Origin: Nanobdellota archaeon
GTDB taxonomy: Archaea > Nanobdellota > Nanobdellia > Parvarchaeales > Parvarchaeaceae
NCBI GenBank assembly: GCA_021791655.1
Contig: JAJYWD010000003.1
Location: 166-64,165 of the forward strand
Direction: 5' to 3'
Length of the DNA: 64,000 nt
Shown: positions 1 to 64,000 of the stretch, piece after piece
How the letters are laid out: each line of letters starts with the position of its first letter
Position numbering within the stretch: position 1 is the first letter of the stretch
Notes under the pieces: generated by a model
Told to the model about the DNA's origin: nothing
The model's database searches: none
Seen by the model: the letters and a program-made list of their open reading frames with translations, nothing else
Made by a program: the position numbers and the translations under genes

Positions 1-2335
1 TTGTTCCGACCTCCAACGGCTTGAAATGGGTTATTGGCACCTCTATCCCGTCAAAACGGATGGTGCCATCCTTGTTAACATTCAGACCGTATAGAGATCT
101 GATTATCCCCTTCTCTAAGAATTCTATTTCGCCGCTGTTATTGAAAACACCTTTAACCCCTTTTATCATACCTGGCTTATTTTCTATGCCGATACGCTTA
201 TAGGCTTCGTTAAGGTACTCGGACATCTTTATGTACGTTCTCATCTTTGCAGAAGTCGGCTTACCGTGATGGGTCTTTTCTCTCGTCCGAATACCGCAAA
301 CTCTACATGAGAATAGCGGTTCGGTCTTAGATCCGCACACTTCACATATTTTATATATTGTGTCTCTATTGCATTTCCCGCAATGGAAGAACGCGTACTC
401 GGCGAATGCGGTGCCTTTTTCTGCTGCAGTAATTATGTTCCTGGTCAAACCGCCGCTCTCCCCTATAGGAAAAATAACACTTGGATTCGTCTCCATTTCG
501 CGCATCTTCGCCTTTTCTGGCCTACCGAGCCTTGCGCCTATGAACGTGCCCGCTGTATCGCGTATCTCCAGGCCGCATATCTGCGACAAAATATCGGTAT
601 TCTTCTTTTCCCTAGCGAACACCGCTATTACGGAATCGAATGACATGTGCTCGAATCCAACAGTGAACAACAGCGCATCGGCATTTTCAACTATAATATC
701 TGTCTTTAGCTTGTGTTCTATCCCGAGTTTCTCCATTGTCCTCTTAACTTCCGCGTTGAATGGGAGGGCGAGCATCTTGGAACCGCCACCGTCCAATTGC
801 TCTTGGATAGAGACTCTACCGTTGGAAAATACGTACTCCACTAAACCATAGAGATCATCATAGCTAACCTGAGTCCATAAATAGAGAAACTTAGGGTGCA
901 AGGGAATACCATAAGTCCGTGAAAACTTTACAAAATCTTCAAAGCCAACAAGCGCTCCGGCAGCCTTTTTAGCCAATTCGCCTTTCCCTTCTACGATTCT
1001 ATCCCACCATTCAGATACGAACGGCGATGGCATAAGAAGGTGTCCCTGCTCAGCAAAATCGCCGTAATTAAAAAGTATGTCACCAAGATAAAGTATCTCG
1101 CTTACAGATTGTGAATACTCCTCGGCTTCTTTAATATTGTGAAGAACTATAACACTGTTATCCTTCAATTTCACAATCGGGCCGTCTATAGTGGAGCAGG
1201 GCGTCACCGCGCACGCCTTTCCGGGCAACTCAACCCTCAACTGGGAGCCTGTTGCTATAAAACTCCCTAATAGATAACAGGTTGCAGGATTTAGGGAGGC
1301 TGCTGCAAGCCCAGAAGTCCTAGACCTGCCGTATCTAAGCCTGAATCCCCCGCTGCGGAGTGGATAAGAGAACACCGGCCTACCAGCCGCTAGTTCCTCT
1401 AGATACCTGTAATTTGGCAGCACTTTCGCTCCGTTGTCAGACGCCTTTGTGGCTGCTGCGTGCTCTACCTCTTTTATTTTCAGATATTCATTTATGAATT
1501 TGAAGTCTTCTTCAATGTTGTAAACCTTGCCGAAACTCTTAATCTGCTTATTCAGCTTGGCAGCCTTTTGTGCAAATCCCTCGCAGAGGACCAGGCACAT
1601 CCCGCCCCTTATCTTTGTGGTATTTATGCGGGGGGTATTTTTGTAGGCGGATACATCCCTATCGGTGGTTGGATCACCCTCGATTTCTATCGGTAGATTT
1701 CTCATAAGGAAATCAAGTTCCGTTTGATTTGGGAAGTACTGAAGTCTCGCCTCAAAATCGTTGTAGTCCGTAACCTCTACTTTTATACGCTTTATTTCCT
1801 CTTCTGTAGGATCGTATTTCCCGAGATTAAATTCCACCCGGAGTGAATCAGCTAAAAGCACGACGGAGGCGGCAGCTGTACCGCCCGCGCCCCTTATCGG
1901 TCCACCGAAGAAACAGGAGATGTATTCACCGCCGTCCGCCCGTTTCTTTAACTCAATTTTTATGAAGCCCTCTAAAGGCGCGGAAACTACGCCCAGCGTT
2001 ATGTAAGCTAGGCCGACACGAATGCCCATCTCTATAGCATCGTGCGCGCTTGCGAATTTTATGAACTTCGACCTGGCGACTTCTAATGAACTGTCTAGAG
2101 CCACCCTTATGTCGTTGGGTGCGTACTTTTTCTCCGCTCCTCTTATGAACTCTGCAAGCCCGCTTTTTAGAAGCTTTGGATTCAATACAGACAGGAGGCC
2201 TTCGACTCTGGAAGCCACGTCTTTCGCTACAGGCACATTTATATCTTTGACTTCTGATATCAGTTTGTATCTCGCCAAAACCTGCTCGGATAAATCTTTA
2301 AAGTATGCGTGTTCCTCTATCTGCGATTCTTGCAT
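1..2335 (-). CDS. DNA polymerase II (PolD) large subunit DP2, N-terminal ~778 codons; the C-terminal part lies beyond the window start
   Basis: Reverse-strand translation starts MQESQIEEHAYFKDL at the ATG whose complement is at 2333-2335. It carries the DP2 motifs LGVVSAPLEG, FGGPIRGAGGTA, GGRPVFSYPLRSGGFRLRYGRSR, IGARLGRPEKAK, Cys-rich zinc-finger pairs and KDGTIRFD..PITHF. The upstream ATG at 2357 is in another frame and hits a stop after 20 codons. Confidence 0.85.
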   Translation of the reverse strand, partial: MQESQIEEHAYFKDLSEQVLARYKLISEVKDINVPVAKDVASRVEGLLSVLNPKLLKSGLAEFIRGAEKKYAPNDIRVALDSSLEVARSKFIKFASAHDAIEMGIRVGLAYITLGVVSAPLEGFIKIELKKRADGGEYISCFFGGPIRGAGGTAAASVVLLADSLRVEFNLGKYDPTEEEIKRIKVEVTDYNDFEARLQYFPNQTELDFLMRNLPIEIEGDPTTDRDVSAYKNTPRINTTKIRGGMCLVLCEGFAQKAAKLNKQIKSFGKVYNIEEDFKFINEYLKIKEVEHAAATKASDNGAKVLPNYRYLEELAAGRPVFSYPLRSGGFRLRYGRSRTSGLAAASLNPATCYLLGSFIATGSQLRVELPGKACAVTPCSTIDGPIVKLKDNSVIVLHNIKEAEEYSQSVSEILYLGDILFNYGDFAEQGHLLMPSPFVSEWWDRIVEGKGELAKKAAGALVGFEDFVKFSRTYGIPLHPKFLYLWTQVSYDDLYGLVEYVFSNGRVSIQEQLDGGGSKMLALPFNAEVKRTMEKLGIEHKLKTDIIVENADALLFTVGFEHMSFDSVIAVFAREKKNTDILSQICGLEIRDTAGTFIGARLGRPEKAKMREMETNPSVIFPIGESGGLTRNIITAAEKGTAFAEYAFFHCGKCNRDTIYKICEVCGSKTEPLFSCRVCGIRTREKTHHGKPTSAKMRTYIKMSEYLNEAYKRIGIENKPGMIKGVKGVFNNSGEIEFLEKGIIRSLYGLNVNKDGTIRFDGIEVPITHFKPLEVGT

Positions 2336-2444
2336 TTCTTCTATAAGAAACTGCCATATTAAACTTTTGTCAAAATTGAGTTAACATAAAAGAATAAGCA
2401 CATATACACAACTGCGGATAATGTGGCTATATCTGTCAGTAGTC

Positions 2445-3062
2445 CTAAGTACCGCAGAAAGTAGTATTAGAAAAAATAATATCCTGCACAGCACTGGCGT
2501 TTAGATGACCGCTGCTGGGCTTGGGATACAGGCCTCTAAAACAATTGACAGACCCATTGGCGGGGTTATAAGACGCCAAATCGACAGGTATTACCGAAAA
2601 GAAGTATAACCCGGCCGCTGTTCGGAATAGTATGGTATCATTAGTAGAGGACTTTCCAATGCTCGCATAACTCATTGTCCATCTCGTTCCGTTTGGCAGA
2701 CCAGCCTCACTGAACGACGTTACAACGCTGCCAGTATTCGGTGAGCTATTATAATTGTTAACAAAATTAGACGGGTTGCCAGTGTTACGTACAAAAAATC
2801 CGTACAAGGCGAGTATCACCACGATAAATGCTAGTACGACTATCAAATAGCGCAAACGGCTCGGAATATTGTGCACAGGCGGCTTCTGGTTGGGGCTCGG
2901 TTCATTAGGAGGAGAATTCTCGTCTGGAGTCGTAGCAAGTTGGCTCTCTGAAGTAGGAGTAACCATTGTATTTTCTGTAGACTGGTCACTAGTATCAATA
3001 GTATTTTGGCTCTCGATATTTCTGTTACTTTCCTCGTTATCATTTTCGTAGTTTTGGTCCAT
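2445..3062 (-). CDS. hypothetical membrane-anchored protein; polar low-complexity N-terminus, one TM helix, extracellular C-terminal domain
   Basis: ORF track. Single hydrophobic helix LRYLIVVLAFIVVILALYGFFV. Lies 52 nt downstream of the pilin-like gene on the same strand. Confidence 0.45.
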   Translation of the reverse strand: MDQNYENDNEESNRNIESQNTIDTSDQSTENTMVTPTSESQLATTPDENSPPNEPSPNQKPPVHNIPSRLRYLIVVLAFIVVILALYGFFVRNTGNPSNFVNNYNSSPNTGSVVTSFSEAGLPNGTRWTMSYASIGKSSTNDTILFRTAAGLYFFSVIPVDLASYNPANGSVNCFRGLYPKPSSGHLNASAVQDIIFSNTTFCGT

Positions 3063-3113
3063 AGTTATTTGGAATGTAATACAGTTAAGTCTTTGCTGAC
3101 ATCAGCATACAAA

Positions 3114-4295
3114 TCAAGTAGCGTCCGTATAATTCTCCTGCGAAACTGTTTCGTACCTGTAAACAGAAGCAGGAAGCGTAGCAGTTTCTCTTATCCGTGT
3201 AGAGAGCGGGGCAGCCGGATTACTCGCTACGTCTGAGGTCGGTATAGTCCAAGTACCATTCCATGCAACTATATTTATATTACTTGACGCCCACGCGCCG
3301 CCTATCACTTGCATGAAGTTGGCGTCACAGCCATGATCATACTGGGATGCAAAAGCCACGTCATATAAACCGGGCGTAAGAGCTATAGTCTTTGTATATG
3401 GTACTATGTTTATGTTCACAGGCCAAACAAAACCATATGTACCACCCCCGTAGAGATTATCTCCCTGCCATCCACCAAAAACGTCCGTCCAATTACCGGA
3501 ACTTCCAACTGGCTTATAGAAAAAGTCTGCGAGGTCATCGACTATTATTCTAAATGTTACGCTGTTACCTAGATACATCTCTCCATATTCGGTCCAGCCA
3601 TCGCCGGGGCCCACTGGACACGTACCATTGTAAAGACAGGTTTCCGCCGGTGGCCATGAAGCATTACGTTGTGGATTATAACCATTATCGAACGGCAGGC
3701 CGAGTTCGATTAGGGGCTTACCAGAGCTGTACCCAGAGTAACAGCCGTCATATTCGCCCGTTAAAGCCAGACCTCCCACTATATTGCTGGATAACGAAGC
3801 AGAGGAAGAGACACTGCCAGAAATTACTCCAGGTGATGAGTAGGGCCCTACAAAAATCTGACCCGGTTCTTTGTACTGTACATTGACGTTAGACGAAAAA
3901 GACCCGATAGATGAACAAGAAGCTGCTATAGCGAGTTGAGCCTTAGCATTTGGAAGCAATAGAAGGGATTCAGGAGATGAGGAAGATGCGCCCGTTGTTT
4001 CACTAACGTTTATATTCGTTATATTTATTACTACACCGACCTCATTCTGCATAGACATCACCAAAGTACCACTCGCACAGGTGGCGGTAATGGATAAGCC
4101 AGAAAAACCAGTCACAGATGCTGTAGGAATCGAGGCAGCTGGATTAAATACACCTAAGGAGTATAAAACAGCTGCTACTATGACTATGATCAATATGGCC
4201 CAGCCGTAGGTCATCATGTACTCGAGGGCGGACTGGGATTTTTTGTCAGCTAGAATTTTTCTGTCTGTAATATATACGGAGGACCCCGGCTTCAT
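3114..4295 (-). CDS. archaeal type IV pilin-like protein (class III signal peptide) with a large Ser/Gly/Thr-rich extracellular domain, adhesin-like
   Basis: KKS-QSALEYMMTYGWAILIIVIVAAVLY is a prepilin-peptidase-type signal: K-[GAS] cleavage site, Q at +1, E at +5, then a hydrophobic helix. The real start is probably internal to the tracked ORF. About 340 aa of low-complexity S/G/T-rich sequence follow. Confidence 0.6.
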   Translation of the reverse strand: MKPGSSVYITDRKILADKKSQSALEYMMTYGWAILIIVIVAAVLYSLGVFNPAASIPTASVTGFSGLSITATCASGTLVMSMQNEVGVVINITNINVSETTGASSSSPESLLLLPNAKAQLAIAASCSSIGSFSSNVNVQYKEPGQIFVGPYSSPGVISGSVSSSASLSSNIVGGLALTGEYDGCYSGYSSGKPLIELGLPFDNGYNPQRNASWPPAETCLYNGTCPVGPGDGWTEYGEMYLGNSVTFRIIVDDLADFFYKPVGSSGNWTDVFGGWQGDNLYGGGTYGFVWPVNINIVPYTKTIALTPGLYDVAFASQYDHGCDANFMQVIGGAWASSNINIVAWNGTWTIPTSDVASNPAAPLSTRIRETATLPASVYRYETVSQENYTDAT

Positions 4296-4512
4296 ACCAT
4301 CACTATGGCATATCCAGATTTAAAGGCTTCTCTTTTCCGTCGTGAGCGGATTGTGGTCCGCGGCTGTCCATCATGCAAGGGAGCGAGCAGGGGCGGTTTA
4401 TAGATTTCGTTGGATTATCTTGGTATGGAAACAGATATTCCACAATAAATCTCTGCTATTGGGTATTACCCAAAGAATTGCTAACACCAGTAAATAACGT
4501 ACTTAAAAATTA

Positions 4513-4857
4513 CTATTTCTTAGCTCTATGTTTTTCAACTTTGTGCTTTACCAGAGATTTAGAGTCTTTTTCCGGTTCCTGAGACACGCCTATAATCTTA
4601 ATGTGTTCTAGAGAAAGGAACAAGACATCAAGATTCTGCTTTATCTTGGCATTCAAAGCAGATAACGCATCGTGTCTAGCACGTACTATGTCCTCGTGTT
4701 CCTGTCGGGATATTTCGCCCTTATTGTACCTTAAGTTTGCCTCCTTCAGTTGGGCTATCTCGTTCTCTACCTCATCCTGAAGGTTTTTCACAGCGTCTGC
4801 CGATTCCTTGGCCTGTCTTAAGTCAGAGTCAACTTTATGAATCTCAATTTTTTCCAT
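4513..4857 (-). CDS. hypothetical coiled-coil protein
   Basis: ORF track. Charged, heptad-like sequence with no recognisable catalytic motif. Confidence 0.4.
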   Translation of the reverse strand: MEKIEIHKVDSDLRQAKESADAVKNLQDEVENEIAQLKEANLRYNKGEISRQEHEDIVRARHDALSALNAKIKQNLDVLFLSLEHIKIIGVSQEPEKDSKSLVKHKVEKHRAKK

Positions 4858-4914
4858 ACTAGATAATAATTTTTCTGGTTTAAATATATTAGGACTTGGT
4901 GATGAAACGTCGTT

Positions 4915-5334
4915 TTACTTGGAGCCGCCCCTTGTCGCATCGTTCTGGGGGCCTTCCGGTGTAGCCGTCTGACTACCAGTTCCTGCATATTTGTCCTCCT
5001 TTTTACGCTCGTAGATACCGCTGAAAAATATCGCGAACAGCATGAAAGAAAGGAATGTGAGTATATTTGTATACTCCCAGAATGGCGTATCAGGGACCGA
5101 AAAAGATATCCAAAAACTTATAATGTAACCTACCGCTAGGAAAAAGGAGGCCAGAAACAGCGACAGGAAGGCCACTGTGAATCTTTTCGGCTTCAGGAAG
5201 ATGCTGTAAATAAATAGGACCGAATATCTAGAGTTGTTTACGCGTAGACGCAGAAACAGAATGAGAAGCGCTATAAATGCTATGAAATTCAACGCCATGC
5301 TAATCACGCCGTAGAACAAGTCAAAGCTTATCAT
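4915..5334 (-). CDS. small integral membrane protein, last gene of the ABC transporter operon
   Basis: Three to four hydrophobic helices. 4-nt overlap with the upstream ORF. Confidence 0.45.
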   Translation of the reverse strand: MISFDLFYGVISMALNFIAFIALLILFLRLRVNNSRYSVLFIYSIFLKPKRFTVAFLSLFLASFFLAVGYIISFWISFSVPDTPFWEYTNILTFLSFMLFAIFFSGIYERKKEDKYAGTGSQTATPEGPQNDATRGGSK

Positions 5335-5726
5335 AAGAACCTCTTCATGTGCCTATACCAGCGATACTCTACATAAACCAGGGCTAAAATCGTAAACAAG
5401 CCGAAAGTATAGGCCGTATAAAAAAAGATTGATGCCGTAGGATTAGAAGCGGACGGTGTTCCTGATAGCTTTTGCAACAGGGTAAACACGCCAACCAGGA
5501 ATATCGCAACGGCTGGCAAAATGAATAGCTTTATTTCGTACACGGAAGCTTCCGGCTTCAGCATAAAGTAAGTAAGTGGCGCACGATCCTTATTGTGCTT
5601 GGCTAATGCGATAAATATAACGGAAGTAAAATAGGCAGAAAGCAGGCCTACGACCGACAGCAATCCAAAAACCACTGTGGTTAACTGAAGAACCATCCCG
5701 AACCCCCTCAATATTTTAACGCTCAT
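5331..5726 (-). CDS. small integral membrane protein in the ABC transporter operon
   Basis: Hydrophobic helices. Tightly packed after the permease gene on the same strand. Confidence 0.45.
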   Translation of the reverse strand: MSVKILRGFGMVLQLTTVVFGLLSVVGLLSAYFTSVIFIALAKHNKDRAPLTYFMLKPEASVYEIKLFILPAVAIFLVGVFTLLQKLSGTPSASNPTASIFFYTAYTFGLFTILALVYVEYRWYRHMKRFL

Positions 5727-5731
5727 CCTAC

Positions 5732-6511
5732 TTAAATAAGCGCTTCTCTTTTGAAGGTCGCTACACTCACATAGAATAAAATCAGATCTATTATTACCAG
5801 ACTCGCTATTAGCTCCAATAAGAATACTACAGTCAGATTCGCCAGACCCAGCAAGGAGGAGAATGGAAGAATCAATAAAGGAAGTACTAGGAGAGAGGTT
5901 AATTGCTGCGCTTCTTTTATTCCTTTAACGCGCGAGGATATAAGAACAACCAACGATATCGGCGCTAACGCCAGAAGAGGCACCGCCCCCAACATTGTAA
6001 GCCACGACAATGTAGGGAGAATGTAAGCCCCGAAATAAGCATACGAAAGTATGTTGACTATAGCCCCGTATATAGCAAAGGCTGCGAAAGTCATAAGTAC
6101 GGCTGGAATGAACGTTGCCAGGATCTTTCCCAGCAGCAATTCACTCTTGGTAACTGGACTCAGTAGAAGAGACTCGGCAGTCCGCCTTTCTTTTTCTCCT
6201 GCAAAACTATCAGCAGCTATTACACCCGAGGTTACTATCGGCATCGTCATGAATATCGGGCCGAGCACGTTTATAGAGAAATATGTCATAAACGCGATAT
6301 TTTTGAAGAAAGGCAGGGCCTGGCTTACTCCAGACAGATTTATAGCGAGAGCAATGCTCGGCGCCTCGTTTATCGCAATGTAAAGCGAAAATATGGGCAA
6401 CAGAGCAGAGAAAGCTAGGGGTATACCGAACATGGGGCCGAATATTGAGATGCTACTGAAAACTTCTCGTATGTCCTTTTTCGCGACGGCAAATGATTTT
6501 TGAATTTCCAT
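5732..6511 (-). CDS. ABC-2 type transporter permease
   Basis: Six predicted TM segments with ABC-2 permease-like topology. Located 5 nt after the ATPase gene. Confidence 0.6.
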   Translation of the reverse strand: MEIQKSFAVAKKDIREVFSSISIFGPMFGIPLAFSALLPIFSLYIAINEAPSIALAINLSGVSQALPFFKNIAFMTYFSINVLGPIFMTMPIVTSGVIAADSFAGEKERRTAESLLLSPVTKSELLLGKILATFIPAVLMTFAAFAIYGAIVNILSYAYFGAYILPTLSWLTMLGAVPLLALAPISLVVLISSRVKGIKEAQQLTSLLVLPLLILPFSSLLGLANLTVVFLLELIASLVIIDLILFYVSVATFKREALI

Positions 6512-6515
6512 ACCG

Positions 6516-7418
6516 TCAATCAGATAAGCTAGTGAGCAGCGGCTCTAGATAATCAACACTAAGAATGTAAATCCCACTTGAGATAAACTTCCTTAGTATA
6601 CGATTCACGTCTTTGTAATGCCTGATTCTGACAGTTACATAGTTTACCATTTCCGCGCTAGGATTGACAAGGGTTATTCCCAACTTCTTCAGCCGTAGGG
6701 CGGGCACCGGTTTTGAAAAACGGATGTTTACCTGGAAATTACGCAATACGCTGTTGTAGAGGGAATAAGTCTTAGTGTCGCTCACCAGTCTGCCTCCTTT
6801 CAGAATCGACAACCGTGCATCGAAGCGCATCACTTCGTCCAGTTTCTGGGTCACGAATATAACGGTCTTACCGTGGGCTTTATACTCTTCCATAAAGTCT
6901 CTAATCTGGGCGGAAGAGCTGGCGTCCAAAAATGCGGTCGGTTCATCCAGCAACAATACATCCGGGTCATTAAGGACTGTCCTGCAGAATGCCACTTTCT
7001 GCTTCGTGCCACGACTCAATGCATAAACTTTTGAATCTATAAACTTTAGCGCATTTAATCGCTTCAATACGCGTCTGGCTCTTTCGAGCGTTGCCGTGCG
7101 GGTCAGCCTAAATAGCCTACCAAAGAACAGCAGGTTTTCCCTTACGCTCAAGTAATCGTACAAAGCGTAGTTATCCGACAGCATTCCAAGCTTGTACCTA
7201 ATCTCATTAGAATAATAAGGATCTTTTCCTAGTACTCTTACGCTGCCATGGTCGATGTGATAAAGACCAGCTATGCACTTGAGCAGCGTACTCTTACCCG
7301 CCCCGTTAGGACCCAATAATATGTTTATTCCATTGCGCGATTCGAAACTGACCCCAGATAGGGCAGTAACAGACTTAAAGCGCTTCGTAACATTCCTCAT
7401 TATCACCGCGCCACCCAT
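6516..7418 (-). CDS. ABC transporter ATP-binding protein
   Basis: Walker A GPNGAGKST, ABC signature LSRGTKQK, Walker B LLLDEPTAFLD. Confidence 0.85.
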   Translation of the reverse strand: MGGAVIMRNVTKRFKSVTALSGVSFESRNGINILLGPNGAGKSTLLKCIAGLYHIDHGSVRVLGKDPYYSNEIRYKLGMLSDNYALYDYLSVRENLLFFGRLFRLTRTATLERARRVLKRLNALKFIDSKVYALSRGTKQKVAFCRTVLNDPDVLLLDEPTAFLDASSSAQIRDFMEEYKAHGKTVIFVTQKLDEVMRFDARLSILKGGRLVSDTKTYSLYNSVLRNFQVNIRFSKPVPALRLKKLGITLVNPSAEMVNYVTVRIRHYKDVNRILRKFISSGIYILSVDYLEPLLTSLSD

Positions 7419-7474
7419 ATCAAGTAAAGTTACCCTTCATTTATAACAAGTACCGCAACTAAATGCTAAAGGGT

Positions 7475-7584
7475 TGGGGTCGGCCGGATTTGAACCGACG
7501 TCAAGCGGTTTCTTCTAATCATTCTTTCGTCATTTTTCCAGTCTAGCTGGAGCCGCTTGTTCTGCCAGGTTAAACTACGACCCC
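7475..7584 (-). tRNA. tRNA-Trp (anticodon CCA) with a 37-nt intron in the anticodon loop; CCA not encoded
   Basis: The reverse complement is GGGGTCG TA GTTT..GAAC A AGCGG CTCCAG [37-nt intron] A CCGCT.. GTCGG TTCAAAT CCGGC CGACCCC A. The cloverleaf is complete once the intron is removed. Confidence 0.8.
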
Positions 7585-8115
7585 TTAACTAAATATCCTG
7601 TATTTGTCATCGCCGGCCATTTCTTCCATTATCCTGTCCTCTATGTACTTCTCTATTCCAGAGGTAAGGCCAAGCCGGCTGTTGATATCAGCATACGAAG
7701 AAAACTGTTGCTTCTTTCTCTCATCCAAGAGCCGGACCATTAACTTTTTGCCGATGCCGGGTATGAGTTCTACGGCGTGAAGTCTAACGTTTACCGGCCC
7801 GAGCGCGTTTATTATCGATACGAATTTAGCTTCGTATTCTTTTATCTTCTGATCCAAAAGTTCCTTGAGTTTGGAAAGACCGGTCTCGCTGAGTTTGTCG
7901 GGAGTTATCTTGCCTATTATGTGGTGTATCTGGTCGCGTTTCCCCTCGCCTATGTACACTTTTTGACTGATTTCCACATTAACATCTTTCTTTAGGGTGG
8001 CCAGCAATAGGGCAAGGGAGTCGGTTAGGATTATCACAGATGGGCGCCGATCCTTGAAGTCGGCATGGCCGTACGGCAGATATTCCACTACGTATGCATA
8101 TTCGTCTTTTCCCAT
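7585..8115 (-). CDS. DUF655/COG1491-like nucleic-acid-binding protein (OB-fold plus HhH)
   Basis: Translation pattern with a C-terminal HhH-like LIPGIGKK. Sits in the conserved L21e-RpoF-COG1491 neighbourhood. Confidence 0.5.
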   Translation of the reverse strand: MGKDEYAYVVEYLPYGHADFKDRRPSVIILTDSLALLLATLKKDVNVEISQKVYIGEGKRDQIHHIIGKITPDKLSETGLSKLKELLDQKIKEYEAKFVSIINALGPVNVRLHAVELIPGIGKKLMVRLLDERKKQQFSSYADINSRLGLTSGIEKYIEDRIMEEMAGDDKYRIFS

Positions 8116-8126
8116 AAAGGTCTCGT

Positions 8127-8450
8127 CTAAGAATATTTCTTTATTATCGCCAGTATCTTTTTTATTTCGTCCTCTTTTATAACGCTCTTTAGAGGCGACA
8201 AGATGGCTCTTACCTGATCAGCGTTGGTGGGTGCTGTATCTATAAGAATCCTAACATAGTCGTCGCGGATGTTGAGGTTAAGCGCCAAAATCTCGTTAAA
8301 CGCCTCCTCAAACTTGCTTATTTTCACATTCTTTGACAGATGCTCGATTAACTTTTTGCCGTACTCGGAATTCTTATCTATATTATCTTTATATTTTTCG
8401 TTCAATTCCGTCTCGCTTATTTGCTTCTCGTCGATAACTTCGTATTCCAT
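8127..8450 (-). CDS. rpoF: DNA-directed RNA polymerase subunit F (Rpo4/Rpb4-like)
   Basis: Acidic protein of 107 aa ending ..KILAIIKKY like RpoF. Lies between L21e and the COG1491 gene, as in many archaea. Confidence 0.5.
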   Translation of the reverse strand: MEYEVIDEKQISETELNEKYKDNIDKNSEYGKKLIEHLSKNVKISKFEEAFNEILALNLNIRDDYVRILIDTAPTNADQVRAILSPLKSVIKEDEIKKILAIIKKYS

Positions 8451-8500
8451 AACCGTACATTATTTAAAAGGGCACATAGGATAAATATCTGATTATCCTC

Positions 8501-8815
8501 TTAAAGTCGCTTAAGATGCGCCGGCATTAGGTCTAGCCGCTTGAGTTTCTTGCCTATCAACACGCCAATGGTGTAGCTTCTACCCTTCTTTTGAAGCACG
8601 ACGCCGCTTACGCCAAAGAATCTTCTGTGTGGTATATTGCGCTGTATAAAGGGATCCGGATCTATCAATACCTTATCGTTAACGCTAAATGTCTGGAGAG
8701 ATCTGCGTATATCTACGGTGCCACGACTACCTGACGGGCGCGAAAGCTTGTCCCTTGAACGGTTATGCATGCCACTACTTCTTATTCCCATAAAGCCCCA
8801 TCTAACACTAAACAA
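8501..8815 (-). CDS. rpl21e: 50S ribosomal protein L21e
   Basis: HNRSRDKLSRP..G.VDI..NDKVLIDPDP..GMPHRRFFGVSGVV matches the L21e family pattern. The true start is probably an internal Met (MGIRSS or MHNRSRDK). Confidence 0.7.
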   Translation of the reverse strand: MFSVRWGFMGIRSSGMHNRSRDKLSRPSGSRGTVDIRRSLQTFSVNDKVLIDPDPFIQRNIPHRRFFGVSGVVLQKKGRSYTIGVLIGKKLKRLDLMPAHLKRL

Positions 8816-8933
8816 TCTTTCCTAAAATATTAATACCTTTCCGCTTCTCACTAGTCATGTCCCCGCACGCTGATAAAACATGTAAAAATTACGATAATTA
8901 ATACTGTACCATAGTAAAAATTAAAGTTTATAA

Positions 8934-10007
8934 ATGAATTGGCTCCTTAATATTAACATGGAAACTCTGACACTGGAGGAGCTACTAGAAGCGAAACAGG
9001 TACTTGACTTCCAGATAGGGCAGATTATAAAAACCGGCGGCGGCAATCTCCGGACTAAATATGGCGGGGCGTTGGGGGAGCTTGGTTACGGCATTGCTGA
9101 TTACAGGATAAGACTGGATTTCACGAACGGCAAAGGCGAAGAAGAGGCAACTTATTCGAAAATACTAACGCCGGATGGCGTTATGACTTCCGCGGAGTTC
9201 ATCTCTGCTATTAACGACTACAAAGACAAATCAAAGACAAACGGAAAATTGAGCGTAGTACACATAAAGTCAAACACGGACCTTTTCGAGAAGAAGTATT
9301 ACATCATAGATCCGAAGACAAGAAGAATAAGAAGTGAATACGATGTCAAGAGGAGTATACCGACCTTTGATGGCATTAGCGTACCAAAGAACCACGTCAT
9401 AGCTATAAACGGCTTGGATACTGATGAATCTAAGTTACCGGGATATACGGACTTGAAAGGCGAAACTACGCTAAAGAACGCAGAAATAAAAGAAGTATAC
9501 TACCCGGTGCCGATAAGGGGGATAAAATGTGATGTAGAATACAAAGGCACACTATTAACTCTCCAGCTTATAAAGCCGCTGGAAACCCCTTCATTTCTAC
9601 CACTTGCAGATAATTTTACAAGACGCATGGAGGAAGTAGCTCTTGTGGCACAAAGTGTGCCTAACATATCGGACGACCTAAATAAATCGGGATACAATAT
9701 AGAAAGTGAGGCAGGAGCGATGACAAAAGAGAATCTCGACCAAATGCTTCTCGGAAACTTATACAAAAGAAGGGACGAACTGAAGGCAGTTGCCAAAGAC
9801 TTGCTACTAAACAGCGGACTTTATTTAAGGAGTGGTAACAATATATTTACCAGCGGTGGAAAGAGTTCTATGAGCATAGACGACTTCAAGAACACTTTCC
9901 CAAGCCTGTTCTACAACGCCGACGGTAATGCAGACTCGTTCATCACGGACGAAGATTTAATGAAAATGAAGACCAGACAGAACGACCCGCTGAGCATGTA
10001 CAGCTAG
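8934..10007 (+). CDS. hypothetical protein of 357 aa with no recognisable motifs (ORFan-like)
   Basis: Long ORF with coding-like composition. No signal peptide or TM helix. Confidence 0.5.
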   Translation: MNWLLNINMETLTLEELLEAKQVLDFQIGQIIKTGGGNLRTKYGGALGELGYGIADYRIRLDFTNGKGEEEATYSKILTPDGVMTSAEFISAINDYKDKSKTNGKLSVVHIKSNTDLFEKKYYIIDPKTRRIRSEYDVKRSIPTFDGISVPKNHVIAINGLDTDESKLPGYTDLKGETTLKNAEIKEVYYPVPIRGIKCDVEYKGTLLTLQLIKPLETPSFLPLADNFTRRMEEVALVAQSVPNISDDLNKSGYNIESEAGAMTKENLDQMLLGNLYKRRDELKAVAKDLLLNSGLYLRSGNNIFTSGGKSSMSIDDFKNTFPSLFYNADGNADSFITDEDLMKMKTRQNDPLSMYS

Positions 10008-10043
10008 AGAATGGATAGTTCGTGCACAACCACAACAGCAATC

Positions 10044-10126
10044 TGCAGAGGGTGGGATTCGAACCCACGAAGGCCTAAGCCATAAGGTCCTTAGCCTTAC
10101 GCGTTTGACCGCTTCGCTACCTCTGC
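10044..10126 (-). tRNA. tRNA-Leu (class II, long variable arm); the anticodon reads AAG as written
   Basis: The reverse complement is GCAGAGG TA GCG AAGCGGTCAAA CGC G TAAGG CTAAGGA CCTTA TGGCTTAGGCCTTC GTGGG TTCGAAT CCCAC CCTCTGC A. CCA is not encoded. Confidence 0.75.
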
Positions 10127-10166
10127 TAAGAATAACAAAACCTTTTCCATTTTATAATCTTTGGTA

Positions 10167-11117
10167 TCAATAAATGCGCTTACCTTTTTGCCCATTCCCC
10201 CTGAGATAGGATATCCACACGAACAAAAACAGCGATACAACAAGGAGGGCGCCCCCTATAACGGTTATTAAAAGGATGAAGTAACTTATCGCCGAGTTAT
10301 TGAGATAGCTCAGAATGTTGGCCTGCACTCCGAATACGTATGGGTATCTCGTTATATTAACAAAAAGAACCGCAAGGAACACCCAAGCTAAGGACAAATA
10401 ACGCGTAAATCTGAAATCTAGGAGGAAAAGCATGACGTCCACAAGAAGTATCGCAATCACAGTACCGAAAAGAATTGAATATGAGGACAAGCCATAAAGA
10501 AGCAATGGCGCATACAAATATGACCCAAGAAACATCAACGCAATGGACAGAAAAACTGATAAAATACCGAGCCACCATATTTTGCGTAGCCTAAAGTAAA
10601 CCACCGACAGAAAAACCGACAACAGGGCGACCGAAACAAATACCAAAAGATTGAAGCCGTTAAAGAAAATGCCGAGTAAATTTATCGAGACGTCGCTTAC
10701 GTTTACCCCTATCCCGCTTAAACCAGAGCTGAATATTGAGACTGTTATAAACGCCGCAAAGAGGGTAGCTACCGCATACGCCCTCACGTATTTTTTCTGA
10801 AGAATGCCGTCCGATTCGTATTCTGAATAAACCAGAAATATATTCCTAAGTATAAACAGCAAAGCACCTGATAGTACCGGCACTATGAATATGTAGCCCA
10901 CAACATTCAAAAGGGTAGGAAAAGTCGCCTCGAAGTTTACAACATAAAATACAGCAAAAGTGCCTATTATCTCCCATAACGGAAGAAAAAGCCGCCTTAT
11001 GCTCTTCGTATAGTCGCCGTAAGACACTATAGAAGCGATTATGGTGCTGATCTCGAACACAAAAAAGGTGAAGAAAACGGAAAATATCACTATATCTACA
11101 AGGAAAAATAGATTCAT
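10167..11117 (-). CDS. cydB: cytochrome bd oxidase subunit II-like membrane protein
   Basis: Polytopic membrane protein. 4-nt overlap with the cydA stop, the usual cydAB arrangement. Confidence 0.55.
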   Translation of the reverse strand: MNLFFLVDIVIFSVFFTFFVFEISTIIASIVSYGDYTKSIRRLFLPLWEIIGTFAVFYVVNFEATFPTLLNVVGYIFIVPVLSGALLFILRNIFLVYSEYESDGILQKKYVRAYAVATLFAAFITVSIFSSGLSGIGVNVSDVSINLLGIFFNGFNLLVFVSVALLSVFLSVVYFRLRKIWWLGILSVFLSIALMFLGSYLYAPLLLYGLSSYSILFGTVIAILLVDVMLFLLDFRFTRYLSLAWVFLAVLFVNITRYPYVFGVQANILSYLNNSAISYFILLITVIGGALLVVSLFLFVWISYLRGNGQKGKRIY

Positions 11118-12556
11118 GGGCCCTCCAGCTCTTCCTTCAACGGTCTTCGCTTGTATATTTTATTCAGGAACCACACCGAGACGGGCAGGATCACAGCAAA
11201 GAAGACTATTATAGCCGTTGCAATCGGGACTATGGATGGTGATGGGTTAGCGGCATCGCTGACCAGCATAACGTTGTATATTATCCATGGCTGCCTGCCC
11301 AGCTCTGCTAGTATCCATCCATCCTCGAGCAGAATGACGCTGAGTACACCTATCAAAATGAACAATATCAGAACTTTTCTATTTGTAAGCACATCACCGG
11401 CAAAACCAAGCCTTTTCACTAGATTATACGGCTTGCGTCCCAATAAGTTTGGCTTCTTGTTCACCATAACGAGCAATAAAACTATAACTAGGATTATGAC
11501 CAATAAGAAACCACCGCCCACCATAAAATCGAATAAATCGTGTATGAATAGGGGTGGCCACGTGCTCTGTGGGAACTGATTTAGGCCAGGCACAGGCCCG
11601 GTTATACCTTCAAATGAAAGCAGAAGACTCTGTAATCCCGGAACAGGTAGCGCATACTGTACGGTGCCATTGACATATATGCCGCCGAGTAATTCGGGCG
11701 CGTTTGTCTGATTCACTAGGTTTAATTCTAATGCTGCATACTTCTCTGGCTGTACACTGTATAGGCTGCTTATCGACTTTATACCACCGTAGACGGTTAT
11801 TATACTCGTTACAAGGGTTATTAAAAATAGCAAGGTTATGGCTTTCTTGTAGTAAGTCTTCTCGACTTCGCTTTTGGCCCTCAAAAACATAAAAGACATC
11901 GCTAAAAGGAATATAGCAGAGCCGGCGAAAAACGAGCTACCCAGTACGTGAAATACTTCAATGGCGGTTGACGGCGTGTTAAACGCAGCCAATGGATTTA
12001 CTCCGGTTATGGCTCCCGTAGTTAGGTACGTACTTATATTAAATCCGGCAGGGGTGTTCATAAAAGCGTTTATCATGGTTATAAGAAGGCCGGAAGCGGC
12101 TGCTCCCACCGCCACCACTATACCTGGCAGTAGATGCGTGTATTTGCCAGAAAATTTGTCCCAGGAGTAGATGTATATTCCTAAAAATATTGATTCCGCA
12201 AAGAAAGCAAATACCTCCACATAGAAGGGGAGGATGGAAACCTGGCTTACCAATGCCATAAACTTCGGCCACAGTGTGAATAGCTCTACGGCGACCAGAG
12301 TACCGGATGCCGCGCCCACGGCAAAGAAAACTACGAGCGCTATGGAAAGCCTCCTTGCAAGAACCAGATAAAACTTGTCGTTGTTACGCTTCCCTAGGTA
12401 TTCCGCAAGTAACATTATTACCGGCAGAGCTATCCCTATGGATGCTAAGATTATGTGTACACCCAAAGAGAATCCCTGCGCAATCCTGTCAAACGTAACT
12501 GGGTCAAGCAGCATAGCAAACCGATAAATGATATCGCTGATATGACTTATAAACAT
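11114..12556 (-). CDS. cydA: cytochrome bd ubiquinol oxidase subunit I
   Basis: N-terminal MLDPVTFDRIQ...FHFLF-like helix 1, a W..F/GW region and the Q-loop resemble CydA. Confidence 0.75.
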   Translation of the reverse strand: MFISHISDIIYRFAMLLDPVTFDRIAQGFSLGVHIILASIGIALPVIMLLAEYLGKRNNDKFYLVLARRLSIALVVFFAVGAASGTLVAVELFTLWPKFMALVSQVSILPFYVEVFAFFAESIFLGIYIYSWDKFSGKYTHLLPGIVVAVGAAASGLLITMINAFMNTPAGFNISTYLTTGAITGVNPLAAFNTPSTAIEVFHVLGSSFFAGSAIFLLAMSFMFLRAKSEVEKTYYKKAITLLFLITLVTSIITVYGGIKSISSLYSVQPEKYAALELNLVNQTNAPELLGGIYVNGTVQYALPVPGLQSLLLSFEGITGPVPGLNQFPQSTWPPLFIHDLFDFMVGGGFLLVIILVIVLLLVMVNKKPNLLGRKPYNLVKRLGFAGDVLTNRKVLILFILIGVLSVILLEDGWILAELGRQPWIIYNVMLVSDAANPSPSIVPIATAIIVFFAVILPVSVWFLNKIYKRRPLKEELEGP

Positions 12557-12619
12557 TCGGTGTTTAACCTCATTATAAAACGTGATATACGCACCTTAGA
12601 CTGGACAGAAATTAAGCGT

Positions 12620-12693
12620 GGGGCGGTGGTCTAGGTTGGTATGACACTGGTTTCGGGTGCCAGAGGTCCTGGGTTCAAATCCCAGCCGCCCCA
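12620..12693 (+). tRNA. tRNA-Pro (anticodon CGG)
   Basis: GGGGCGG TG GTCT..GAC A CTGGT TTCGGGT GCCAG AGGTC CTGGG TTCAAAT CCCAG CCGCCCC A. Confidence 0.85.
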
Positions 12694-12751
12694 GCCGGGT
12701 GCCGATTACATAAATTTGCAGAAATTACGGCTCTTTAGCGTTTGGAGCGTA

Positions 12752-13108
12752 TCAGTTTCTTATATAACCTCTAGCCGAGCCGACGCTTAGAGCGCATGCA
12801 CCAGTTAATTTCGTCCGTTTCTCAAAAAATTTCAACATATTACTGCCGGTGCCTCTCCTCCAATATTTGTAGTCAACAGCTATGGCATCGATTATTATGC
12901 CCCTCTCATCTATGTGCCCCACACACGTCCCAATAAGCTCAGTGTGGTCGTACGCCACTATAAAAAGCCCAGAAAAACTGTTATACAGATTTCTGAAGTC
13001 AGAAAAAGGACTTCTCTCTACATACACGCACTCTAATGTCCATGCTTTTTTTAGATCCTTCTGTGGGATTAGTTTCACTCTCATAAAGGCCAAGTCTTTT
13101 GGATACAC
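12752..13108 (-). CDS. GNAT-family N-acetyltransferase (short)
   Basis: Motif A-like IAVDYKYWRRGTGSNML. Confidence 0.5.
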   Translation of the reverse strand: MYPKDLAFMRVKLIPQKDLKKAWTLECVYVERSPFSDFRNLYNSFSGLFIVAYDHTELIGTCVGHIDERGIIIDAIAVDYKYWRRGTGSNMLKFFEKRTKLTGACALSVGSARGYIRN

Positions 13109-13189
13109 GGTTTTATCGGCTATGGCCTAACAAGTGTCATGTCGTTTCTTATGAAACGCTACATTACAAGTCCACGTCGTCTATGAAAA

Positions 13190-13345
13190 TCAGATGTAAT
13201 TCTCCTCGTCTCCCTGGTTTTCTACTTTCCCTTCTTCGTTCTCTTCCTCTTCTTCGGTGTCCTCGTCGTCGGAAGGTTCTTCATCAACGTCAACATCCTC
13301 GTCTTTAGATTTCTTGGTATTCTCCACTTTATCTTCCTTTTTCAT
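13190..13345 (-). CDS. small highly acidic protein of 51 aa
   Basis: MKKEDKVENTKKSKDEDVDVDEEPSDDEDTEEEEENEEGKVENQGDEENYI, preceded by AAAGGAGAG 10 nt upstream. The tracked TTG start 14 codons earlier lies inside the conserved leader block. Confidence 0.45.
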   Translation of the reverse strand: MKKEDKVENTKKSKDEDVDVDEEPSDDEDTEEEEENEEGKVENQGDEENYI

Positions 13346-13362
13346 AGGTTGTACACTCTCCT

Positions 13363-13403
13363 TTCCATTGTGACATCCTCCCACCAATGGATTGATGGGC
13401 TTC
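13363..13403 (-). promoter_or_regulatory. conserved 41-nt leader block, copy 1, forming a hairpin directly upstream of GGAGGAUG
   Basis: 38 of 41 positions are identical to 19248-19288. The minus-strand RNA reads GAAGCCCAUCAAUCCAUUGGUGGGAGGAUGUCACAAUGGAA. Confidence 0.55.
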
Positions 13404-13691
13404 CGGTTCCTGCTTCATAGACACGACTTGCATGCGGTTTCCCGCGGTGCATGGGCCGGATTCTCGACGGGCTTGACTTCCCCTCTGTCCAAGGGTAACT
13501 CCCTTTTGGGGAGTATTTTATCGGTCTTTCGACCGACCTTTTTTAGGTTTTACGTTTAGTCGACAACCTTTTATCTTAAGCATCGGTCTATTCCTTTTTG
13601 GGATAGACTTCATTATCGATATTATTGTTTTGTTTTCCGTCTATTTATGTTTTCCATCTTTGAGTCCACTCTCACCCCACCGCTAAAGCCT

Positions 13692-13721
13692 GTGGGATTT
13701 CCCGCTCACTATGATAAATTT
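13692..13721 (-). promoter_or_regulatory. putative promoter: TATA-like box with a GGGA-N2-TCCC inverted-repeat operator, copy 1
   Basis: On the minus strand, AAATTTATCATAGTGAGCGGGAAATCCCAC sits just after the pcd stop codon. Near-identical to 19469-19500. Confidence 0.45.
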
Positions 13722-14033
13722 TTACTGTTTGCCGGCAGGATTGGATTTGAATTTCAAAAATGCTTCCTCTATTTTCTTTGCTAGTTCCACGTCCATATCG
13801 GTGAGCGTTCCTGTTTTGTGGGTTGTTAGTTCAAATGTTACTCTGTCATAGCTTATGTAAACGTCAGGATGATGTTGGATTTGGTCGGCAAGCGGCCTTA
13901 CAACATTCAAGAAATCCATAGACTCGTCAAAATCCTCAAAGTTGAATGTCTTAGAAAGTGTGTTGCCAGTTACGAACCACCCTTGTATTTCGGACACCAT
14001 TTTCTCTGCGGACTCAGGAGTAAGTTCGTGCAT
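13722..14033 (-). CDS. pterin-4a-carbinolamine dehydratase
   Basis: Family signature HHPDVYISYDRVTFELTTHKTGTLTDMD. Confidence 0.75.
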   Translation of the reverse strand: MHELTPESAEKMVSEIQGWFVTGNTLSKTFNFEDFDESMDFLNVVRPLADQIQHHPDVYISYDRVTFELTTHKTGTLTDMDVELAKKIEEAFLKFKSNPAGKQ

Positions 14034-14051
14034 ATTTTATAGAAACAACAA

Positions 14052-14336
14052 TCATTTTAATAGCTTTCTGATTTTCTCGGTACACGACACGTCCTGGCGT
14101 AATGTTGCGCTGGAAAAGCTCTTCGCTATTTCTCTGATTGACTTGCCAAGTTTAGGGAGAAGGAGGGAGGAGTCTAGTTCGAAAAGCGGTATTGCTAAGA
14201 AGGCCCTGCTTGCTATCTCAGGATCGGGTATAACTATATCCGAATTTTCCATAATCACGTCGTCGTACAGTATAAGGTCCAAGTCTATTTCCCTCGGTGC
14301 ATTCTTGTCGGCGCTTCTTCTCCAGGAGATAGCTGA
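14052..14336 (-). pseudogene. folK: folK remnant: C-terminal half of HPPK only, with an in-frame TAA at 14337-14339 preceding it
   Basis: SAISWRRSADKNAPREIDLDLILYDD...IPDPEIASRAFLAIPLFEL aligns with HPPK W.PR.LDLDIL...PHP..R.FVL.PL.E. No N-terminal half is encoded. Confidence 0.55.
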
Positions 14337-14514
14337 TTATGTATATAAAAAAGTCAAAGCGCGAGGTGTGTTGGTGGTTATAAAAGCGAGACACATGTGC
14401 ATGGAGATGCGCGGTGCCAAATCGTACGGGGTCGAGACGCTATCCAGTGCGATAAGGGGCAGCTTCGAGAAGCGCCCCCATACCAAGGCGGAAGCGCTTA
14501 AACTTATAACTTAA
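14305..14514 (+). pseudogene. folE: folE remnant: C-terminal ~65 aa of GTP cyclohydrolase I only
   Basis: QEIADYVYKKVKARGVLVVIKARHMCMEMRGAKSYGVETLSSAIRGSFEKRPHTKAEALKLI matches the FolE C-terminus (EHLCMxMRG). The upstream part of the tracked ORF has no CEHH motifs and is antisense to pcd/folK. Confidence 0.55.
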
Positions 14515-14549
14515 TGCCAATTTAGATGCTGACATTCGCACACGACGTA

Positions 14550-15448
14550 TCAGAGCAATGAAAAACGACCGGCTACCCGGTTTTTTCCGACTGGAAGACT
14601 AGAGTCAAATAAAATGATTTTTCTAGACAACTTTACAATTGGCTTAGCAAATGAAATCGCCTTTAAATCGCTAGATACTGTGACCTGGAAGTTTCGCCCG
14701 AAAACTGGGGCTATCATGCTCTTTGACGCAGACAAATCACCCTTAAAAAGTTCTGACCTTTCAAGGTCTATTCTATAGTCCTTCGCAACCTCTTTTATGG
14801 AGGCTACTGCATAGTTATCTTCCATGTCCCTTTCGTTAACATTATTAAGTGCAAGGCCGACATGAGAGCCGGCCGGTGCCGATGAAACGTTCACATCCAT
14901 GACTTGAATGCTCTTTATGGTGACTTCTTTGCCGGAGGGCAGTAAAAACATCCCGTCTCCCTTGTTCACACTCGAACCGAAAACTAACCCCAAAAGGACC
15001 GTTCCGATTCCCTTGACTATAAAATGCTTATCTATCCCCACATAAGTAAACTTGTCACCACCGCCGCCCGTAGCAACGTTAGGAACCTGATCACCGAGTT
15101 TCAAAATAGGCATCTTACCAACCTTGTAAGAAGCGAATAGCTGTTTGAAACTTGAAGTATCTGAGTAGTCTGCGTGAACAACTACGCCAGCGCTTATATC
15201 CGAGAATTCCACAGCCAGTGCCAACTCTGCATCCAGTGCTGAAATACTATCTCCAAGGACAAAAACTACCGAATCGGACACTGACACGGCCCTTGAAAGT
15301 GCAGATACGGAGGAGGGATAGTCGGTAGGGTAAACAAACACATCCTCATTTCTGCCGCGCGCTAATTGAAGGTTATTTATGGAGTCCAGCTTCTTTTCTA
15401 TAAATCTGGACAGCAGCTCTTCGGATGCTGCGCTACTAGATAAAATTG
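14550..15448 (-). CDS. EF-Tu/EF-1alpha-like protein with a degenerate GTPase domain (no P-loop, NKxD lost) followed by EF-Tu domain 2 and a domain 3-like beta barrel
   Basis: Domain 2 signature HFIVKGIGTVLLGLVFGSSVNKGDGMFLLPSG.EVTIKSIQV...APAGSHVGLAL. ATG at 15448 preferred over the tracked TTG at 15548, which would add a TM-like segment and overlap coaD by 43 nt. Confidence 0.5.
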
Positions 15449-15475
15449 AAGCGATCATAACTAACACAGATAAGG

Positions 15476-15487
15476 TTAATATAAAAA
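15476..15487. promoter_or_regulatory. shared AT-rich TATA-like element between divergent genes (coaD on plus, EF-Tu-like on minus)
   Basis: TTAATATAAAAA lies 19 nt upstream of the coaD ATG and about 28 nt upstream of the minus-strand ATG at 15448. Both mRNAs would be leaderless or nearly so. Confidence 0.4.
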
Positions 15488-15505
15488 CACTGCTTAGTTT
15501 ATCAG

Positions 15506-16015
15506 ATGAAAAAGGCAGTGTATGCTGGAAGTTTTGACCCCGTAACAAATGGCCATTTATGGATTATTGGGCAGGGTGCGAAAATATTCGATGAACTTAT
15601 AGTCGCTGTGGGAGAAAACCCGCAGAAAGGGCACGAGTTTTCAGTTGCAGATAGAATACGGATGCTAAGGGGGTGCACAAAAAAATACAAGAATGTTACC
15701 ATCGACGGCTTTGAGGGTCAGTTCTTGGTAAGATACGCAAAATCAAAAGACGCCGAATTCGTGATCAGGGGGATAAGATCTAGTATTGATTATGAGTATG
15801 AGCGGGGCATCGCAAGAATAAATCAGGAACTTGAGCCGGCTATCCTTACCATTTGTCTAATTCCTCCCAAGGAACTATCAGAGATAAGCTCCAGCATGAT
15901 AAAGGGCCTCGTGAAAAGCCGGGGCTGGGAGACGGTGGTAAAGAGATACCTACCGAAAGAGATACACAAAGAGTTCATAGAGCACTTTTCAAGGCAAATT
16001 AATACACTGCAATAA
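15506..16015 (+). CDS. coaD: phosphopantetheine adenylyltransferase, bacterial CoaD type
   Basis: AVYAGSFDPVTNGHLWII (the (H/T)xGH nucleotidyltransferase motif), IRGIRS..DYEYE and ISSSMIKG match CoaD. Confidence 0.8.
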   Translation: MKKAVYAGSFDPVTNGHLWIIGQGAKIFDELIVAVGENPQKGHEFSVADRIRMLRGCTKKYKNVTIDGFEGQFLVRYAKSKDAEFVIRGIRSSIDYEYERGIARINQELEPAILTICLIPPKELSEISSSMIKGLVKSRGWETVVKRYLPKEIHKEFIEHFSRQINTLQ

Positions 16016-16032
16016 AATGTTAAATAATTAAC

Positions 16033-16108
16033 TGGTGGGCTCGGAGAGATTCGAACTCTCGGCCTCCTGCGTGTAAGGCAGACGTCATAACCGCTAGACC
16101 ACGAGCCC
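16033..16108 (-). tRNA. tRNA-Val (anticodon TAC), 3' CCA encoded
   Basis: The reverse complement is GGGCTCG TG GTCT..GAC G TCTGC CTTACAC GCAGG AGGCC GAGAG TTCGAAT CTCTC CGAGCCC A CCA. Confidence 0.85.
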
Positions 16109-16200
16109 AACTTATTTATTCTGTATTGTATTTTTATAAACTATTAAACGCTATTTCACTGAGATAGAGATTAATAATTAGAGCTATATAAAGTCTAATC

Positions 16201-16292
16201 GGGCTCGTAGCTCAATTCGGTAGAGCATCTGGCTCTTAAATTAAGGATTTAGAGCCACCAGAGTGTTGCGGGTTCAAATCCCGTCGGGCCCA
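16201..16292 (+). tRNA. tRNA-Lys (anticodon CTT) with an 18-nt intron after position 37
   Basis: GGGCTCG TA GCTC AATTCGGTA GAGC A TCTGG CTCTTA [AATTAAGGATTTAGAGCC] A CCAGA GTGTT GCGGG TTCAAAT CCCGT CGGGCCC A. An extended helix GGCTCT.AAAT/ATTTAGAGCC spans the intron junctions. Confidence 0.75.
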
Positions 16293-16621
16293 TTTATTTT
16301 GGATAAAAACTAAGGGATAATTCATATTGCCATTCCAAAACCACTTATTTATACTTTCTATCAATTGATTACATTCTAACTGCGCATAAATCCCAATCAG
16401 ATTTGGAATACTCAAATCAAGGTAATTCTTCCGCTATTTATATGATAGCCCACAATACAAAATCAGACGAGCGTTTCTTTTTAGTCAATTTGATTGATTT
16501 ACATAAGCTGCTATTTTAAAATGCGTCGCCATGTTGTTTTATTGGTGTCTATCTCTTCACATTATAAAAGTACTTAAACGCAGACCAGACTAAAAATAAT
16601 AGTACTCTTGATACTATTATT

Positions 16622-17089
16622 ATGAAACGTAAGAAAAAAAGGCCAAGGCTCACACTGTTATCCACTTTATGGATAGTCTTGATTTTATTGACAATAGTGG
16701 TATTTGCAGTTCGAATCAATAGTCCAGTCCACAATAAACAAACATATTTATTTGAGACGTCTAGATTCCCGTATCTTGTCGATGTTAATCATTCTTGTAC
16801 TTCTAACGGAACTTCCGTCGAATTTGGAAATGGAAATGACTTTAGTATACATTTAATTAGTGCACGGGTTGATGCATTTGACAACAAGACGATTATAAAC
16901 CCGCAGCTAACAAGCACGAATTCGATTAGACAGATTACGCCAGGAGAAGATTTTTCTGTATTATTCGTAAATTATACATGTTCTAGTCCCGGCGACATTT
17001 ATTCAGCAAATATAAGTATAAGCTTCTTAGACACAGAGACTAACCTAACTATAACTGACAATGGGACTATAATCGGAGTGTCCAGCTAA
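16622..17089 (+). CDS. hypothetical secreted or membrane-anchored protein in the low-GC island
   Basis: Basic N-terminus followed by a hydrophobic helix, then an N/S/T-rich mature part. Confidence 0.4.
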   Translation: MKRKKKRPRLTLLSTLWIVLILLTIVVFAVRINSPVHNKQTYLFETSRFPYLVDVNHSCTSNGTSVEFGNGNDFSIHLISARVDAFDNKTIINPQLTSTNSIRQITPGEDFSVLFVNYTCSSPGDIYSANISISFLDTETNLTITDNGTIIGVSS

Positions 17090-17869
17090 AATCGCTCTAA
17101 TTTTAGAAAATCACATAACTTTATAAAATTAGTGAAATTATGGGACAATGAGATAGACGAGAGCAGTACTCCCTACAGAAAAGTGTACACTTGCATGTTA
17201 AAATCTGTCAGTGCAGCAATGAAAGCCGGAAGAAAACGATGATTGCAAGTAAGTTATTGTGATTACAAGAGAACATTTTCTGCTGAGAGTTTTGCACAAC
17301 GCATATTAACTTCTTGTCAAAGACTTCTGAAATTAAAAATTTAAAAAATAAAAATCTGAACTCTAGAAAATTGTTAACAGTATATCTGATTATTCACGGA
17401 TTATCTTCGTTTTTTTGCTTTTTTCTTTTTTGCCATCTTATATAGAGACATTACTTACTTTTATAGATTTATGGGCAAAAACTGGGAATATTCTATTAGA
17501 TTATTATGCTGTTCGATCCGGTAAACGCAGGCGGGGTCAGAAGGAGTGGCATCGCCATTTAAATTATATGCTCTTGCACGGCTTGCACCACAAACACTTT
17601 TAAAATTGCATTCGTTACAATAGCTTACGAGTTTCCAATTTCATATTGCGTTTAGAACATCGTTTTCTCTGTAGATTTTGACTATGTTATTTTTCTTACA
17701 TTTCCAAGAGCCAGCGGTAAAAAGCTGCCAGATGATATTTTCCCAGTGCATTATACAAACACTATGCTATTTTCGTCATTACTCCACGTGGCACCCTATA
17801 TGAACATAAATACTGGTATACCTTCAAGTTCAATCAGTCTGGAACATAAGTAAAGTTTGTCTTTCTAAT

Positions 17870-18190
17870 ATGTATCCGATCCAAATTTGGCATACGCCTG
17901 ATAAAACAACTCTTTTCAACCGCACAACTGAAATGGGAGAGAAAACAGAAGGCGAATTCAATGCCAAGTTCTTGTCGTTAGATTTTGTAGAACTTGACGA
18001 GTGTCCTTTTGTTATATGTGCTACACACAATGACAAACCTATCAATTTAGATGGACCGAAAAAGACAACCGATATTTTCTTCCCGTCCGTTTTCTATGGC
18101 AGCGATTTAATGGATATGAAAAGCATAACAAATAACATAAAAATAAATCTGGATTACAGGGCGACTGAGGGGAAAAATTCGAAAAGCTAA
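17870..18190 (+). CDS. hypothetical small protein in the low-GC island
   Basis: ORF track only. Confidence 0.3.
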   Translation: MYPIQIWHTPDKTTLFNRTTEMGEKTEGEFNAKFLSLDFVELDECPFVICATHNDKPINLDGPKKTTDIFFPSVFYGSDLMDMKSITNNIKINLDYRATEGKNSKS

Positions 18191-18268
18191 TATATGAAGA
18201 TATATTTATTAGATGACGATTTTGCAGCCGTTGGGGGTCATAAATTCAACTTTTAGTGACGTCACTGC

Positions 18269-18568
18269 CTATCTAACTTCAGTAAAAACCTTATGATACG
18301 GTCTCCCCTCTATTATTGTATTACCATAAGAAGTGGTTTCTCTGAACTCCTTGCTTGAAATGAATGTCCTGAAAGAGTCTATATCTTTCCATTCACTGTA
18401 AACCATGTATTCGACAGCAGAACTGTCGCTCTCAACCTTTTTGTATATGGCAGCCTTCTCAAACCCGTTAAAGTTTTCTTTAAGAAATTTAACTACGCCC
18501 GCAAATATGCTTTCGAACTCCGCCTCGTGTCCCGCTTTTACATTGTAATACAACCCTACGTTTATCAT
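18269..18568 (-). CDS. ABM/Dabb-type monooxygenase-like protein
   Basis: About 100 aa with the ferredoxin-like ABM pattern (..VKAGHEAEFE...YSEWKDIDSF..). Confidence 0.45.
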   Translation of the reverse strand: MINVGLYYNVKAGHEAEFESIFAGVVKFLKENFNGFEKAAIYKKVESDSSAVEYMVYSEWKDIDSFRTFISSKEFRETTSYGNTIIEGRPYHKVFTEVR

Positions 18569-18681
18569 GTTTAATCTTAAGGCTGCGTGGATTATAAATT
18601 TATACTTAGGACACTAATTGCCTCAGAGAGAGTAAACATAAATTCTCTTTCGTATCGGCGATATTGACTCCCCAATGAATA

Positions 18682-19248
18682 CTAACGCTTTACTTCCGCC
18701 ACGACTTTCCACCACTTGAATTTCTTTTCTATAAAACTGTCCAGGGAATAAGGATTCGTTCCATTAGAAGCGTTCAAAATTATAAGGAAAAGAAAAACCA
18801 TAGCGTAGATTATTCCAGTGCCTATGTCGGTAGATCCTGGACCGTACGGGCCGCCGAATCCTTCTGGGATAGCCCAGATAAACAGACTAAGAATTAGCCC
18901 TCCGCCGTACGCTGTCTTTCTCGCGAATCCCGCGATTAAACAAAACGCGAGTAGTAATTCGAAAACGCCGGTTACATAGACCAGGACCGCAGAATTACTA
19001 TTGGCCTGAGAAAGCCAAAACGAGAACCAGCCCTGCAACCAACCCGGCTGGCCAGCTGCGACACTTTGAACCATCGATGGAAACGCCGAAACCAGACCGG
19101 GCCAGAACTTGAACTGCCCGTCTATGCCCCACATTATACCAAATATTATAGCCAGGGTCCTGCTTATTTTGTATATATTGCGTGCTATCCAATTATCGAA
19201 GCCTGACAGGGGCTTTTTTCCTCGGGCTATTTGAGTATGATACGCCAT
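18682..19248 (-). CDS. DoxX-like polytopic membrane protein
   Basis: Four TM helices with a DoxX-like arrangement. The ATG (MAYHTQ..) follows the conserved leader block directly; the tracked ORF extends upstream through the leader. Confidence 0.45.
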   Translation of the reverse strand: MAYHTQIARGKKPLSGFDNWIARNIYKISRTLAIIFGIMWGIDGQFKFWPGLVSAFPSMVQSVAAGQPGWLQGWFSFWLSQANSNSAVLVYVTGVFELLLAFCLIAGFARKTAYGGGLILSLFIWAIPEGFGGPYGPGSTDIGTGIIYAMVFLFLIILNASNGTNPYSLDSFIEKKFKWWKVVAEVKR

Positions 19249-19288
19249 TCCTTTGTGACATCCTCCCACGAATGGATTCATGGGCTTC
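19248..19288 (-). promoter_or_regulatory. conserved 41-nt leader block, copy 2, hairpin next to GGAGGAUG
   Basis: The minus-strand RNA reads GAAGCCCAUGAAUCCAUUCGUGGGAGGAUGUCACAAAGGAA. The C-G pair of copy 1 is a G-C pair here. Confidence 0.55.
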
Positions 19289-19468
19289 TTTTCGCACGAC
19301 CATCTCCGAAGAGACCTTTCGGCACGATTTATCGCCGACGGATGGCAAATCGTGGGAACAATCTTTAAATGCACTCTCTGTCCGAGAGCCTTCCGTCAAA
19401 GTGTTCACTCGTCCCATATTTATATGCCTTTATTTTTCTGTGTTCGCTTTCATACGCCTCTAAAGAGC

Positions 19469-19500
19469 GTGGGTTTTCCCGCCCACACTTTATAAACTTT
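19469..19500 (-). promoter_or_regulatory. putative promoter: TATA box with a GGGA-N2-TCCC operator-like palindrome, copy 2
   Basis: The minus strand reads AAAGTTTATAAAGTGTGGGCGGGAAAACCCAC. Confidence 0.45.
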
Positions 19501-19645
19501 AGAGAGAAATCATTGCTTTTGCGTTAAATCGCTTATGCACAGCGGCATTAGACATGTAAAATGCAGATCACGGGCGAGAATTTGCCATATAGGAATGCGC
19601 ACAACCCAAATTAGCTTAAAGACTTATAAAGTAGTGTCTGCTTAA

Positions 19646-20971
19646 GTGATTAATCTTGATATGTCAGTAGATGATAAATTAGACCTTATTCTGAGGAAGC
19701 TAGAAGAGAACGAAAAGAGGCTTAGTGCGGTAGAAGATAAAGTTAAGGCTGCCGAGAAGGCTAACGAAAATATTGAAGATAAAGTAAAATCCGCGCAGGC
19801 AGAGATGCAGGGCACAAAGCCTACGCCGACCGGAAACAGCTTCCTGAAAACATCAAACAGACTATTTAAGCTGCGAAATTACCAGCTAATAATATTAATC
19901 GTGGCCGTAATAGCGATCGTAGTGTATTTCTCATATCCTACGCTTACTGGGGCAAGTAAAGTCACCACTTCAGCGCAGTTTTTTGAGGGCCCGGTTGGAC
20001 AGCAACTGGGACAAAACTACATCATCGGCCTGTCAAATCTTGCTTCACAGTTACAAAGTGTTGGGGGACAACAGATAAGTGGTAAGGTGCAGTGTATACC
20101 GGCACAAACAACGTCTAATGGACCGGCGCCGAAATATTGCGCATTGTCAATGTCGGATAACGATTATAACATAATCCCGATACCTGTGGCAAAGAATGCT
20201 AGTGTACCTACTCTTAGCAACAATGGAAAGCCGACATTTGTATACATAGGAGCACAGGGCTGTCCTTTCTGCGCACAGCAGAGATGGGCTTTCGCGGTGG
20301 CGCTTTCAAGATTTGGGAACTTCAGCAGCCTATTCTACGACAAATCCGCAACGGACGACGGAAACGTACCAACATTCATGTTTAACTTTTCGACTGCTGT
20401 TTACAATGAAGCGACATCCCAGCTACCTGTAAACAACGGTCCGTACGGGGATTCAAATCCCACTCCATTCTTCAGCGGCACCCTTTTCTCATCTCAGTAC
20501 ATAAACTTCGAGGCATTCGACCAGGCAGGGGGTTCTTTTCTAACGAATATCTCCGGCATAAATGCACTTTCGCCCAACATTTACACGAACGTGTATGAAG
20601 AGGGCAACGCAGGTATAAATGTACCCAGTGGAAGTAGTGTACCAAACGAATCGAAAGGATTCGGAATAAAGAACTTCTGGATTGGCGGCGTACCTTTCTT
20701 TGACATTAACAATCAATATGTCTTTGATGGGGCCACCATAGACCCTGTGATATTCAATTCAAATGGGGCGCTGCTGTCCCAATACTCGACACATTCGGAC
20801 CTATTGAACTCTATAGAAAATCCGACCCAGAACTCGTTCGGAGAGACCGTTCTTGGAGCTGCCAATATATTAACGGCAGAGATTTGCTCAACAATAAATA
20901 ACACTGCACCGGTGTGCAAACTGTCTTATATATCTGGTCTTCAGAACATTATAAATTCTGCCTACGCATAA
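19646..20971 (+). CDS. membrane-anchored extracellular protein with a CPFC (CxxC) motif, possibly thioredoxin-like or DUF929-like; cytoplasmic coiled-coil N-terminus
   Basis: One TM helix LIILIVAVIAIVVYF, then GAQGCPFCAQQRWAF. Confidence 0.4.
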   Translation: MINLDMSVDDKLDLILRKLEENEKRLSAVEDKVKAAEKANENIEDKVKSAQAEMQGTKPTPTGNSFLKTSNRLFKLRNYQLIILIVAVIAIVVYFSYPTLTGASKVTTSAQFFEGPVGQQLGQNYIIGLSNLASQLQSVGGQQISGKVQCIPAQTTSNGPAPKYCALSMSDNDYNIIPIPVAKNASVPTLSNNGKPTFVYIGAQGCPFCAQQRWAFAVALSRFGNFSSLFYDKSATDDGNVPTFMFNFSTAVYNEATSQLPVNNGPYGDSNPTPFFSGTLFSSQYINFEAFDQAGGSFLTNISGINALSPNIYTNVYEEGNAGINVPSGSSVPNESKGFGIKNFWIGGVPFFDINNQYVFDGATIDPVIFNSNGALLSQYSTHSDLLNSIENPTQNSFGETVLGAANILTAEICSTINNTAPVCKLSYISGLQNIINSAYA

Positions 20972-21000
20972 GACAGTTGAACAGTGGCTTATGCTGAGTT

Positions 21001-21540
21001 ATGAAAAAAGAACTATCTCATAAAGAGTACCGACGCAAAAGACACAAAAGGAACGTTGAGAACATCCTGCTACCAATTTTTATAAGCGCGATTGTACTCG
21101 TTTTTCTGGTCTTCCTACTGGATTATATAAGCTTTGACATTAGAACGACGTTAGGCTCATCTGCGCTGATATTTTCATCATTCGCCAGCAGTGCCTTCAT
21201 ACTCTTCCTTATGCCTTACTCTAAGGCCGCCAAAAGAACGAGATTCATAAAGAGCTACATACTAGCAGCCCTGGTAGGGTACGGCGGTTTTGTGCTCGGC
21301 GGGTACCTAAATTTCTATCTTGTCATAGGACTCAGTTTTTTTGTAGTGTCTCTTCTGTTGTTTGAAACGGACAGCGAACACCCTCCCGCGTTAGGTATAA
21401 CGATGGCGTTCCTATTATTTCGTGTTCCTTTTTCAGGCATACTCATAGTATTGCTAGGTGTCGTTATCCTAGTGGTTGCAAAGACATTGCTTCAGACGAT
21501 CGGCATAGCCGTAAAATCCGGTACTATACACATAAGATAA
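21001..21540 (+). CDS. HPP-family integral membrane protein
   Basis: An HPP motif (SEHPPALG) lies inside a polytopic membrane protein. Confidence 0.45.
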   Translation: MKKELSHKEYRRKRHKRNVENILLPIFISAIVLVFLVFLLDYISFDIRTTLGSSALIFSSFASSAFILFLMPYSKAAKRTRFIKSYILAALVGYGGFVLGGYLNFYLVIGLSFFVVSLLLFETDSEHPPALGITMAFLLFRVPFSGILIVLLGVVILVVAKTLLQTIGIAVKSGTIHIR

Positions 21541-21583
21541 TGCAAATACTACAGGGAAGACAACTAAAGAGTTTAGATACAAA

Positions 21584-21669
21584 CGCTCAGGGTGGGATTT
21601 GAACCCACACGGGCGTAAAGCCCATACGATCTCCAGTCGTACACGTTTGCCGGGTTTCGTTACCTGAGC
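21584..21669 (-). tRNA. tRNA-Ser (anticodon GGA), class II
   Basis: The reverse complement is GCTCAGG TA ACG..CGT G TACGA CTGGAGA TCGTA TGGGCTTTACGCCCG TGTGGG TTCAAAT CCCAC CCTGAGC G. Confidence 0.8.
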
Positions 21670-21672
21670 ATT

Positions 21673-23592
21673 TCACACGGTTATATCGAGCGCCCTTGCG
21701 CTTATGGAGTCCGCACATTTGGAGGCGAACTCTTCGGGATTTACACCGTACTTAACCTTGCCCTTGCGGTCTCTTATTGCGATAGTCTTAGCTTTTTCTT
21801 CCTTTTCTCCGGCTATCGCCAAGTACGGTATTTTTTTCAACTGTTTTTCTCTCACTTTATAGTCCAGAGTCGCATTCGAATCATCTAGTTCCGCTCTAAG
21901 ACCGCACTTCGAAAGTATTTCCTTTATTTTCCTTGCGTACTCCACATTCTTGTCGGTTACGGTAAGGATCGCCACTTGCGTGGGAGAAAGCCATAAGGGC
22001 AGATCGCCGGCAGTGTTCTCCAGTATAATACCAAGAAAACGGCCGATGGAGCCCATCACCGCCCGATGTATTACTATAGGAACATGCTCTTTATTGTCCG
22101 AGCCGATGTACTTGACATCAAATCTCCTTGCAAGATTGAAATCGATCTGCACAGTGAACACAGTATAAGCGGATTCCGGTCTGCCCGTAAAATCAAGCAC
22201 GTAAACGTCTATTTTCGGGCCGTAAAACGCCCCGTCTCCTTCCTTTATAGTATATTTGTATCCTTTTCGTTCTAGGACTTTCTTAAGGATAGACTCGCCA
22301 AGATCCCACTCCTCCTCTGTGCCTATCCTCTCCTTTGGTCTTGTAGCTAGCGTCATTATCGGCACGAATTTGAAAAGCGAATACACTTCTTCCATCAACT
22401 CGAACACTCTTATTATTTCGTCCTCGACCTGATCCTTGGTTGCAAATATATGTGCATCGTTCTGTTCAAACAATCTGGTTCTAAAAAGCCCATCAAGAGT
22501 CCCTTCCAGCTCGTACCTATGCAAAAAGCCGTAGTCGGCAAATCTTAAAGGCAGCTCCCTGTAGCTCCGAGTTTTGGACTTAAATACGACGGTTGAGAAC
22601 GGGCAGTTCATAGGTTTAAGCGCGTACTCTTCTTCTTCGTTTGAGAACGGGCTGACCCTGTACATATTTTCCCGGTACTTCTCATAATGTCCACTAGTCT
22701 TCCATACATCTGATTTGGCCATTATTGGGGTTATTATTTCCTGATATCCATACTTAGCGTCCATTTCCCTTGCCAGTTTAAGAAGTTCGTTGTACACTAT
22801 GGCGCCTTTCGGCAAAAAGAACGGAGAACCTGGAGATAAACTGGAAGTTTCAAAGAGTTCGAGCTCCTTCCCTATTTTTTTGTGGTCGTGCTTACCTCTT
22901 TCCGCCTCTGTCTTAAGATATTCATCAAGATCTCTGGTCGAGGGGAATGTAACGCCGTACACGCGGGTCATCACTTCACGCTTACTGTCTCCACGCCAAT
23001 AAGCACCGGCGACTTTAGTTAGTTTTATGCCTTTTATCAGCTTAGCAGAAGGGATATGGGGTCCCCTGCAAAGATCAATGAAGTCGCCGGTCTCATAAAC
23101 CGTTATCTCACCGTTCATCTGGTCGAGTAGTTCCATCTTGAACTTATTTGTGCTCAGTAGCTTTTTCCCCTCTTCTTTCGTTATCTGTTTCCTCAAAAAT
23201 CTTAGGTCCTTAGCTGCTATCTCCTTCATCCTGTTTTCTATAGTTGGAAGGTCATTATCCCCCAGCTTCAAATTGTAGAAATCGTAATAGAACCCCTCAT
23301 CGATTGCAGGACCGATTCCCAACAAAGCTTCCGGGTGCAATTCCTTTATAGCTATAGCCATCAGGTGTGAACTAGAATGCCAGAAGACCTGTTTGCCACC
23401 CTTGGAGTTAAAATCGAGGAATTCTATTGAGCAGTCCTCGTTTATTTCACGATACAGATCGACCAGGACACCGTTAACCTTTGCAACGAGAATCCCCTTT
23501 AAATCTACGCCGAGCTCCTTTGCTATCTCTACTGGGGTGGAACGCGCCCTCACCGATATTTCTCTGTCCTTGAAATGTATTTTCGTACGCAT
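21673..23592 (-). CDS. thrS: threonyl-tRNA synthetase
   Basis: Class II aaRS core with ThrRS-specific segments and a C-terminal anticodon-binding domain; 639 aa. Confidence 0.85.
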   Translation of the reverse strand: MRTKIHFKDREISVRARSTPVEIAKELGVDLKGILVAKVNGVLVDLYREINEDCSIEFLDFNSKGGKQVFWHSSSHLMAIAIKELHPEALLGIGPAIDEGFYYDFYNLKLGDNDLPTIENRMKEIAAKDLRFLRKQITKEEGKKLLSTNKFKMELLDQMNGEITVYETGDFIDLCRGPHIPSAKLIKGIKLTKVAGAYWRGDSKREVMTRVYGVTFPSTRDLDEYLKTEAERGKHDHKKIGKELELFETSSLSPGSPFFLPKGAIVYNELLKLAREMDAKYGYQEIITPIMAKSDVWKTSGHYEKYRENMYRVSPFSNEEEEYALKPMNCPFSTVVFKSKTRSYRELPLRFADYGFLHRYELEGTLDGLFRTRLFEQNDAHIFATKDQVEDEIIRVFELMEEVYSLFKFVPIMTLATRPKERIGTEEEWDLGESILKKVLERKGYKYTIKEGDGAFYGPKIDVYVLDFTGRPESAYTVFTVQIDFNLARRFDVKYIGSDNKEHVPIVIHRAVMGSIGRFLGIILENTAGDLPLWLSPTQVAILTVTDKNVEYARKIKEILSKCGLRAELDDSNATLDYKVREKQLKKIPYLAIAGEKEEKAKTIAIRDRKGKVKYGVNPEEFASKCADSISARALDITV

Positions 23593-23643
23593 CGCTTCTG
23601 ATAGGATAATAGAAGCTAGCTCCCAAATTAAAGCCTTAACGGC

Positions 23644-24339
23644 CTAGAAAACAGGCTGGTCCTGGAATATTTGTATCCCGTTGTTCGTTATCTCGAAAGG
23701 GTGCATTCCGTTACTGTGTGAGGAGAACCTCATCTTTATTATAGAGATTGTGGTCTGATAGAAGTTCTGGTTATAAAGCATCGACAGAAGTATTACGGTG
23801 TCGGACAGATAAAGCGGAATCGCTATGTCTTCGGACAGCTCCAGCTTGTTTATGTCGCCGTACTTTTCTATGGTCACGAGCGTGGTACCGAACGAACGAA
23901 GTATGGAAAACGTCGAATCAAGCACGTTTCTCTGCAGGGATACGTCTTTAACCTCCCACAGGAACGGCGTAAGGGGGTCTATAACTATCCTTGCGTGCTT
24001 GCCTTCACGGCTTTTCAGGATGCCCGGCAAATCGACGGACAAAAACGTCTTAAAATCGTGTCCACTCATCTTTGAAAAGACGAAGTTAGAATTCAGATTT
24101 TCACGGAATTCTTTAAAGCCAAGCGCATCCGCTTCGTTCAAAAATGAACCCACATCCTGCTCTAGGCTTATGTAGAAGACTTTCTCACCGTTCTTTAACC
24201 CTTCAAGCAGAAATTCTGCGCAAAGTATACTTTTTCCAGCACCAGGTGAACCGTATATGGATGTAACTGTATTCCTTATAAAGCCACTGTTTATCAAAGG
24301 GTCTAGCCCGGCAACTCCGCTAGGTATTCTATCAACCAT
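23644..24339 (-). CDS. single-domain KaiC-like (RecA-superfamily) ATPase
   Basis: IPSGVAGLD..GSPGAGKS (Walker A) .. YISLEQ matches the KaiC/RadA-like pattern. Confidence 0.65.
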   Translation of the reverse strand: MVDRIPSGVAGLDPLINSGFIRNTVTSIYGSPGAGKSILCAEFLLEGLKNGEKVFYISLEQDVGSFLNEADALGFKEFRENLNSNFVFSKMSGHDFKTFLSVDLPGILKSREGKHARIVIDPLTPFLWEVKDVSLQRNVLDSTFSILRSFGTTLVTIEKYGDINKLELSEDIAIPLYLSDTVILLSMLYNQNFYQTTISIIKMRFSSHSNGMHPFEITNNGIQIFQDQPVF

Positions 24340-24370
24340 ATTATTCTATTGTAATTGGTGTATTAATTGA

Positions 24371-26074
24371 TTATCTTTTGAGAGCCAGTAATCCCTCGTA
24401 TGTTCGCGTGTTTATTACGTCCTTCTTCGCAAGCCAGCCCCTCCTAGCGATAGCAGCCGACATTCTTATGAACCTCAACTGGTCTTTTCTGTGTGCGTCG
24501 CTTCCGAGGGAAAACTTCACGCCGTACTCCTTCGCCCGCTTTACCATGTCATAAGAAAGGTCAGATCTGTCTGGGAAACCGTCTATTTCTAGAAATACGT
24601 CGTTATCCCTGCAAACTTGGAATACCTTCGTGTAGTCCATATCGAATGCATTGCGTTCCCCTATCTTCCTTCCGGTGGGATGTGCGAGAGTTGTGATAAG
24701 ACCGGACTGCACAGCTTTTACGACGCGATCGGTAAGGGTCTTGCGATCCATCTTTGTCCACTGGTGTACGGCGCCCACTACAAAATCCATCTTTTTTAGG
24801 AAAGAAGCAGGAAGATCCAGTGAGCCGTCCTTCAAAATCTCTAGCTCTACGCCCTTGAGGACTTTTAAGTCGCTCTTCTTATTAAGTTTGTCTATCCTAG
24901 CATTAAGTTCATCAAATCGTTTACTGTCGAGGCCGTTTGCGACTGGAAGGCTCTTGCTGTGATTAGTTATTGCTATGTACTTATGCCCAAGTGCTTTTGC
25001 AGCCGCCGCCATGTCCTCCAAGGAATTCAGCCCATCGCTATCCTTTGTGTGCGAGTGCAAATCGCCGAGTATCTCGTTATACTTTACTATATCCGGCAAC
25101 GAGTGTGATTGCGCGGCTTCCACCTCCCCCATGTTCTCTCGCAGTTCGGGGGCCATAACATCCAATCCGAGCGCGTTGTATACGTCCTTTTCGGTTAGAC
25201 TGGCGACGACTCTGCTCCCCTTAAACAGGCCATACTCGTTTAGTTTCAGTCCTTTTGAGATAGCGATTTTTCTGAGTTTCACATTATGGTCCTTGCTTCC
25301 AGTGAAGTACTGCAGCGCGGCCCCGAAAGACTTGTCCTCCACTATGCGCATATCACAGTTAAGTCCGATGTCTAGCTTCACTGATGTCTTCGTGTCTCCC
25401 TTGACTATGACTTCTCTAACTTCCTTAAGATTTGCGAAGAAATCCATGCATTTTCTGGGGGTTTTGGAGGTTGCCAGAATGTCAAAGTCCCCTACGGTTT
25501 CCTTCATCCTTCTTGCAGAGCCCGCCACCTCAACGCTGTCAAAAAGCCAGCTCTTCTTGAGCTCCTCCACAAGAGCTTCAAGGTAATCTATAACGTAACC
25601 AAGCATCTGTCTTTCTTCCTTTACTTTCATGAAGATCTCGAAATTGTGCCTTAGCTGCTCCTGGCTCTTTTGTCCGAAGCCCTCCAAAGCGCTCACTTTA
25701 TTCTCTTCGAGAACTCTCTTCAAGTCATCGATATTCTTGACTCTGAGACGCTTATAGAGTGCGTAGGCTCTCTTCGGTCCCATCCCCTGTATCTTTCTGA
25801 AGGTTGCGAGATCAAACGGATAGCGCTTCTTAAGTGACTCGTATTTCGACATCTTACCGGTTTTAACGTACTCCTCTACTGATTTAGCTATGGAAGCGCC
25901 CACGCCCTCGAGCTCTAGCAGTTTTCCCTCTAGATATACCTGCTTTATATCTATGGAGAGTGTTGATATGGTCATCGCCGCTTTTCTGTAAGCCCGGGGT
26001 TCCCATTGCACTCCCTCAATATCGAGCATATCCGCTATGTCGTAGAACATCTCTGCTAGCTCTTGATTTGACAT
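24371..26074 (-). CDS. polX: DNA polymerase X family protein with a C-terminal PHP domain
   Basis: HhH GIGPKRA, a Pol beta-like nucleotidyltransferase region, and PHP motifs HSHTKDSDG / GSDAH. Confidence 0.85.
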   Translation of the reverse strand: MSNQELAEMFYDIADMLDIEGVQWEPRAYRKAAMTISTLSIDIKQVYLEGKLLELEGVGASIAKSVEEYVKTGKMSKYESLKKRYPFDLATFRKIQGMGPKRAYALYKRLRVKNIDDLKRVLEENKVSALEGFGQKSQEQLRHNFEIFMKVKEERQMLGYVIDYLEALVEELKKSWLFDSVEVAGSARRMKETVGDFDILATSKTPRKCMDFFANLKEVREVIVKGDTKTSVKLDIGLNCDMRIVEDKSFGAALQYFTGSKDHNVKLRKIAISKGLKLNEYGLFKGSRVVASLTEKDVYNALGLDVMAPELRENMGEVEAAQSHSLPDIVKYNEILGDLHSHTKDSDGLNSLEDMAAAAKALGHKYIAITNHSKSLPVANGLDSKRFDELNARIDKLNKKSDLKVLKGVELEILKDGSLDLPASFLKKMDFVVGAVHQWTKMDRKTLTDRVVKAVQSGLITTLAHPTGRKIGERNAFDMDYTKVFQVCRDNDVFLEIDGFPDRSDLSYDMVKRAKEYGVKFSLGSDAHRKDQLRFIRMSAAIARRGWLAKKDVINTRTYEGLLALKR

Positions 26075-26075
26075 A

Positions 26076-27332
26076 TCAGTGCATTCCGAATACGAACGGC
26101 ATTATTTCGGTAGCCTTGTCCACGTTGCGTTTGGCGTGTTTTCTGCACTCTTCTTCGGAGAATTTATGGTTTATCCCGAACTCTTTGTTAACCAAGAGCA
26201 CAGGGATCCTATCATTTGTGTGTCTCTTTAATAATGACGAGGTGCAGTGATCTGCGGATAACACCATCGTGTCTCCAGCTTCCTTATCCATTAAATTTCT
26301 TACTTCCGCCACCAATATCTTGTCTATCAACTCTATGATGTGGTATTTTTCTGTATACTTTCCCAGGTGCGAGACCGCATCCGTATGCTTGATATGCATG
26401 TAAATCGCATCGAAAGATTTGAATGCAGACTTAAGCACTTCGGCTTTAAGTCTGAGGTCCGCCTCTGCGTCTGCCAACTCCTCAACATTTAGAACTTTCA
26501 TTCCCGCAGAACGCGCTATGCCTATCTCTAGCGGCATCCCGACTATCGCAGCCCACTTCCTCCCGTATGTTTCTTCCAAACTTGGAAGTGACGGATCATA
26601 AACAGCGCCGTCCCTGCAGAAGACAAAGTTGGGCACAGGGAGACCGCTCAACTTGCGTTTACTGTATACTTCTGATTTCTTTACGATTGCCGATGCCTTT
26701 GCTACAAACTCGTTTGCCAATCTTGCGGTGTAAGCAGCCCCCTTCCTTAGCGCTCTGACGCGGACAACCCTATCGCTACTTGTTTTTGAGGCGATGCCTA
26801 TCTTGTTCCGCTTTGAATAAAATTTCACATCGTAACCCGGCTGATTATTTGAGATAAAATGGGACAGTTTTTTCGTTTCTCCGCTAATCACCAGGCCACC
26901 CCTATAACTGACTCCTGCCTTGAATAAGAATGGAACGCTCAGTTTTACGTTTTCGTTTATTTCCGTCTCAAGCTGCTTTATCTCCTCTGGGCGCATGTTA
27001 ACCCGTACAGTATTTATCTTTCCGTTCGTTACCTCACCAAAATTGACCCTAAGACTCAAGTCTCCTTCATTTGGTGATAACCCCAAACCTAAGCACTCGA
27101 ACCAGCCCCTTCCGGTAGAGAATTTATATGGATCGTATCCAAGATTCGCCAGCACACCTAAATCGCTCTCCGGCGCGAGTTTTCCTAGAACCGAAGGATA
27201 AAAAAAGGCGGAATTAGACAGAAGTGCGCTTATGTTCGGCGTGTATGCATAATCTAAGGGGGTCTTTTGATTAAGCAGCTCAATGGGAGAGTCTCCCAGC
27301 CCGTCGACTATTATGAAAACTAATTTACGCAT
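26076..27332 (-). CDS. apgM: 2,3-bisphosphoglycerate-independent phosphoglycerate mutase, archaeal type
   Basis: N-terminal FIIVDGLGD and the overall ApgM pattern. Confidence 0.8.
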   Translation of the reverse strand: MRKLVFIIVDGLGDSPIELLNQKTPLDYAYTPNISALLSNSAFFYPSVLGKLAPESDLGVLANLGYDPYKFSTGRGWFECLGLGLSPNEGDLSLRVNFGEVTNGKINTVRVNMRPEEIKQLETEINENVKLSVPFLFKAGVSYRGGLVISGETKKLSHFISNNQPGYDVKFYSKRNKIGIASKTSSDRVVRVRALRKGAAYTARLANEFVAKASAIVKKSEVYSKRKLSGLPVPNFVFCRDGAVYDPSLPSLEETYGRKWAAIVGMPLEIGIARSAGMKVLNVEELADAEADLRLKAEVLKSAFKSFDAIYMHIKHTDAVSHLGKYTEKYHIIELIDKILVAEVRNLMDKEAGDTMVLSADHCTSSLLKRHTNDRIPVLLVNKEFGINHKFSEEECRKHAKRNVDKATEIMPFVFGMH

Positions 27333-28095
27333 TTCGAGAGCTTACCTTCGCAAGCTTATTAAATAATTCGGACATTCGTGCCGACTTCTTGCTACTTCTG
27401 GTCTCAGATATGATCTCTCGCAAATCTTCCGCTATCGCAGCATTAGCGTTTATAAGTTCTCCCAATTTCTTTACTAGCAGCGCCAGGCTGGGAATATCCT
27501 TGGCATTGTAGCCTATCGGAACACTGATATTCTGCACGGGCTGTGGTGTAGCGAGCATCGCAGTGCCCGTCGTCGCACTTTGCCCAGACCGAGGTTTCTT
27601 AACTTCGGTATTAACGATAAGTGTTCTAACCGGCGCCTTTGAATGCATTGGTGTGGGCTCTTTAGCTGCAGCCGTTGCTATCGTCGGTGAAATATTCTTA
27701 ACTGTAACACGTTGCTCCACCGTTTTAACAGGTGCGGCTGGCTTAGGTTGCACGCTCAAAAAGTTCGGCATTTTCGGTAACTCGTTAACTTTCGCTCCCA
27801 TCTGGGGCGCGAGTGCCTCCAGATGTACTGGCTTAAGCTTTGCTATCGTCTTCGCCTCTTTAAGCGGCAGGCTGAGTTCTTTATTCATAGATAGGCTAGG
27901 CTCAAATTCCGGTGCTGTGTACTCTTTGCGCTTTAAAAGTGGGTGTTTGTGTTCGGTTTCGCTCAAGGCAATCGATACCGTCCTAGTACGTATACCGAGC
28001 TCTTCTTCAAATGTTTTTATCTGGAGTTTTAGCTGGTCTATCTCGGTAAGCAGGTTTTCTTCTCTAGCTTCGTAGTCGGTCTCCACCATAGCCAT
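27325..28095 (-). CDS. hypothetical protein: coiled-coil ends with a low-complexity P/A/T-rich middle
   Basis: ORF track. 8-nt overlap with apgM. Confidence 0.4.
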   Translation of the reverse strand: MAMVETDYEAREENLLTEIDQLKLQIKTFEEELGIRTRTVSIALSETEHKHPLLKRKEYTAPEFEPSLSMNKELSLPLKEAKTIAKLKPVHLEALAPQMGAKVNELPKMPNFLSVQPKPAAPVKTVEQRVTVKNISPTIATAAAKEPTPMHSKAPVRTLIVNTEVKKPRSGQSATTGTAMLATPQPVQNISVPIGYNAKDIPSLALLVKKLGELINANAAIAEDLREIISETRSSKKSARMSELFNKLAKVSSRNA

Positions 28096-28159
28096 CTAAA
28101 TCATGCCTGTATATTTATGGATTACCTTCACGCCGCAATAAAAACATGGCTGAAGGTAT

Positions 28160-28831
28160 TTAAACGAACCTGACATATATCATCGCATGATCCTTTTGAA
28201 ACGGGTCTAATCTCACACTCCTTACGATTTTGCACTTTTTTGACAACTCCCTTTCCGCTGCGGAGATTACCCTCTCACTCGGCATTGACACGTCTATACT
28301 TCTGGACTTTATCGCTATAACCCCGCTACCCCCCTGTTTAACGAACATGCCTGCATTTTTCAGGAATATTTTGACTTGCTCCCGCTGCGCTATATCCTGA
28401 TAAATAAAGTCGCACTTCGGGACGAAATCTGAATAGCTCTCTGTTTTGGACGCATCTGCTATAATGGGGTATATGTTTGGTCTCCTTTCCGCAAGAAATA
28501 CTAGATTTACACCCATCTCCTCAGCTATCTCAACCGCGTATACTGCGCCGGATGGTCCGATTATATCGGACACGTGAGACACGGTAGTACCGGAAGAAGC
28601 CCCGAGATAAAGCACCTTGCTACCAAAGCGTATATCAATGCCAGAAAATCCCTTGAACAAGAGGGCCGCGAGCTTACTTCTGTTTGGCATCCATTCTCTG
28701 TATTCTTTTCCCGCGATAGTAAAGAGTCTCTCACCATAAACTGTTTCTCCCTTGGCTAGATTAAGAGAGAGAAGTCTGCGCCTCCCATTTAGCATCCAAA
28801 ATACGTTATCTGCCGCTTTTTCTAATCGCAT
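28160..28831 (-). CDS. flpA: fibrillarin-like rRNA/tRNA 2'-O-methyltransferase
   Basis: VYGE..EYREW.P.RSKLAA, LYLGASSGTTVSHVSD, VYAVE match fibrillarin. The start is probably the internal Met MLNG (28795), which avoids overlap with nop5. Confidence 0.85.
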   Translation of the reverse strand: MRLEKAADNVFWMLNGRRRLLSLNLAKGETVYGERLFTIAGKEYREWMPNRSKLAALLFKGFSGIDIRFGSKVLYLGASSGTTVSHVSDIIGPSGAVYAVEIAEEMGVNLVFLAERRPNIYPIIADASKTESYSDFVPKCDFIYQDIAQREQVKIFLKNAGMFVKQGGSGVIAIKSRSIDVSMPSERVISAAERELSKKCKIVRSVRLDPFQKDHAMIYVRFV

Positions 28832-29570
28832 AACCCCTTATTTTCTTTATCTCTTCTTCAAGCTTCTTGTCAAGCTCTGTGCTGTTATCGGTTCCGGAAA
28901 ACAGATCCACCCTGGCTGCCATGCTCGCTTTCGAAGCCAGAGCCCGCGCTACTCTGCCACGAATATTTTGCGGCGAGTCTTGTATCAGACTGTGTTTGAA
29001 AAGCAGCCCATACTTTGGAGATCTATCAGCCTTACGGCCGGAGAAAATTACCGTACTGCCTAGGATTTGCACTTTTGAAGACGGCATGAATGCAAGATTC
29101 TTAAGCCCCTTTGCTTCGCACAAAAGTCTTGCAGAAAGCATGCCGCCACAAATCGAATAAAGATTCTTATAAGTAACTTTGACTATATTGTCTAGCCTGC
29201 CCGCGATATCTATCCTAAAAGCGTCTAGTTCGCGCAGTCTTGCTACGCTGTCCGAAAGAAGTGACATGCCGTTAGCGTCAAGATCATACCCAAAACTTTG
29301 CGCTGAGATGAGCATTTTCTGGCTTACTTCATCTCGGCTAACCCCGCTCTTTAGCGAGGATACGAATTTATCCCTCTCTTTGAGCATCACAGCGGCCTCT
29401 GGGTAGTAAAGAAAAAACATGTCAAACGTAGCTTCAAATAACACATTTTCAGCGGCTTCACTCTCATCAATCAAATTTACCATGCGTCTTATCAAATCGT
29501 CTTTTGAAAGATTTTTCTTTATCGTTTCTTTAGCGCGAACTATGTATTCCTTATTGTCCATAAAAATCAA
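28806..29570 (-). CDS. nop5: Nop5/Nop56/58 C/D box sRNP protein, short form with a Nop domain
   Basis: Nop domain signature AQSFGYDLD...KGLKNLA..PSSKVQILG..GLLFKH.LIQ. Confidence 0.8.
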   Translation of the reverse strand: MIFMDNKEYIVRAKETIKKNLSKDDLIRRMVNLIDESEAAENVLFEATFDMFFLYYPEAAVMLKERDKFVSSLKSGVSRDEVSQKMLISAQSFGYDLDANGMSLLSDSVARLRELDAFRIDIAGRLDNIVKVTYKNLYSICGGMLSARLLCEAKGLKNLAFMPSSKVQILGSTVIFSGRKADRSPKYGLLFKHSLIQDSPQNIRGRVARALASKASMAARVDLFSGTDNSTELDKKLEEEIKKIRGYAIRKSGR

Positions 29571-30031
29571 CAGAAACCGGGAGAAAAGTACGCGTAGAAC
29601 GTCGTATTGGACTTAGCATCACCGAGTGAAGCGTTTGCACAGATGAACTGTGTCTGCGTAGTTACATTATATATTGTATAAGGGAAACTTCCGATGGATG
29701 AAGTGAAATTTATGGGTTCGTTCAGTGTTCCGGACCTATTGATACTGTTATAATCAACGTACCAAAAGAAGGCGGATGAGAATCTTACGCACGGCGACGA
29801 TGTACAATCCAGTGCTATGAACTTTGTCCCTACAGTAGAAAATGCGCCAGACCCGCCCGGTCCGTTCAAAAACCGGAATAGATTAGAAAACGCGGACCCT
29901 AGCCCTTTCACTATAAATGAATTAGTGGCTAAAAGAAATATTATAAGAACGACTGCGGCTATGACTATAAAGACTATGAGGGTAAGCCCCAAACCTATAG
30001 CTCCTTTCTTTGAACTGAATTCAGCGCGCAT
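29567..30031 (-). CDS. type IV pilin-like protein (class III signal peptide)
   Basis: SKKG-AIGLGLTLIVFIVIAAVVLII has a K-G cleavage site followed by a hydrophobic helix. The stop overlaps the nop5 start (ATGA). Confidence 0.55.
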   Translation of the reverse strand: MRAEFSSKKGAIGLGLTLIVFIVIAAVVLIIFLLATNSFIVKGLGSAFSNLFRFLNGPGGSGAFSTVGTKFIALDCTSSPCVRFSSAFFWYVDYNSINRSGTLNEPINFTSSIGSFPYTIYNVTTQTQFICANASLGDAKSNTTFYAYFSPGFC

Positions 30032-30057
30032 AACAATAATGAAAAGCGTTCGTGCTT

Positions 30058-30648
30058 TTAACCCTTACAGCTGTAAACTATAACCGCGGGCAGCGGGTAC
30101 CTGCGCCTCCTGTGAAACGGTGCAGATGCGTCCAGATGCAAATCACCAAAGTGCTCACACTGCAGCGCATATTTTTCTGAGAGCCCATTTATACGGTGAT
30201 TATCCTTGTAGAGAAAGAAGAAGTTGTCAGCTATCTTCCGCACGTGAAGTATGAACGTTTCTATGTCGAAGTCGCTCTGAAAACCGAATGGCGGGTTGGA
30301 GATTACAACATCGTAGTGTCTTAAGACATCAAACAAATCCTCGTCGTGAACGGAGCAGTTGCCAGCCGATGCTGATGCAACATTTCTTGTACAGATTTCC
30401 AACATTTTTTTGTCGATGTCATACATATCCACGTGCTTTGCGCCCAGAAGACCAGCACCAAGTCCTAGGATGCCTGTTCCGCAGCCAAGGTCTGCTATAT
30501 CCTTCGACTCTATCATTCCTGCTGCATCCACGAAAAATAGGAAATCGACAGCCGCACTTACATCCGTGACATACTGCTCCAGCCCCAATATGTTCCTGCT
30601 TGGTCTATCCAGTTTGCTCAATATACGGGAAAGATGTATCTTATCCAT
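30058..30648 (-). CDS. class I SAM-dependent methyltransferase with an NPPF motif (COG2263/METTL5-like)
   Basis: SAM-binding DLGCGTGILG and catalytic NPPFG. Confidence 0.65.
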   Translation of the reverse strand: MDKIHLSRILSKLDRPSRNILGLEQYVTDVSAAVDFLFFVDAAGMIESKDIADLGCGTGILGLGAGLLGAKHVDMYDIDKKMLEICTRNVASASAGNCSVHDEDLFDVLRHYDVVISNPPFGFQSDFDIETFILHVRKIADNFFFLYKDNHRINGLSEKYALQCEHFGDLHLDASAPFHRRRRYPLPAVIVYSCKG

Positions 30649-32476
30649 TCTTTTTAAGAAGATTAGACGCTATTTTATAGGCATCGCTTGCATCGAAGGA
30701 GAACCCCAATTTTTCCCTCAGATTAGTTATGAGCACATCTGGCCGGTTTATGCCGCCCGCGGAGAGCGTGTGCTCTATCTCATCCTCCAATTGCACGTCC
30801 GTAACCTTCTTTAACCTAAACCTTTCTATAACCTCGTCAACAGATTTACCGTTACCTAATGCCAGATTTTCCAATACCTTTGAGGATGCGTCCCTGGCAA
30901 GAGAATCCTTGGATATCCTGTCTAGCACAACTTCGAGTTGTCCATTGTCGACTGTGAAATCAAACTTCCTCCTTATGTATCTGTAGTCGTCTACCAATAC
31001 TTTCACTATCACACTAAACGGAAGCTTAAGCTTTTTGTTCAGCTCAAGTGCAAGGTTAAGCTTGTTTACACCGATAAGTAGATCAATAAATTCCCCGGAT
31101 AGCCCGTATTCCTTCTCTAGTTTTTCAACGCTCAGGTCGGAGTAGCGTTTGCCTGCACGTAGGACTTCTTCATCTATTCTTATTATCGGTAGGTCAGTCT
31201 CAACGTACATGCGGTCTTTGCCCCCGATGGGCCTCAAGAATTTTGTAGTGTTATCGCTCTGAACAGATCTTACCTCGGATGGCACCGATGACAGTAGAGA
31301 ATTTACACGATTCTTTATCTCTGTTGCTACAATATTCTCATGAGCCTTGTCCACAATTGATAGTATAAACGCATCCGACTCGCCGACCGATAGCTCGCCT
31401 CTTATATTTTCTACCTCCGCTTCTGTTATGCCGTAATTTGGCAATTCATCCGAGTGTATTATTCCACCGCCATACGAGGCGTGCAGATAATCGCTTATTT
31501 CCCCGCCGAACGTCTTATTCTCCTCAACATAGTTGCCCAATACGCCTTTCAGACCGCCCATTTTTATTCCAAGCACAATTTTACCTTTCGCTACGGCACC
31601 GCTCAGTATCTTTGAATTGGAGTTAGCTAAGAGTCTGCTAAGATTTAGGCTCTTAAGCTCGCCGTACTCTCTAAGCAGATAGCCGTAGTTCTTTGCCATA
31701 GTTATAAGCGTTTTTTGCCTGCCAGCCTCATTCAGTATCGCCTTATCCATTTCCCTTATGTTTTGAAAGCCCTTCATCTCAATCCTACTTCCGCCCTCTA
31801 TCGAAATGTTTATATCCTGCCTTATGGTCCCTATTCCCCTTCTGACGTTTAAAAGACGCGTGAACCTGCCGAATGCAAGGGCTATTTCCTTTGCCTCTGA
31901 TTCATCCGTATCTATGGGTTCGGTCGTAAACTCGAGTAACGGTATACCCAATCTATCCAACTTGTAGACTATGGAGTCTGAAGTCTCCGATTCCTTTCTT
32001 GCTGAGTCTTCTTCAAGGCATATGGTGCGTATCTTTATGTCTTTGTTACCGAATCTGAAAATGCCGTTTATGCCTATAACCGCGGTCCTCTGAAAGCCGC
32101 TGGTATTAGAGCCGTCAACAATCACTTTTCTCATGAAGATTATATTTTTCTGAATTTCCGCAGAAAGCGCAGAACACGCGTTAACGGCGGTTTCCAGAGC
32201 TTCCTTATCGACATCGTGCGGTGGTTCCTCGTCCAGGTCAACCAGACAGTCGGAATCCTTGAATACTTTATATACGATTTGTTTTTCGCGAAAGACTTCG
32301 AACATTGCACTCTCGTCTATCTTCCCACTTTCGCCGAAAGAGGATCTGAAGCGTCGTCTTATCTCCATGTCAGCATCTGCTTCCTCATGTATCTTTGGTT
32401 TGCACCTGCAGAACAGCTTTCCGGTGTTAAGTTGAACGTGCCACTCGAATCCGCATTTTATTTTCATGCTAACCAC
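30641..32476 (-). CDS. gatE: glutamyl-tRNA(Gln) amidotransferase subunit E
   Basis: N-terminal KCGFEWHVQLNTGKLFCRC and GatE-wide similarity; 611 aa. Confidence 0.85.
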   Translation of the reverse strand: MVSMKIKCGFEWHVQLNTGKLFCRCKPKIHEEADADMEIRRRFRSSFGESGKIDESAMFEVFREKQIVYKVFKDSDCLVDLDEEPPHDVDKEALETAVNACSALSAEIQKNIIFMRKVIVDGSNTSGFQRTAVIGINGIFRFGNKDIKIRTICLEEDSARKESETSDSIVYKLDRLGIPLLEFTTEPIDTDESEAKEIALAFGRFTRLLNVRRGIGTIRQDINISIEGGSRIEMKGFQNIREMDKAILNEAGRQKTLITMAKNYGYLLREYGELKSLNLSRLLANSNSKILSGAVAKGKIVLGIKMGGLKGVLGNYVEENKTFGGEISDYLHASYGGGIIHSDELPNYGITEAEVENIRGELSVGESDAFILSIVDKAHENIVATEIKNRVNSLLSSVPSEVRSVQSDNTTKFLRPIGGKDRMYVETDLPIIRIDEEVLRAGKRYSDLSVEKLEKEYGLSGEFIDLLIGVNKLNLALELNKKLKLPFSVIVKVLVDDYRYIRRKFDFTVDNGQLEVVLDRISKDSLARDASSKVLENLALGNGKSVDEVIERFRLKKVTDVQLEDEIEHTLSAGGINRPDVLITNLREKLGFSFDASDAYKIASNLLKKNG

Positions 32477-32506
32477 AGGCTCCTTTAGTCAGTCGCTAAA
32501 TTTATA

Positions 32507-32902
32507 TCAGTATACCATAAAAAGGATGATTAAAACCAGAAAAGACAGTTCCAAAGACGCCGCATTTATTACGGTGGACTTTTCGATATCTTTTTCATGG
32601 GCGGTTTCGCTCTTCACCCTGCCCTTAAAATTTGAAGAGCCAGAAAAGTCATACTTGCTCTCACTTGCAAAGAGCACGCAAAAGCTACTGTACCCCTGAT
32701 ATAATCCCTCGAATCCTAGCAGTAACAACGGGAAGAGCACCAGTATGTAGATGAAGAAAAGCATGAAATACTGTATGAGGAACCAGCCAACCGCTGCAAA
32801 AATAAATCCGAGCACGCCAAAGGCATAGCGCTTTTTCCTCTCTCTGGCACCTATATTGCACGAACCCGGGATGTAATGAGTTTTTCCGTATACCAAGCCC
32901 AT
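32507..32902 (-). CDS. hypothetical small membrane protein between gatD and gatE
   Basis: Two to three TM helices; the frame is consistent with an operon. Confidence 0.4.
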   Translation of the reverse strand: MGLVYGKTHYIPGSCNIGARERKKRYAFGVLGFIFAAVGWFLIQYFMLFFIYILVLFPLLLLGFEGLYQGYSSFCVLFASESKYDFSGSSNFKGRVKSETAHEKDIEKSTVINAASLELSFLVLIILFMVY

Positions 32903-32908
32903 AATTTC

Positions 32909-34207
32909 TCAAACTAAGAATTCATCAACTTCGCTTCTTGTCTTTATTTCTCCCGACAGAGATGACGTCATAAGTTCCCTTACCTTTTCCAGTTTTCTAG
33001 TCTTTCCTAGTACGAACATTAGCTTTACGTAAGCGGTCTCGCTGAGCATATCACCCAAATATATTGTATTATCGAGATTTGACAGCTCTCTCAACGGACT
33101 GTAAACGAACTTATTGGTGGATCCGTACATTGCCTGCGATGTAATGGCTATCGGTATTCCGCTGTCATTAGCCCTCTTAAGCGCCTTTCTTACGGTTCTG
33201 TCGCCCAGGGGGAGATTGCCAAAACCCGTGCCCATCAATACAAGACCGTGCATCCCCATATCCAAATAATAATCTATGATATCACCGCCGAGGGAAGGGT
33301 AAGACATTATCAGCTTTACCTTCTCGTCAAGTTTTGTATCGAGCTTGGTCTCTTTGCTACGTGGCCTCCAATCCGATAGCTTCTCTATCGAACCGTCGGG
33401 ATATACGCGGCCAAGCGGCTTTGTATTTATAGGCCTGAAAGTGTCCCTTCTCTCAGTATGCATCTTCCGTACTTTGTTACCTCTGAGGATTAAGTTGGAA
33501 TCGTCGTTCATGTTGGCGTGCATGCAGATTACCGACTCCCCCCCAGACCATCTAGAAGCCACTATGGCTGAAAGCAACAGGTTGGACGAAGCATCGGATG
33601 AGCCCCTATCCGGGCTCCTCTGTGCACCGGTGAATACTATCGGTGCCGACAGTGGATTCAGCATGAAAGAAAGCGCGGAGGAGACATAGTGCATCGTGTC
33701 GGTACCCATCGTCACTATAACACCCACAGAGCCGCTCTTGATTGCATCGTAAGCTTCTTTGGCTATCTTAACCCAATCTGAAGGCTTCATATTTTCCGAC
33801 CAGATGTTCATCGCTTCCCTCACACCCACACTACCGTACTTCTGCATGCCTTGCGCGAGTTTAAGATAGTAAGACGGGGGCACCGTAGGCGAAACGCCAC
33901 CAGTCTTATAGTCTATTTTTGACGAGATGGTTCCACCGGTTGTGATAATGGAGATGTCACCGTTCTTATCGCTGCTCTCCTTCGCTTCTGACGCTGTCCT
34001 ACCTAATTGCTCTATTATAGATAAGGCTTTGATCTCGCTTTTTTTAAGTGCCACATCATAGCCGGAATCAAGTTTTATAACCACTATTTCGCCGCTGTTG
34101 TCGTATTTTATGAAATTGCCAACAAACTGCCCGGTATGCGTCTCGATTCTTATCAAGTCGCCGACCTCCGGCTCGCTCTTACTGTGCTTATTAGAAAACT
34201 TGTTCAT
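32909..34207 (-). CDS. gatD: glutamyl-tRNA(Gln) amidotransferase subunit D (asparaginase-like)
   Basis: Asparaginase motif ISIITTGGTISS and AnsA-like domains; 432 aa. Confidence 0.85.
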   Translation of the reverse strand: MNKFSNKHSKSEPEVGDLIRIETHTGQFVGNFIKYDNSGEIVVIKLDSGYDVALKKSEIKALSIIEQLGRTASEAKESSDKNGDISIITTGGTISSKIDYKTGGVSPTVPPSYYLKLAQGMQKYGSVGVREAMNIWSENMKPSDWVKIAKEAYDAIKSGSVGVIVTMGTDTMHYVSSALSFMLNPLSAPIVFTGAQRSPDRGSSDASSNLLLSAIVASRWSGGESVICMHANMNDDSNLILRGNKVRKMHTERRDTFRPINTKPLGRVYPDGSIEKLSDWRPRSKETKLDTKLDEKVKLIMSYPSLGGDIIDYYLDMGMHGLVLMGTGFGNLPLGDRTVRKALKRANDSGIPIAITSQAMYGSTNKFVYSPLRELSNLDNTIYLGDMLSETAYVKLMFVLGKTRKLEKVRELMTSSLSGEIKTRSEVDEFLV

Positions 34208-34426
34208 AAATACGAATCCTAGATACTAAAAGTAAGTCTTCAGAGGATAAATAATTTGAAAATCAGTATTAACTTCATTTCGACAAGATTTTTAAATACG
34301 AGAAAACCTATTATAACTATAAAGAAATTATAAAAATTTGAATGTTCGCCAAAACATCCAAATTTTCGAATCGTTAACGGTAAGTTACACAACACTTACT
34401 TTCTTCTATAAATAAAATAGACTTAC

Positions 34427-35563
34427 GTGAATATAAAGCTTTCGGTTTTATATCCGCGGATGTCAGCGAGGGAAAATATGGTGATGGACCTTTTGGTCGA
34501 AAGCGCCTTGAGAGCAAGTAAGGAAAATGCCGCCGATGACGTGCTCTTCAACCAAGCGCTAATAAAAGTTATAGGTGTAGGTGGTGGCGGAAACAACATG
34601 GCCAGCTGGCTTTACAAGAAGGGCGTTAAAGGCGCCGAAGTTGTAATAGCCAATACCGACCAGGTACAACTGAACGCAAGGAACGCAGATAAGAAAGTCC
34701 TTCTTGGCAGAGAAACCACGAGAGGACTCGGTGCGGGAGGGTTCCCAGAGAAGGGAAAACAAGCGGCCGAAGAATCCGCAAGGGAAATGAAGGATTCCCT
34801 GCGAGGTGCTGACTTGGTATTTATATGTGCTGGCTTGGGTGGCGGTACAGGTACCGGTGCAGCCCCAGTTGTTGCCCGACTTGCTAAGGAGACTGATGCT
34901 ATTGTTATAAGCACGGTGACTATGCCTTTCAAGACCGAAAGGAAGAGGGTGGAGAATGCTGAGCTGGGTCTTCAGGAGCTAAGAAGCTATTCTGACACTG
35001 TCATAGTGATAGACAACAATAGGCTTGTAAGCATGGCGGGGAATCTGCCGCTTGACCAGGCCTTCAATGTTGCAAATGAAGTGGTGGCAACCATGATAAA
35101 GGGCATCGTGGAAACGATATCGGACGCAGGAGCGTTGGTGCACCTAGACTTCGCAGACATAAAGGCCATTATGAACAAGGGCGGTGTGTCTGTGATAGGC
35201 ATAGGAGAAACGGACGCATCGGACTCCAGAGTTGTGGAAGTCGTGAGAAGAGCGCTTAACAACCCTCTTCTTGATGTGAGTTATAAGGGTGCAAAAGGCG
35301 CACTTATACACATAACCGGCGGACCCGACCTTACGCTGTCGGAAGTGAACCAGATAGGTGAGATTGCGACTCAGTCTCTCGACCCAGATGCAGTAGTCAT
35401 ATGGGGTGCAAAGATAGACGAAGCACTCACCGGGAAACTCCGTGTTATGACTATAATAACGGGAGTCAGCTCGCCGTACTTGTTGGGACCTGAAGACGCC
35501 AACAATGTGGCGCAGGCCAATAGGGCTATAAGCCAGGAACTCGGGATAGAAGTACTTAAATAG
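34427..35563 (+). CDS. ftsZ: cell division GTPase FtsZ
   Basis: Tubulin signature GLGGGTGTGAAPVVA and IGVGGGGNN. The tracked start is GTG; a nearby internal ATG is possible. Confidence 0.9.
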   Translation: MNIKLSVLYPRMSARENMVMDLLVESALRASKENAADDVLFNQALIKVIGVGGGGNNMASWLYKKGVKGAEVVIANTDQVQLNARNADKKVLLGRETTRGLGAGGFPEKGKQAAEESAREMKDSLRGADLVFICAGLGGGTGTGAAPVVARLAKETDAIVISTVTMPFKTERKRVENAELGLQELRSYSDTVIVIDNNRLVSMAGNLPLDQAFNVANEVVATMIKGIVETISDAGALVHLDFADIKAIMNKGGVSVIGIGETDASDSRVVEVVRRALNNPLLDVSYKGAKGALIHITGGPDLTLSEVNQIGEIATQSLDPDAVVIWGAKIDEALTGKLRVMTIITGVSSPYLLGPEDANNVAQANRAISQELGIEVLK

Positions 35564-35576
35564 AATTTGATTTGGG

Positions 35577-35597
35577 GCCGGGCTTCTAAAGTCCGGC
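35577..35597 (+). terminator. stem-loop GCCGGGC-TTCTAAA-GTCCGGC, 14 nt after the ftsZ stop
   Basis: 7-bp stem including one G-U pair. Confidence 0.35.
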
Positions 35598-35642
35598 TCC
35601 GCTTTATCGATTCCATCTTTCAAGAAATCCCTCCACTCCGAT

Positions 35643-35661
35643 GGGGGCTTCTAATGCCCCC
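35643..35661 (+). terminator. stem-loop GGGGGC-TTCTAAT-GCCCCC followed by ATTTTATATTT; likely ftsZ terminator
   Basis: Perfect 6-bp GC stem followed by a T-rich tract. The loop is identical to the upstream hairpin. Confidence 0.45.
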
Positions 35662-35798
35662 ATTTTATATTTATACATAACGAGAAAGGGTTCGCTATAC
35701 AGATATGCTCTGGCACTCAATTAGCGCTTCAATGCGCGCTTTATTGAGCATTGGCAATACAGAGTCCGCCACACAATAAAGTCATATTAAGAAGTCGC

Positions 35799-36173
35799 TT
35801 ACTGCTTCATTACGATGGATATCTGGTCGGAAGCTTTCTTCGCTTCCAGAAGGATTAGACCATAATTTACGTTTGGGTCTATCATTATTGTAAGAATCGC
35901 ATCCTCGCCCGCACGCACCGCTATAACACGTATGTCTTTTGATTCCGCGACCACCCTTTCTAATATGTTTTTAGCGCCTATCGCCTTTATGGCAGCCTCG
36001 GCAGCCCCGACCATGGATGCAAGCATAGCGGCGAAGGTATTAGCATCTATCTCGCCAGGTATCAAGGACATTATCGGTAATCCATCGGCAGATATAACTG
36101 CGGAGGCTTTTATGCCGCCAATAGTATTGAGATGTTCCAATACCGTACGCAGTGCTTCGGATTTTGTAGCCAT
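35799..36173 (-). CDS. Roadblock/LC7 (MglB-like) domain protein
   Basis: 124 aa with the Roadblock pattern ..GGIKASAVISADGLPI.... Confidence 0.65.
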   Translation of the reverse strand: MATKSEALRTVLEHLNTIGGIKASAVISADGLPIMSLIPGEIDANTFAAMLASMVGAAEAAIKAIGAKNILERVVAESKDIRVIAVRAGEDAILTIMIDPNVNYGLILLEAKKASDQISIVMKQ

Positions 36174-36192
36174 ACTTATCTTTTGACAATCC

Positions 36193-37416
36193 CTATTTAA
36201 ATAAGTCCTCCTCTATTACAAGCCTAAACAGGGTAGACAGCACTTCGTCCACTCCCGACTTTTTCAGCTTGGTAGGTTGGTTAGGATCTATTCTAGACAA
36301 ATCCTCAGCCACCGTAGCTGTGATTGGCACATCGTTGTTAAGGTGCAGCCTGTTCTTAATGTCGTCTATACTCAATGCACCTGGCAGATCCGCTTTGTTT
36401 GCGGCAATCACTATCGGCAGTCCGAACGTTTCGGTCTTTCTAAGCATTTCAATAGCGCGAGGAAACTGCTCTGGCTTGGTACAATCAACCACTAATACGA
36501 CACCTATGGAATCGCCACCAAGCAGCTTTAGCAGGGGGTCAAACCTCTCCTGCCCCGGCGTGCCAAACAAATCCGCTAAATAGCCTTTGAAGTCTACACT
36601 ACCGTGATCCAAGGCTATCGTGCCGCCAAGCTTATCGACGCTAACGGCGTTCTTTGACGCACTGTGTATGAAAGAGCTCTTACCCGCGTCTGTGGGTCCT
36701 GTAACGAGTATCTTCGGTATGGCTATCTTTATCCCCCCCGGCTTAACTACCTTGAACAGGGTAGAAGTGAAACTCTTTCCGGGCAGCCACTTGCATTTTA
36801 TCACACCAAAATACTGGCCGAATATGACTCTTTTCTCTATTCCTCTTATGACAACTTCTGCGTCCGTCAGGTTCATAAGTCCGGCACGTTCATTCTCTCC
36901 GTAACCCCAGTCTGTGAATAGGAGCGCTGCGGCCGTCTCACTCTTGTTTATTTTCTCCCTTAGCATGGCGATTATTGATATTGCGTAATCAAAGCCAAAT
37001 GTATCTACCACCAGTGAAAATGAATCAAAAAGCACCAGGGTATAACCCTTTTCAAGTTCGGCCCCGAGTGTTCTAAGGATCTCTTCTTTGTCATTAGGGT
37101 TTTTTATGACAATGACATTAGCGCTTCCAGACGACTCTATACCGGTCAAGTTGCTGTAGGCGTCGAGTACGAAGATATTCTTTGACACCGGAAAATGGAA
37201 CTCCTCCATCTCCTTGAAGTAAGCAGGCGGTGACGTTCTATTAAGGAAAATGAGAATCTTATTATCTTTTTCATTGTTAGCGACTATCTGGTAGCCGAAT
37301 GCTTCGTTCCCAACTGCGGGCGACGCAGAAAATATAACAGACTTGTGAGTCGGGAACCCGCCTAGCTCCCCATCCAATTTAGCAATCCCAAACAACGGGT
37401 CGACCATATCAGTCAT
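36193..37416 (-). CDS. fusion protein: N-terminal KaiC-like domain without a Walker A motif, then a C-terminal Ras/Arf-like small GTPase
   Basis: The C-terminal half has G1 GPTDAGKSS, G3 DLFGTPGQERF and G4 NKADL. The N-terminal ~230 aa resemble a KaiC/RecA fold but lack a P-loop. Confidence 0.65.
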   Translation of the reverse strand: MTDMVDPLFGIAKLDGELGGFPTHKSVIFSASPAVGNEAFGYQIVANNEKDNKILIFLNRTSPPAYFKEMEEFHFPVSKNIFVLDAYSNLTGIESSGSANVIVIKNPNDKEEILRTLGAELEKGYTLVLFDSFSLVVDTFGFDYAISIIAMLREKINKSETAAALLFTDWGYGENERAGLMNLTDAEVVIRGIEKRVIFGQYFGVIKCKWLPGKSFTSTLFKVVKPGGIKIAIPKILVTGPTDAGKSSFIHSASKNAVSVDKLGGTIALDHGSVDFKGYLADLFGTPGQERFDPLLKLLGGDSIGVVLVVDCTKPEQFPRAIEMLRKTETFGLPIVIAANKADLPGALSIDDIKNRLHLNNDVPITATVAEDLSRIDPNQPTKLKKSGVDEVLSTLFRLVIEEDLFK

Positions 37417-37441
37417 ATCGAATCACCATTAAGATTTAAAT

Positions 37442-38107
37442 CTATAACGGCGACCACGACAAAACCTCCTTTGCAGAGCCGGAGATAGTGAAAAAGCGTT
37501 TTCCGTCCTCCAGTTTTACGTTTATCACGCCGTCCATAAGGGATTTTATGGATTCTGTAACATCATTTGCATGCATATCGCTGTTCAATAAAAATAAAGA
37601 CGTAACCCCAGAGGTCTTTGCTCTTCCGCAAACGAACTGCAGGAACCTGAACATCGTTATTGTATTATTGTACAGGAGCAGCGTGGATAGCGAATCTAGG
37701 ACGTTTATAACGGATTTGCCGTCCTTTACAAAGTCATTGTTCATTGAAGACATTGCAACAGACAAGCCCGTAAGATCAACAGGGCCGTTCACAACCTTTG
37801 TATACTGATTATCGGACGATTCTGGACTTATAGTTCTACTGAAATCGTCGATTATCTTGAAGGACTGCCCCAAGTGCTGCGATATGTTCAGCCCGTGCGC
37901 TAGAAAGTCATTTAACAGTTCGGATGAACCTTTATTCACTGTTATGTACACGACTGCACGGCCCTCTTTCAGATTAGCGGCGGATAACCTATAAGCCAAT
38001 TCCTCTTTGCCACTCTCTCTGTTGCCGTTGAGCAGGTATGTCTTTAGAGGGCTTAGACCCCCGGTGAGCTTATCGAAGGATTCCGAGCCGGATGGTATGC
38101 TTACCAT
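37442..38107 (-). CDS. KaiC-like domain protein with a degenerate Walker A (GNRESGKE)
   Basis: IPSGSESFDKLTGGL..GNRESGKE..VYITVNK has KaiC-like architecture; the P-loop Thr/Ser is replaced by Glu. Confidence 0.55.
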   Translation of the reverse strand: MVSIPSGSESFDKLTGGLSPLKTYLLNGNRESGKEELAYRLSAANLKEGRAVVYITVNKGSSELLNDFLAHGLNISQHLGQSFKIIDDFSRTISPESSDNQYTKVVNGPVDLTGLSVAMSSMNNDFVKDGKSVINVLDSLSTLLLYNNTITMFRFLQFVCGRAKTSGVTSLFLLNSDMHANDVTESIKSLMDGVINVKLEDGKRFFTISGSAKEVLSWSPL

Positions 38108-38110
38108 ATC

Positions 38111-38725
38111 TCAAACAGAAAATTTCCTGGACTTTATTCCGAGCGGCGAATCGTCTACTTTCAAAGATAAATCTACGGTTACCTGATTTTCTGATTTTGA
38201 TATGTTTATCTCACCTGAAGCCGATCTTTCTATCACTATGTTCACAAAAGGAAACATATAATTTATGAGACTCCTGAAAAGGGTCTTCGGGTTGCCCCTC
38301 TTTAAGATTACAGACACGTTGTCCTCCATCTCCGGCATGTCCGTTATCTTGAAATAATCGGTGTCGATGGTCATACTCACTATCTTCTCGTGTGGAAGGT
38401 CGAGCAGATCACTTATTATGCTGTTCAGGTCCTCGTTCGGACCGAATCGCTTTGAAACCGACTTTTGCTGGCCCTTCTCTGTAAATGTGAAGACGAGATT
38501 AACTGACGTTATCATATACAAACGTAGTAGGGTGTTGTAAATTTCCCTTGTAAAAATCCTTAGGGGGTGCGTGGCTCTCATGTTTATCGCACCTTCCTTT
38601 GTCTGTTCTATGGAGAATTTTAGCTTTTTGTACGGGATCAAGGATACAATGCCGCGGGATGGCTGAGTCCCTTCATCATAAAATTTCTTTATTTCACCAA
38701 CTGTCTCGAAAACACTCACATCCAT
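38111..38725 (-). CDS. hypothetical protein of 204 aa, co-transcribed with the KaiC-like/GTPase genes (4-nt gap)
   Basis: ORF track only. Confidence 0.45.
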   Translation of the reverse strand: MDVSVFETVGEIKKFYDEGTQPSRGIVSLIPYKKLKFSIEQTKEGAINMRATHPLRIFTREIYNTLLRLYMITSVNLVFTFTEKGQQKSVSKRFGPNEDLNSIISDLLDLPHEKIVSMTIDTDYFKITDMPEMEDNVSVILKRGNPKTLFRSLINYMFPFVNIVIERSASGEINISKSENQVTVDLSLKVDDSPLGIKSRKFSV

Positions 38726-38792
38726 ATAGACATATTAAAACCTGAGCAAATTAATATCTTAATACGGTTAAATCTCTGCCTTCTTTAAAGAA

Positions 38793-39422
38793 TCACGAAC
38801 AGATGCCGGTGGGTGCTGAAGCCGGGTCATATAACGCGGTCTCATTGGGCGCTATGGTGAACGACTGAAGCGATAACGGTTTTATAACCGCAACATAACC
38901 GGCACATCCCGCACTCAGATTAAACCATACCGACGGCGAGCTGCCAGTGTACTCGTAGGTGTTTGGGGACGAACTGGATTCTCCAGAGTTGTACCACTGC
39001 AGATACTGAGAATTCGTGAATATCAAAAACTCGGTCCTGACGCTGGACATGTACTGCATGTGCATCTTGAATGTATCAGGTATAGTCAGGAAGACGTAAG
39101 AGTTCCCGCTTTCAGTGGCGTTAACGTTCCATATACTGAACAGAGGTTTACCGCCGGAAAACGAGAATTGCAGGGGCACCGCTTGACCGTTCGATATGGC
39201 TACCGAAGAGTTAGCAGTGTACGCCTTGCCCTTAACTATAACAAGATTTGCTATATTGGGATAGCAGGAAGGGCCGCTCGGCAGCAGTATCAGTGTGTCA
39301 TTTGAAGGGCAAAGATTGACAACAGCTATGTGGGTAGCGAAGGCGTAGAACACGCCGGCCGCCACCAGAATAAAGACTATGAACGAGAAAATAGAAAAGA
39401 CGGTAAACGCTCGCTTATTCAT
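38793..39422 (-). CDS. secreted or membrane-anchored hypothetical protein (signal anchor)
   Basis: N-terminal hydrophobic helix SIFSFIVFILVAAGVFYAF. No catalytic motifs. Confidence 0.45.
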   Translation of the reverse strand: MNKRAFTVFSIFSFIVFILVAAGVFYAFATHIAVVNLCPSNDTLILLPSGPSCYPNIANLVIVKGKAYTANSSVAISNGQAVPLQFSFSGGKPLFSIWNVNATESGNSYVFLTIPDTFKMHMQYMSSVRTEFLIFTNSQYLQWYNSGESSSSPNTYEYTGSSPSVWFNLSAGCAGYVAVIKPLSLQSFTIAPNETALYDPASAPTGICS

Positions 39423-39474
39423 ACATTATAAGTAACTTTACGGATTAATACATCGAAATGGCGACTAAAGTTCC

Positions 39475-39864
39475 TTAAGGCGCGGGGCAGTGTGTTGCAT
39501 CACCTGCGGTTCCCGGCGTCATGCTATAAGGTACTCCTACAGAACTACCGTTGTAATTGCACGTTACCGGTGCGTTGTATATGCCACCCGTCTGATTATA
39601 ACAATAGTATGTTGCCCCGCCCACTATAGTCGATGAGGAGCACCAATTGGATGGGTAGGTATTGGCTGACGCATCTGTAGCGCATGTGGAACTACACGTT
39701 CCGTAGAACGCCTGCAATGCCTGCTGGTTGGGGTTTGTAGCGCCGCCTATTCCTTTGAAACCCCCTAAAACGAAAGTAATAAATAGCACCAGAATCAATA
39801 AGCCTATCGCTATTAAAATTATAGTATTTATAGGAAGGCCTTGTGCTTTGTTCAATAGTCTCAT
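39475..39864 (-). CDS. small Cys-rich type IV pilin-like protein (class III signal peptide)
   Basis: NKA-QGLPINTIILIAIGLLILVLF is prepilin-like. The mature part has about 12 Cys residues. Confidence 0.5.
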   Translation of the reverse strand: MRLLNKAQGLPINTIILIAIGLLILVLFITFVLGGFKGIGGATNPNQQALQAFYGTCSSTCATDASANTYPSNWCSSSTIVGGATYYCYNQTGGIYNAPVTCNYNGSSVGVPYSMTPGTAGDATHCPAP

Positions 39865-40109
39865 TATGATATAAAAATACGTCCGTATTTAAAGATTTCT
39901 ATTATAAAGCGCAATCGGTTTGCACTGCGTGAATCCCGACCGGCTTTTGTCCTTATTTTCAGTTTCTTATACATTGATAAGTAGTGCGAAAGTCTACAAA
40001 AGCCCGATTCTAGCCCGAGATAAACATAACGGTACATAATTGCCAGCGGCAGGCATCTGCGCAGATATGTCAATTAAAAGTTTATATCTTCAAATTCGTT
40101 TCAATAGCT

Positions 40110-40379
40110 ATGAAGCTCACAAAACTTGTAATAGACGCTGTCAAGCCAGTAGGGGAGTACAATATAATTGATTTGGCGACTGACCTTTCTAAATATGTCA
40201 AAGGCGGCTCTGTCTCAATAAAGGTGGAAGAAGTAGACATGAGAACCGAAGGCCTCAAGATAAGCCTGGAAGGAAAAAGGATAGATTTCGCTGGCATACA
40301 AAGTGCCATGAAGGATAGGGGTGCCGTTATAGATAGTTTGGACGAAGCTATAGTGAGCGAGCCCCATGGAAAGGCTTAA
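40110..40379 (+). CDS. DUF211-family protein
   Basis: L.IDAVKP...IDLA..LS....V..I.VEEVD..TEGLKI.LEG..IDF..I..A...GAVI.S.DE matches the DUF211 pattern. Confidence 0.5.
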   Translation: MKLTKLVIDAVKPVGEYNIIDLATDLSKYVKGGSVSIKVEEVDMRTEGLKISLEGKRIDFAGIQSAMKDRGAVIDSLDEAIVSEPHGKA

Positions 40380-40920
40380 GTCACGATACTCAATAATCGG
40401 CCTGAGCGATGGGCTTTTTATAGGTCTGGGTCTATCTGTGGGCGTTTCCTTTTTTAGCAGTTACAATTTCACCCTCGCCGCAACGCTTTTGGGTGGTCTG
40501 ACAAGCGCCCTTTCTAACTTCTTCAGCACGTACAATGCCGAGACATTCGCCACTGCGGAGAGGCTCCAGGAGTACAAACATCTCTTGTTCCTTAAGGAGT
40601 ACCAGCCCAAGAAACTCATAAAGGAAAGGAACGCACGCAGCATAAATTATTCATTTATAACGTTCGGCTTCACACTGATTGGCAGCGTGTTCGTGCTTAT
40701 ACCGTACATTCTAGCCTCAATTTACGAAGTCAACAGCCTGCAAACCGCAGCGGTGGCATCCTTTATACTCTCACTAATCGGATTGGGTGTTATGGGTGGC
40801 TATAATTCCGAGAGTAGCGGCAAGGCGTTAAGGGGCGCTCTTAAAACGATAGGCACTGGAATCCTTATATCTGCACTCAGTGCAGCGGTCGGTATTTTAC
40901 TGACTACGTTTTTAATATAG
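40366..40920 (+). CDS. VIT1/CCC1 (DUF125) family membrane protein
   Basis: YSIIGLSDGLFIGLGL.. start followed by TM helices; forms the known DUF211-VIT gene pair. Confidence 0.5.
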   Translation: MERLKSRYSIIGLSDGLFIGLGLSVGVSFFSSYNFTLAATLLGGLTSALSNFFSTYNAETFATAERLQEYKHLLFLKEYQPKKLIKERNARSINYSFITFGFTLIGSVFVLIPYILASIYEVNSLQTAAVASFILSLIGLGVMGGYNSESSGKALRGALKTIGTGILISALSAAVGILLTTFLI

Positions 40921-40922
40921 GG

Positions 40923-41711
40923 TTACTTAGCACGCACTATAACGTCCATCTTCTCGTTGAACTTTAGGCACTTTAGAAGAAGACCGTCCACCTCCGAGCC
41001 CTTTATATCAACTTTCTCGTTGTGTATAAGACGCCTACCTAGGGAAAAGATCTCGTGGAAAGTTGCAATATCACTCGTGTCTATAAGTCCTTTCTTGCTC
41101 AACGGCTCGAGCATATCAGAAATCGCTTCCGGGGAGGGGGGCACATCACCATTGTGCATTATAGCTGCCTGTGCAGAATTAACGACCGCCCAGTATATGT
41201 CTATCACAGATCCGGCAAGACGCAACTTAACAGAGTCGGAGTAGAGCTGGCTCCTCGTCAAAGCTGCATAAACAGATTCCTCGGTCGGTTTTATCTCCCC
41301 TTTGTTGAGCAGCACTTGCAGAGGTTCAAAGTACCCAGTGTCTATGAGGGCCACGCCGTATTTAAGGACGTTCACCGAGACTGGATCCGCCGCCAGCACG
41401 CCACGCCAGAAAGCCGTCAATGTAACGAAGTTTATGTGCAATTTTACGGATATTTCCCTCTTGTTAAGGTTTTCGACGTCGCTATAAAAGGGACCCAAAA
41501 ACTTGTCATCCAACACGTTCAGAACGTCGTCCATCACTACCATTACGTCCACGTCGCTCTTGTCCGTTTCCTTGCCTTTGCTAAAAGAGCCGAAAAGGAT
41601 TACCGTCTTCACAATTTTCGGATACATCCCGAAAAGATCTCTTGCGAACTTGTATGCGGCATCGTATCCGACCAGTTTAAGTTTTCCTTCTTCTCCAACG
41701 TCCATATTCAC
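40923..41711 (-). CDS. nucleotidyltransferase-domain protein (minimal NTase fused to a helical substrate-binding, HEPN-like domain)
   Basis: LFGSFSKGKETDKSDVDVMVV matches the Pol beta-type NTase GS..DxD motif. Confidence 0.55.
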   Translation of the reverse strand: MNMDVGEEGKLKLVGYDAAYKFARDLFGMYPKIVKTVILFGSFSKGKETDKSDVDVMVVMDDVLNVLDDKFLGPFYSDVENLNKREISVKLHINFVTLTAFWRGVLAADPVSVNVLKYGVALIDTGYFEPLQVLLNKGEIKPTEESVYAALTRSQLYSDSVKLRLAGSVIDIYWAVVNSAQAAIMHNGDVPPSPEAISDMLEPLSKKGLIDTSDIATFHEIFSLGRRLIHNEKVDIKGSEVDGLLLKCLKFNEKMDVIVRAK

Positions 41712-43375
41712 ACCATCGGCGTACTTGAAAACGAGCCGCCGCCCTCGTGGTTCATGTACCCTCCCCCTAAAACGGGGGAAAGACCAGAAAATCCGCCGTA
41801 TCCAGCGGAAAAGATGTCATTCTTCAATCCTAGATTCGAGTAAGTGGAGTAATCGCCCATCAACGAAGAATATGGATGCGCAGCGTAGGCTGGCATGCTT
41901 ACATATGGCACATCGTTGTATATAGGTTCGCCCATGTACTGTAATGACTCTGCCATGCCGCCAGTTATGCCGCCGGCGCCGCCGAATACCTCCATTATAG
42001 CCGGTGCCTCGACCCCGGCCTTCTTCAGTGCTTCATATACCTCTTTTACTGGGGCGTTACCCTCGCCAAGTGGAAGATGAGCATCGCTATCGCCCATGTT
42101 GTCATGAAGGTGGTAACGCTTCAAATAATCCTTAGCGCCCATCGCCATATTTAGTATATCTTGGTCATTGTACGGTTTGCCAGTTTCAGGATTCGTATAT
42201 GACTTGAAAATATTCACGTGACCGACGTCTAGGTTTATGCCGATAACCTTCCTGCTAAGGTCTTCTGCGTCTGATTTGCTCATGCCCTTCTTTGAAGCGG
42301 CTTCTACGAACAGCTGTCTAGCCATCTTGACTGCCTCTGCGGTCTCTTTTGGATTGCTTAGCGACATGTCGGGAGTCATGGTGTTCTCCACCAGAATCAT
42401 AGGTTTTGTCTTGGTCTCGAACGCGGAATACATGGCCGCGTCCTTTATGCCCGCCGCCGCCAGCGAGGGCGCTTTCTTGTCGAATGAGACGTATCTCTTG
42501 TCAATCATCGTTGATTCTATTTCGAGCCGCTTATCCGCCGTGTCCAGGTCCTTTATGAACTTATTCAACTCCTCGGTCTGCTTGGTCAGCTTTTCCGCTT
42601 CTTTGGCATCGCCCTGCAGATTGGCCCTCATCAGCTCCTTAACGATCTCGAATCTCTGTGCTTCCAGATTGCTCTTCTGTATCTCATACGATGTGCGCTG
42701 CCGGCTTACCTCAGAGCTCTGCTGCACCTTGAAGAATTCGAGTTGCGCCTCCGGGGATAGCCTTATCCTATTCTCACTGAGCTTCTGGAAGCCATTTGGT
42801 ATCTTATTGAGTTTGTCCACCACTTCCTTCCCGTAAAGATCCTCAAACTGCTTGGCGGACACGTTCATCTCTTCCCCCTGCAGCGGCATCACTTTTTTTT
42901 CCTCTTCGTCGTACGCCCACATCATCTTCGATTTGTCGGGGTTCCCAAAATTGTCATATGAAGCATGAAATATTATCGGCATGTTCTCTTTTTTCATACC
43001 AGTAGAAACATCGTCCGCAAAAGTAAGCGCCTCTTTCACTTCTCTCTCCATCTGGTGCTGGAACTGTCCGTCCATACTACCGGATTTCGGGTTTATCCCG
43101 GCGAAATTTATAGACCATGGCGCGTGCACGCTCAAGTCCACGTTCGTACTGTCAGCCAGATTGCTTATTGCCTGCCTTTCCGTCCTGCCTATCCTTTCAG
43201 CCGAGCCCATCTTGCCAGTGTGCCCGTATAGGCTGGCCAGGTTTATCTCCACCATTCTTGCGCCGCTCCTCAGAACACTTGCGAAATTCTCCAGCTGATT
43301 CTGCTCGTCCACCGAAACTCCTAGCGATGCCTGTTTGAACGAGTCCCCGAAATTCTTCAATGTATAGTCCGTCAT
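41708..43375 (-). CDS. xylose-isomerase-like TIM barrel protein with a ~180 aa coiled-coil insertion and a Gly/Tyr-rich C-terminal tail
   Basis: EINLASLYGH..VHAP at the N-terminus and GINLDVGHVN..HLHDN.GDSDAHLPLGEGN at the C-terminus are typical of this barrel family. The segment between them is charged and heptad-like. Confidence 0.45.
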   Translation of the reverse strand: MTDYTLKNFGDSFKQASLGVSVDEQNQLENFASVLRSGARMVEINLASLYGHTGKMGSAERIGRTERQAISNLADSTNVDLSVHAPWSINFAGINPKSGSMDGQFQHQMEREVKEALTFADDVSTGMKKENMPIIFHASYDNFGNPDKSKMMWAYDEEEKKVMPLQGEEMNVSAKQFEDLYGKEVVDKLNKIPNGFQKLSENRIRLSPEAQLEFFKVQQSSEVSRQRTSYEIQKSNLEAQRFEIVKELMRANLQGDAKEAEKLTKQTEELNKFIKDLDTADKRLEIESTMIDKRYVSFDKKAPSLAAAGIKDAAMYSAFETKTKPMILVENTMTPDMSLSNPKETAEAVKMARQLFVEAASKKGMSKSDAEDLSRKVIGINLDVGHVNIFKSYTNPETGKPYNDQDILNMAMGAKDYLKRYHLHDNMGDSDAHLPLGEGNAPVKEVYEALKKAGVEAPAIMEVFGGAGGITGGMAESLQYMGEPIYNDVPYVSMPAYAAHPYSSLMGDYSTYSNLGLKNDIFSAGYGGFSGLSPVLGGGYMNHEGGGSFSSTPMV

Positions 43376-43480
43376 TTTATGCCTCTCACAATACTTATAC
43401 TACGGTAGTAATGAAATACCTTTCTATATATAACTGAGAATCAATCGAAACCTACTTTTACCGGTTTGCGCATTTTTCAC

Positions 43481-45004
43481 TCAACCTCGTCTGAGCAGCC
43501 TCAAAAGCCAGTCTTGACGCGAGAACTTGAGGAAGAATACTATGTCTCTCCTGTGCAGCACGCCCATGAAGAACGTTATCAGAAGATAGAAGAAAAACAC
43601 CATAATCAGGATAAACGGCAATAGAATAAGCGAGGTAAATATCTCAAGCAGAAAATAGAGTATCCCACTCATTATGGCGCCGGCAACGACCATCTTTAAA
43701 ATTTCCTTATACGGGATCACTATTTTTATGTATCTTTTAGAGAAAAATATGTTAACCAATAAATTCGATATGTTGACCCCGAAAAGGGCGAGAGCTCCTC
43801 CCGTAGAAAGTAGATTCGGGACCGCCAGGGCTACTATGGTTATGCTCACTACGGCCGATATAACGGCTGAATAGAGATTGTATTTCTGCTTCCCTATCGC
43901 ACCCAATACTATGGTTATCGGCGCGAAAATCGCTACAATCAGCGATGAGACGGTTATTATTATGAATGGCGTCTGTGCTCCAAGGAAAACTCCGCGATAC
44001 AACAGCCTTATCAACGGGTTTATGGCGACGATCGAGCCTAAAGCCAACGGGATGGTTATCAGAGCCGCATACCTCATAAGAGTGTACTGTAACCTGTAGA
44101 ACTTGTCGAGCTCACCGCGTTCAAAGAATTTTGTGGCAGTAGCAAAAAATCCGCTTCCGATGGCCATCGCGGGTGCAGCAATGAAAGAGCCCATTATGTG
44201 ACCGACCCTGTAAAAGCCTACGAACTCGGTGTTCGGTGCGACCACACCCAAAAACAATATAATAAAGTAGTTGTACAATAGACCTATCAGAGACATACCA
44301 TAGGTGAAATGTCCGTATTTCTTTAGATGACTCCTTCCCCTGCGGTCCGGCTCCTTTTTGTGCTGTATCGGCTTTAGATAGTGATATATGATGTATAAAG
44401 AGAATATCGCAGCCCCCACGAAGGATAAATCGTAGAAACCGACCAGGCCGACCAGTCCGAACCCGTAGAAAAGAGCCACGATCTGTCCTACCCCTATAAC
44501 CTCGAATATTACGTTGGATACGAAAGAGTACTTTATTTTCTGTAAACCAGTAAGGATGGGATAGGCGAAGTTGTTTGTAACGGAAAAGAACACCACGCCT
44601 ACGGCGAGTATCTGTATAAGATATGAGAGTTGCGGCGCGTGAAATAACACAGCCAGCGGGCCTGATAAAGCAAACAGCGCCACAGAAGACACAGTAGAAG
44701 CGAGTAAAAGCACCCAAAAGTAGTGCTCAAGCAGCCACTTTATGACATCCTTTTTATTATTAGCTCTGTATTTTGAGACTCCGTACTGCAACATGCCTCC
44801 AAAGCCAAGGCTTGCGATTGTGGTTACGGACGACCAGATTATTATCGAAAGGGAGTACACGCCATACAACGATGCACCGAGGAACCTCCCTATGAATACA
44901 CTCAGTATGAAAGACATTACAACCGAAAGGAGGGTGACCAAAAACGAATAGACGCCATTTGAAGCCACATTAATATTTTCCAGTTCGTCATCTATATCAT
45001 CCAT
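43481..45004 (-). CDS. MOP-superfamily polysaccharide/oligosaccharide flippase (Wzx/MATE-like)
   Basis: About 12-14 TM helices with MOP-like organisation. Lies next to aglB. Confidence 0.55.
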   Translation of the reverse strand: MDDIDDELENINVASNGVYSFLVTLLSVVMSFILSVFIGRFLGASLYGVYSLSIIIWSSVTTIASLGFGGMLQYGVSKYRANNKKDVIKWLLEHYFWVLLLASTVSSVALFALSGPLAVLFHAPQLSYLIQILAVGVVFFSVTNNFAYPILTGLQKIKYSFVSNVIFEVIGVGQIVALFYGFGLVGLVGFYDLSFVGAAIFSLYIIYHYLKPIQHKKEPDRRGRSHLKKYGHFTYGMSLIGLLYNYFIILFLGVVAPNTEFVGFYRVGHIMGSFIAAPAMAIGSGFFATATKFFERGELDKFYRLQYTLMRYAALITIPLALGSIVAINPLIRLLYRGVFLGAQTPFIIITVSSLIVAIFAPITIVLGAIGKQKYNLYSAVISAVVSITIVALAVPNLLSTGGALALFGVNISNLLVNIFFSKRYIKIVIPYKEILKMVVAGAIMSGILYFLLEIFTSLILLPFILIMVFFFYLLITFFMGVLHRRDIVFFLKFSRQDWLLRLLRRG

Positions 45005-45132
45005 CTGATTACGATGGCGTTCCCCGATTTAAGCGTTTTAGTTTATCCCGTAAATTCTTCCGTGTAAACCGACGGAATAGAGTCGACAAGAGTTTTATAG
45101 CAGCTTCACGGCTCGCACGCCGCGTAAGCACA

Positions 45133-45699
45133 TCACGGCGCTTTTGTCCCCTCAGAGAAATTCCTTATGTAAGAGGAGCACAGCGCCCTCATGGCCTCTA
45201 CACTCAGGTGGGAGTTGTCTACCACTAACTTAAACGGGTACATGTCTCTGTCGATTTTTATTTTGTACAGCTTGTAATATATCTTCGTTGAGAGTTTGTC
45301 CTTCTTTTTCATGAAATCAAGGGCGTCTTTGTATAGTATACCATCCCTGACCACAACCCTCCTCGCCCTTGTCTCTAAGTCTGCCCTTAAGTAAATTTTT
45401 ATGGTGTCCTTGTCGTCTATTTTCCACGAAGCCACCCAGCTGTCTATTATAATGTTATCGTGGGATGCCACGTGCTTCAGTATAAAATCGTCTAGCATCC
45501 TGTCATATTTCAGATGCGACAGCCTAAACTTCAACGCGTCTAAGCCCTTCTTTGACTCCCAGAAAACAAAGTCCTTCTTCGGCATTATGTCCTTCCATTT
45601 AGAACTCGCGGAGAAATATTCCAAACCGAATTCTTGGCTAAGACCCCTCACAAGCGTTGACTTTCCTGTGGCGGTCAAACCGGATATTATTATTTTCAT
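45133..45699 (-). CDS. P-loop kinase, cytidylate kinase-like
   Basis: N-terminal MKIIISGLTATGKST P-loop and an NMP-kinase-like length of 188 aa. Confidence 0.4.
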   Translation of the reverse strand: MKIIISGLTATGKSTLVRGLSQEFGLEYFSASSKWKDIMPKKDFVFWESKKGLDALKFRLSHLKYDRMLDDFILKHVASHDNIIIDSWVASWKIDDKDTIKIYLRADLETRARRVVVRDGILYKDALDFMKKKDKLSTKIYYKLYKIKIDRDMYPFKLVVDNSHLSVEAMRALCSSYIRNFSEGTKAP

Positions 45700-45714
45700 A
45701 TTATTGCACCTAAA

Positions 45715-48700
45715 TCAGCTTATCGATGAGTTCCTTATTAGGCCGTAGTTGGCAACGTCGGAGAAGAAAACCGATGGAAGATAACTTAGATTGTCACAGT
45801 AATTCTGTGCGGAGGGGTCAACGCTGCACTGTCCCGTTAGCATGTATTTGCTCAGCTGAGTATAATTTATTTCATAAACATTCACATTCGTAAGCACTTG
45901 ATTATTCACGCTCAGGAAAGAGTTTACTGGCAAGCCGTCCGAAAACACGAGCTTGAATCCCGGCACACTTTCATTGAGAAGGTAAAGTTTCGTGAATAGA
46001 CTGTCCAGCGCTTTCTGCGGTATAAACAGCACAGACGGTGTATTGCCGTACTGTGACATGCTTATCTGGGCAGGGATGTATCCGGATCCATTGTACGGCC
46101 CGCCTATGCGAAGGGTCTGGCTGTCGGAAGCGTTAAGCTGCATCACTCCCCCAGGTATGCCTTTGCTGTCAACTAATGTACATCCAGTCCCGTAATTGCA
46201 GGAGTATTCCATCGGGATTGGGTTTGTCTGGCTGCCGCTTAGCGTATTGTAAACTATGCCGTATGTGCCGCCCTCTGTGAACGCCTTAGTTACGTTAGAA
46301 TAGTTGAAAGGAATCAAAACCTCTGCAAGATAGTTGTCTGCTGCGTCCCACATTGTGCCCCCATAAGAGAAATTGGCCTCAAGGGGCGCAATGCCACCCG
46401 ACTGACCGCCGAACACTGCCAGGTACTGGTAGCTCTTGTTACCTAGATTTATTGAATTCTGGGCAGGCTGTCCTTCGGTCATTGGTGTATATTGCGTATA
46501 ATTTAGCGCTATCGTCGAGATCGCCGAGAATTTCTCTACCTCGCTGCCACTTATCACGGCGTAATTCGGCCTATGGATGAAATTAAGGTATGTAGAGTAA
46601 ACGTAAGGCGAAGTCGCTGTGAAGAAGTACTTCGCTATCATGGACTGATAGCCATAGGCATTGCTACCGTCTGCAACAGACGTACGATTAGCAATCGCTT
46701 CTATCCAGTAACCATAATCCCACCAGGAGATTACGGATGAATTTTGAGGCGTGTGATATTTCACCCATAGCATGGTCGGCCCCCACAGCGCAAGCCCGCT
46801 GCCGCTCTGCGACGCCGTAGCATATGATGCAGACAAACTTGCATAGAGATCCACCACTACGAACACCACCGCTACTAAGACTAGCGCGGCTACAAGCGCA
46901 CTTCGCCACGCATCGTCTTTGGTAAATGCCTTTGAAATGCTGATTCCTTCCTTCACAAACAGGGTTATAACGATGGGAATGAGTATGACCGCAATGAAGT
47001 CAGTGGGCTGCAGAAGTCTGTTTTCCACGTTTGAAAGCGCCAGAGTTATTATCAGGAAAAGGAAAAGTACGAGATATAGAGGTGCTTTCTTGTTCTCCTC
47101 GAACTTGTCGAAGAGAAAACCTATCGCAAGAAATATCGCTATAGCAACTATGCCATACTTGTAAAAGTCCGTTCCCTGATTTATGAAAGTGAAGACAGCA
47201 GAGAATATCATCGAGAAGAAGGTCATTAGTATCACCAATGTAAGTACGCGCTTGAAAGTCCCTTTATTCCAGTCCAGCGCAATTCTCCCGAGCGGCAAGA
47301 GCGACAAAAGTATAAAAACAACCAAGAAGCTATACGAAGCTGCGCCGGGCGTGTACTGCCCGCCGAAAACCAGTGCTAAAAACGGCAATGCACCCAGATA
47401 GAATATGTACCAATTCTTGAATCTCTTAGTCAATAAGTATAGTGCAACAGCCGAGCCTATTATGAATAGCAAGAAATTGATACCGATTGTATCAGCAGCG
47501 CCGCACACACCACTCAGGAAATTATACTCGCACACTCTCTGTGCTAGGGTCATCTGGCCAAACTCTGCAACCGTTAGAGACACAACATTGACACTTGCAC
47601 TGCCTATGCCCAACGGATTCGCAAATTCCGACACCAACTCCTTAGACAAAGACAAGAAGTGAGACAGCCCGGTAAGTAACAACAGGAAAACCGCTACGAG
47701 TGTACTATATATTATGACCGATGCACCCTCGTTTATCAGGGGAATCCTAAGCCTACGCTTATTGCCGTCATATACGAAAACTTTGAACAATACCGCCAGA
47801 TATGCCAAAAGCATGGGGATATAGGTAGCAGAGAGCAGAGAGGATAGACTGAAGTCGCCGAACGACGCTTCAAACGGAATCCACAGAGCGAAGGGTAGGA
47901 AGGGAAGCAGGTCCTTTCTTTCGTAGTATCCGAACAGAATAAGACCCAAAAACACTAAAGGCACCAACACGAGAAGATACTTAGTATAACCGCTGGTGAT
48001 TATAGAAAATCCCATGGCCAATGCCAGCATGAAACCGTACATCATCTTCGTTTTGAATCTGTCACTTTTTAGTATTTTTATCAGGAAATACACGGCTAAA
48101 ACTATAAACAAAAAGCCCATGGCAGTCTTTGTAGAAAAACCGGCGGTGCTCCTGCTAAGGAACGTAGCGAAAGCGGGGAAGATAAAAGCGCCTATCGAAG
48201 CTGCGTAATAATCGTCGAACAACTCCAGGATTATGAAGAACAGTAGGATTGTAGTGAGTATGGTAACTATCGCCGGATAAATCATAAACCATGTCATTGG
48301 CGTCAGCCCGCTGAACACGGGCTGCAGAAGCCTGAACACGTACGCACCGAAAAAGGAAATCAAAAGAGGCTGACTTCTGGGCACCAAGCCTATCGGCAGA
48401 TACTGCATATGATTTACCGCCGGCACATTTCCCGTGTTTATGACGTTTATCATCTGCGTATAAAAGAAATACGGGTCAAGCCCGTTTAGAGAGCCGCCCA
48501 TTCCAAGGAAACCGTTCCCTATTAGCGGAGACCCGCCAAGTGCCGGCAGGCTTGACAAACGCACGTATGTGCCCAGATATAGCGCAATGATCAACAGGAT
48601 ATAGAACAGTACGCGTTTTTCTATTAGAAACCAATACATCCACGAGAAGAACTTCCCGAATATGTCAAAATTTACGTTGACTTCTATCTCGGTTATGCTT

Positions 48701-48879
48701 TTTCGCTTTTCTTCCGCTTCCTCGCGCTCCTTTAGCTGAGAAATCTCGCTCTTGACAGCAGTAAGCTCTTTCTCTTCCTTCTTCAGAGAGGCTTCTTCTT
48801 TTCTTATCTCCGATTCCAGCACTTTCTCTTTGTCTCTTATCTTCTCCTCCTCTTTCTTTATAGGGCTGTCTTCGGACAT
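45715..48879 (-). CDS. aglB: archaeal oligosaccharyltransferase AglB (STT3 homolog) with a ~65 aa charged coiled-coil N-terminal extension
   Basis: WWDYGYWIE motif, 13 or more TM helices, large C-terminal periplasmic domain. Confidence 0.85.
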   Translation of the reverse strand: MSEDSPIKKEEEKIRDKEKVLESEIRKEEASLKKEEKELTAVKSEISQLKEREEAEEKRKSITEIEVNVNFDIFGKFFSWMYWFLIEKRVLFYILLIIALYLGTYVRLSSLPALGGSPLIGNGFLGMGGSLNGLDPYFFYTQMINVINTGNVPAVNHMQYLPIGLVPRSQPLLISFFGAYVFRLLQPVFSGLTPMTWFMIYPAIVTILTTILLFFIILELFDDYYAASIGAFIFPAFATFLSRSTAGFSTKTAMGFLFIVLAVYFLIKILKSDRFKTKMMYGFMLALAMGFSIITSGYTKYLLVLVPLVFLGLILFGYYERKDLLPFLPFALWIPFEASFGDFSLSSLLSATYIPMLLAYLAVLFKVFVYDGNKRRLRIPLINEGASVIIYSTLVAVFLLLLTGLSHFLSLSKELVSEFANPLGIGSASVNVVSLTVAEFGQMTLAQRVCEYNFLSGVCGAADTIGINFLLFIIGSAVALYLLTKRFKNWYIFYLGALPFLALVFGGQYTPGAASYSFLVVFILLSLLPLGRIALDWNKGTFKRVLTLVILMTFFSMIFSAVFTFINQGTDFYKYGIVAIAIFLAIGFLFDKFEENKKAPLYLVLFLFLIITLALSNVENRLLQPTDFIAVILIPIVITLFVKEGISISKAFTKDDAWRSALVAALVLVAVVFVVVDLYASLSASYATASQSGSGLALWGPTMLWVKYHTPQNSSVISWWDYGYWIEAIANRTSVADGSNAYGYQSMIAKYFFTATSPYVYSTYLNFIHRPNYAVISGSEVEKFSAISTIALNYTQYTPMTEGQPAQNSINLGNKSYQYLAVFGGQSGGIAPLEANFSYGGTMWDAADNYLAEVLIPFNYSNVTKAFTEGGTYGIVYNTLSGSQTNPIPMEYSCNYGTGCTLVDSKGIPGGVMQLNASDSQTLRIGGPYNGSGYIPAQISMSQYGNTPSVLFIPQKALDSLFTKLYLLNESVPGFKLVFSDGLPVNSFLSVNNQVLTNVNVYEINYTQLSKYMLTGQCSVDPSAQNYCDNLSYLPSVFFSDVANYGLIRNSSIS

Positions 48880-48968
48880 ATCAAAAACTTATAGATTAAG
48901 AAGCAAATTGCTGCTTTTAACCTTTTAATTGCGTGCCCATTCTAAGGATTTTGCGCAGGACATCCTCT

Positions 48969-49748
48969 TTAGGTGCCCCACTCCGCCGAGCCCCACTGTG
49001 CTGTGTCCTCAAAAAGAACGCTCGGCTTGCTCAGGAACCTGAAGTGCTCCGGGTGCGCTACGTACTCGTCGTAAAGGCTCTTTGAATAATCAAGCGACTC
49101 TATCTTCTTGGCGTCTTCCGATACGAACGATACATTGCCGTAGCTCTGGTTTATCACTACATTACGATTTTTCAGCACGTACACACAGCCGCCGTGCATC
49201 TTTTTGATTTCGTCGTATTCGGACAAGAAAGTAGAATCTACCAGATTGGCGATTATGAGGTCGGATTTCCCTACATTCACGGTGATGTGGCCGTAATTTG
49301 GCGGCACCAATACCCTGTCCCCCTTAACGCCGTGGATCACTCTTACATCGTATTTTGGACCGTCCATCTTTTTTTGCATGATGAACATCGCTTCTCCATA
49401 TATGACTTCGTAAATCTCGGGGAAGCCCAGAAGCCCCTCGGCCAGAGGATGATAATGCCCGAGCGTCTTGTTAAACTCCCCACCGAGGTCATACGGAGAA
49501 AGTACGGTTATGTCGTACCTTACGCTGTGAGCCTCAAATACGGTAGGGTTAAACCTGACTCCCGCATTCCTGAAAACGTAATAAAGCGGACTCCCTCCAT
49601 TCTTATCGTTTACGAAATTCTGGTTGAAAAGCACCGCAGACATCTCCTCAAGTCTCCTCACAGAGGGCGTTTCCTCCCTTTTATTAGAGAACAACCTTTT
49701 ACTCTTTGCGTCGAATTCTATTATTACCAGCTTTGAGTTCAGCTTCAT
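48969..49748 (-). CDS. cupin-type glucose-6-phosphate isomerase-like protein
   Basis: TLGHYHPLAEG...PEIYEVIYGEA...GDRVLVPPNYGHITVN matches the cPGI metal-binding cupin motifs. Confidence 0.55.
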   Translation of the reverse strand: MKLNSKLVIIEFDAKSKRLFSNKREETPSVRRLEEMSAVLFNQNFVNDKNGGSPLYYVFRNAGVRFNPTVFEAHSVRYDITVLSPYDLGGEFNKTLGHYHPLAEGLLGFPEIYEVIYGEAMFIMQKKMDGPKYDVRVIHGVKGDRVLVPPNYGHITVNVGKSDLIIANLVDSTFLSEYDEIKKMHGGCVYVLKNRNVVINQSYGNVSFVSEDAKKIESLDYSKSLYDEYVAHPEHFRFLSKPSVLFEDTAQWGSAEWGT

Positions 49749-49835
49749 GTTATTTTCTGTAGGCGGGAAAATTAAAGGCTTTCTCCTCCGTGGTCATATA
49801 AAATGCTTAAAAGTATGAAAATTAGAAGAATTTGA

Positions 49836-50183
49836 ATGGATGTGATAACGTATTTTTTGGGCTTGTTGCTGTTGTCCCTGTCGTTCCCGGCAGGTTTTCT
49901 CGTAGCAAAGTATACACGCTCCGAGTTAAGAGAGATAGCTAGAGAAGCTAGAATTGAGAAAATTGTTGGTGTAAAGATGGTAATAATCGAGGCTGCCGTG
50001 ATGTCCGCTTTGCTATACGCTGGCACTTTCGTGTTTACCGGCGCGGCGATTATCTTGGTGGCAAACGTTGCGCTTTATGAGCTGTACAACTCGCTAAAGC
50101 AGAATCTCGCAATAAGCGCAAAGCACGAAGCCTTATTCCTGATACTTTCTGCTATCGGTTTTCTGATAGTGCTCCTAGTATGA
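49836..50183 (+). CDS. hypothetical small membrane protein; its stop overlaps the GTPase start (ATGA)
   Basis: Three TM helices; translational coupling to 50180. Confidence 0.4.
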   Translation: MDVITYFLGLLLLSLSFPAGFLVAKYTRSELREIAREARIEKIVGVKMVIIEAAVMSALLYAGTFVFTGAAIILVANVALYELYNSLKQNLAISAKHEALFLILSAIGFLIVLLV

Positions 50184-51319
50184 AAATCGGTCTCATAGGT
50201 CGTACAAACGTAGGAAAGAGCACGCTGTTCAAGGCGCTCACACTCGAAGACATAGCGATAGAAGATCGGCCGTTCACTACCATAGAGCCGAACAAGGGGA
50301 TAGGCTACGTGAAGATGGTATGTCCCGAAAAAGACATGAACACAAAGTGCCAACCAAGAAACGCACCGTGCGTCAGGGGATACAGATATGTACCAGTCGA
50401 CCTGATAGATGTGGCCGGTCTGATAAGCGGGGCGCACGAAGGAAAGGGGCTGGGGAATAAGTTCCTAAGCGATGCAATGGAAGCAGACGCACTGATAGAA
50501 GTTGTGGACATAAGTGGCAGGACCGATGGTTCCGGAGCACAGGCGGTGGACTATGACCCAGCGAATGATATTAGGATGGTAAAGTCAGAAGTAACGCAGT
50601 GGATAGCTTCCCTTCTGACAAAAAGGAGAAAAAGGAGCGAAGAGAGCCTTGTCGAATTCGTGCACAGGCCACTTTCCGGACTAGGGATATCCTATGAGAT
50701 AGTCAAAGAAGCGCTCAACGCCCTAAACATAGAAACCCTGGACGACGATAATGTTATACCGCTCAGCGAAAGGATCTTTAATGGCTCGAAACCCATCATA
50801 ATCGCGTGCAACAAGATGGATGTGACCAGCAACCTTGACGAGAAGATAAACAGATTAAAGGAAGAATTTGATTACACTTTCGTCCCATGCTCGGCAGGGG
50901 CTGAGCTAACGCTAAAAGAGGCAGAAAAGACTGGCTTCATAGAATACGATGAAGACGGGTTCAAAGTCAGAAAACAGCTTAATCACGACCAAGAGACGGC
51001 GTTATCAACTCTAAAGAAGGTGCTGGACAGGTATGGCGGCACCGGCGTACAGAAAGTGCTTAACACGATAGTATTCGAGGTGACTAAGAGCAAAGTGGTA
51101 TTCCCTGTAGAGGATGAGAAGAGGCTTTCCGATGCCAGAGGAAACGTCCTGCCCGATGCTTACATCGTCAAGGAGAGCGCAACGCCGTTGGATGTCGCAA
51201 GGAAGATACATTCTGAGGTGGCCGATAAGTACAAGGGTGCTATAGATTGCAGGACCGGCTTGAAGGTGAAAAACGACGAGCCCGTGAAAAACGGTCAGAT
51301 AATAAAGATACTGGTATGA
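50180..51319 (+). CDS. Obg/YchF-related GTPase with a C-terminal TGS domain
   Basis: G1 GRTNVGKST, G3 DVAG, G4 CNKMD and a C-terminal TGS-like beta-grasp. Confidence 0.7.
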   Translation: MKIGLIGRTNVGKSTLFKALTLEDIAIEDRPFTTIEPNKGIGYVKMVCPEKDMNTKCQPRNAPCVRGYRYVPVDLIDVAGLISGAHEGKGLGNKFLSDAMEADALIEVVDISGRTDGSGAQAVDYDPANDIRMVKSEVTQWIASLLTKRRKRSEESLVEFVHRPLSGLGISYEIVKEALNALNIETLDDDNVIPLSERIFNGSKPIIIACNKMDVTSNLDEKINRLKEEFDYTFVPCSAGAELTLKEAEKTGFIEYDEDGFKVRKQLNHDQETALSTLKKVLDRYGGTGVQKVLNTIVFEVTKSKVVFPVEDEKRLSDARGNVLPDAYIVKESATPLDVARKIHSEVADKYKGAIDCRTGLKVKNDEPVKNGQIIKILV

Positions 51320-52110
51320 GGAACACTAAGGTCTTCCTAAGGGATACCAACATGATGAAGAAGGTAGTTGATAGTGCTGAGATATCAATCTCCGACACGA
51401 TTATAGAAATAGGCAGTGGGGACGGAAGGCTAACGCGACTTATAGCTGAGAAAGCCGCAAAAGTTTACGCGATAGAGATGGACACGGCGCTGCTGGACAG
51501 ATCAAAGGTGCTACTCAGTGACTTAAAAAACGTGGAATTCGTAAACGGTGACGCACTGGAAGTTCCGTTCCCAGACAAAACAAACAAGGTGGTATCGAAT
51601 CTGCCGTACGCAATATCGTCACCAATAACCGAGAAGATAGTGCGGTTCCTTAACGGCAAGAAGGGCTCCATAGCCGTGCTGATGTACCAGAGGGAGTTCG
51701 GCGACAGGATGATCACGTCCCCCGGCTTCAGGGATTACTCCATGCTTACGGTATTCACCCGATACACCTGCGATGCGGAGAAGGTGGTGGATGTGCCGCG
51801 CGGCTGCTTCAAACCAACGCCGGCGGTTGACTCTGTCGTAATAAAGCTTAAACCGAAAGGAATCAAAATAGACGACAATTTCCTTGCTCTCTGCAGAGTG
51901 CTTTTCCAGCACAAAAAGAAGAACCTGTACAGCGCAGTCCTTGACGGTCGGGAAAACTTTCTGGTTAAATCAAAGGAAGAGCTTAGAGAAAGGCTGTCCC
52001 ATCTGGATGAGCCACTTCTAAAGGAAAAGGTGTTCTACTTAGAGCTAAAGCAATTATTATATATCTACAAAGCGCTTGTAAATCTATCATTATGGCTAGA
52101 GTCAGAGTAA
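51316..52110 (+). CDS. ksgA: 16S rRNA (adenine1518/1519-N6)-dimethyltransferase KsgA/Dim1
   Basis: IIEIGSGDGRLT and NLPYAISSP. The start ATG at 51316 overlaps the GTPase stop (ATGA); the tracked upstream start is rejected. Confidence 0.8.
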   Translation: MRNTKVFLRDTNMMKKVVDSAEISISDTIIEIGSGDGRLTRLIAEKAAKVYAIEMDTALLDRSKVLLSDLKNVEFVNGDALEVPFPDKTNKVVSNLPYAISSPITEKIVRFLNGKKGSIAVLMYQREFGDRMITSPGFRDYSMLTVFTRYTCDAEKVVDVPRGCFKPTPAVDSVVIKLKPKGIKIDDNFLALCRVLFQHKKKNLYSAVLDGRENFLVKSKEELRERLSHLDEPLLKEKVFYLELKQLLYIYKALVNLSLWLESE

Positions 52111-52814
52111 AAAGAAAGAAGGGTTTTATAAATTCTTTAAAGACTTTCAAAAACAGGTTCTCGAGGGCCGAAGTCTACAGCATACTCGCCGCGTGGTTCC
52201 TGCTCTCCCTGGCTTTTACAAAGATACTTCTTGGCAGCGGGGTGCCGACACTGTTCCTGCTCATAGCGTCTATGATAGCTTTAGGCACGGGTTTCATAAC
52301 CCATGAGCTGATGCACAAGTTTACTGCGCAAAAATTTAGGTATTACGCGGAATTTAGGATATGGCTTTGGGGAATCTTGCTTATGCTAGTTACATCATTA
52401 TTCGGTTTCATATTCGCCGCGCCCGGAGCCACATACTTCCAGCCGGACCCACGCGAGCAGTTTATGGACCCGAAAGGCTTCATAAAGCGGTACGGTACCA
52501 TTTCCATCGCGGGGCCACTTATAAACTTCGTATTCGGCTCGGTGTTCCTGGGATTATTTTACCTGTTCGTATTCCTTTCGCCCGTGCTGATCAGCAATAC
52601 GGGCCTGCTGTACCTTGCACTGGTAATAACCGGTGTTGGAGGGTACATAAACTTCTACCTATGCGCGTTTAACATGCTGCCGATAAACCCGCTTGACGGC
52701 TACAAGGTATTCGTATGGAACAAGAAGTACTGGGCAGCCCTTTTCGTGGTGTCCGTAGCAATCAGCGCACTGATACTTTTCGGGTACCTTCCGTTGCTGT
52801 TCACGCTGCAGTAG
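52092..52814 (+). CDS. site-2 protease family (peptidase M50) membrane metalloprotease, short form
   Basis: HELMHK inside a TM helix and a C-terminal NMLPINPLDG motif. Confidence 0.65.
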   Translation: MARVRVKRKKGFINSLKTFKNRFSRAEVYSILAAWFLLSLAFTKILLGSGVPTLFLLIASMIALGTGFITHELMHKFTAQKFRYYAEFRIWLWGILLMLVTSLFGFIFAAPGATYFQPDPREQFMDPKGFIKRYGTISIAGPLINFVFGSVFLGLFYLFVFLSPVLISNTGLLYLALVITGVGGYINFYLCAFNMLPINPLDGYKVFVWNKKYWAALFVVSVAISALILFGYLPLLFTLQ

Positions 52815-52866
52815 AACCCGGCATGATACGTGCTACGCGTGTCATAAGAAATTTTATATATTCACG

Positions 52867-53595
52867 TTGCAATCAGCCATTATGGTAAAGACCGTTTTAA
52901 CGACAAAGCCAGTGGTGGGAAAATATATAGTAACCGCGTTTCAGACCGTGGGCTACATATCCATACTGGCAGTGAGCTACCTTAAAGAGAAAAAGGTCAT
53001 AAAAGAGATCGGATACATAGATCCAGAGAGTACAAACGTAATAACCGTGATAGAAGACGGCGAGCTTAAGTATCCAATAAGGATTTTCGAGTCGCAGAAA
53101 GCCATATTCATAATGGCCCAAGTCCCAATAGCGAGGGATGACATGACCCCGATAAGCAAGGAGATAATAAGGTTGTATTCCGACATAAAGGCCAAGGGGA
53201 TAATAGCACTAGACGGCCTCTCCGCATCCGGTAATAAAAATCAGAGCGACGTGTACTACACCGCTTCTAACTTTAATGCTGAACTGAACAATGTAAAACC
53301 GCTTAGCGAGGGCGCCATGTTCGGACTCAACGCAAGCATCGCCCTTCAGGCTAAAGAAGACGGCGTACCATTCGCAGTCGTTATGGCAGAAACTCACGTT
53401 AGCATACCGGATGGCCTGGCAGCAGCCGCACTCATTTCTTCCGTAAAGGATTTACTCGGCCTTGAAGTTGACACAAATGAACTCGTAACCGAATACAAAG
53501 AAACGCTCGCTAAGATAGACCGATTGGTTAAGAGGGCGAGGCACACCGGAACCGAGGAGAAACCGGGGCAACCCGGACAAGAGATATACGGTTAA
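52867..53595 (+). CDS. PAC2-family proteasome assembly chaperone-like protein
   Basis: Length and pattern are consistent with archaeal PAC2 (PbaA/B-like). Weak call. Confidence 0.4.
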   Translation: MQSAIMVKTVLTTKPVVGKYIVTAFQTVGYISILAVSYLKEKKVIKEIGYIDPESTNVITVIEDGELKYPIRIFESQKAIFIMAQVPIARDDMTPISKEIIRLYSDIKAKGIIALDGLSASGNKNQSDVYYTASNFNAELNNVKPLSEGAMFGLNASIALQAKEDGVPFAVVMAETHVSIPDGLAAAALISSVKDLLGLEVDTNELVTEYKETLAKIDRLVKRARHTGTEEKPGQPGQEIYG

Positions 53596-53990
53596 TTTTC
53601 TTCCGACCCTATCCGGTTCAGATAGGCTGCGATATTGGCGTCTGCGAATGATGTAGAAAAGGCCGCGATGTCGCTAACGCTCACCCACTTGTATGTGTGG
53701 AACAACGAGCTTATGTCCGGTTCTCCAGACTCGAAATCCACTACATAGACTATGTAATTTATCTTAGGATTCTCGCTCGGCGAGTATTTGAACACTTTAT
53801 CGCGGATAGCGTAAGAAACGTCGAATGACTTAAGTAGGTCGTTCAGGGCTTTTCTTGGGCTTTCGTCCTCAGGCAATTGCACGAAAGGAAAGACCCATGT
53901 GGCTCTCGGGAGCATTCTATCGGGCTCTTTCAGCTTGACCAGCATAACCTCTTTGCCCTTTAGAAGAATCACGCTTACACGCTTGTTCAT
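53592..53990 (-). CDS. NUDIX-like hydrolase with a degenerate Nudix box
   Basis: PFVQLPEDESPRKALNDLL in a protein of about 130 aa. Confidence 0.35.
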   Translation of the reverse strand: MNKRVSVILLKGKEVMLVKLKEPDRMLPRATWVFPFVQLPEDESPRKALNDLLKSFDVSYAIRDKVFKYSPSENPKINYIVYVVDFESGEPDISSLFHTYKWVSVSDIAAFSTSFADANIAAYLNRIGSEEN

Positions 53991-54042
53991 ATTTAAAAGA
54001 TACTCTACTTTATTATAAATATTCGACGGGAGATAGTTTGCT

Positions 54043-54321
54043 ATGGACAGGTCGTTTTTCGTGGTTTTAGTGATAGTGGCTCTGCTGTTTCTTGCAGCGG
54101 CTTTGTTCTATATAAACCCCGGCGAAAACCACCGGGCGGTAGCTGTCGGGCTCTGCGAGCTGAAATGCCAGAACGTAACCGCCTCCAATTCCAGCATAAA
54201 CGATTACTGCGCCGCGCAGAACATAAGCTTTGGCTATGCATGCGCGATATCGAACGCAAAGCTCAACGTGTGCAACTCAACGAATGCCGTTTTCGTAAGT
54301 AGCAGCTGTCAGCTCGAGTGA
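54043..54321 (+). CDS. small secreted Cys-rich hypothetical protein
   Basis: Signal-anchor helix, then 8 Cys residues. Confidence 0.35.
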   Translation: MDRSFFVVLVIVALLFLAAALFYINPGENHRAVAVGLCELKCQNVTASNSSINDYCAAQNISFGYACAISNAKLNVCNSTNAVFVSSSCQLE

Positions 54322-55001
54322 ACCTTCCGGGTTTTGACCAACAGGCTCAGTTTCTTTATTTTCTCGTTCAGGAATGCAATCCTGTTCTCCTTGTCGACTA
54401 GTACCTGGTTTATGTCCATGTGGCTCAACTGACCGTGGCAGTTAGAACAAACGAAATCGTTCTCCAGAGCGGTCTGCAGGTCATACCTTCGGTTGCAGGT
54501 GTTACATGTGAAGAAGTCGGTTGCCTTGTTCAAGTCTATCGATTTCTGTGCCTGCTTTATCTCGTCCTCATAATCCTTCTGTATAAGGAACAGCAAGCGA
54601 TCAGGATGCGCCTCCCAGTAATAGGTATACCACGCTTTTACCCCATGCTTCTTCTTTATGTAAGACACCAAGTTCTTCGAGTAAAGCCTGTACAGAAACT
54701 TCCTTATGGCATTGGCCCTCTCAAATTTCATTTTCCTGGCTAGCTTGTTTTCCTCAATCGGTGAACGGTTTAACAGGAAAGTGAAGATTTCTATGCCTTT
54801 GTCTCCCGCCAAATCAAAAACGTATTTCTTCGCCTCGTCCAACGACATCAGCGACTTTACGTCTATAATGGTCTTGGAATACTGTGGAGGAGTCGGGGCA
54901 CGCTTGACCTGCTTGGCGTGTTTTTTCGCAAGTTTACTTGCCTTAGGTTTTGTTCTCCTAATTTTTATAGCAACGCGCTTCTTTTTCATACACCGCACCA
55001 A
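54309..55001 (-). CDS. tfe: transcription factor E (TFE alpha, TFIIE-alpha homolog) with a Lys-rich N-terminal extension
   Basis: Winged-helix region followed by the Zn ribbon CNTCNRRY...CSNCHGQL. Confidence 0.7.
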   Translation of the reverse strand: MVRCMKKKRVAIKIRRTKPKASKLAKKHAKQVKRAPTPPQYSKTIIDVKSLMSLDEAKKYVFDLAGDKGIEIFTFLLNRSPIEENKLARKMKFERANAIRKFLYRLYSKNLVSYIKKKHGVKAWYTYYWEAHPDRLLFLIQKDYEDEIKQAQKSIDLNKATDFFTCNTCNRRYDLQTALENDFVCSNCHGQLSHMDINQVLVDKENRIAFLNEKIKKLSLLVKTRKVHSS

Positions 55002-55027
55002 ATAATACTAATTCCGTGCATATAAGA

Positions 55028-56254
55028 TTATAGCCACAGGGACGGCGGGATTATCAGAAGGACAAACAATATGCTAAAGGCTATTATGATTGCGTTCGTA
55101 ATCTTGAGTCTAAGAGCCTTATTCTTGAATCCCAATCCAACCAATTCATAGAAGATCTTGCAGCCGTCGGTTATGTAGAACACCGGTAGTAGATTTACGA
55201 TGCCAAGACCGGAAGATATTATAAACAGCCAAAGCAGCAGGCCGTCGACCCAAAAAACGGATTGAGCCGGAAGATTACCGGCGGGTAATGCCGTTGACGA
55301 GATTATGGGTATTAGCGTCTTCTGCTCGTTCGGAGCGATCAGCGATGCCTCTATTCCGAGATATGAGTGCGTCGTTGTGTTTCTGGAAGCATTGTATGCG
55401 GGAGTTATAGTGTAGACTGCACCGGATGTGGAAGTGAAGTTTAGCGGCACGTTAGGGCTCAAATTCTCTATATAACTCAAAATCGTGGGCTCTGAGGTGA
55501 ACGTGGCACCGTTTATCGTTGAGATGTTAGTGCCTGCCGGCATGCCTGCCAAGGCCGCTGGTGAACCTGGTACGACCGACACTATATGCAAGAGCAGCGG
55601 CGCGAATGATACCAATCCGCTCGCTACGGCGTAGTGCGACAGGTAAATGTAAAGAAGAAAGAATATCACGGCAAATACGATGTTGGTGAACGAGCCCACC
55701 GATAGCACACGTAACTTGTCTATGCTGCGCGCTTTTTCGAAATACCCCTCGTCTGGCTCCACGAAAGCCAACGGGAGGAACCCCAGAAAAAATCCGAAAC
55801 CGGACGATTTAAGCTTTATGCGCTTAGCTAGAGCAACCACGCCGTGTGACATCTCGTGGACTACCACCACGAATACCAGCGCGATCAGCCAGTAAAACAC
55901 TGGCACGCCTATCACGTAAGGCACCCCTGTGAACGGCAGAACCAGGCCCGCTGCTGCCGGTGCGGATTTAGGTGACGTTATGGCGAGCTGGAAATAGCCC
56001 GCTATCAGATAGAGGAAAAACGGCACGGTTAGCACTGCAACGATGACGCCGAGCGTGCTGTATATGCTCACTAGGAGCTTACGTTTGGCCATGCGCCCCA
56101 TAAGTTTCAGCCCCAGTTTTGTACGGTATATAAAGGAGGCCTGCTCAAAGGCGAATTTTCTCCGGTTCTTAAGAACGAAGAACAGTATTAGCAGAATTAT
56201 GGCCAGGGCTATCAGATTGTTCTGGTTCGTGGACACGAACGAATAAAAAGACAT
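55028..56254 (-). CDS. site-2 protease (peptidase M50) with a PDZ domain
   Basis: HEMSHG in a TM helix, a PDZ-like insert and an LPVFYITDG motif. The start at the internal Met (MSFYSF) avoids overlap with rpl40e. Confidence 0.65.
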   Translation of the reverse strand: MSFYSFVSTNQNNLIALAIILLILFFVLKNRRKFAFEQASFIYRTKLGLKLMGRMAKRKLLVSIYSTLGVIVAVLTVPFFLYLIAGYFQLAITSPKSAPAAAGLVLPFTGVPYVIGVPVFYWLIALVFVVVVHEMSHGVVALAKRIKLKSSGFGFFLGFLPLAFVEPDEGYFEKARSIDKLRVLSVGSFTNIVFAVIFFLLYIYLSHYAVASGLVSFAPLLLHIVSVVPGSPAALAGMPAGTNISTINGATFTSEPTILSYIENLSPNVPLNFTSTSGAVYTITPAYNASRNTTTHSYLGIEASLIAPNEQKTLIPIISSTALPAGNLPAQSVFWVDGLLLWLFIISSGLGIVNLLPVFYITDGCKIFYELVGLGFKNKALRLKITNAIIIAFSILFVLLIIPPSLWL

Positions 56255-56256
56255 AA

Positions 56257-56451
56257 TCAAGCTTTCAGTTTTCTTAATTCCTTGTGCTTTGGTCTCAAAA
56301 CGCGGCTGCCGCACTTCCTGCACTTTACCTTGTTCAGGCGCAGCAGCTTGGGATTAGAAACGCGTATCTTTGAGTTGCAGTTCCTGCACACGTATACTCC
56401 CACGAAAACTCTGTTGTCAGCGACTGGTACGTTCCTCTCTCCCATAAACAT
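56257..56451 (-). CDS. rpl40e: 50S ribosomal protein L40e
   Basis: Zn-binding CRNCNSKI...CRKCGSRVLRPKHK is typical of L40e. Confidence 0.7.
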   Translation of the reverse strand: MFMGERNVPVADNRVFVGVYVCRNCNSKIRVSNPKLLRLNKVKCRKCGSRVLRPKHKELRKLKA

Positions 56452-56510
56452 CTAACTATGCATCTGTTATCGACATTTCCTATATAAATATCTACTTAGT
56501 TCTTACTCCT

Positions 56511-57011
56511 ATGCAGATAGAAATACTCGATAAAGACAATGAAAACCTGACAAAAAGGGTTAAGGAACTGGGATTCGACGGAGTGTACACGATAGCTTCC
56601 AACAAAGTGTCTGATGCTGAGAAGAAATCTGGTTTCACGATGTCGGCGTATTCAGGGCCGGATTACGAACAGATAATAAGGAAGGGCAAAGCCGACGTTA
56701 TAACAGACTTGGAAAAGGCCAATTTCTACTTGGATAAGGGGCTGTGCTACAAGATAAAGGAGAGCAGTTCTTTCGTTATGTTCAAATTCAGCAGCCTGAT
56801 ATCCTCCGAGAATATATTTGCAATGTACAAGAACATGATGCACAACGTGCACGTGTGCGAGGAGCACGGCGTAAACGCCCTGTTCGTCTCTTTCGCCTCC
56901 GACAACGACGGTATAAAGTCTCCCATGCAGCTGTTTTCCTTCGCTTATCAGTTTGGATATTCTGAAGCCAGATTCAAGAAGGCCGTTCTGGAGTTCGCTG
57001 GGAGATTCTAA
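56511..57011 (+). CDS. possible RNase P protein subunit (Rpp30-like). Weak call.
   Basis: Size and weak pattern similarity only. Confidence 0.3.
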   Translation: MQIEILDKDNENLTKRVKELGFDGVYTIASNKVSDAEKKSGFTMSAYSGPDYEQIIRKGKADVITDLEKANFYLDKGLCYKIKESSSFVMFKFSSLISSENIFAMYKNMMHNVHVCEEHGVNALFVSFASDNDGIKSPMQLFSFAYQFGYSEARFKKAVLEFAGRF

Positions 57012-57063
57012 CGCTATTTGCACACAAAGAACTTATATAAGTAAATCTGTACGATAAAACCAT

Positions 57064-57945
57064 ATGTCAATGTTGAAGATAACGCTATTGTTCAGCGTCT
57101 TATCGCTGATACTGGTCAGTTTCGGCGCCATCATAGGCTACTTGCTGGGCGGAGTGCTCCTGTGGATGAGCGCATTCCTGATCATCGCCATCGTCATGAA
57201 CGTAGTGTCTTACTACAAGAGCGATAGCATAGCACTAAAGACCACAAGGACCAAATTGATAGACAGGGAGGACAATCCACGATTCTACGACATAGTAAAG
57301 AAAGTCACGGAGGAAGCCGGGGTGCCGATGCCTAGGGTGGGGATAATGCCCTCTCCCGTGCCTAATGCTTTCGCTACCGGCCGCGATGAAAAACATGCCG
57401 TGGTAGTTGCTACTGCTGGAATCCTTGGAATGCTGACTGACGATGAGCTGGAAGCTGTGATAGGACACGAGATAAGCCACGTAACGCACAAGGACATACT
57501 GGTCTCTACGATAGCCGCGACGATAGCTACAATGATCTCATACATAGGCAACATAATAATATTTTCTGAATTCTTCGGCGGGTTCAACGACAGGAACGGC
57601 AATGGTAACATATTGCTGATCGTTGCTGCCATACTCATACCTATAGGCGCGACTTTCGTGCAGCTCGGAATATCCCGGTCGAGGGAAGCGTACGCAGACA
57701 TAGGTAGCGTACGCCTAGTGAGGAAACCGGACGCACTGATCACATCACTGGAAAAGATAAGCAGACCAATCAACAGGGCAAGGACCCCTATGGGTCAGAA
57801 TAACCCACAACCCCATGCGTTTTCGTCTCTTTTCATAGTTAACAACTTTTCGGCGTCCAGCCTTTCGAACCTCTTTTCGACGCACCCGAGTCTCGAGAAC
57901 AGAATAAAGGCGATAAGGACGGAAGCCGAACGCCTTAATCTGTAA
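57064..57945 (+). CDS. htpX: heat shock protease HtpX (peptidase M48)
   Basis: HEISHVTHKD zincin motif, TM helices and the HtpX layout. Confidence 0.8.
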   Translation: MSMLKITLLFSVLSLILVSFGAIIGYLLGGVLLWMSAFLIIAIVMNVVSYYKSDSIALKTTRTKLIDREDNPRFYDIVKKVTEEAGVPMPRVGIMPSPVPNAFATGRDEKHAVVVATAGILGMLTDDELEAVIGHEISHVTHKDILVSTIAATIATMISYIGNIIIFSEFFGGFNDRNGNGNILLIVAAILIPIGATFVQLGISRSREAYADIGSVRLVRKPDALITSLEKISRPINRARTPMGQNNPQPHAFSSLFIVNNFSASSLSNLFSTHPSLENRIKAIRTEAERLNL

Positions 57946-57946
57946 A

Positions 57947-58020
57947 GCTCCCGTAGTCTAGCTTGGACAGGACGTTACCCTGCGAAGGTGAAAACACCGG
58001 TTCAAATCCGGTCGGGGGCA
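57947..58020 (+). tRNA. tRNA-Arg (anticodon GCG)
   Basis: GCTCCCG TA GTCT..GGAC G TTACC CTGCGAA GGTGA AAAC ACCGG TTCAAAT CCGGT CGGGGGC A. It begins 2 nt after the htpX stop. Confidence 0.8.
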
Positions 58021-58072
58021 ATTTATAGCTTTGTAAAAGCAAGGCTTAGTTCTTCTTTAGCACCATAAGTAT

Positions 58073-58324
58073 CTAACTACTAGAGAGCCTAGACAGATAT
58101 AATGTAACTATCACCGCTATCACTGTGACAACCGCAGCATAAGACAAAAGGGCAACCACATCATTGTAGGTACCGAAAACTAGTGAGAATATTTTCTGTA
58201 TTGCGGCATTCCATGCAAGTGCGGCCACCAAACCGAAGGCGGATATTATCAGCGTAGCTATCTTCTCAACGCTACCCTTAGTTATAGACCCAACTTCCTT
58301 TTTCACTCCGCGGCGATCGTTCAT
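58073..58324 (-). CDS. small two-TM membrane protein
   Basis: ORF track; hydrophobic helices. Confidence 0.35.
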   Translation of the reverse strand: MNDRRGVKKEVGSITKGSVEKIATLIISAFGLVAALAWNAAIQKIFSLVFGTYNDVVALLSYAAVVTVIAVIVTLYLSRLSSS

Positions 58325-58428
58325 GAAAGGTAAATCATATGGAAGCTTAAAAATATTGTTTTATATCCAGCACAAAGCGTGGTAGCTACGAGTGTCCATA
58401 AATCAACTGGTTAAAGGCTTGGCAACGG

Positions 58429-58683
58429 TTAATCCAATTTTCCCACACCGTCAAGAGGCCTGAAGTCGAGAAGTGTTCTGGCGGTAGAGATATCGTATAG
58501 GACGGGACGGTTATCAGACACTGCGTTCAGAATCAGAAAACTATCCCTTAGGTTGACGGTTATGCACTTATCAATGAACTGAACACAGTCATTATGACTC
58601 AGCCAGACGGCAGAATACCCTAGCTCGTCCACGAAAGGATCGGAGTGCGTCCTTGCTACAGGAGCAAAGCCTTTAGAGCCCAC
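58429..58683 (-). CDS. hypothetical protein of 84 aa
   Basis: ORF track only. Confidence 0.3.
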   Translation of the reverse strand: MGSKGFAPVARTHSDPFVDELGYSAVWLSHNDCVQFIDKCITVNLRDSFLILNAVSDNRPVLYDISTARTLLDFRPLDGVGKLD

Positions 58684-58783
58684 ACGCTTAAATACCGTTC
58701 CGAATTACCATCCGTTTGAAATTAGGACATCGCCTAATTACTGGTTCTATCGTATTTATACTAGACTCTTTCATGGGATAATT

Positions 58784-59143
58784 ATGGCCGGGAAAGGAAC
58801 GCAGCAGGATTTTTATAGCAGGATGAAGGACACAGAGAAGACGCTGCAGAGGAAGCTAGAGCCGGAAGAATTCGCCTTTCTTGCAGTGTGCAACGGCTTT
58901 TCAGAGGGATACATAAAGAAAGTCACAGGTGTGGAGATTTACAGGCCTCTCGTTCTGTACGGCAGCAATCCAAGTAAGTGCAGGGAATGTGGCGGCACGC
59001 TAGAAGTGACATTGAATTGTACCAAAGACGCGAAGGAGGTAGTATGCGGATCGTGCGGGGTGGTGGCTGCGGAATACGACAGTGACGAAGACCCGAACGA
59101 ATTCTCAAAGCCATCGCTAGAATTCATAGTTAGACGCAAGTGA
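58784..59143 (+). CDS. Zn-ribbon protein (CxxC...CxxC) with an acidic C-terminus
   Basis: CRECGG...CGSCG four-Cys motif. Confidence 0.4.
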   Translation: MAGKGTQQDFYSRMKDTEKTLQRKLEPEEFAFLAVCNGFSEGYIKKVTGVEIYRPLVLYGSNPSKCRECGGTLEVTLNCTKDAKEVVCGSCGVVAAEYDSDEDPNEFSKPSLEFIVRRK

Positions 59144-59153
59144 AAAATGGCGT

Positions 59154-60353
59154 TTAGAACGGATTCTCCTCATCGAAAAGGTAATCGGCGAACTTCTCCT
59201 CAACCGCGGCTCTGTTCGCTCTAACCCTTTCAAGAAAACCATTTATCTCAGAAACGGCTAGTTCCTTCATTTCTCCGCTGAGCATTTTTCCTGAGCGGTA
59301 ATCTGAATAAATCTTCTGCACTTTTTTCTTGTCCGATTCTAGCAGTTTGTAAGTGTTGAATGAAAAATCCACGTCCGGGTTGGCGCCGTACTTCCTCTGC
59401 TCATCCGCCGTGTCCCTGCCGCCGGAGAACGCGTACTTTACTATTTTATGGCGCACGGTCTTGGCGTCATCGCTTAGGTATATCGCGCTGGACTTATCGG
59501 AAGCTGACATCTTTGAGTTACCGGCTAGTGAGGGCAGAAATTTAGAAATTATAGAAGCTGGCTTGTAGAATCCTATCTTCGGGAGTATGTCCCTGGCAAT
59601 CTTGAAGTGGTCGTCCTGGTCTATTGCGTACGGTATCAGGCACCTGACGTTTTTCTTCTTCATCACGGACACTAGGAAAGCCGGCACGCTCTGCATGGAA
59701 GTGAAAAAGAACTTGCCAACGTTATCGCTATCTGTTAGGCCGAAAACCCCTTTCACCGTGGAGGCCGTAAGGTGTCTCGCGACCTTTATTGCGTTGTTGT
59801 ATAGAGTTTTTGCGTGGATAGAATCGATTATTATGTGCGTATTTGCGGGCTGAAAACCAAGACTTAGTATGTCCACGACGTTACTATACGTGAACTTACT
59901 TATTTGCCCCTCGCTCAGGTCCTTCACAAGGTACTTCTCGTCATCCGTAAGTTGTATAACGAGATGAACGCCAAATTTGTCCTGCAGCCATTTCGTAAAC
60001 AGAAACGGCATAAGATGACCGAGGTGCATGTCGCCGGACGGACCGCGGCCGGTGTAGAGATAGAATTCCTCGCCATTTTCGAACGCGTCGAGGAGCAAAT
60101 CGAGATCCCTGTGCGCGAAAAAGGTCTTGTCCTCAAGAAACGGGTGGAGACCGTGCGTTAGCCCGCCAAGTCTTCCCAGAAGTTTATCATCTATCAGCTT
60201 CGCACCGAAGTCATTCACTATCTTTGTGTAAACTTTGTCATCAAAATTCCCTGAAACTTCCCAAGGATTTATCTTTATCTCGTCCATATAAATCATTGAT
60301 ACACCAGTATAAAATTCTTTTTTATTGATTGAGCGAGGTTCAGTTTCGTGCAA
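59154..60353 (-). CDS. trpS: tryptophanyl-tRNA synthetase, archaeal/eukaryotic type
   Basis: Class I motifs PSGDMHLGHL (HIGH) and KMSAS (KMSKS). Confidence 0.85.
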   Translation of the reverse strand: MHETEPRSINKKEFYTGVSMIYMDEIKINPWEVSGNFDDKVYTKIVNDFGAKLIDDKLLGRLGGLTHGLHPFLEDKTFFAHRDLDLLLDAFENGEEFYLYTGRGPSGDMHLGHLMPFLFTKWLQDKFGVHLVIQLTDDEKYLVKDLSEGQISKFTYSNVVDILSLGFQPANTHIIIDSIHAKTLYNNAIKVARHLTASTVKGVFGLTDSDNVGKFFFTSMQSVPAFLVSVMKKKNVRCLIPYAIDQDDHFKIARDILPKIGFYKPASIISKFLPSLAGNSKMSASDKSSAIYLSDDAKTVRHKIVKYAFSGGRDTADEQRKYGANPDVDFSFNTYKLLESDKKKVQKIYSDYRSGKMLSGEMKELAVSEINGFLERVRANRAAVEEKFADYLFDEENPF

Positions 60354-60444
60354 ACCAATTTAAATGGCTGCTGCATAAAAAGTAGGTGGAAAAAGACAAA
60401 GAGAAATGTGCATGCGGGAACTCGGAAGAGGACGATTCTGAAAC

Positions 60445-60804
60445 TTGTTGCTGCGGGCATTGTGGGGGCTGATTACTATGGCTATGCAGGAGATAAACGG
60501 CTTAGAAGAATTTAACGCGAACGTTTTGAACTCGGATGTTCCGGTGGTAATAGACATGTGGGCTGCATGGTGCATGCCGTGCAGGAGATACTCACCGATA
60601 ATAGAGCAGTTGTCTGGAGAGTACACACAAAAAGTTAAGTTCATGAAAGTCAATGTGGATGAAAACTATGACTTGGCCACAAAGTACAACATACAAAGCA
60701 TACCGACTACGCTGTTGATAACAAATGGCAGGGTAAAGGCAGAACTTATAGGGGCGGTGCCAACCCAGGAACTTAAAAAATGGCTGGAAACTAATCTGAA
60801 GTAA
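60445..60804 (+). CDS. trxA: thioredoxin
   Basis: WAAWCMPC active site and the thioredoxin fold pattern. The start is probably an internal Met. Confidence 0.75.
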   Translation: MLLRALWGLITMAMQEINGLEEFNANVLNSDVPVVIDMWAAWCMPCRRYSPIIEQLSGEYTQKVKFMKVNVDENYDLATKYNIQSIPTTLLITNGRVKAELIGAVPTQELKKWLETNLK

Positions 60805-60872
60805 TTTCAGTATAAATTTCTGAACGTTACGACTCGCGCATTAAATTTTAATATTAGTGGCTCATAGTTATA

Positions 60873-62684
60873 GTGTTACTTATGACGGACTTCAGCTGGA
60901 TGACTGGTGGAAAGCAGGGGAGCGGCATAGATTCGGCACTCGAAGTGTTTTCCAGAATAATGATGAAGCACGGCTATTACATTTTCGGGTACAGAGAGTA
61001 TTTTTCAAACATAAAGGGCGCACACAGCTTTTTTACTGTGCGCGTGTCCGATTCCAGAAAAAGTTCCTTGGGCAGCAAGGTCGACATCGCCATTTTCTTC
61101 GACAATGAATCGATACTCGGCGAGAAGAACGCCAGGGGCGGGCTTGTGCACGAGGGCCACGTAAAGGACCTAAAAGCAGGTGGGACTCTCATAATAGACT
61201 CAAAAACCGACGCCTCAAAGATAACCAGAAAGGACATAAATGTGCTCAGCATTGATTTCGACGCGATAATAAAAGATTCCGCTGACAAACTGAAAATGCA
61301 AGCGAGCGAGACCACCATCGCAAAGAACATAGTGTGCGTAGCCGCGTCCATTTATCTTATAGGTTTGCCGGGAGAGGAGATAGAAAATGCACTGCGTGCG
61401 GTGTTTGCGCATAAGTCTCAAAAGATAATAGACATGAACATAACTGTTGCGGATACCACTATATCTTTCATAAAGAATAATGCATTCAAGCAGATTATGC
61501 AGTTGCCAGTCCTTCCGCAAAGGGATTTACTCTACATGGAAGGGTCCACTGCGACAGCTATCGGAAAGGCAATCGCTGGATGCAAAATGCAGATTTATTA
61601 TCCGATAACCCCGGCGAGCGACGAGAGTGAGTTTATAGAAGCACATACAGAATTAGGCATAAGAGTTGCGCAACCTGAAAGCGAACTAGCCGTCCTGAGC
61701 ATGGCTACGGGAGCTTCTCTGACGGGAATCAGATCTGCAGTTTCTACCTCTAGCCCAGGACTATCACTTATGACGGAGACCATCACATGGGCTGGGATCA
61801 CAGAGACGCCGATAGTCCTAGTAGACCACCAAAGAGGCGCGCCGGCAACCGGCCAGCCGACCCGAACGGAGCAGGCCGATTTACTGTTCGCAGTGCATCA
61901 GGGGCATGGAGATTTCGGCAGAGTAGTGATCGCTCCTGGAAACGCTGAAGAGTCCATAGGAATGACCGCGCTAGCTTTCAATTACGCAGAGAGGTACCAG
62001 CTCCCAGTAATAGTCTTGGGTGAGAAGAACTTATCCCAAGCTTCAGTCAGTATAGACAAGTCCCTTGTCGAAAACATAAAAGCAGCATACAGAGTAGACC
62101 GGGGAAAACTCATAAGTAACGGCGGCCCCGATTACAAACGTTACCAATTCACACCAGACAATATATCTACACGCATAGCACTTGGTGACCCTACGGCCAT
62201 AATATGGATGACGGGTGACGAACACGATGAATGGGGACACATATCAGAGGAGACTGACAATAGAAACAAGATGATGGAGAAGCGAACCGGCAAAACCGAC
62301 CTGATACTTTCTACTATCCCAAAAGAGGAGAAATTCAACCTGATTGGCGATGCCGCAAAGGCGGATTTGCTAGTAGTTGGCTGGGGAGGAACAACATCCG
62401 CGATAACGGAAGCATTGATGCCGAACACGGCTTTTCTTCAGGTTAAGCTGATAGAACCACTGCCTAAGGAGATACCAGAACTTATAAAAGCCGCGAAGAA
62501 GAGCGTGTGCATAGAACAGAATATAAGCGGACAGCTTAAACAGCACATCGCAGCAAAGACTGGCGTGGTAATAGAAAATCAGATTCTGAAGTATAACGGA
62601 AGACCAATGAGATACGATGAGATAAGGGACGGCTTAAACAGGATATTGAGGGGGGAAAAAAGGGTGGTACTTAATGCCTACTGA
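60873..62684 (+). CDS. 2-oxoacid:ferredoxin oxidoreductase alpha subunit (fused gamma-alpha type)
   Basis: 603 aa with POR/KOR gamma plus alpha domains, as in two-subunit archaeal OFORs. Confidence 0.8.
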   Translation: MLLMTDFSWMTGGKQGSGIDSALEVFSRIMMKHGYYIFGYREYFSNIKGAHSFFTVRVSDSRKSSLGSKVDIAIFFDNESILGEKNARGGLVHEGHVKDLKAGGTLIIDSKTDASKITRKDINVLSIDFDAIIKDSADKLKMQASETTIAKNIVCVAASIYLIGLPGEEIENALRAVFAHKSQKIIDMNITVADTTISFIKNNAFKQIMQLPVLPQRDLLYMEGSTATAIGKAIAGCKMQIYYPITPASDESEFIEAHTELGIRVAQPESELAVLSMATGASLTGIRSAVSTSSPGLSLMTETITWAGITETPIVLVDHQRGAPATGQPTRTEQADLLFAVHQGHGDFGRVVIAPGNAEESIGMTALAFNYAERYQLPVIVLGEKNLSQASVSIDKSLVENIKAAYRVDRGKLISNGGPDYKRYQFTPDNISTRIALGDPTAIIWMTGDEHDEWGHISEETDNRNKMMEKRTGKTDLILSTIPKEEKFNLIGDAAKADLLVVGWGGTTSAITEALMPNTAFLQVKLIEPLPKEIPELIKAAKKSVCIEQNISGQLKQHIAAKTGVVIENQILKYNGRPMRYDEIRDGLNRILRGEKRVVLNAY

Positions 62685-63633
62685 AGAAGTCAATAACGCG
62701 GAAAAACCAAGTACGGTTACTCCGATTAGTCTTACTTCTAATGAATTGAATGATTGGTGTCCGGGATGCGGAGATAGTGGTATAGTAATGGCTGTAAAGA
62801 ACGCAATCGCGGGTGTCGGTTTGGACCCGCACAAGACGGTAATAGTTTCTGGTATAGGCTGCTCATCAAAGCTCCCCCATCTCGTAAATGTTAACGGCGT
62901 ACACACGTTACACGGTAGACCGATACCGTTTGCCGAGGGCATAAAGCTTGCGAACCCCGAGCTGACAGTTCTTATAGACAGTGGCGACGGCGATACATAC
63001 GGAATAGGTGCAGGCCACTTTGTAAGCGCCGGAAGACGAAACGTAGACATAAAGCTATTTATACACAACAACGGCGTGTACGCGCTTACCAAGGGACAGG
63101 CAAGTCCGACACTGCCGGAGGGAATCAAAGTCAAGGGTATACCTGCGCCAAACATAAACGGACCATTAGCGCCTTTAGCTATAGCGATAATGGCCGGGTA
63201 CACGTTCATAGCGAGGACACAGAGTTACAATGTAAAGGAACAGACGGATCTAATGATAAAGGCCATAAAGCACAAAGGCCTTGCATTAATCGACATATAC
63301 CAAGGTTGCCCTACGTACAATCCTGAATTCACGAGCGCACCGTGGTTCATACAGCACGTAAAGTCTCTTCCGCAGGATTACGATGGAATAGTTCACAATA
63401 CCACAGACATGGAAGAAGTGGACAAGAAAAAGCTGCAGGCGCTCAACGTTTTACTGCACGAAACACCAGACGATTTGCATTCAGGTCTGTTCTTCCAGTG
63501 GGAGAACCAGGACACATTTGAGGACAGGCTAATCAAACGAGGTATAAAGTCTCCTATAGAGCAGGTAATAGCAGATCCAGAAGGCAGATCAACCACGGAC
63601 CTAACGAAAGTGTTTGAAGATCTCTCAAGCTAA
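62674..63633 (+). CDS. 2-oxoacid:ferredoxin oxidoreductase beta subunit (TPP-binding)
   Basis: CPGCGD, GIGCSS and GDGD..GIG TPP motifs. 11-nt overlap with the alpha subunit gene. Confidence 0.8.
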   Translation: MPTEEVNNAEKPSTVTPISLTSNELNDWCPGCGDSGIVMAVKNAIAGVGLDPHKTVIVSGIGCSSKLPHLVNVNGVHTLHGRPIPFAEGIKLANPELTVLIDSGDGDTYGIGAGHFVSAGRRNVDIKLFIHNNGVYALTKGQASPTLPEGIKVKGIPAPNINGPLAPLAIAIMAGYTFIARTQSYNVKEQTDLMIKAIKHKGLALIDIYQGCPTYNPEFTSAPWFIQHVKSLPQDYDGIVHNTTDMEEVDKKKLQALNVLLHETPDDLHSGLFFQWENQDTFEDRLIKRGIKSPIEQVIADPEGRSTTDLTKVFEDLSS

Positions 63634-63666
63634 TCTATGTCCAGCCAAAGCTTGTTATTTCTGTCT

Positions 63667-64000
63667 TTACATGTAACCGAAAAGCCTTAGCTTTTCCATT
63701 ACTCCTTCTTTGTCCTGCGACCTGCCCGCTCTTTCCTTTGTGTGCTCTAGGTCCTGTTCCCAGGCAGGGAGATTGCTAGTTTTCTTTGAGTCTCGCTTCC
63801 CATCTATCGATCGGTAGCCCAACTTGTACAGAGGATTTATCGGCAACTTCTCTTTGAACATGTATTCCCACACATTCCTTTCCGTGAACGGCAGGATAGG
63901 CTGGACGCGCACGTGGTCCGGATGAACCCTAGGACTTATGAAAACTTCGGTTGATCTTGCAGCATTCTCATCCCACCTTACCCCAGTGAAAAGTGCGTCA
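63667..64000 (-). CDS. PAPS reductase/ATP-sulfurylase-like (PP-loop family) protein, C-terminal part; the N-terminus lies beyond the window end
   Basis: ERNVWEYMF...NPLYKLGYRSID resembles the CysH-family C-terminus, but with SIDG where CysH has SIGC. The frame stays open to position 64000. Confidence 0.45.
   Translation of the reverse strand, partial: DALFTGVRWDENAARSTEVFISPRVHPDHVRVQPILPFTERNVWEYMFKEKLPINPLYKLGYRSIDGKRDSKKTSNLPAWEQDLEHTKERAGRSQDKEGVMEKLRLFGYM

Follow-up and report, generated by a model that had tools for sequence, protein, structure and literature searches.

The window, that is, the whole 64-kb stretch of DNA analysed here, is contained in the metagenome contig ENA ERZ27237285 k141_772059 (82.6 kb) and has an archaeal content that includes intron-bearing tRNAs, DUF929, TFIIE and RNA polymerase subunit L. 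The tRNA genes at positions 7475-7584 (110 nt) and 16201-16292 (92 nt) are long enough to contain introns, which is consistent with an archaeal genome, and both are missed or misread by ARAGORN in bacterial mode. Between 16001 and 18000 the GC content falls to 0.35, compared with about 0.45 elsewhere; this segment, located beside the tRNA genes at 16036-16108 and 16201-16292, may be foreign DNA, and the ORFs at 16622-17089 and 17870-18190 gave no Pfam hit.

On the minus strand of the window there are two nearly identical blocks, copy 1 at positions 13403 to 13363 (GAAGCCCATCAATCCATTGGTGGGAGGATGTCACAATGGAA) and copy 2 at positions 19288 to 19248 (GAAGCCCATGAATCCATTCGTGGGAGGATGTCACAAAGGAA). A preliminary description had reported that they share 38 of 41 nt, a value that was obtained again when recomputed, and a 36-nt degenerate pattern allowing up to three mismatches matched copies 1 and 2 only and gave no match in any of 100 dinucleotide shuffles. 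As to the extent of the block, conservation holds up to the motif GTCAC (ending at 13370 and 19255), and the last 7 nt of the 41 lie outside the conserved element. The two copies are located 7 and 25 nt upstream of start codons and in the same orientation as the genes that follow, an ORF of 51 amino acids (ATG at 13345) and a gene for a 188-amino acid membrane protein (18682-19248, minus strand). The latter protein had no Pfam hit, and the label "DoxX-like" that had been given to it is therefore tentative. In the JGI annotation a 199-amino acid version of the same protein is labelled "nitrite reductase (NO-forming)"; its start at an ATG inside the copy 2 hairpin is probably a start-codon miscall.

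Each block contains a stem-loop, CCCAUCAA-UCCA-UUGGUGGG in copy 1 and CCCAUGAA-UCCA-UUCGUGGG in copy 2, with a 4-nt loop and one U-G wobble. The hairpin described earlier is thus present in both copies, its stem comprising 8 bp and not 7, and the compensatory double change within it (a C-G pair in copy 1 that is a G-C pair in copy 2) is real, as is the sequence GGAGGATG directly 3' of the stem (GGAGGAUGUCAC after both hairpins). When 161 nt surrounding each copy were folded as single sequences, the z-scores were unremarkable (-0.2 and -1.1), so that fold stability alone is uninformative for these blocks. A search of the whole window with Rfam 15 at the gathering threshold returned tRNAs only, and at E values of up to 10 around both loci no family overlapped either block. 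When the regions upstream of the two copies were compared by blastn and MAFFT, the alignment was confined to the block.

The block terminates tnpB- and tnpA-carrying elements in other contigs

A collection of genomes and metagenomes was scanned with the pattern CCCNNNNNTCCANNNNNGGGAGGATGTCACA, which fixes the closing CCC/GGG, the loop and the tail and is agnostic to the rest of the stem. Among the few matches, a Nitrospirota MAG (contig L004, also L007 and L008) carries the block with the stem CCCCCGAA/TTCGGGGG and a 5-nt loop, 38 nt past the stop codon of a tnpB gene (Pfam OrfB_IS605 and Cas12f1-like_TNB) that is itself preceded by a Y1 tnpA gene (Pfam Y1_Tnp, 4e-41). In a metagenome contig (L005/L006) the stem CCCACGGC/GTCGTGGG differs from that of the window at four positions, all of them still paired, and a complete TnpB ORF of 409 amino acids extends into the block. 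Six homologues of this TnpB were then picked by protein similarity alone (53-78% identity to the 409-amino acid protein), disregarding the DNA; the named ones come from Nitrososphaerales/Thaumarchaeota MAGs. All seven distinct tnpB loci terminate in GCGGGAAGC, a hairpin with an 8-bp stem and a 4-nt loop, and GGAGGA(T/C)(G/A)TCAC, and the sequences compared are unrelated directly past TCAC. Because the similarity stops right past GTCAC, this motif marks the transposon boundary.

In agreement with these data, a scan of viral contigs with the pattern GGAAGC-N17-19-GAGGATGTCAC detected the block directly after tnpB in L021, L025 and L042 and after a tnpA-only element in L030, together with several further copies without a nearby gene. 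In total, the block follows tnpB or tnpA in L004, L006, L011-L017, L021, L025, L030, L042, L050 and L051, and the near-invariant end GGAGGATGTCAC is common to archaeal, bacterial and viral-contig copies. The downstream context of the blocks of intact elements varies and includes convergent genes (L014, L051) and non-coding DNA. Within intact elements the tnpB ORF reads the block in a different frame from that proposed for the window and stops at varying points within the hairpin. The linkage to tnpB and tnpA largely refutes the proposal, made in the preliminary description, that the block is a leader of the genes downstream.

In L030 (4985-5020 and 4220-4239, minus strand), the tnpA-only element begins with GTGAC|ATCCTCCCC-hairpin, a left end that is the reverse complement of the tail GGGGAGGATGTCAC at its right end. 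About 75 nt past the right end there is another right-end-like hairpin, and a further copy, whose tnpA is degenerate (L018), is present in the same viral contig. Pattern matches in the Asgard archaeon "Hermodarchaeum" (L003, 5629-5659; L010, 11467-11497) and in L009 have poor stems and reach about 13 bits (E about 0.5) with the right-end model R1 described below; they were left unused, being either chance matches or decayed right-end relics. The L003 and L010 loci lie between rpoL and a KH-domain gene and share an upstream GAAG.

Models of intact elements recover a right end and a left end for each copy in the window

The covariance model R1 was trained only on the seven tnpB-linked right ends. 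In the window it matched exactly 13499..13370 (E 2.1e-5) and 19393..19255 (E 2.2e-5), at full length and with 31.7 bits each, and with the filters off the next match had an E value of 2.3. These scores are comparable to those of distant tnpB-linked copies (27-36 bits), and the window copies match the 3' 121 positions of the model with their covarying helices. Further relatives of the block do exist, as had been proposed as a check, and a model built on tnpB-linked members finds both window loci.

Common to the left ends of the intact elements are TTATCA, 4-6 variable nucleotides, GAGCGGGAAAAC, a hairpin and GGGATGARRGCGAGC; in the Nitrospirota element a related left-end module, GAGCGGGAA..GATGAAAGC, was recognized by eye. 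The model R2, trained only on five left ends of intact elements, matched exactly two sites, 19496..19438 with 32.6 bits (E 2.3e-7) and 13718..13660 with 27.8 bits (E 5.7e-6), there being no third match in the window below an E value of 1. Both sites are on the same strand as the blocks and upstream of them. In the window, the common left-end module and the GGACA-loop hairpin had first been spotted by eye; the models then confirmed both. Since the tnpB-linked R1 and the intact-element R2 both match, the window holds two tnpB-less derivatives, referred to hereafter as c1 and c2.

Element c1 covers about 342 nt (13370..13711, minus strand), its left boundary being placed within 1-2 nt at the point where the flanks of intact elements stop aligning. 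It is preceded by the left-flank motif TTTATCA (13712..13718), presumably the TAM and target site of TnpA, which occupies the same position in intact elements. The subterminal hairpin of the left end, CCCAC..GGCTTTAGC..GTGGG (13676..13696), aligns to the hairpin of R2 and is preceded by GAGCGGGAAA and followed by GTGAGAGTGG, a module that also occurs in intact elements and in the Nitrospirota tnpA+tnpB element. The interior of c1 is AT-rich with small hairpins. Towards the right there follow the GGACA-loop hairpin CCCTT-GGACA-GAGGG (13481..13495), homologous to tnpB-linked hairpins, and the right-end block itself (13370..13403), which is made up of GAAG, the hairpin CCCATCAA TCCA TTGGTGGG (13399-13380) and, reaching to the transposon boundary, the tail AGGATGTCAC (13379-13370).

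Element c2, with about 235 nt (19255..19489, minus strand), has the same order of modules: the TAM-like left-flank motif TTTATAA (19490..19496) within the R2 match, the GGACA-loop hairpin CTCTC-GGACA-GAGAG (19374..19388), supported by the R1 alignment and by covariation, and a right-end block (19255..19288), likewise supported by R1 and covariation, with GAAG, the hairpin CCCATGAA TCCA TTCGTGGG (19284-19265) and the tail AGGATGTCAC (19264-19255). Each window copy thus consists of a left end (flank motif, GAGCGGGAAA, hairpin and a ATGAAAGCGA-like stretch), the last approximately 130 nt of an omega-RNA-like scaffold and a right end. The flank motif of the intact tnpB elements L012, L051, L016, L006 and L011 is TTTATCA, GTTATCA, GCTATCA or ATTATCG, and in all a TTATCA-like motif is conserved beside the left end of seven elements. 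The cleavage motif of the right end finishes 10 nt from the foot of its hairpin, and the flank motif of the left end stands about 16-19 nt from the foot of the left hairpin.

The 10 nt beyond the two right ends (13360-13369 and 19245-19254, minus strand) read AATGGAAAGG and AAAGGAATGG and are about 7-8/10 identical; as family-wide conservation stops at GTCAC, this likeness of the outer flanks is unexplained by a transposon model.

The functional modules are shared between c1 and c2, whereas their interiors differ. Judged from their sequences, c1 and c2 are not recent copies of one MITE family; they may be two independently decayed or shortened insertions, active or dead. Only these two copies were seen in the 64 kb of the window and the next 10 kb of the contig. 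No tnpA or tnpB gene was detected in the window by tblastn with two TnpB queries and one TnpA query, and the next 10 kb contained neither tnpA, nor tnpB, nor a further copy of the element. Nine other contigs of the same organism, which encode proteins from this neighbourhood, showed no empty site or polymorphism, all of them being 100% identical across the elements, and the 20-nt guides past each right end had no other match in the window. In Logan contigs (L062, L063) two independent assemblies break at the same position in c1 (window position about 13570), breaks of this kind being typical of repeats that have other copies in the genome.

Three helices of the right end covary

The conservation of the terminal hairpin was analysed over 14 distinct right ends, nine of which had been taken irrespective of structure, whereas the five from the viral scan had been retained for having a hairpin. 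In this set 95.5% of the cells were paired and seven of the eight pairs changed on both sides, a level of pairing reached in none of 500 shuffles; registers slid along the same alignment were 33-60% paired. The G-T wobbles of the hairpin occur on the top strand only. The conservation is therefore that of a strand-specific nucleic-acid hairpin and not of a peptide, which bears out what the preliminary description had argued.

In the tnpB-linked copies the terminal hairpin is accompanied by a GGACA-loop hairpin upstream and by a 5-bp closing stem just before it. The homologues of the GGACA hairpin read CCCAC-GGACA-GTGGG (L006, L011), GCCCC-GGACA-GGGGT (L012) and CCCTC-GGACG-GAGGG (L016), and five of the six pairs of this helix (helix 1) have changed on both sides. 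For the whole scaffold, in an alignment of 14 copies including those of the window that was fitted to the covariance model, 92.9% of the cells were paired and 20 of the 36 pairs changed on both sides. Covariation was thus found in three helices: the terminal hairpin, the closing stem before it and the GGACA hairpin. A terminal hairpin by itself would also be explained by the action of TnpA on single-stranded DNA, and both the right-end and the left-end hairpins of the window fold with single-stranded DNA parameters; the covariation of the two other helices is in keeping with an RNA scaffold, the omega-RNA of TnpB, which overlaps the right end and the 3' end of tnpB. The compensatory change between copies 1 and 2 would accordingly have arisen because the hairpin is under selection as a transposase or omega-RNA structure.

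A prediction by RNAalifold on the tnpB-linked alignment (A3) pairs columns 16-23 with 154-161, where the partner of the tail GGAUGUCA is UGGCAUCC, located about 140 nt upstream. These pairs are invariant and hence without covariation support. The UGGCAUCC segment is absent in c1 and displaced in c2, so that c1 and c2 may not yield a functional omega-RNA. Element c2 carries UGCCAUCC, on the opposite side of the GGACA hairpin. A pseudoknot between the loop AUCC and the GGAU of the tail was also considered and discarded, the loops not being conserved (TCCA, TCTA, TTTA, TTCA, CGAA).

Discussion

The results presented here indicate that the 41-nt block is very probably the right end of a gene-less IS200/IS605-family element rather than a leader that regulates the genes downstream. 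The TnpA transposase of this family binds subterminal hairpins of the top strand and makes two cuts, one behind the target motif on the 5' side of the left hairpin and one behind the end motif on the 3' side of the right hairpin. New copies of such elements go in on the 3' side of a defined short target sequence, the target is not duplicated, and terminal inverted repeats are lacking. TnpB takes its RNA from the right-end region, with the flanking DNA as the guide, and cuts empty sites, which preserves the element. The right end identified in the window consists of the 5' flank GGAAG, a subterminal hairpin of 8 bp with a 4-nt loop, and the 10-nt tail AGGATGTCAC at the boundary. In the full-length relatives it would act, as single-stranded DNA of the top strand, as the hairpin and cleavage motif recognised by the Y1 transposase TnpA and, as RNA, as the 3' end of the TnpB omega-RNA scaffold, the guide being provided by the DNA past GTCAC. 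TnpA and TnpB encoded elsewhere would then act on c1 and c2 in trans, and both elements would be mobile now or have been so formerly, and would be transcribed. Their closeness to two downstream start codons would be a consequence of the position of insertion; the "unrelated downstream genes" are the DNA adjoining two insertion sites. The empty-site junctions expected from this model are ...AAAAATTTATCA|AATGGAAAGGAGAG... for c1 and ...AAAGTTTATAA|AAAGGAATGGCG... for c2.

The architecture of c1 and c2 agrees with that of characterised members of the family (IS608, ISDra2 and the tnpB-only elements of IS1341 type): at either end there is an imperfect subterminal hairpin, the two being on the same strand and having 5' flanks that are alike (GCGGGAA), the element closes with a conserved motif 10 nt past the right hairpin, and another conserved motif flanks the left end. 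IS608 shows the same distances from hairpin to motif as found here (10 nt at the right end, about 16-19 nt at the left), and its motifs are TTAC and TCAA, unlike the TTATCA-like flank and the (G/A)TCAC end of the elements described here. Relatives with window-type ends share with the family a Y1 tnpA and/or tnpB; the window copies differ in being gene-less. As regards the RNA, c1 and c2 resemble the omega-RNA of TnpB in their full-length model match, their three covarying helices and an end at the boundary where a guide would start, and differ from it in having no adjacent tnpB and an upstream scaffold part that is absent or rearranged. This class of TnpB omega-RNA (reRNA) includes the sotRNAs of Halobacterium, which lie downstream of IS1341-type tnpB genes.

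On sequence grounds c1 and c2 resemble miniature non-autonomous derivatives comparable to palindrome-associated transposable elements (PATEs). According to Meers et al. (2023, bioRxiv 10.1101/2023.03.14.532601), gene-less IS200/IS605 elements of this type, described in haloarchaea and Geobacillus stearothermophilus, "often encode omega-RNAs", for which TnpB has to be supplied in trans. Like them, c1 and c2 keep both ends, lack an ORF, measure a few hundred nucleotides and retain the right part that encodes the omega-RNA; in contrast to PATEs, they are visible as two copies only and their interiors differ.

The presence of both elements directly upstream of genes raised the question of whether they have been exapted, so that an omega-RNA-like transcript or a captured TATA-like promoter regulates the adjacent gene, or so that the transcript guides a TnpB- or TldR-like protein encoded elsewhere. 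Several observations go in this direction: only the modules are conserved between c1 and c2, with diverged interiors; both right ends adjoin gene starts in the same orientation; the left flanks TTTATCA and TTTATAA resemble an archaeal TATA box; and both elements are fixed, being identical in nine of nine sampled contigs. There is also a precedent in domesticated TnpB relatives, which have been described as RNA-guided transcription factors (10.1101/2023.11.30.569447). However, the modules are conserved throughout the IS family, and two recent deletions from different subfamilies would explain the pattern equally well; in addition, the guides match nothing else in the window and the 5' part of the scaffold is absent. 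Exaptation of c1 and c2 is therefore unlikely.

A particular course of events, which we regard as doubtful, is that the TATA-like target motif of this archaeal subfamily leads to insertion between a host TATA box and the transcription start. The captured host promoter would, with the same low probability, express the omega-RNA (and tnpB in full-length copies), and the displaced gene would be read through the element. With c1 removed, the distance from TTTATCA to the ATG (13345) of the 51-amino acid ORF would be 24 nt, a leaderless-promoter geometry, which hints that c1 may have inserted between a TATA box and a leaderless start. If such a capture did take place, the right end with its hairpin and GGAGG would become a new 5' leader, and fixed gene-less copies would be retained as expression signals.

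The transposon end also accounts for the features that had suggested a cis-regulatory RNA leader whose hairpin sequesters or exposes the Shine-Dalgarno-like GGAGG and so controls translation of the gene downstream. The hairpin is real and covaries, its stem overlaps GGGAGG, and the copies lie 7 and 25 nt upstream of co-oriented starts; yet the identical motif ends transposons regardless of the DNA downstream, convergent genes and intergenic DNA included, and both window copies have a transposon left end of their own. The block with GGAGGATGTCAC terminates IS200/IS605 elements and, in the window copies, has its matching left end 235-342 nt upstream, which contradicts control by SD sequestration. 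Moreover, GGAGG is at least 13 nt from either ATG, the pseudoknot between loop and GGAU is not conserved and no Rfam family matches. Because GGAGG and ATG form part of an invariant transposon tail, whatever lies downstream, the regulatory explanation fails and is now very unlikely.

The blocks might alternatively be direct repeats (att sites) flanking an integrated island of 5.9 kb that includes the low-GC region at 16-18 kb. They are indeed repeats in the same orientation, 5885 bp apart, with a GC content of 0.35 at 16001-18000 and tRNA genes nearby; this explanation is refuted by the fact that each block belongs to its own complete LE-RE unit, there being no integrase between the blocks and the block ending IS200/IS605 elements elsewhere, and we consider it highly improbable. 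Finally, the view that the downstream proteins begin with a conserved peptide, KPxNPxVGGCH, encoded by the block is almost certainly wrong, since, although both blocks are in frame with the downstream ORFs and the 199-amino acid JGI version starts at an ATG within the copy 2 hairpin, a TGA eight codons upstream of the sole possible start (TTG) makes KPINP untranslatable in copy 1, all three substitutions, and not two of them as previously stated, are non-synonymous in the frame then used (KP-I/M-NP-L/F-VGGCH-N/K), the 1-nt loop insertion of the L004 relative would break the frame, and tnpB ORFs use another frame and stop inside the block at different places.

The finding that the block is very probably a transposon right end has consequences for the annotation of archaeal genomes. 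A transposon end can mimic a translational control element, in this case a hairpin adjoining GGAGG-ATG upstream of two genes. Members of this IS subfamily can be recognised with the models R1 and R2 or with the motif GGAAGC-N18-GAGGATGTCAC, which would lead to fewer false "riboregulator" calls in archaeal MAGs. PATE-like derivatives of IS200/IS605 elements that retain omega-RNA-like sequence are already known, and c1 and c2 are a further instance in an uncultured archaeon, with the near-invariant GGAGGATGTCAC as a simple handle for delimiting the 3' ends of omega-RNAs and their guides in this clade.

Follow-up and report, generated by a model that had tools for sequence, protein, structure and literature searches.

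IS608 transposes as single-stranded DNA. Its Y1 transposase, TnpA, binds two subterminal hairpins, one at either end of the element. Also named ISHp608, this element of Helicobacter pylori is the mechanistic paradigm of the IS200/IS605 family: on the left, 19 nt separate the cleavage and target motif, TTAC, from the hairpin 3' of it; on the right, the motif TCAA comes after the hairpin and ends 10 nt beyond it; and a 4-nt guide 5' of each hairpin foot reads the corresponding motif (PMC3201880). PATEs, which derive from IS605-type elements, have near-terminal palindromes and no inverted terminal repeats, generate no target duplication and are too short for a transposase (PMC3119063). Those of Geobacillus often keep guide RNAs, and TTTAT is a documented target motif of the IS605 family (PMC10055086).

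The 64-kb stretch of archaeal DNA analysed here, which we call the window, carries two blocks of related sequence (Table 1) that an earlier note had described as a duplicated promoter and operator under a common regulator. On re-reading the sequence, both minus-strand blocks are present exactly as they had been written down, and a repeated cassette does precede both genes. We propose, at a probability of about 0.88, that the shared block is the left end of a non-autonomous element of the IS200/IS605 family, a PATE, present in two copies that each sit in a TATA box. The 14-mer GCGGGAAAWCCCAC occurs twice in the 64-kb window (13692-13705 and 19469-19482) even when up to two mismatches are allowed; alone it is weak evidence, at least two matches being found in 11 of 100 shuffles. 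The surrounding 62-nt blocks are each other's best non-self local alignment on both strands of the window (score 32, against a 99.9th percentile of 22), a top score that for the locus-2 block is tied with an exact 16-nt match at 8182-8197. The similarity extends past the limits first drawn for it, through CTTTAG-nGG and TGArAG to about 13663 and 19441, giving the GC-rich consensus GTGAGCGGGAAAW-CCCAC-nnn-CTTTAG-nn-GTGGG-rTGArAGyG. What had been read as a GGGA-N2-TCCC palindrome is in fact GGG-AAAW-CCC, and the functionally relevant dyad is CCCAC...GTGGG, whose 3' arm falls outside the block as originally delimited. Both blocks lie, as had been noted, upstream of a second conserved block on the same strand (13403..13368 and 19288..19253), a 36-nt sequence identical in the two copies except for two compensatory changes in an 8-bp hairpin. 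No third copy of the block was found in the window plus 17 kb of extra flank of the same contig (about 81 kb).

Table 1. Features of the two loci (positions in the window)
Feature	Coordinates	Strand	Sequence or basis
Left block, locus 1	13721..13692	minus	reads AAATTTATCATAGTGAGCGGGAAATCCCAC
Left block, locus 2	19500..19469	minus	reads AAAGTTTATAAAGTGTGGGCGGGAAAACCCAC
Copy 1, putative gene-less IS200/IS605 derivative (PATE), 345 nt	13370..13714	minus	ends homologous to and collinear with L029 and L034
Copy 2, putative PATE, 237 nt	19255..19491	minus	ends homologous to and collinear with viral elements
TTTAT, proposed host TATA-box core and target (transposon-adjacent) motif, copy 1	13714..13718	minus	in-silico excision
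TTTAT, proposed host TATA-box core and target motif, copy 2	19492..19496	minus	in-silico excision
Left end, copy 1	13663..13714	minus	viral left-end profile and alignment
Left end, copy 2	19441..19491	minus	viral left-end profile and alignment
Right end, copy 1	13370..13403	minus	match to viral right-end family
Right end, copy 2	19255..19288	minus	fits right-end family pattern; 29/36 positions as in L034
Small acidic protein, 51 aa (MKKEDK...), downstream of copy 1, putatively once leaderless	13190..13345	minus	in-silico excision
DoxX-family membrane protein, downstream of copy 2	18682..19248	minus	present ATG at 19248

The tied match at 8182-8197 (plus strand) repeats the left-end hairpin of copy 2 exactly over 16 nt (ACGCTCTTTAGAGGCG) and has TTTTATA before it. 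It runs antisense within an Rpb4-like gene (8127-8450), with a BLAST E of about 0.003, and is probably due to chance; it may also be a transposon footprint.

Relatives of the block were found in viral contigs of IMG/VR. A scan with GCGGGAAAWCCCACNNNCTTTAG gave two contigs, both reading (GTGA)GCGGGAAATCCCAC-nnn-CTTTAG-nn-GTGGGATGArAGCG, with the block about 100 nt upstream of an ORF that encodes TnpB (Pfam: OrfB_IS605, Cas12f1-like_TNB, HTH_OrfB_IS605). Because the search patterns came from the window itself, the identity of the viral relatives at the core positions is by construction, and the case rests on positions and features outside those patterns, namely the left-end positions on either side, a right end that matches independently, the neighbouring tnpA and tnpB genes, the covariation described below and the reconstruction of the promoters. 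Of the 26 positions that the pattern left free, copy 1 and the viral locus L029 share 21 (a manual count), and the homology with viral IS200/IS605 left ends holds over about 50 nt, at the same offset, in unrelated viral contigs. A profile built from three viral left ends only recovers both window copies, at 13712-13663 (E 9.3e-13) and 19489-19441 (E 5.4e-08), the next best match having an E of 0.79.

The other end of the element is recognizable as well. L034, retrieved with a looser pattern, is a complete IS200/IS605 element, with genes for a Y1 TnpA (138 aa) and a TnpB (337 aa) between its left and right ends. The right end, GAAC-CCCACGA-ACTTCAG-TCGTGGG-AGTATGTCAG, had no role in the retrieval of L034 and agrees with the 3' block of the window at 29 of 36 positions. 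The right end of L029, which encodes TnpB only, reads GAAGAAC-CCAAGG-TGCTTTAGC-CCTTGG-AGTATGTCAG. TnpA and TnpB are both encoded by L034, L058, L066 and L081, and TnpB only by L029, L022, L061 and others. The right-end pattern CCCAYNA-N4-9-TNGTGGGAGNATGTCA has 56 copies in 54 IMG/VR loci where we estimate that about one would be expected, and just upstream of 23 of the 56 a TnpB gene ends on the same strand, accompanied in four cases by TnpA; with a long gap in the pattern the matches are mostly chance. In 45 viral sequences the region before the right end is of mixed nature, with tnpB 3' ends, flanks and single-hairpin mini copies among them. Elements retrieved solely by their right end have the left-end motif at the opposite terminus, for example TTAC/GATAGGAGCGGGAAAG-CCCACGA-CTTTAG-TCGTGGG-ATGAGAGCG in L058 and TTAC/GAGAGTGAGCGGGAAAG-... 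in L061 (here and below a slash after the target motif marks the junction), so that the two conserved blocks of the window can be taken as the ends of one element type. L053 and L080 are short, gene-less viral copies with the same layout. A search for the 3' block with the pattern CCATNNNTCCANNNGTGGGAGGATG in GTDB representative genomes and JGI metagenomes gave chance hits only among the three matches listed for each; that pattern demanded GGAGGATG, and most family members carry GGAGTATG.

Between their ends the window copies have little in common with the complete elements. The similarity is limited to both termini, which are collinear; the leaders show no similarity to the TnpB guide-RNA (omega RNA) scaffold region of the viral elements beyond the right end, and GGGGCATCnAC, common in many viral tnpB elements, is absent from them. 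No TnpA or TnpB was detected by tblastn in the window and its flanks (81 kb), the copies being only 345 and 237 nt long, and no target-site duplication flanks either copy. The left block is always accompanied by a matching right end, and the two ends are subterminal palindromes that are not inverted repeats of each other.

The details of both ends fit the geometry of this family. The left end of copy 1 has a linker ending in the guide AAAT (13700-13697), followed by a CCCAC-N11-GTGGG hairpin (arms at 13696-13692 and 13680-13676, loop CTTTAG) and then by GTGAGAGTGGAC. In copy 2 the guide is AAAA (19477-19474), the 5' arm is again CCCAC (19473-19469) and ATGAAAGCGAACAC follows the hairpin, which is degenerate: its 3' arm has decayed to GCGTA in place of GTGGG, and a shorter substitute stem, ACGCTC/GAG(G)CGT (19470-19454), can be drawn. 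The right end of copy 1 consists of the guide GAAG (13403-13400), the hairpin CCCATCAA-TCCA-TTGGTGGG (13399-13380) and a 10-nt tail, AGGATGTCAC, with the cleavage motif TCAC (13373-13370) at its end; that of copy 2 reads GAAG-CCCATGAA-TCCA-TTCGTGGG-AGGATGTCAC. Both right hairpins have 8 bp, CCCATSAA/TTSGTGGG, with a compensatory change from C-G to G-C. The linker from the target motif to the left hairpin foot is 17-18 nt long in the window, 16-19 nt in the viral family, where a stretch of this length, with AAAG at its end, separates TTAC from the hairpin, and 19 nt in IS608. On the right, both window copies end 10 nt past the hairpin foot, and conservation within the right-end family stops one base after ATGTCA.

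The pairing between guides and motifs is visible on the right and fits in part on the left. Across the right-end family, the base 5' of the hairpin foot and the final base of the element change together, as T:A in 22 cases (GAAT with A in 20) and as C:G in 15 (GAAC with G), with one exception, and the two window copies, in which GAAG goes with C, supply the third Watson-Crick state (G:C). On the left, guide and target fit in copy 2 (AAAA/TTAT) and in L029 and L022 (AAAT/TTAA); the left boundary of copy 1 is uncertain by 1 nt, after TTTA or after TTTAT, and its guide AAAT fits the target only if the boundary follows TTTA and not TTAT. The W in the motif of the earlier note is therefore the last base of the guide, which pairs with the last base of the target, as A:T in copy 2 and as T:A in L029 and L022.

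Two further kinds of viral sequence resemble parts of this element. Single-hairpin mini copies (L047, L050, L055, L057, L068, L069, L077, L079, L084, L092 and L093) consist of TTAC, 16-18 nt ending in AAAG, one hairpin and the right-end tail AGTATGTCA(A/G). They look as if left and right ends had been fused around a single palindrome, and they break the rule that links the right-end guide to the last base (AAAG occurs with A nine times and with G three times). In the viral contig L038 (6858-6900, minus strand), GGGAGGATGTCACAATGGAAA is identical over 21 nt to the right-end tail of copy 1 plus its flank; it has no preceding hairpin and lies at an apparently ordinary ribosome binding site and ATG, and the match is probably a coincidence.

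The element reading also specifies where the copies should have landed. TATA boxes of the window (TTTAWAWA) are followed 28-33 nt after their first T by a leaderless start codon or by the first base of a tRNA, and the AT-rich box of locus 2, AAAGTTTATAAA, recurs at 8921-8933 ahead of a leaderless gene. Both the recurrence and the offset indicate that the AT-rich boxes are, as had been supposed, genuine-looking archaeal promoters; the TATA box belongs to the host promoter and includes the target motif of the element, and it is no part of the repeated cassette. In-silico deletion of copy 1 gives AAAAATTTA/AATGGAAAGGAGAGTGTACAACCT-ATG (MKKEDK), which places the ATG at offset 28 (counted from the first T), and that of copy 2 gives AAAGTTTAT/AAAGGAATGGCGTATCATACTCAA-ATA (or CTAAAGTTTAT/AAAGGAATGGCGTATCATACTCAA-ATA), with the ATA at offset 29; the distance from TTTAT to the ancestral start is exactly 24 nt at both loci. 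Since the core of the TATA box is the target motif TTTAT, both copies would have landed between TATA box and start codon, and we infer that in each case the insertion hit a leaderless gene in its TATA box. The predicted empty-site junctions are AAAAATTTA(T)/AATGGAAAGGAG and CTAAAGTTTAT/AAAGGAATGGCG. Five further contigs of this species, from four ENA samples and one JGI sample, align to the copy-2 locus with 100% identity and are for that reason uninformative. A GCGGGAAAT site at 374-381 was rejected as a promoter, as it lies on the strand opposite to a TATA-like match whose plus-strand ORFs look non-coding.

Orthologues of the DoxX gene agree with this reconstruction. In the alignment, Met1 of the orthologues falls opposite an ATA codon at 19230-19228 (IARGKKPLSGFDNW vs MTRSKEALAGFDNW and MKVKGKELSGLDNW), and the present ATG (19248-19246) lies six codons upstream of that codon, in the former promoter spacer. 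The start codon thus appears to have shifted after the insertion, a new upstream ATG taking over from the old one, which is now ATA. In the orthologue with 75% identity the gene has its own TATA box 29 nt before the ATG, and neither leader nor element is present at the orthologues of 75, 65, 65 and 62% identity, which have short, ordinary promoters. At locus 1 the 51-aa protein has no Pfam family, and its gene is followed by that of a GNAT acetyltransferase. The DoxX gene is followed by one for an ABM-domain protein, and the downstream genes of the two loci are unrelated. The ABM gene has its own TATA box 30 nt before the ATG (18598-18568, minus strand), so co-transcription with DoxX is not required. 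For the PCD protein only itself was found as a homologue, and CydA has no relative above 56% identity, the best being from Micrarchaeota at 55%; neither protein led to an orthologous locus or an empty site.

In the first interpretation of this locus, an archaeal repressor binds the palindrome (double-stranded GTGAGCGGGAAATCCCAC) as its operator and controls the two genes together, as a small regulon. Its placement is geometrically right: the offset rule of the window puts the start of transcription just after CCCAC, so that the palindrome does lie between TATA box and start, the block filling offsets 13-27 past the first T of the TATA box while starts fall at 28-33. The block is also GC-rich where other promoters of the window are AT-rich, and small two-locus archaeal regulons are known, for example that of YtrA in Sulfolobus acidocaldarius, which is reported to repress two loci encoding membrane proteins (PMC6746942). 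Against an operator, the same sequence, together with the CTTTAG hairpin and TGArAGyG, forms the left end of viral tnpA/tnpB elements in unrelated viral contigs and is always accompanied by the matching right end; moreover, the arms match at only 4 of 5 positions. Nor does a common regulator find support in the distribution of the motif, which precedes no other gene in 81 kb and is missing at the DoxX orthologues listed above, and no candidate transcription factor gene adjoins either copy. The block is common to the two loci because the same mobile element was inserted twice, not because they share a regulator, and we regard an operator as very unlikely, although a host factor may have co-opted the block secondarily.

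Insertion of the element would have had consequences for both genes. The junction keeps the TATA box intact, TTTAT and the first bases of the element forming TTTATCAT or TTTATAAA; transcription would then begin about 28-32 nt past the TATA box, just after CCCAC, and would read through the whole element, so that two mRNAs that had no leader would have gained one of about 220 nt and one of about 345 nt. Judging from this promoter geometry, both genes very probably now carry the unusually long 5' leaders that had been attributed to them, and internal AT-rich boxes, such as CATATAAATA in copy 2, could act as alternative promoters. The right end contains a sequence of Shine-Dalgarno type, GGGAGG, that complements CCUCC in the 3'-terminal part of 16S rRNA (...GAUCACCUCCU) and would serve as a ribosome binding site: the ATG of DoxX follows 13 nt after GGGAGG, and in copy 1 an 8-codon uORF overlaps the ATG of the gene (AUGA). 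The 16S rRNA gene itself lies 5 kb past the right end of the window (L020, 16501-17997, minus strand), and a 5S rRNA gene lies past the left end, adjoining ribosomal protein genes (L019, 17769-17881, minus strand).

Leaders of this kind could instead be copies of a riboswitch-like RNA, with the 5' block as its opening helix and the 3' hairpin as an expression platform in which the ribosome binding site is masked. Hairpins with GNRA and UUCG tetraloops do occur in them, the fold of leader 1 is better than that of its shuffles (z = -3.1), three hairpins keep their pairing despite changed bases between the copies (by manual reading), and the 3' hairpin overlaps the GGGAGG that pairs with the 16S rRNA 3' end. 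Leader 2, however, folds no better than shuffles (z = -1.25), and no Rfam family matched between 12800 and 19900, by gathering score or at E <= 10, other than tRNAs. The 5' block lies mostly upstream of the start predicted from promoter geometry, the downstream genes are functionally unrelated, and the conserved blocks are exactly the transposon ends, kept in places that have no downstream gene in common. A structured RNA would be expected anyway in an element derived from the guide-RNA region of tnpB, and we consider a regulatory RNA highly improbable. Inspection of the sequence also led us to reject SECIS, H/ACA or C/D guide RNA, SRP or RNase P RNA and a K-turn protein site.

The position of the right end next to both genes raises the question of whether it is coding. 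The 3' block is in frame with both downstream ORFs and could encode a shared N-terminal peptide, KP(I/M)NP(L/F)VGGCH(N/K)G, which would make the cassette a duplicated gene start. The three differences between the copies all fall at third codon positions, and the JGI annotation calls DoxX from MNPFVGGCHKG (P0121). But all three changes are non-synonymous, two of them being compensatory in the hairpin; copy 1 has a stop codon five codons upstream and no ATG; the extension occurs in no other DoxX homologue; and the block is a transposon right end conserved beside unrelated sequences. On inspection of the sequence a coding N-terminal peptide or uORF was rejected, and as an account of the cassette a shared peptide is extremely improbable.

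Some neighbouring features of the window are recorded here for completeness. The intact pterin-4a-carbinolamine dehydratase gene at 13722-14033 has apparent gene fragments beside it: a C-terminal piece of HPPK (14052-14282, minus strand; Pfam E 1.7e-3) and the last 64 aa of GTP cyclohydrolase I (14318-14514, plus strand; E 2e-15), the latter inside an otherwise implausible ORF of 190 aa. The two fragments may be debris of the pterin pathway. Genes for tRNAs with introns lie at 16201-16292 (plus strand) and 7475-7584 (minus strand); for the former ARAGORN gives a 4-base anticodon and Rfam shows a 20-nt insertion. Together with the Micrarchaeota relatives of CydA, these introns mark the organism as an archaeon.

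Reading the two cassettes as PATE copies means that the seemingly common promoter, operator and leader of two genes is a double insertion of a mobile element, which removes a false lead and illustrates how transposon ends can mislead motif-based inference of regulons in poorly sampled archaea. The locus would also be a small, clean example of the remodelling of a gene start, in which the TATA box was kept usable, a leader of 237-345 nt with a ribosome binding site was added and, at one gene, the start codon then shifted, and at the right end it extends the IS608-type rule of guide and cleavage pairing to a third base pair (G:C). A further-reaching idea, which we put forward as doubtful, is that this lineage homes to archaeal TATA boxes through TTTAT and that its retained 3' part is a guide RNA acting in trans for a TnpB encoded elsewhere. 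Were homing to TATA boxes true, insertions in leaderless genes would fall preferentially between TATA box and start, the genes that were struck would survive by means of the regenerated TATA box and the GGGAGG of the right end, and there would be a recurrent route to long structured leaders, to SD-dependent initiation and to new start codons, as in DoxX.

Among systems already described, archaeal promoter-proximal operators such as those of YtrA (PMC6746942) resemble the window blocks in their apparent position between TATA box and start and in their small number of target loci; the YtrA sites are host regulatory sites with a cognate factor, whereas the window block is a transposon end with homologues in viral contigs. 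The correspondence with IS608 is much closer. Both have subterminal imperfect palindromes at the two ends and no terminal inverted repeats, both have the target or cleavage motif outside the element at a fixed short distance 5' of the left hairpin, and in both the right cleavage motif ends 10 nt 3' of the hairpin (TCAA in IS608, TCAC in the window copies). The guides are AAAG and GAAT in IS608 and AAAW and GAAG in the window copies, and many of the viral family members use TTAC with AAAG, exactly as IS608 does. Unlike IS608, the window copies have no tnpA or tnpB, their target is TTTAT (TTAT) and not TTAC, their host is archaeal and they are known here from sequence only. The same TTTAT target is used within the same family by ISGst2 of Geobacillus stearothermophilus (TnpB2; PMC10055086), a bacterial and protein-coding element, which is likened to the window copies by target motif and family. 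The PATEs of Haloquadratum walsbyi and G. stearothermophilus share with them the size, the palindromes and the lack of target duplication (PMC3119063, PMC10055086), as well as IS605-type ends and a plausible origin by deletion of the core, and in both the guide-RNA part may persist. The window pair differs from those PATEs in belonging to another lineage, in being seen as two copies in 81 kb and in having both of them in the TATA boxes of leaderless genes, in the orientation of the gene.

Follow-up and report, generated by a model that had tools for sequence, protein, structure and literature searches.

Six co-directional genes on the minus strand of a Parvarchaeota (ARMAN, DPANN) archaeon bring surface-protein genes together with genes for KaiC-like, GTPase, and Roadblock/LC7 proteins. 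This raises the question of whether they form one unit, encoding a nucleoside triphosphatase switch that controls a type IV pilus-like structure, as proposed in an earlier note on this DNA. In the window (the whole 64-kb stretch that was analyzed), the ORF listing returned all six genes at coordinates identical to those first given (table 1). The intergenic gaps of 19, 25, 3, 67, and 52 nt agree within one base with the 4 to 68 nt of the earlier note, and the motifs it quoted (GNRESGKE, GPTDAGKS, DxxGTPGQ, and NKAD) were all found in the proteins named. As nine related Parvarchaeota loci carry homologs of each gene in unchanged order, the six genes are real and not chance ORFs. The Parvarchaeota synteny does not stop at the cluster but continues upstream through unrelated genes (DUF211, VIT1, a nucleotidyltransferase, and a TIM-barrel protein). 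In the window, a convergent ftsZ gene lies 235 nt away from the cluster; this adjacency is not kept even in the closest relatives, which have ThrRS there instead.

Table 1. Genes, protein domains, and promoter-like elements of the locus (window coordinates).
Feature	Coordinates	Strand	Remarks
TATA-box-like element TTTAAATA	39886..39893	-	22-29 nt upstream of the pilin ATG
Type IV pilin-like protein, 129 aa	39475..39864	-	Class III-type signal MRLLNKA/QGLPINTIILIAIGLLILVLFITFVLGGF
Signal-anchored Cys-containing surface protein, 209 aa	38793..39422	-	Parvarchaeota-specific; own TATA-like element upstream
Cytoplasmic 204-aa protein	38111..38725	-	First gene of the coupled unit
iKaiC, single-domain KaiC-like protein, 221 aa	37442..38107	-	Pfam KaiC and DUF7504
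KaiC-like::GTPase fusion, 407 aa	36193..37416	-	
Fusion N-terminal domain, residues 1 to about 228	36733..37416	-	Inactivated KaiC/RecA-like, without P-loop lysine
Fusion C-terminal small GTPase domain, residues about 229-407 plus stop	36193..36732	-	G1-G5 motifs
TTTAAAT element	36195..36201	-	22-28 nt upstream of the Roadblock ATG; overlaps the end of the fusion gene
Roadblock/LC7 protein, 124 aa	35799..36173	-	Pfam Robl_LC7 1.4e-14, 54 bits versus cutoff 23

The fusion had been described as a P-loop-less KaiC-like domain joined to a Ras/Arf-like GTPase, and both assignments stood up to profile searches. Residues 233-377 match Arf in Pfam (1.7e-9) and the NCBIfam model TIGR00231 small_GTP (1.8e-13, 50.6 bits versus a cutoff of 42.5); the domain also matches Pfam Ras (6e-7), and its best PDB matches are Arf and Arl. 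All motifs for nucleotide binding and catalysis, the switch II Gln among them, are retained: G1 GPTDAGKS (240-247), G2 Thr266, G3 DLFGTPGQERFDP (region DLFGTPGQ, residues 282-289), G4 NKAD (340-343), and G5 Ala370. These motifs are essentially invariant among 80 members. Gly285 aligns with the Asp of the Arf1 DxxGQ motif. MglA, which has its own catalytic Arg and Gln, carries TxxGQ in place of DxxGQ (PMC3199381).

The N-terminal domain of the window protein has only weak KaiC matches of its own (0.0096-0.05). A profile of 22 relatives matches, over positions 3-233, the archaeal KaiC-like structures PH0284 (1e-22) and PH0186, as well as cyanobacterial KaiC. Eighteen of these 22 relatives have a Pfam KaiC match (best 5.5e-28), and hhalign aligns the domain with the stand-alone iKaiC at a probability of 99.9% (E 2e-33). 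On these three grounds, we assign the domain to the KaiC-like proteins. The P-loop position reads P-G-V-E-G-E across the 80 members (SPAVGNE in the window) and holds neither Lys nor Ser/Thr, the Lys being missing from all 80. The Walker B Asp is found in only 24 of them.

The stand-alone iKaiC encoded just upstream matches Pfam KaiC PF06745 above cutoff (3.6e-13) and DUF7504 (5.7e-13); its FlaH/ArlH/KaiC matches in NCBIfam are weak and far below cutoff. Its Walker A, GNRESGKE (residues 28-35), is indeed degenerate, as the earlier note had it, with the correction that Gly-Lys is retained and solely the Ser/Thr is replaced, by Glu. Asp138 is retained at the Walker B position, and the positions of the catalytic Glu pair of KaiC are both non-acidic (TVNK). 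Among 64 iKaiC partners of the fusions, which have GPPxSGK[E/S/D] as their P-loop consensus, 59 carry the Lys, and Walker B has Asn in 32 and Asp in 28. Given the retained Gly-Lys, iKaiC might still bind nucleotide.

The third protein, already identified as Roadblock/LC7 and confirmed as such by Pfam, has PDB matches to the Roadblock/LC7 proteins 9jue_D (2e-11) and 7f8m_A (1e-8) and to MglB (4e-4). The MglB Roadblock dimer activates MglA (PMC3199381). We predict that the Roadblock protein regulates the GTPase domain of the fusion, as a GAP, a GEF, or a platform.

Relatives of the fusion are encoded in at least 574 species genomes. Linkage was counted in 80 nonredundant loci from DPANN and several euryarchaeal orders. 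A co-directional Roadblock gene adjoins the fusion in 71 loci, an iKaiC gene in 65, and both partners adjoin it co-directionally in 62 of the 80. This trio ranges from DPANN to Methanosarcinales, Archaeoglobi, Thermoplasmata, and Methanobacteria. The conserved unit is the trio iKaiC / iKaiC::GTPase / Roadblock and not the six-gene cluster. The linkage on which the earlier note made its proposal depend is conserved for these three genes, across many archaeal phyla. Its treatment of all six genes as one unit did not hold: three of the proteins (pilin, anchored protein, and 204-aa protein) have homologs solely in Parvarchaeota, and a sister lineage keeps the four genes from the 204-aa protein to Roadblock without the pilin genes.

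The neighbors of the trio vary, from PAS, dCache, HAMP, V4R, or FIST sensors and TrmB regulators to full type IV pilus operons, a gas-vesicle cluster (L091), and housekeeping genes. TrmB lies directly before the fusion in L004, with V4R and PAS, and in L089, with dCache, MASE3, HAMP, and FIST; a TrmB-family regulator is nearby in L092, which also has PAS. Further loci include one V4R cluster and one PAS-HTH cluster. Genes for YhbY, ribosomal protein S19e, and a dsDNA-binding protein come after the trio, in the same orientation, in 14-18 loci, most of them from Methanosarcinales and Methanoperedens. In three other lineages, the fusion is found inside type IV pilus loci, either complete or partial. 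L088 has three class III ORFs, then T2SSE and two T2SSF genes, with the fusion, a gene for a small membrane protein, and Roadblock following. The order in L017 is T2SSE, KaiC, five pilin-like ORFs (two of which pass the motif scan), then the fusion, and in L085 one or two pilin-like ORFs precede the trio. Most family members in the loci examined adjoin sensors, TrmB regulators, or housekeeping genes and not pili. No KaiB-like gene was seen in these loci.

The class III signal-peptide pilin of the earlier note holds as a pilin-like protein, an assignment whose sole basis is the N-terminal motif. The N-terminus QGLPINTIILIA.GLL.L and residues C57, C75, and C88 do not vary in 20 homologs; C126 and N105-G106 are near-invariant. 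The ectodomain is small, Cys-containing, and alpha+beta, with a conserved NGS/T sequon. The AF2 model (pLDDT 65) has a hydrophobic helix at residues 12-34, a second helix at 45-66, and a small sheet. Neither Pfam nor NCBIfam gave a pilin match, and fold comparison gave no significant match; some homologs are annotated by JGI as "UPF0333 family" or "FlaG/FlaF family." For the 209-aa protein, which has no family match in Pfam or NCBIfam, "signal-anchored" was the right term: its hydrophobic N-terminal anchor lacks a conserved [KR][GA] prepilin cleavage motif. Its homologs are found solely at position -3 in the nine Parvarchaeota loci. The stop codon of the 204-aa gene lies 3 nt from the iKaiC start in the window, and this gap ranges from -8 to +3 nt in eight loci.

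The TATA-box-like element upstream of the pilin gene is found at the same distance in 8/8 Parvarchaeota loci and may be the promoter of a transcript with a short leader or none. Both strands of the window together contain only 19 copies of the heptamer TTTAAAT. Ahead of Roadblock, the motif TTTAAAT[AT] is kept at the same distance in nine Parvarchaeota loci, and the copy in the window may be a separate Roadblock promoter. A T-rich box is conserved at about -33 to -25 before the 209-aa gene. In all, TATA-like boxes are conserved about 22-33 nt before the pilin, anchored-protein, 204-aa, and Roadblock starts (8-9 loci). Judged from these sequence elements, a single six-gene operon is therefore unlikely, and several transcription units would be expected.

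We consider it somewhat probable that the trio is an uncharacterized, widespread, and modular archaeal GTPase signaling cassette, whose local output is most plausibly a pilus-like or surface structure. We predict that the small GTPase of the fusion works as a GTP/GDP switch; it is attached to a KaiC-like domain that would be catalytically dead. On the model of MglB-MglA and Ragulator-Rag, the Roadblock protein would dock as a dimer on the switch regions and set the rate of hydrolysis or exchange. The two dead KaiC-like modules may form an oligomerization scaffold, like KaiC-family rings, which would display several GTPase domains and bind partners according to their nucleotide state. As the neighborhoods show, inputs and outputs come from variable neighbors: sensors, TrmB, type IV pilus operons, and, at a single locus, a gas-vesicle cluster. 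In the window genome, the 204-aa protein, whose gene is probably translationally coupled to iKaiC, would be the fourth subunit, cytoplasmic and specific to the lineage. Directly upstream of the cassette are two surface-protein genes, pilin-like and signal-anchored, that are probably promoted separately; this position makes surface control the most plausible local output.

Three other readings were weighed. That the six genes are a dedicated operon, whose switch specifically controls the assembly, polarity, or expression of a filament made from the adjacent pilin, seems to us unlikely. Their common direction, short gaps, and order kept in nine loci would fit, as would the fusions within or ending pilus loci in L088, L017, and L085. 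Archaeal type IV pilus loci repeatedly include KaiC-family ATPases and Roadblock arCOG02603, which are reported to be frequent there (PMC4858521), and in Myxococcus the polarity of type IV pili is controlled by MglA/MglB (PMC9481161). However, the boxes before four of the genes, the restriction of the pilin and anchored protein to Parvarchaeota versus a pan-archaeal trio, the sister lineage with its four cytoplasmic genes, and the other neighbors at most loci all argue against such an operon; the window ORFs tested included no pilus ATPase, TadC, or prepilin peptidase.

We give less credit still to the pilin neighborhood being neutral synteny, the trio and the 204-aa protein acting here on a core cytoplasmic process (transcription, ribosome/translation status, or division) unrelated to surface structures. 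The trio before YhbY, S19e, and the dsDNA-binding protein fits this or a different role, and TrmB next to some fusions, ftsZ near the window cluster, and the conserved block extending into unrelated genes point the same way. Yet the housekeeping neighbors are limited to one or two orders, ftsZ is replaced by ThrRS in the closest relatives, and the pilus loci of three other lineages and the gas-vesicle cluster suggest that in some archaea, at least, the output concerns the envelope or an organelle. Very improbable, finally, is an ATP-driven timer or oscillator whose output is the GTPase and in which iKaiC binds and slowly hydrolyzes ATP or, like KaiC, autophosphorylates. The Gly-Lys of 59/64 partners (followed by an acidic or Ser residue), Asp138, and the Pfam match above cutoff would allow it, but the P-loop Lys missing from all fusions, Asn at Walker B in half of the partners, the non-acidic TVNK, KaiC and ArlH equivalog scores far below cutoff, and the lack of a KaiB-like gene in the loci examined speak against it.

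The signaling cassette thus retains the uncharacterized NTPase switch of the earlier note, as a trio tightly linked in most loci. Its proposed control of a type IV pilus-like structure is favored by the three pilus loci and disfavored by the other neighbors of most members. In Haloferax, the KaiC-like CirA represses archaellum genes (PMC10983859). In the window genome, the link from cassette to pilus is circumstantial; pilus control is a plausible, live hypothesis for this archaeon and not a family-wide property.

The six minus-strand ORFs lie exactly where the earlier note had placed them, separated in coordinate order by gaps of 19, 25, 3, 67, and 52 nt, and each motif that it had quoted is found in the predicted proteins. 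The cluster is flanked in the window by ordinary housekeeping genes. Profile searches bore out the proposed domain assignments: the C-terminal half of the 407-aa protein (the fusion) is a small GTPase, its N-terminal half is KaiC-like, and the 124-aa protein belongs to Roadblock/LC7. The 204-, 209-, and 129-aa proteins had no match in Pfam/NCBIfam-type profile searches. Among the matches listed, the nearest named relatives (58–65% identity) come from Candidatus Parvarchaeota, Parvarchaeum (ARMAN-4, ARMAN-5), and Acidifodinimicrobium, which places the window in a DPANN archaeon. Relatives of the fusion are named in databases only as "GTP-binding protein."

Residues 233–377 of the fusion match the Arf (37.8 bits, cutoff 22.3), Ras (29.6 bits, cutoff 21.6), and TIGR00231 small_GTP (50.6 bits, cutoff 42.5) profiles. 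Arf and Ras profiles match all 22 fusion relatives, and positions 236–362 of a profile of these relatives match Arl3 and Arf structures. Across 80 nonredundant fusions, the G motifs are near-invariant: G1 GPxxAGK[ST], G2 Thr266, G3 D-x-F-G-T-P-G-Q-E-R-F-D-P, G4 NKxD, and G5 Ala370. The position aligned to the Asp of the Arf1 DxxGQ motif is an invariant glycine (Gly285), and three residues before it stands an Asp that is likewise invariant. Gln289 of switch II is conserved, and a switch I arginine, Arg262, is present in 73 of the 80. As judged from this alignment, the departure in G3 is an MglA-like deviation and not a loss of the motif.

The MglA/MglB system of Myxococcus xanthus and Thermus thermophilus offers a close point of comparison for these features, as a Ras-like GTPase gene adjoins a Roadblock/LC7 gene there too. 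In both GTPases the DxxGQ Asp is replaced, by Thr in MglA (PMC3199381), and both have the conserved switch II Gln and a conserved switch I Arg. MglB acts as a Roadblock dimer that brings the Arg and Gln of MglA itself into position (PMC3199381). However, the arginine stands immediately before the G2 Thr in MglA and four residues before it in the fusion, where G3 reads GTPGQ instead of TxxGQ. The fusion GTPase best matches Arf and Arl, not MglA, and Pfam/NCBIfam searches returned no MglA-specific profile for it. MglA is a single-domain protein; the archaeal GTPase shares its chain with a dead KaiC-like domain and has a further KaiC-like protein as its companion. Finally, MglA regulates type IV pilus-dependent motility, whereas the archaeal genes mostly occur without pilus linkage.

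The 124-aa protein matches Roadblock/LC7 (PF03259) with 54 bits (cutoff 23, E = 1.4e-14) over profile positions 4–89 of 91, and Roadblock structures in the PDB with E values of 2e-11 and 1e-8. Its matches to MglB structures are at about 4e-4, and it scores 23.1 bits on the MglB equivalog NF052242 (NCBIfam), far under the cutoff of 200; we therefore rejected MglB orthology and retain the Roadblock/LC7 assignment only. Matches to LAMTOR2 in the PDB (E = 0.4–0.9) are not significant. The top PDB match (2e-11) is chain D of 9jue, a six-chain entry titled "Roadblock/LC7 domain protein," for which we found no publication; this entry may be part of an archaeal complex.

Taken alone, the N-terminal domain of the window fusion gave marginal KaiC matches (0.0096–0.05). 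Positions 3–233 of the profile of 22 relatives match cyanobacterial KaiC (7e-22) and three archaeal structures of single-domain KaiC-like proteins, PH0284 (1e-22), PH0186, and SSO2452, and Pfam KaiC (PF06745) matches 18 of these relatives. Against the stand-alone 221-aa KaiC-like protein (iKaiC), hhalign gave a probability of 99.9% (E = 2e-33). For the predicted KaiC-like identity of the domain this family evidence is decisive, and by profile comparison the domain and iKaiC are paralogues. The P-loop position of the fusion domain reads P-G-V-E-G-E; none of the 80 members has the P-loop Lys or Ser/Thr, and only 24 have the Walker B Asp.

The sites of stand-alone iKaiC are less degraded than those of the fusion domain. 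The window protein matches PF06745 (49.9 bits, cutoff 26.6, E = 3.6e-13) and DUF7504 (50.2 bits, cutoff 27, E = 5.7e-13). In its family the Walker A consensus is GPPxSGK[E/S/D], with the Lys kept in 59 of 64 members, and the Walker B position is Asn in 32 and Asp in 28. Its own Walker A, GNRESGKE, retains the Lys and has Glu in place of Ser/Thr; Walker B Asp138 is present, and the positions that we take, partly from alignment, to be those of the KaiC catalytic Glu pair read N-K. The full competent site (Walker A GxxxxGK[ST], Walker B Asp, and Glu pair) is absent. Given the degenerate Walker A and the N-K pair, the label "pseudo-ATPase" given to this protein earlier is reasonable with respect to hydrolysis; nucleotide binding is possible from the residues retained.

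In a scan of one genome per species, fusion relatives are encoded in at least 574 genomes. The matches listed include Parvarchaeota, Woesearchaeota/Nanoarchaeia, Altiarchaeota, Archaeoglobaceae, Methanosarcinales (ANME-2, Methanoperedens), Methanocellales, Halobacteria, Thermoplasmata, Hydrothermarchaeales, and Methanobacteria. Linkage was counted in 80 nonredundant loci. A Roadblock gene is adjacent to and co-directional with the fusion in 71 of these and a stand-alone iKaiC gene in 65; both partners are found within 5 kb on the same strand in 68. The check for a conserved gene order proposed in the earlier note thus came out positive for the trio of iKaiC, fusion, and Roadblock, as both partners adjoin the fusion in 62 loci, but not for the other three genes: homologues of the pilin-like, anchored, and 204-aa proteins occur at Parvarchaeota loci only, at positions −4, −3, and −2.

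Elsewhere, the neighbors of the trio vary (see table). Genes for YhbY, ribosomal protein S19e, and a dsDNA-binding protein are found mostly in Methanosarcinales/Methanoperedens, a V4R protein in Archaeoglobaceae and others, and PAS-HTH proteins at 11 loci. Two of the five ORFs with pilin-like N-termini at the Nanoarchaeia locus L017 pass the motif scan. A core that stays constant while the sensors and outputs around it are exchanged is what marks a modular signalling cassette.

Two local variations were also observed. In contig JGI Ga0637471_0000045 (L091), the fusion relative P0090, with Roadblock directly upstream, heads a gas-vesicle cluster encoding GvpA, GvpO, GvpL/F, and ParA-like ATPases. 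This context recalls GvpD, the KaiC-like regulator of haloarchaeal gas vesicles. At Nanoarchaeota/Woesearchaeota loci, a small ORF of 106–110 aa takes the place of Roadblock right after the fusion. In L016, L017, and L088 it encodes a hydrophobic membrane protein, and in L004, L016, and L088, where the contig continues, Roadblock lies further downstream. In these lineages the small protein might serve to tether the switch to the membrane.

Features of the window and gene orders at fusion-bearing loci of other archaea
Feature	Position	Strand	Description
Roadblock	35799-36173	-	124 aa
Fusion	36193-37416	-	407 aa, KaiC-like::small GTPase
iKaiC	37442-38107	-	221 aa
204-aa protein	38111-38725	-	cytoplasmic
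Anchored protein	38793-39422	-	209 aa
Pilin-like protein	39475-39864	-	129 aa
TATA-like box	39886-39893		pilin gene
Hairpin	35640-35664	+	GATGGGGGC-TTCTAAT-GCCCCCATT, T-rich tail after; between convergent ftsZ (end 35563) and Roadblock (end 35799)
154-aa ORF	29567-30031	-	N-terminus MRAEFSSKKG↓AIGLGLTLIVFIVIAAVVLII
555-aa protein	41708-43375	-	conserved upstream in Parvarchaeota
Flippase-like protein	43481-45004	-	Polysacc_synt/MatE-type, upstream of pilin gene
STT3-like protein	45715-48879	-	1054 aa
tRNA match (Rfam)	7475-7584	-	110 nt
tRNA (ARAGORN)	16201-16292	+	92 nt
L004			TrmB, fusion, two small ORFs, V4R, Roadblock, PAS, iKaiC
L017 (Nanoarchaeia)			T2SSE, bona fide KaiC (1.7e-63), five ORFs with pilin-like N-termini, fusion
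L085 (Methanobacteriaceae)			canonical KGQ-type pilin-like ORF and a second possible one directly before iKaiC, Roadblock, fusion
L088 (Nanoarchaeota)			three class III signal ORFs, T2SSE ATPase, two T2SSF, fusion, small membrane protein, Roadblock, HAMP sensors
L089			TrmB, fusion, dCache, Roadblock, MASE3, dCache/HAMP, Roadblock, FIST
L090			AIR-synthase-like protein, fusion, Roadblock, iKaiC, KaiC
L091	6593-15182		Roadblock, fusion, then GvpA (8817-9047), GvpO, GvpL/F
L092			fusion, PAS, Roadblock, iKaiC
Small post-fusion ORF, L004	7214-7537		
Small post-fusion ORF, L016	9200-9526		
Small post-fusion ORF, L017	9209-9529		
Small post-fusion ORF, L088	7229-7561		

Within Parvarchaeota the six-gene order is maintained. 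The conserved block runs on upstream through genes for DUF211, VIT1, a Pol-beta-type nucleotidyltransferase, and a TIM-barrel protein, so that adjacency alone says little about which of the six genes belong together. The following observations bear on this. The 204-aa and iKaiC genes overlap or nearly abut in all eight loci compared (gap of −8 to +3 nt), the only pair among the six that always does. A conserved TATA-like box lies about 22–33 nt before the ATG of the pilin, anchored-protein, 204-aa, and Roadblock genes (8–9 loci); in the window, the exact heptamer TTTAAAT, which is rare there (19 copies on both strands of the 64 kb), is found at −29 (pilin), −24 (fusion), and −28 (Roadblock). 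In a sister lineage (Rehaiarchaeum-like, 47% identity), a 204-aa homologue, iKaiC, fusion, Roadblock, and a small membrane protein follow genes for TFIIS, a sugar-kinase, and a dehydrogenase, and the pilin is absent. Because of the abutment, the TATA-like boxes, and this pilin-less lineage, we read the region as a putative four-gene cytoplasmic unit behind two individually promoted surface-protein genes. The 204-aa family has only 10 representatives among 1.84 billion proteins searched exhaustively, and the 56 pilin homologues found all belong to Parvarchaeota or Rehaiarchaeum.

The TATA-like boxes of the window and of Parvarchaeota loci L001 and L007–L013 stand at a fixed distance (about 22–33 nt) that leaves no room for a leader, which suggests that leaderless transcription is common in these genomes. 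A sigma-70 promoter scan was uninformative for an archaeon. A link to the convergent ftsZ, 235 nt from the Roadblock gene, was dropped because the closest relatives have ThrRS at this place. The strong GC-rich hairpin between the two genes resembles a terminator for ftsZ and may act in both directions. Further upstream, the 555-aa protein is interrupted in its center by a long, charged insert and ends in a C-terminal tail rich in Gly, Ser, and Tyr; its L001 orthologue contains a xylose-isomerase-like TIM barrel (AP_endonuc_2).

The 129-aa protein had been described as a class III signal-peptide pilin. Its N-terminus has the form of such a signal ([KR][GA]↓x followed by a hydrophobic helix of about 20 residues), reading NKA↓QGLPINTIILIAIGLLILVLFITFVLGGF, but the protein matched neither a solved pilin fold nor any curated family of pilins or class III signals. 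The segment following the predicted cleavage site (NKA↓QGLPINTIILIAIGLLILVLF...) is invariant in 20 homologues that are elsewhere 39–56% identical to the window protein. Such a constraint on the hydrophobic helix, stronger than average, is expected of a filament-forming pilin rather than of a simple anchor. The same homologues share four conserved Cys and a near-invariant NGS/T sequon, and the AF2 model consists of a hydrophobic helix (12–34), a second helix, and a small sheet. Since no family or fold was matched, "pilin-like" is the appropriate strength of claim. A similar status for the 209-aa protein, as a second pilin, was unsupported: no cleavage motif is conserved at its N-terminal anchor, [KR][GA] being found only in the window protein and one other homologue.

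No prepilin peptidase, PilB/ArlI-type ATPase, or TadC-type platform was found among the window ORFs scanned. When 30 further ORFs spread over the 64 kb were searched against Pfam, the matches were to housekeeping genes only, plus STT3-like and flippase-like proteins. These last two genes sit 4–9 kb upstream of the pilin gene; the match of the 1054-aa protein to the STT3/AglB core is marginal (22.2 bits, cutoff 23). They may be linked to N-glycosylation of surface proteins, because the pilin family has a near-invariant sequon. The 154-aa ORF, at a distance of 6 kb, is a second possible pilin-like gene: its N-terminus resembles a class III signal, and Pfam gave no match. Among the RNA genes, the Rfam tRNA match is absent from the ARAGORN calls, and the tRNA called by ARAGORN has a four-base anticodon reported as undetermined; each is probably an archaeal tRNA gene with an intron.

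Inactivated "iKaiC" domains were reportedly described by Makarova, Galperin and Koonin in 2017 (cited in PMC5847659) as part of archaeal KaiC-like signalling hubs, of which ArlH/FlaH, CirA, and GvpD are studied members. The fusion differs from these hubs in that enzymatic activity would come from the fused small GTPase, and in its constant partner, Roadblock instead of KaiB, HTH, or REC. KaiC/RecA-like single-domain proteins, some of them ATPase-inactivated, combine with variable sensor and output domains (PMC5847659). CirA, which is KaiC-like, regulates archaellum genes (PMC10983859). KaiC-family genes recur in the T4P and archaellum loci of archaea, and Roadblock genes are also present in the T4P loci (PMC4858521). 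No ARMAN entry was found in the part of the supplementary tables of the 2016 T4P census that was examined.

A sensor, membrane-bound or of PAS/HAMP type, combined with Roadblock/LC7 and a small GTPase, as in L088, L089, and L092, also evokes a bacterial system. The Streptomyces conservon CvnA–D comprises a histidine-kinase-like sensor, a Roadblock/LC7 protein, a DUF742 protein, and a small GTPase, without KaiC-like components. The relation would be one of analogy in logic only, not of orthology. Prokaryotic operons combining Roadblock, GTPase, and sensor genes are known (PMC4316618), and Roadblock-fold proteins serve as platforms, GEFs, or GAPs for small GTPases in Rag/Ragulator-LAMTOR and in Asgard archaea (PMC3747258, PMC10933270). 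In Rag and Asgard proteins, however, the Roadblock domain is fused to the GTPase, whereas the trio has Roadblock as a gene of its own and a GTPase fused to a KaiC-like domain.

Published work thus already covers GTPase/Roadblock pairs, hubs of KaiC-like proteins with inactive members, and the occurrence of KaiC-family and Roadblock genes at archaeal T4P loci. The pieces and their general logic being known, the trio brings no new principle. We found no description in the accessible literature of an inactivated KaiC::small GTPase fusion with a second iKaiC and Roadblock, although a prior one is possible, and the fusion family is probably already in comparative-genomics catalogues.

By analogy with MglB–MglA and the Rag Roadblock platforms, the GTPase domain would be the switch, whose rate would be set by Roadblock. 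KaiC-family proteins assemble as rings. Because of this, and of the paralogy of the fusion N-domain with its partner, the two dead KaiC-like modules might form an oligomeric scaffold, input and output being supplied by the variable neighbor genes. For the genome of the window, the surface apparatus encoded next to the cassette is the likeliest output; with the counterevidence above taken into account, we would give this somewhat less than an even chance. On the boldest reading, the trio might be a distinct, ancient, and so far undescribed archaeal system in which a dead-KaiC ring displays several MglA/Arf-like GTPases tuned by Roadblock dimers and which, as a plug-in module, links PAS/Cache/HAMP/V4R sensors to envelope organelles such as type IV pili and gas vesicles, as well as to TrmB-type transcription factors; the ultrasmall Parvarchaeota would have added a private fourth subunit and would use the system to govern a host-contact pilus or surface apparatus. 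This joint reading is speculative and rather unlikely to hold as a whole.

GTPase/Roadblock pairs and KaiC-like "hub" proteins are the two candidate native archaeal signalling systems, almost untouched experimentally. The fusion family joins both in one polypeptide, kept with two partners in hundreds of species, including methanogens, ANME, and DPANN. It is of moderate interest because the trio is widespread, compact, and directly testable: with such a small, defined protein set, the GTPase cycle, the effect of Roadblock, and the oligomeric state are testable in vitro, and the natural "wiring diagrams" (sensors, pilus operons, the gas-vesicle cluster) hint at what to seek in vivo. Attachment to hosts is considered to depend on surface filaments in DPANN archaea, ARMAN among them; a putative regulator beside a conserved, probably glycosylated pilin-like protein is therefore a concrete lead for DPANN host contact.
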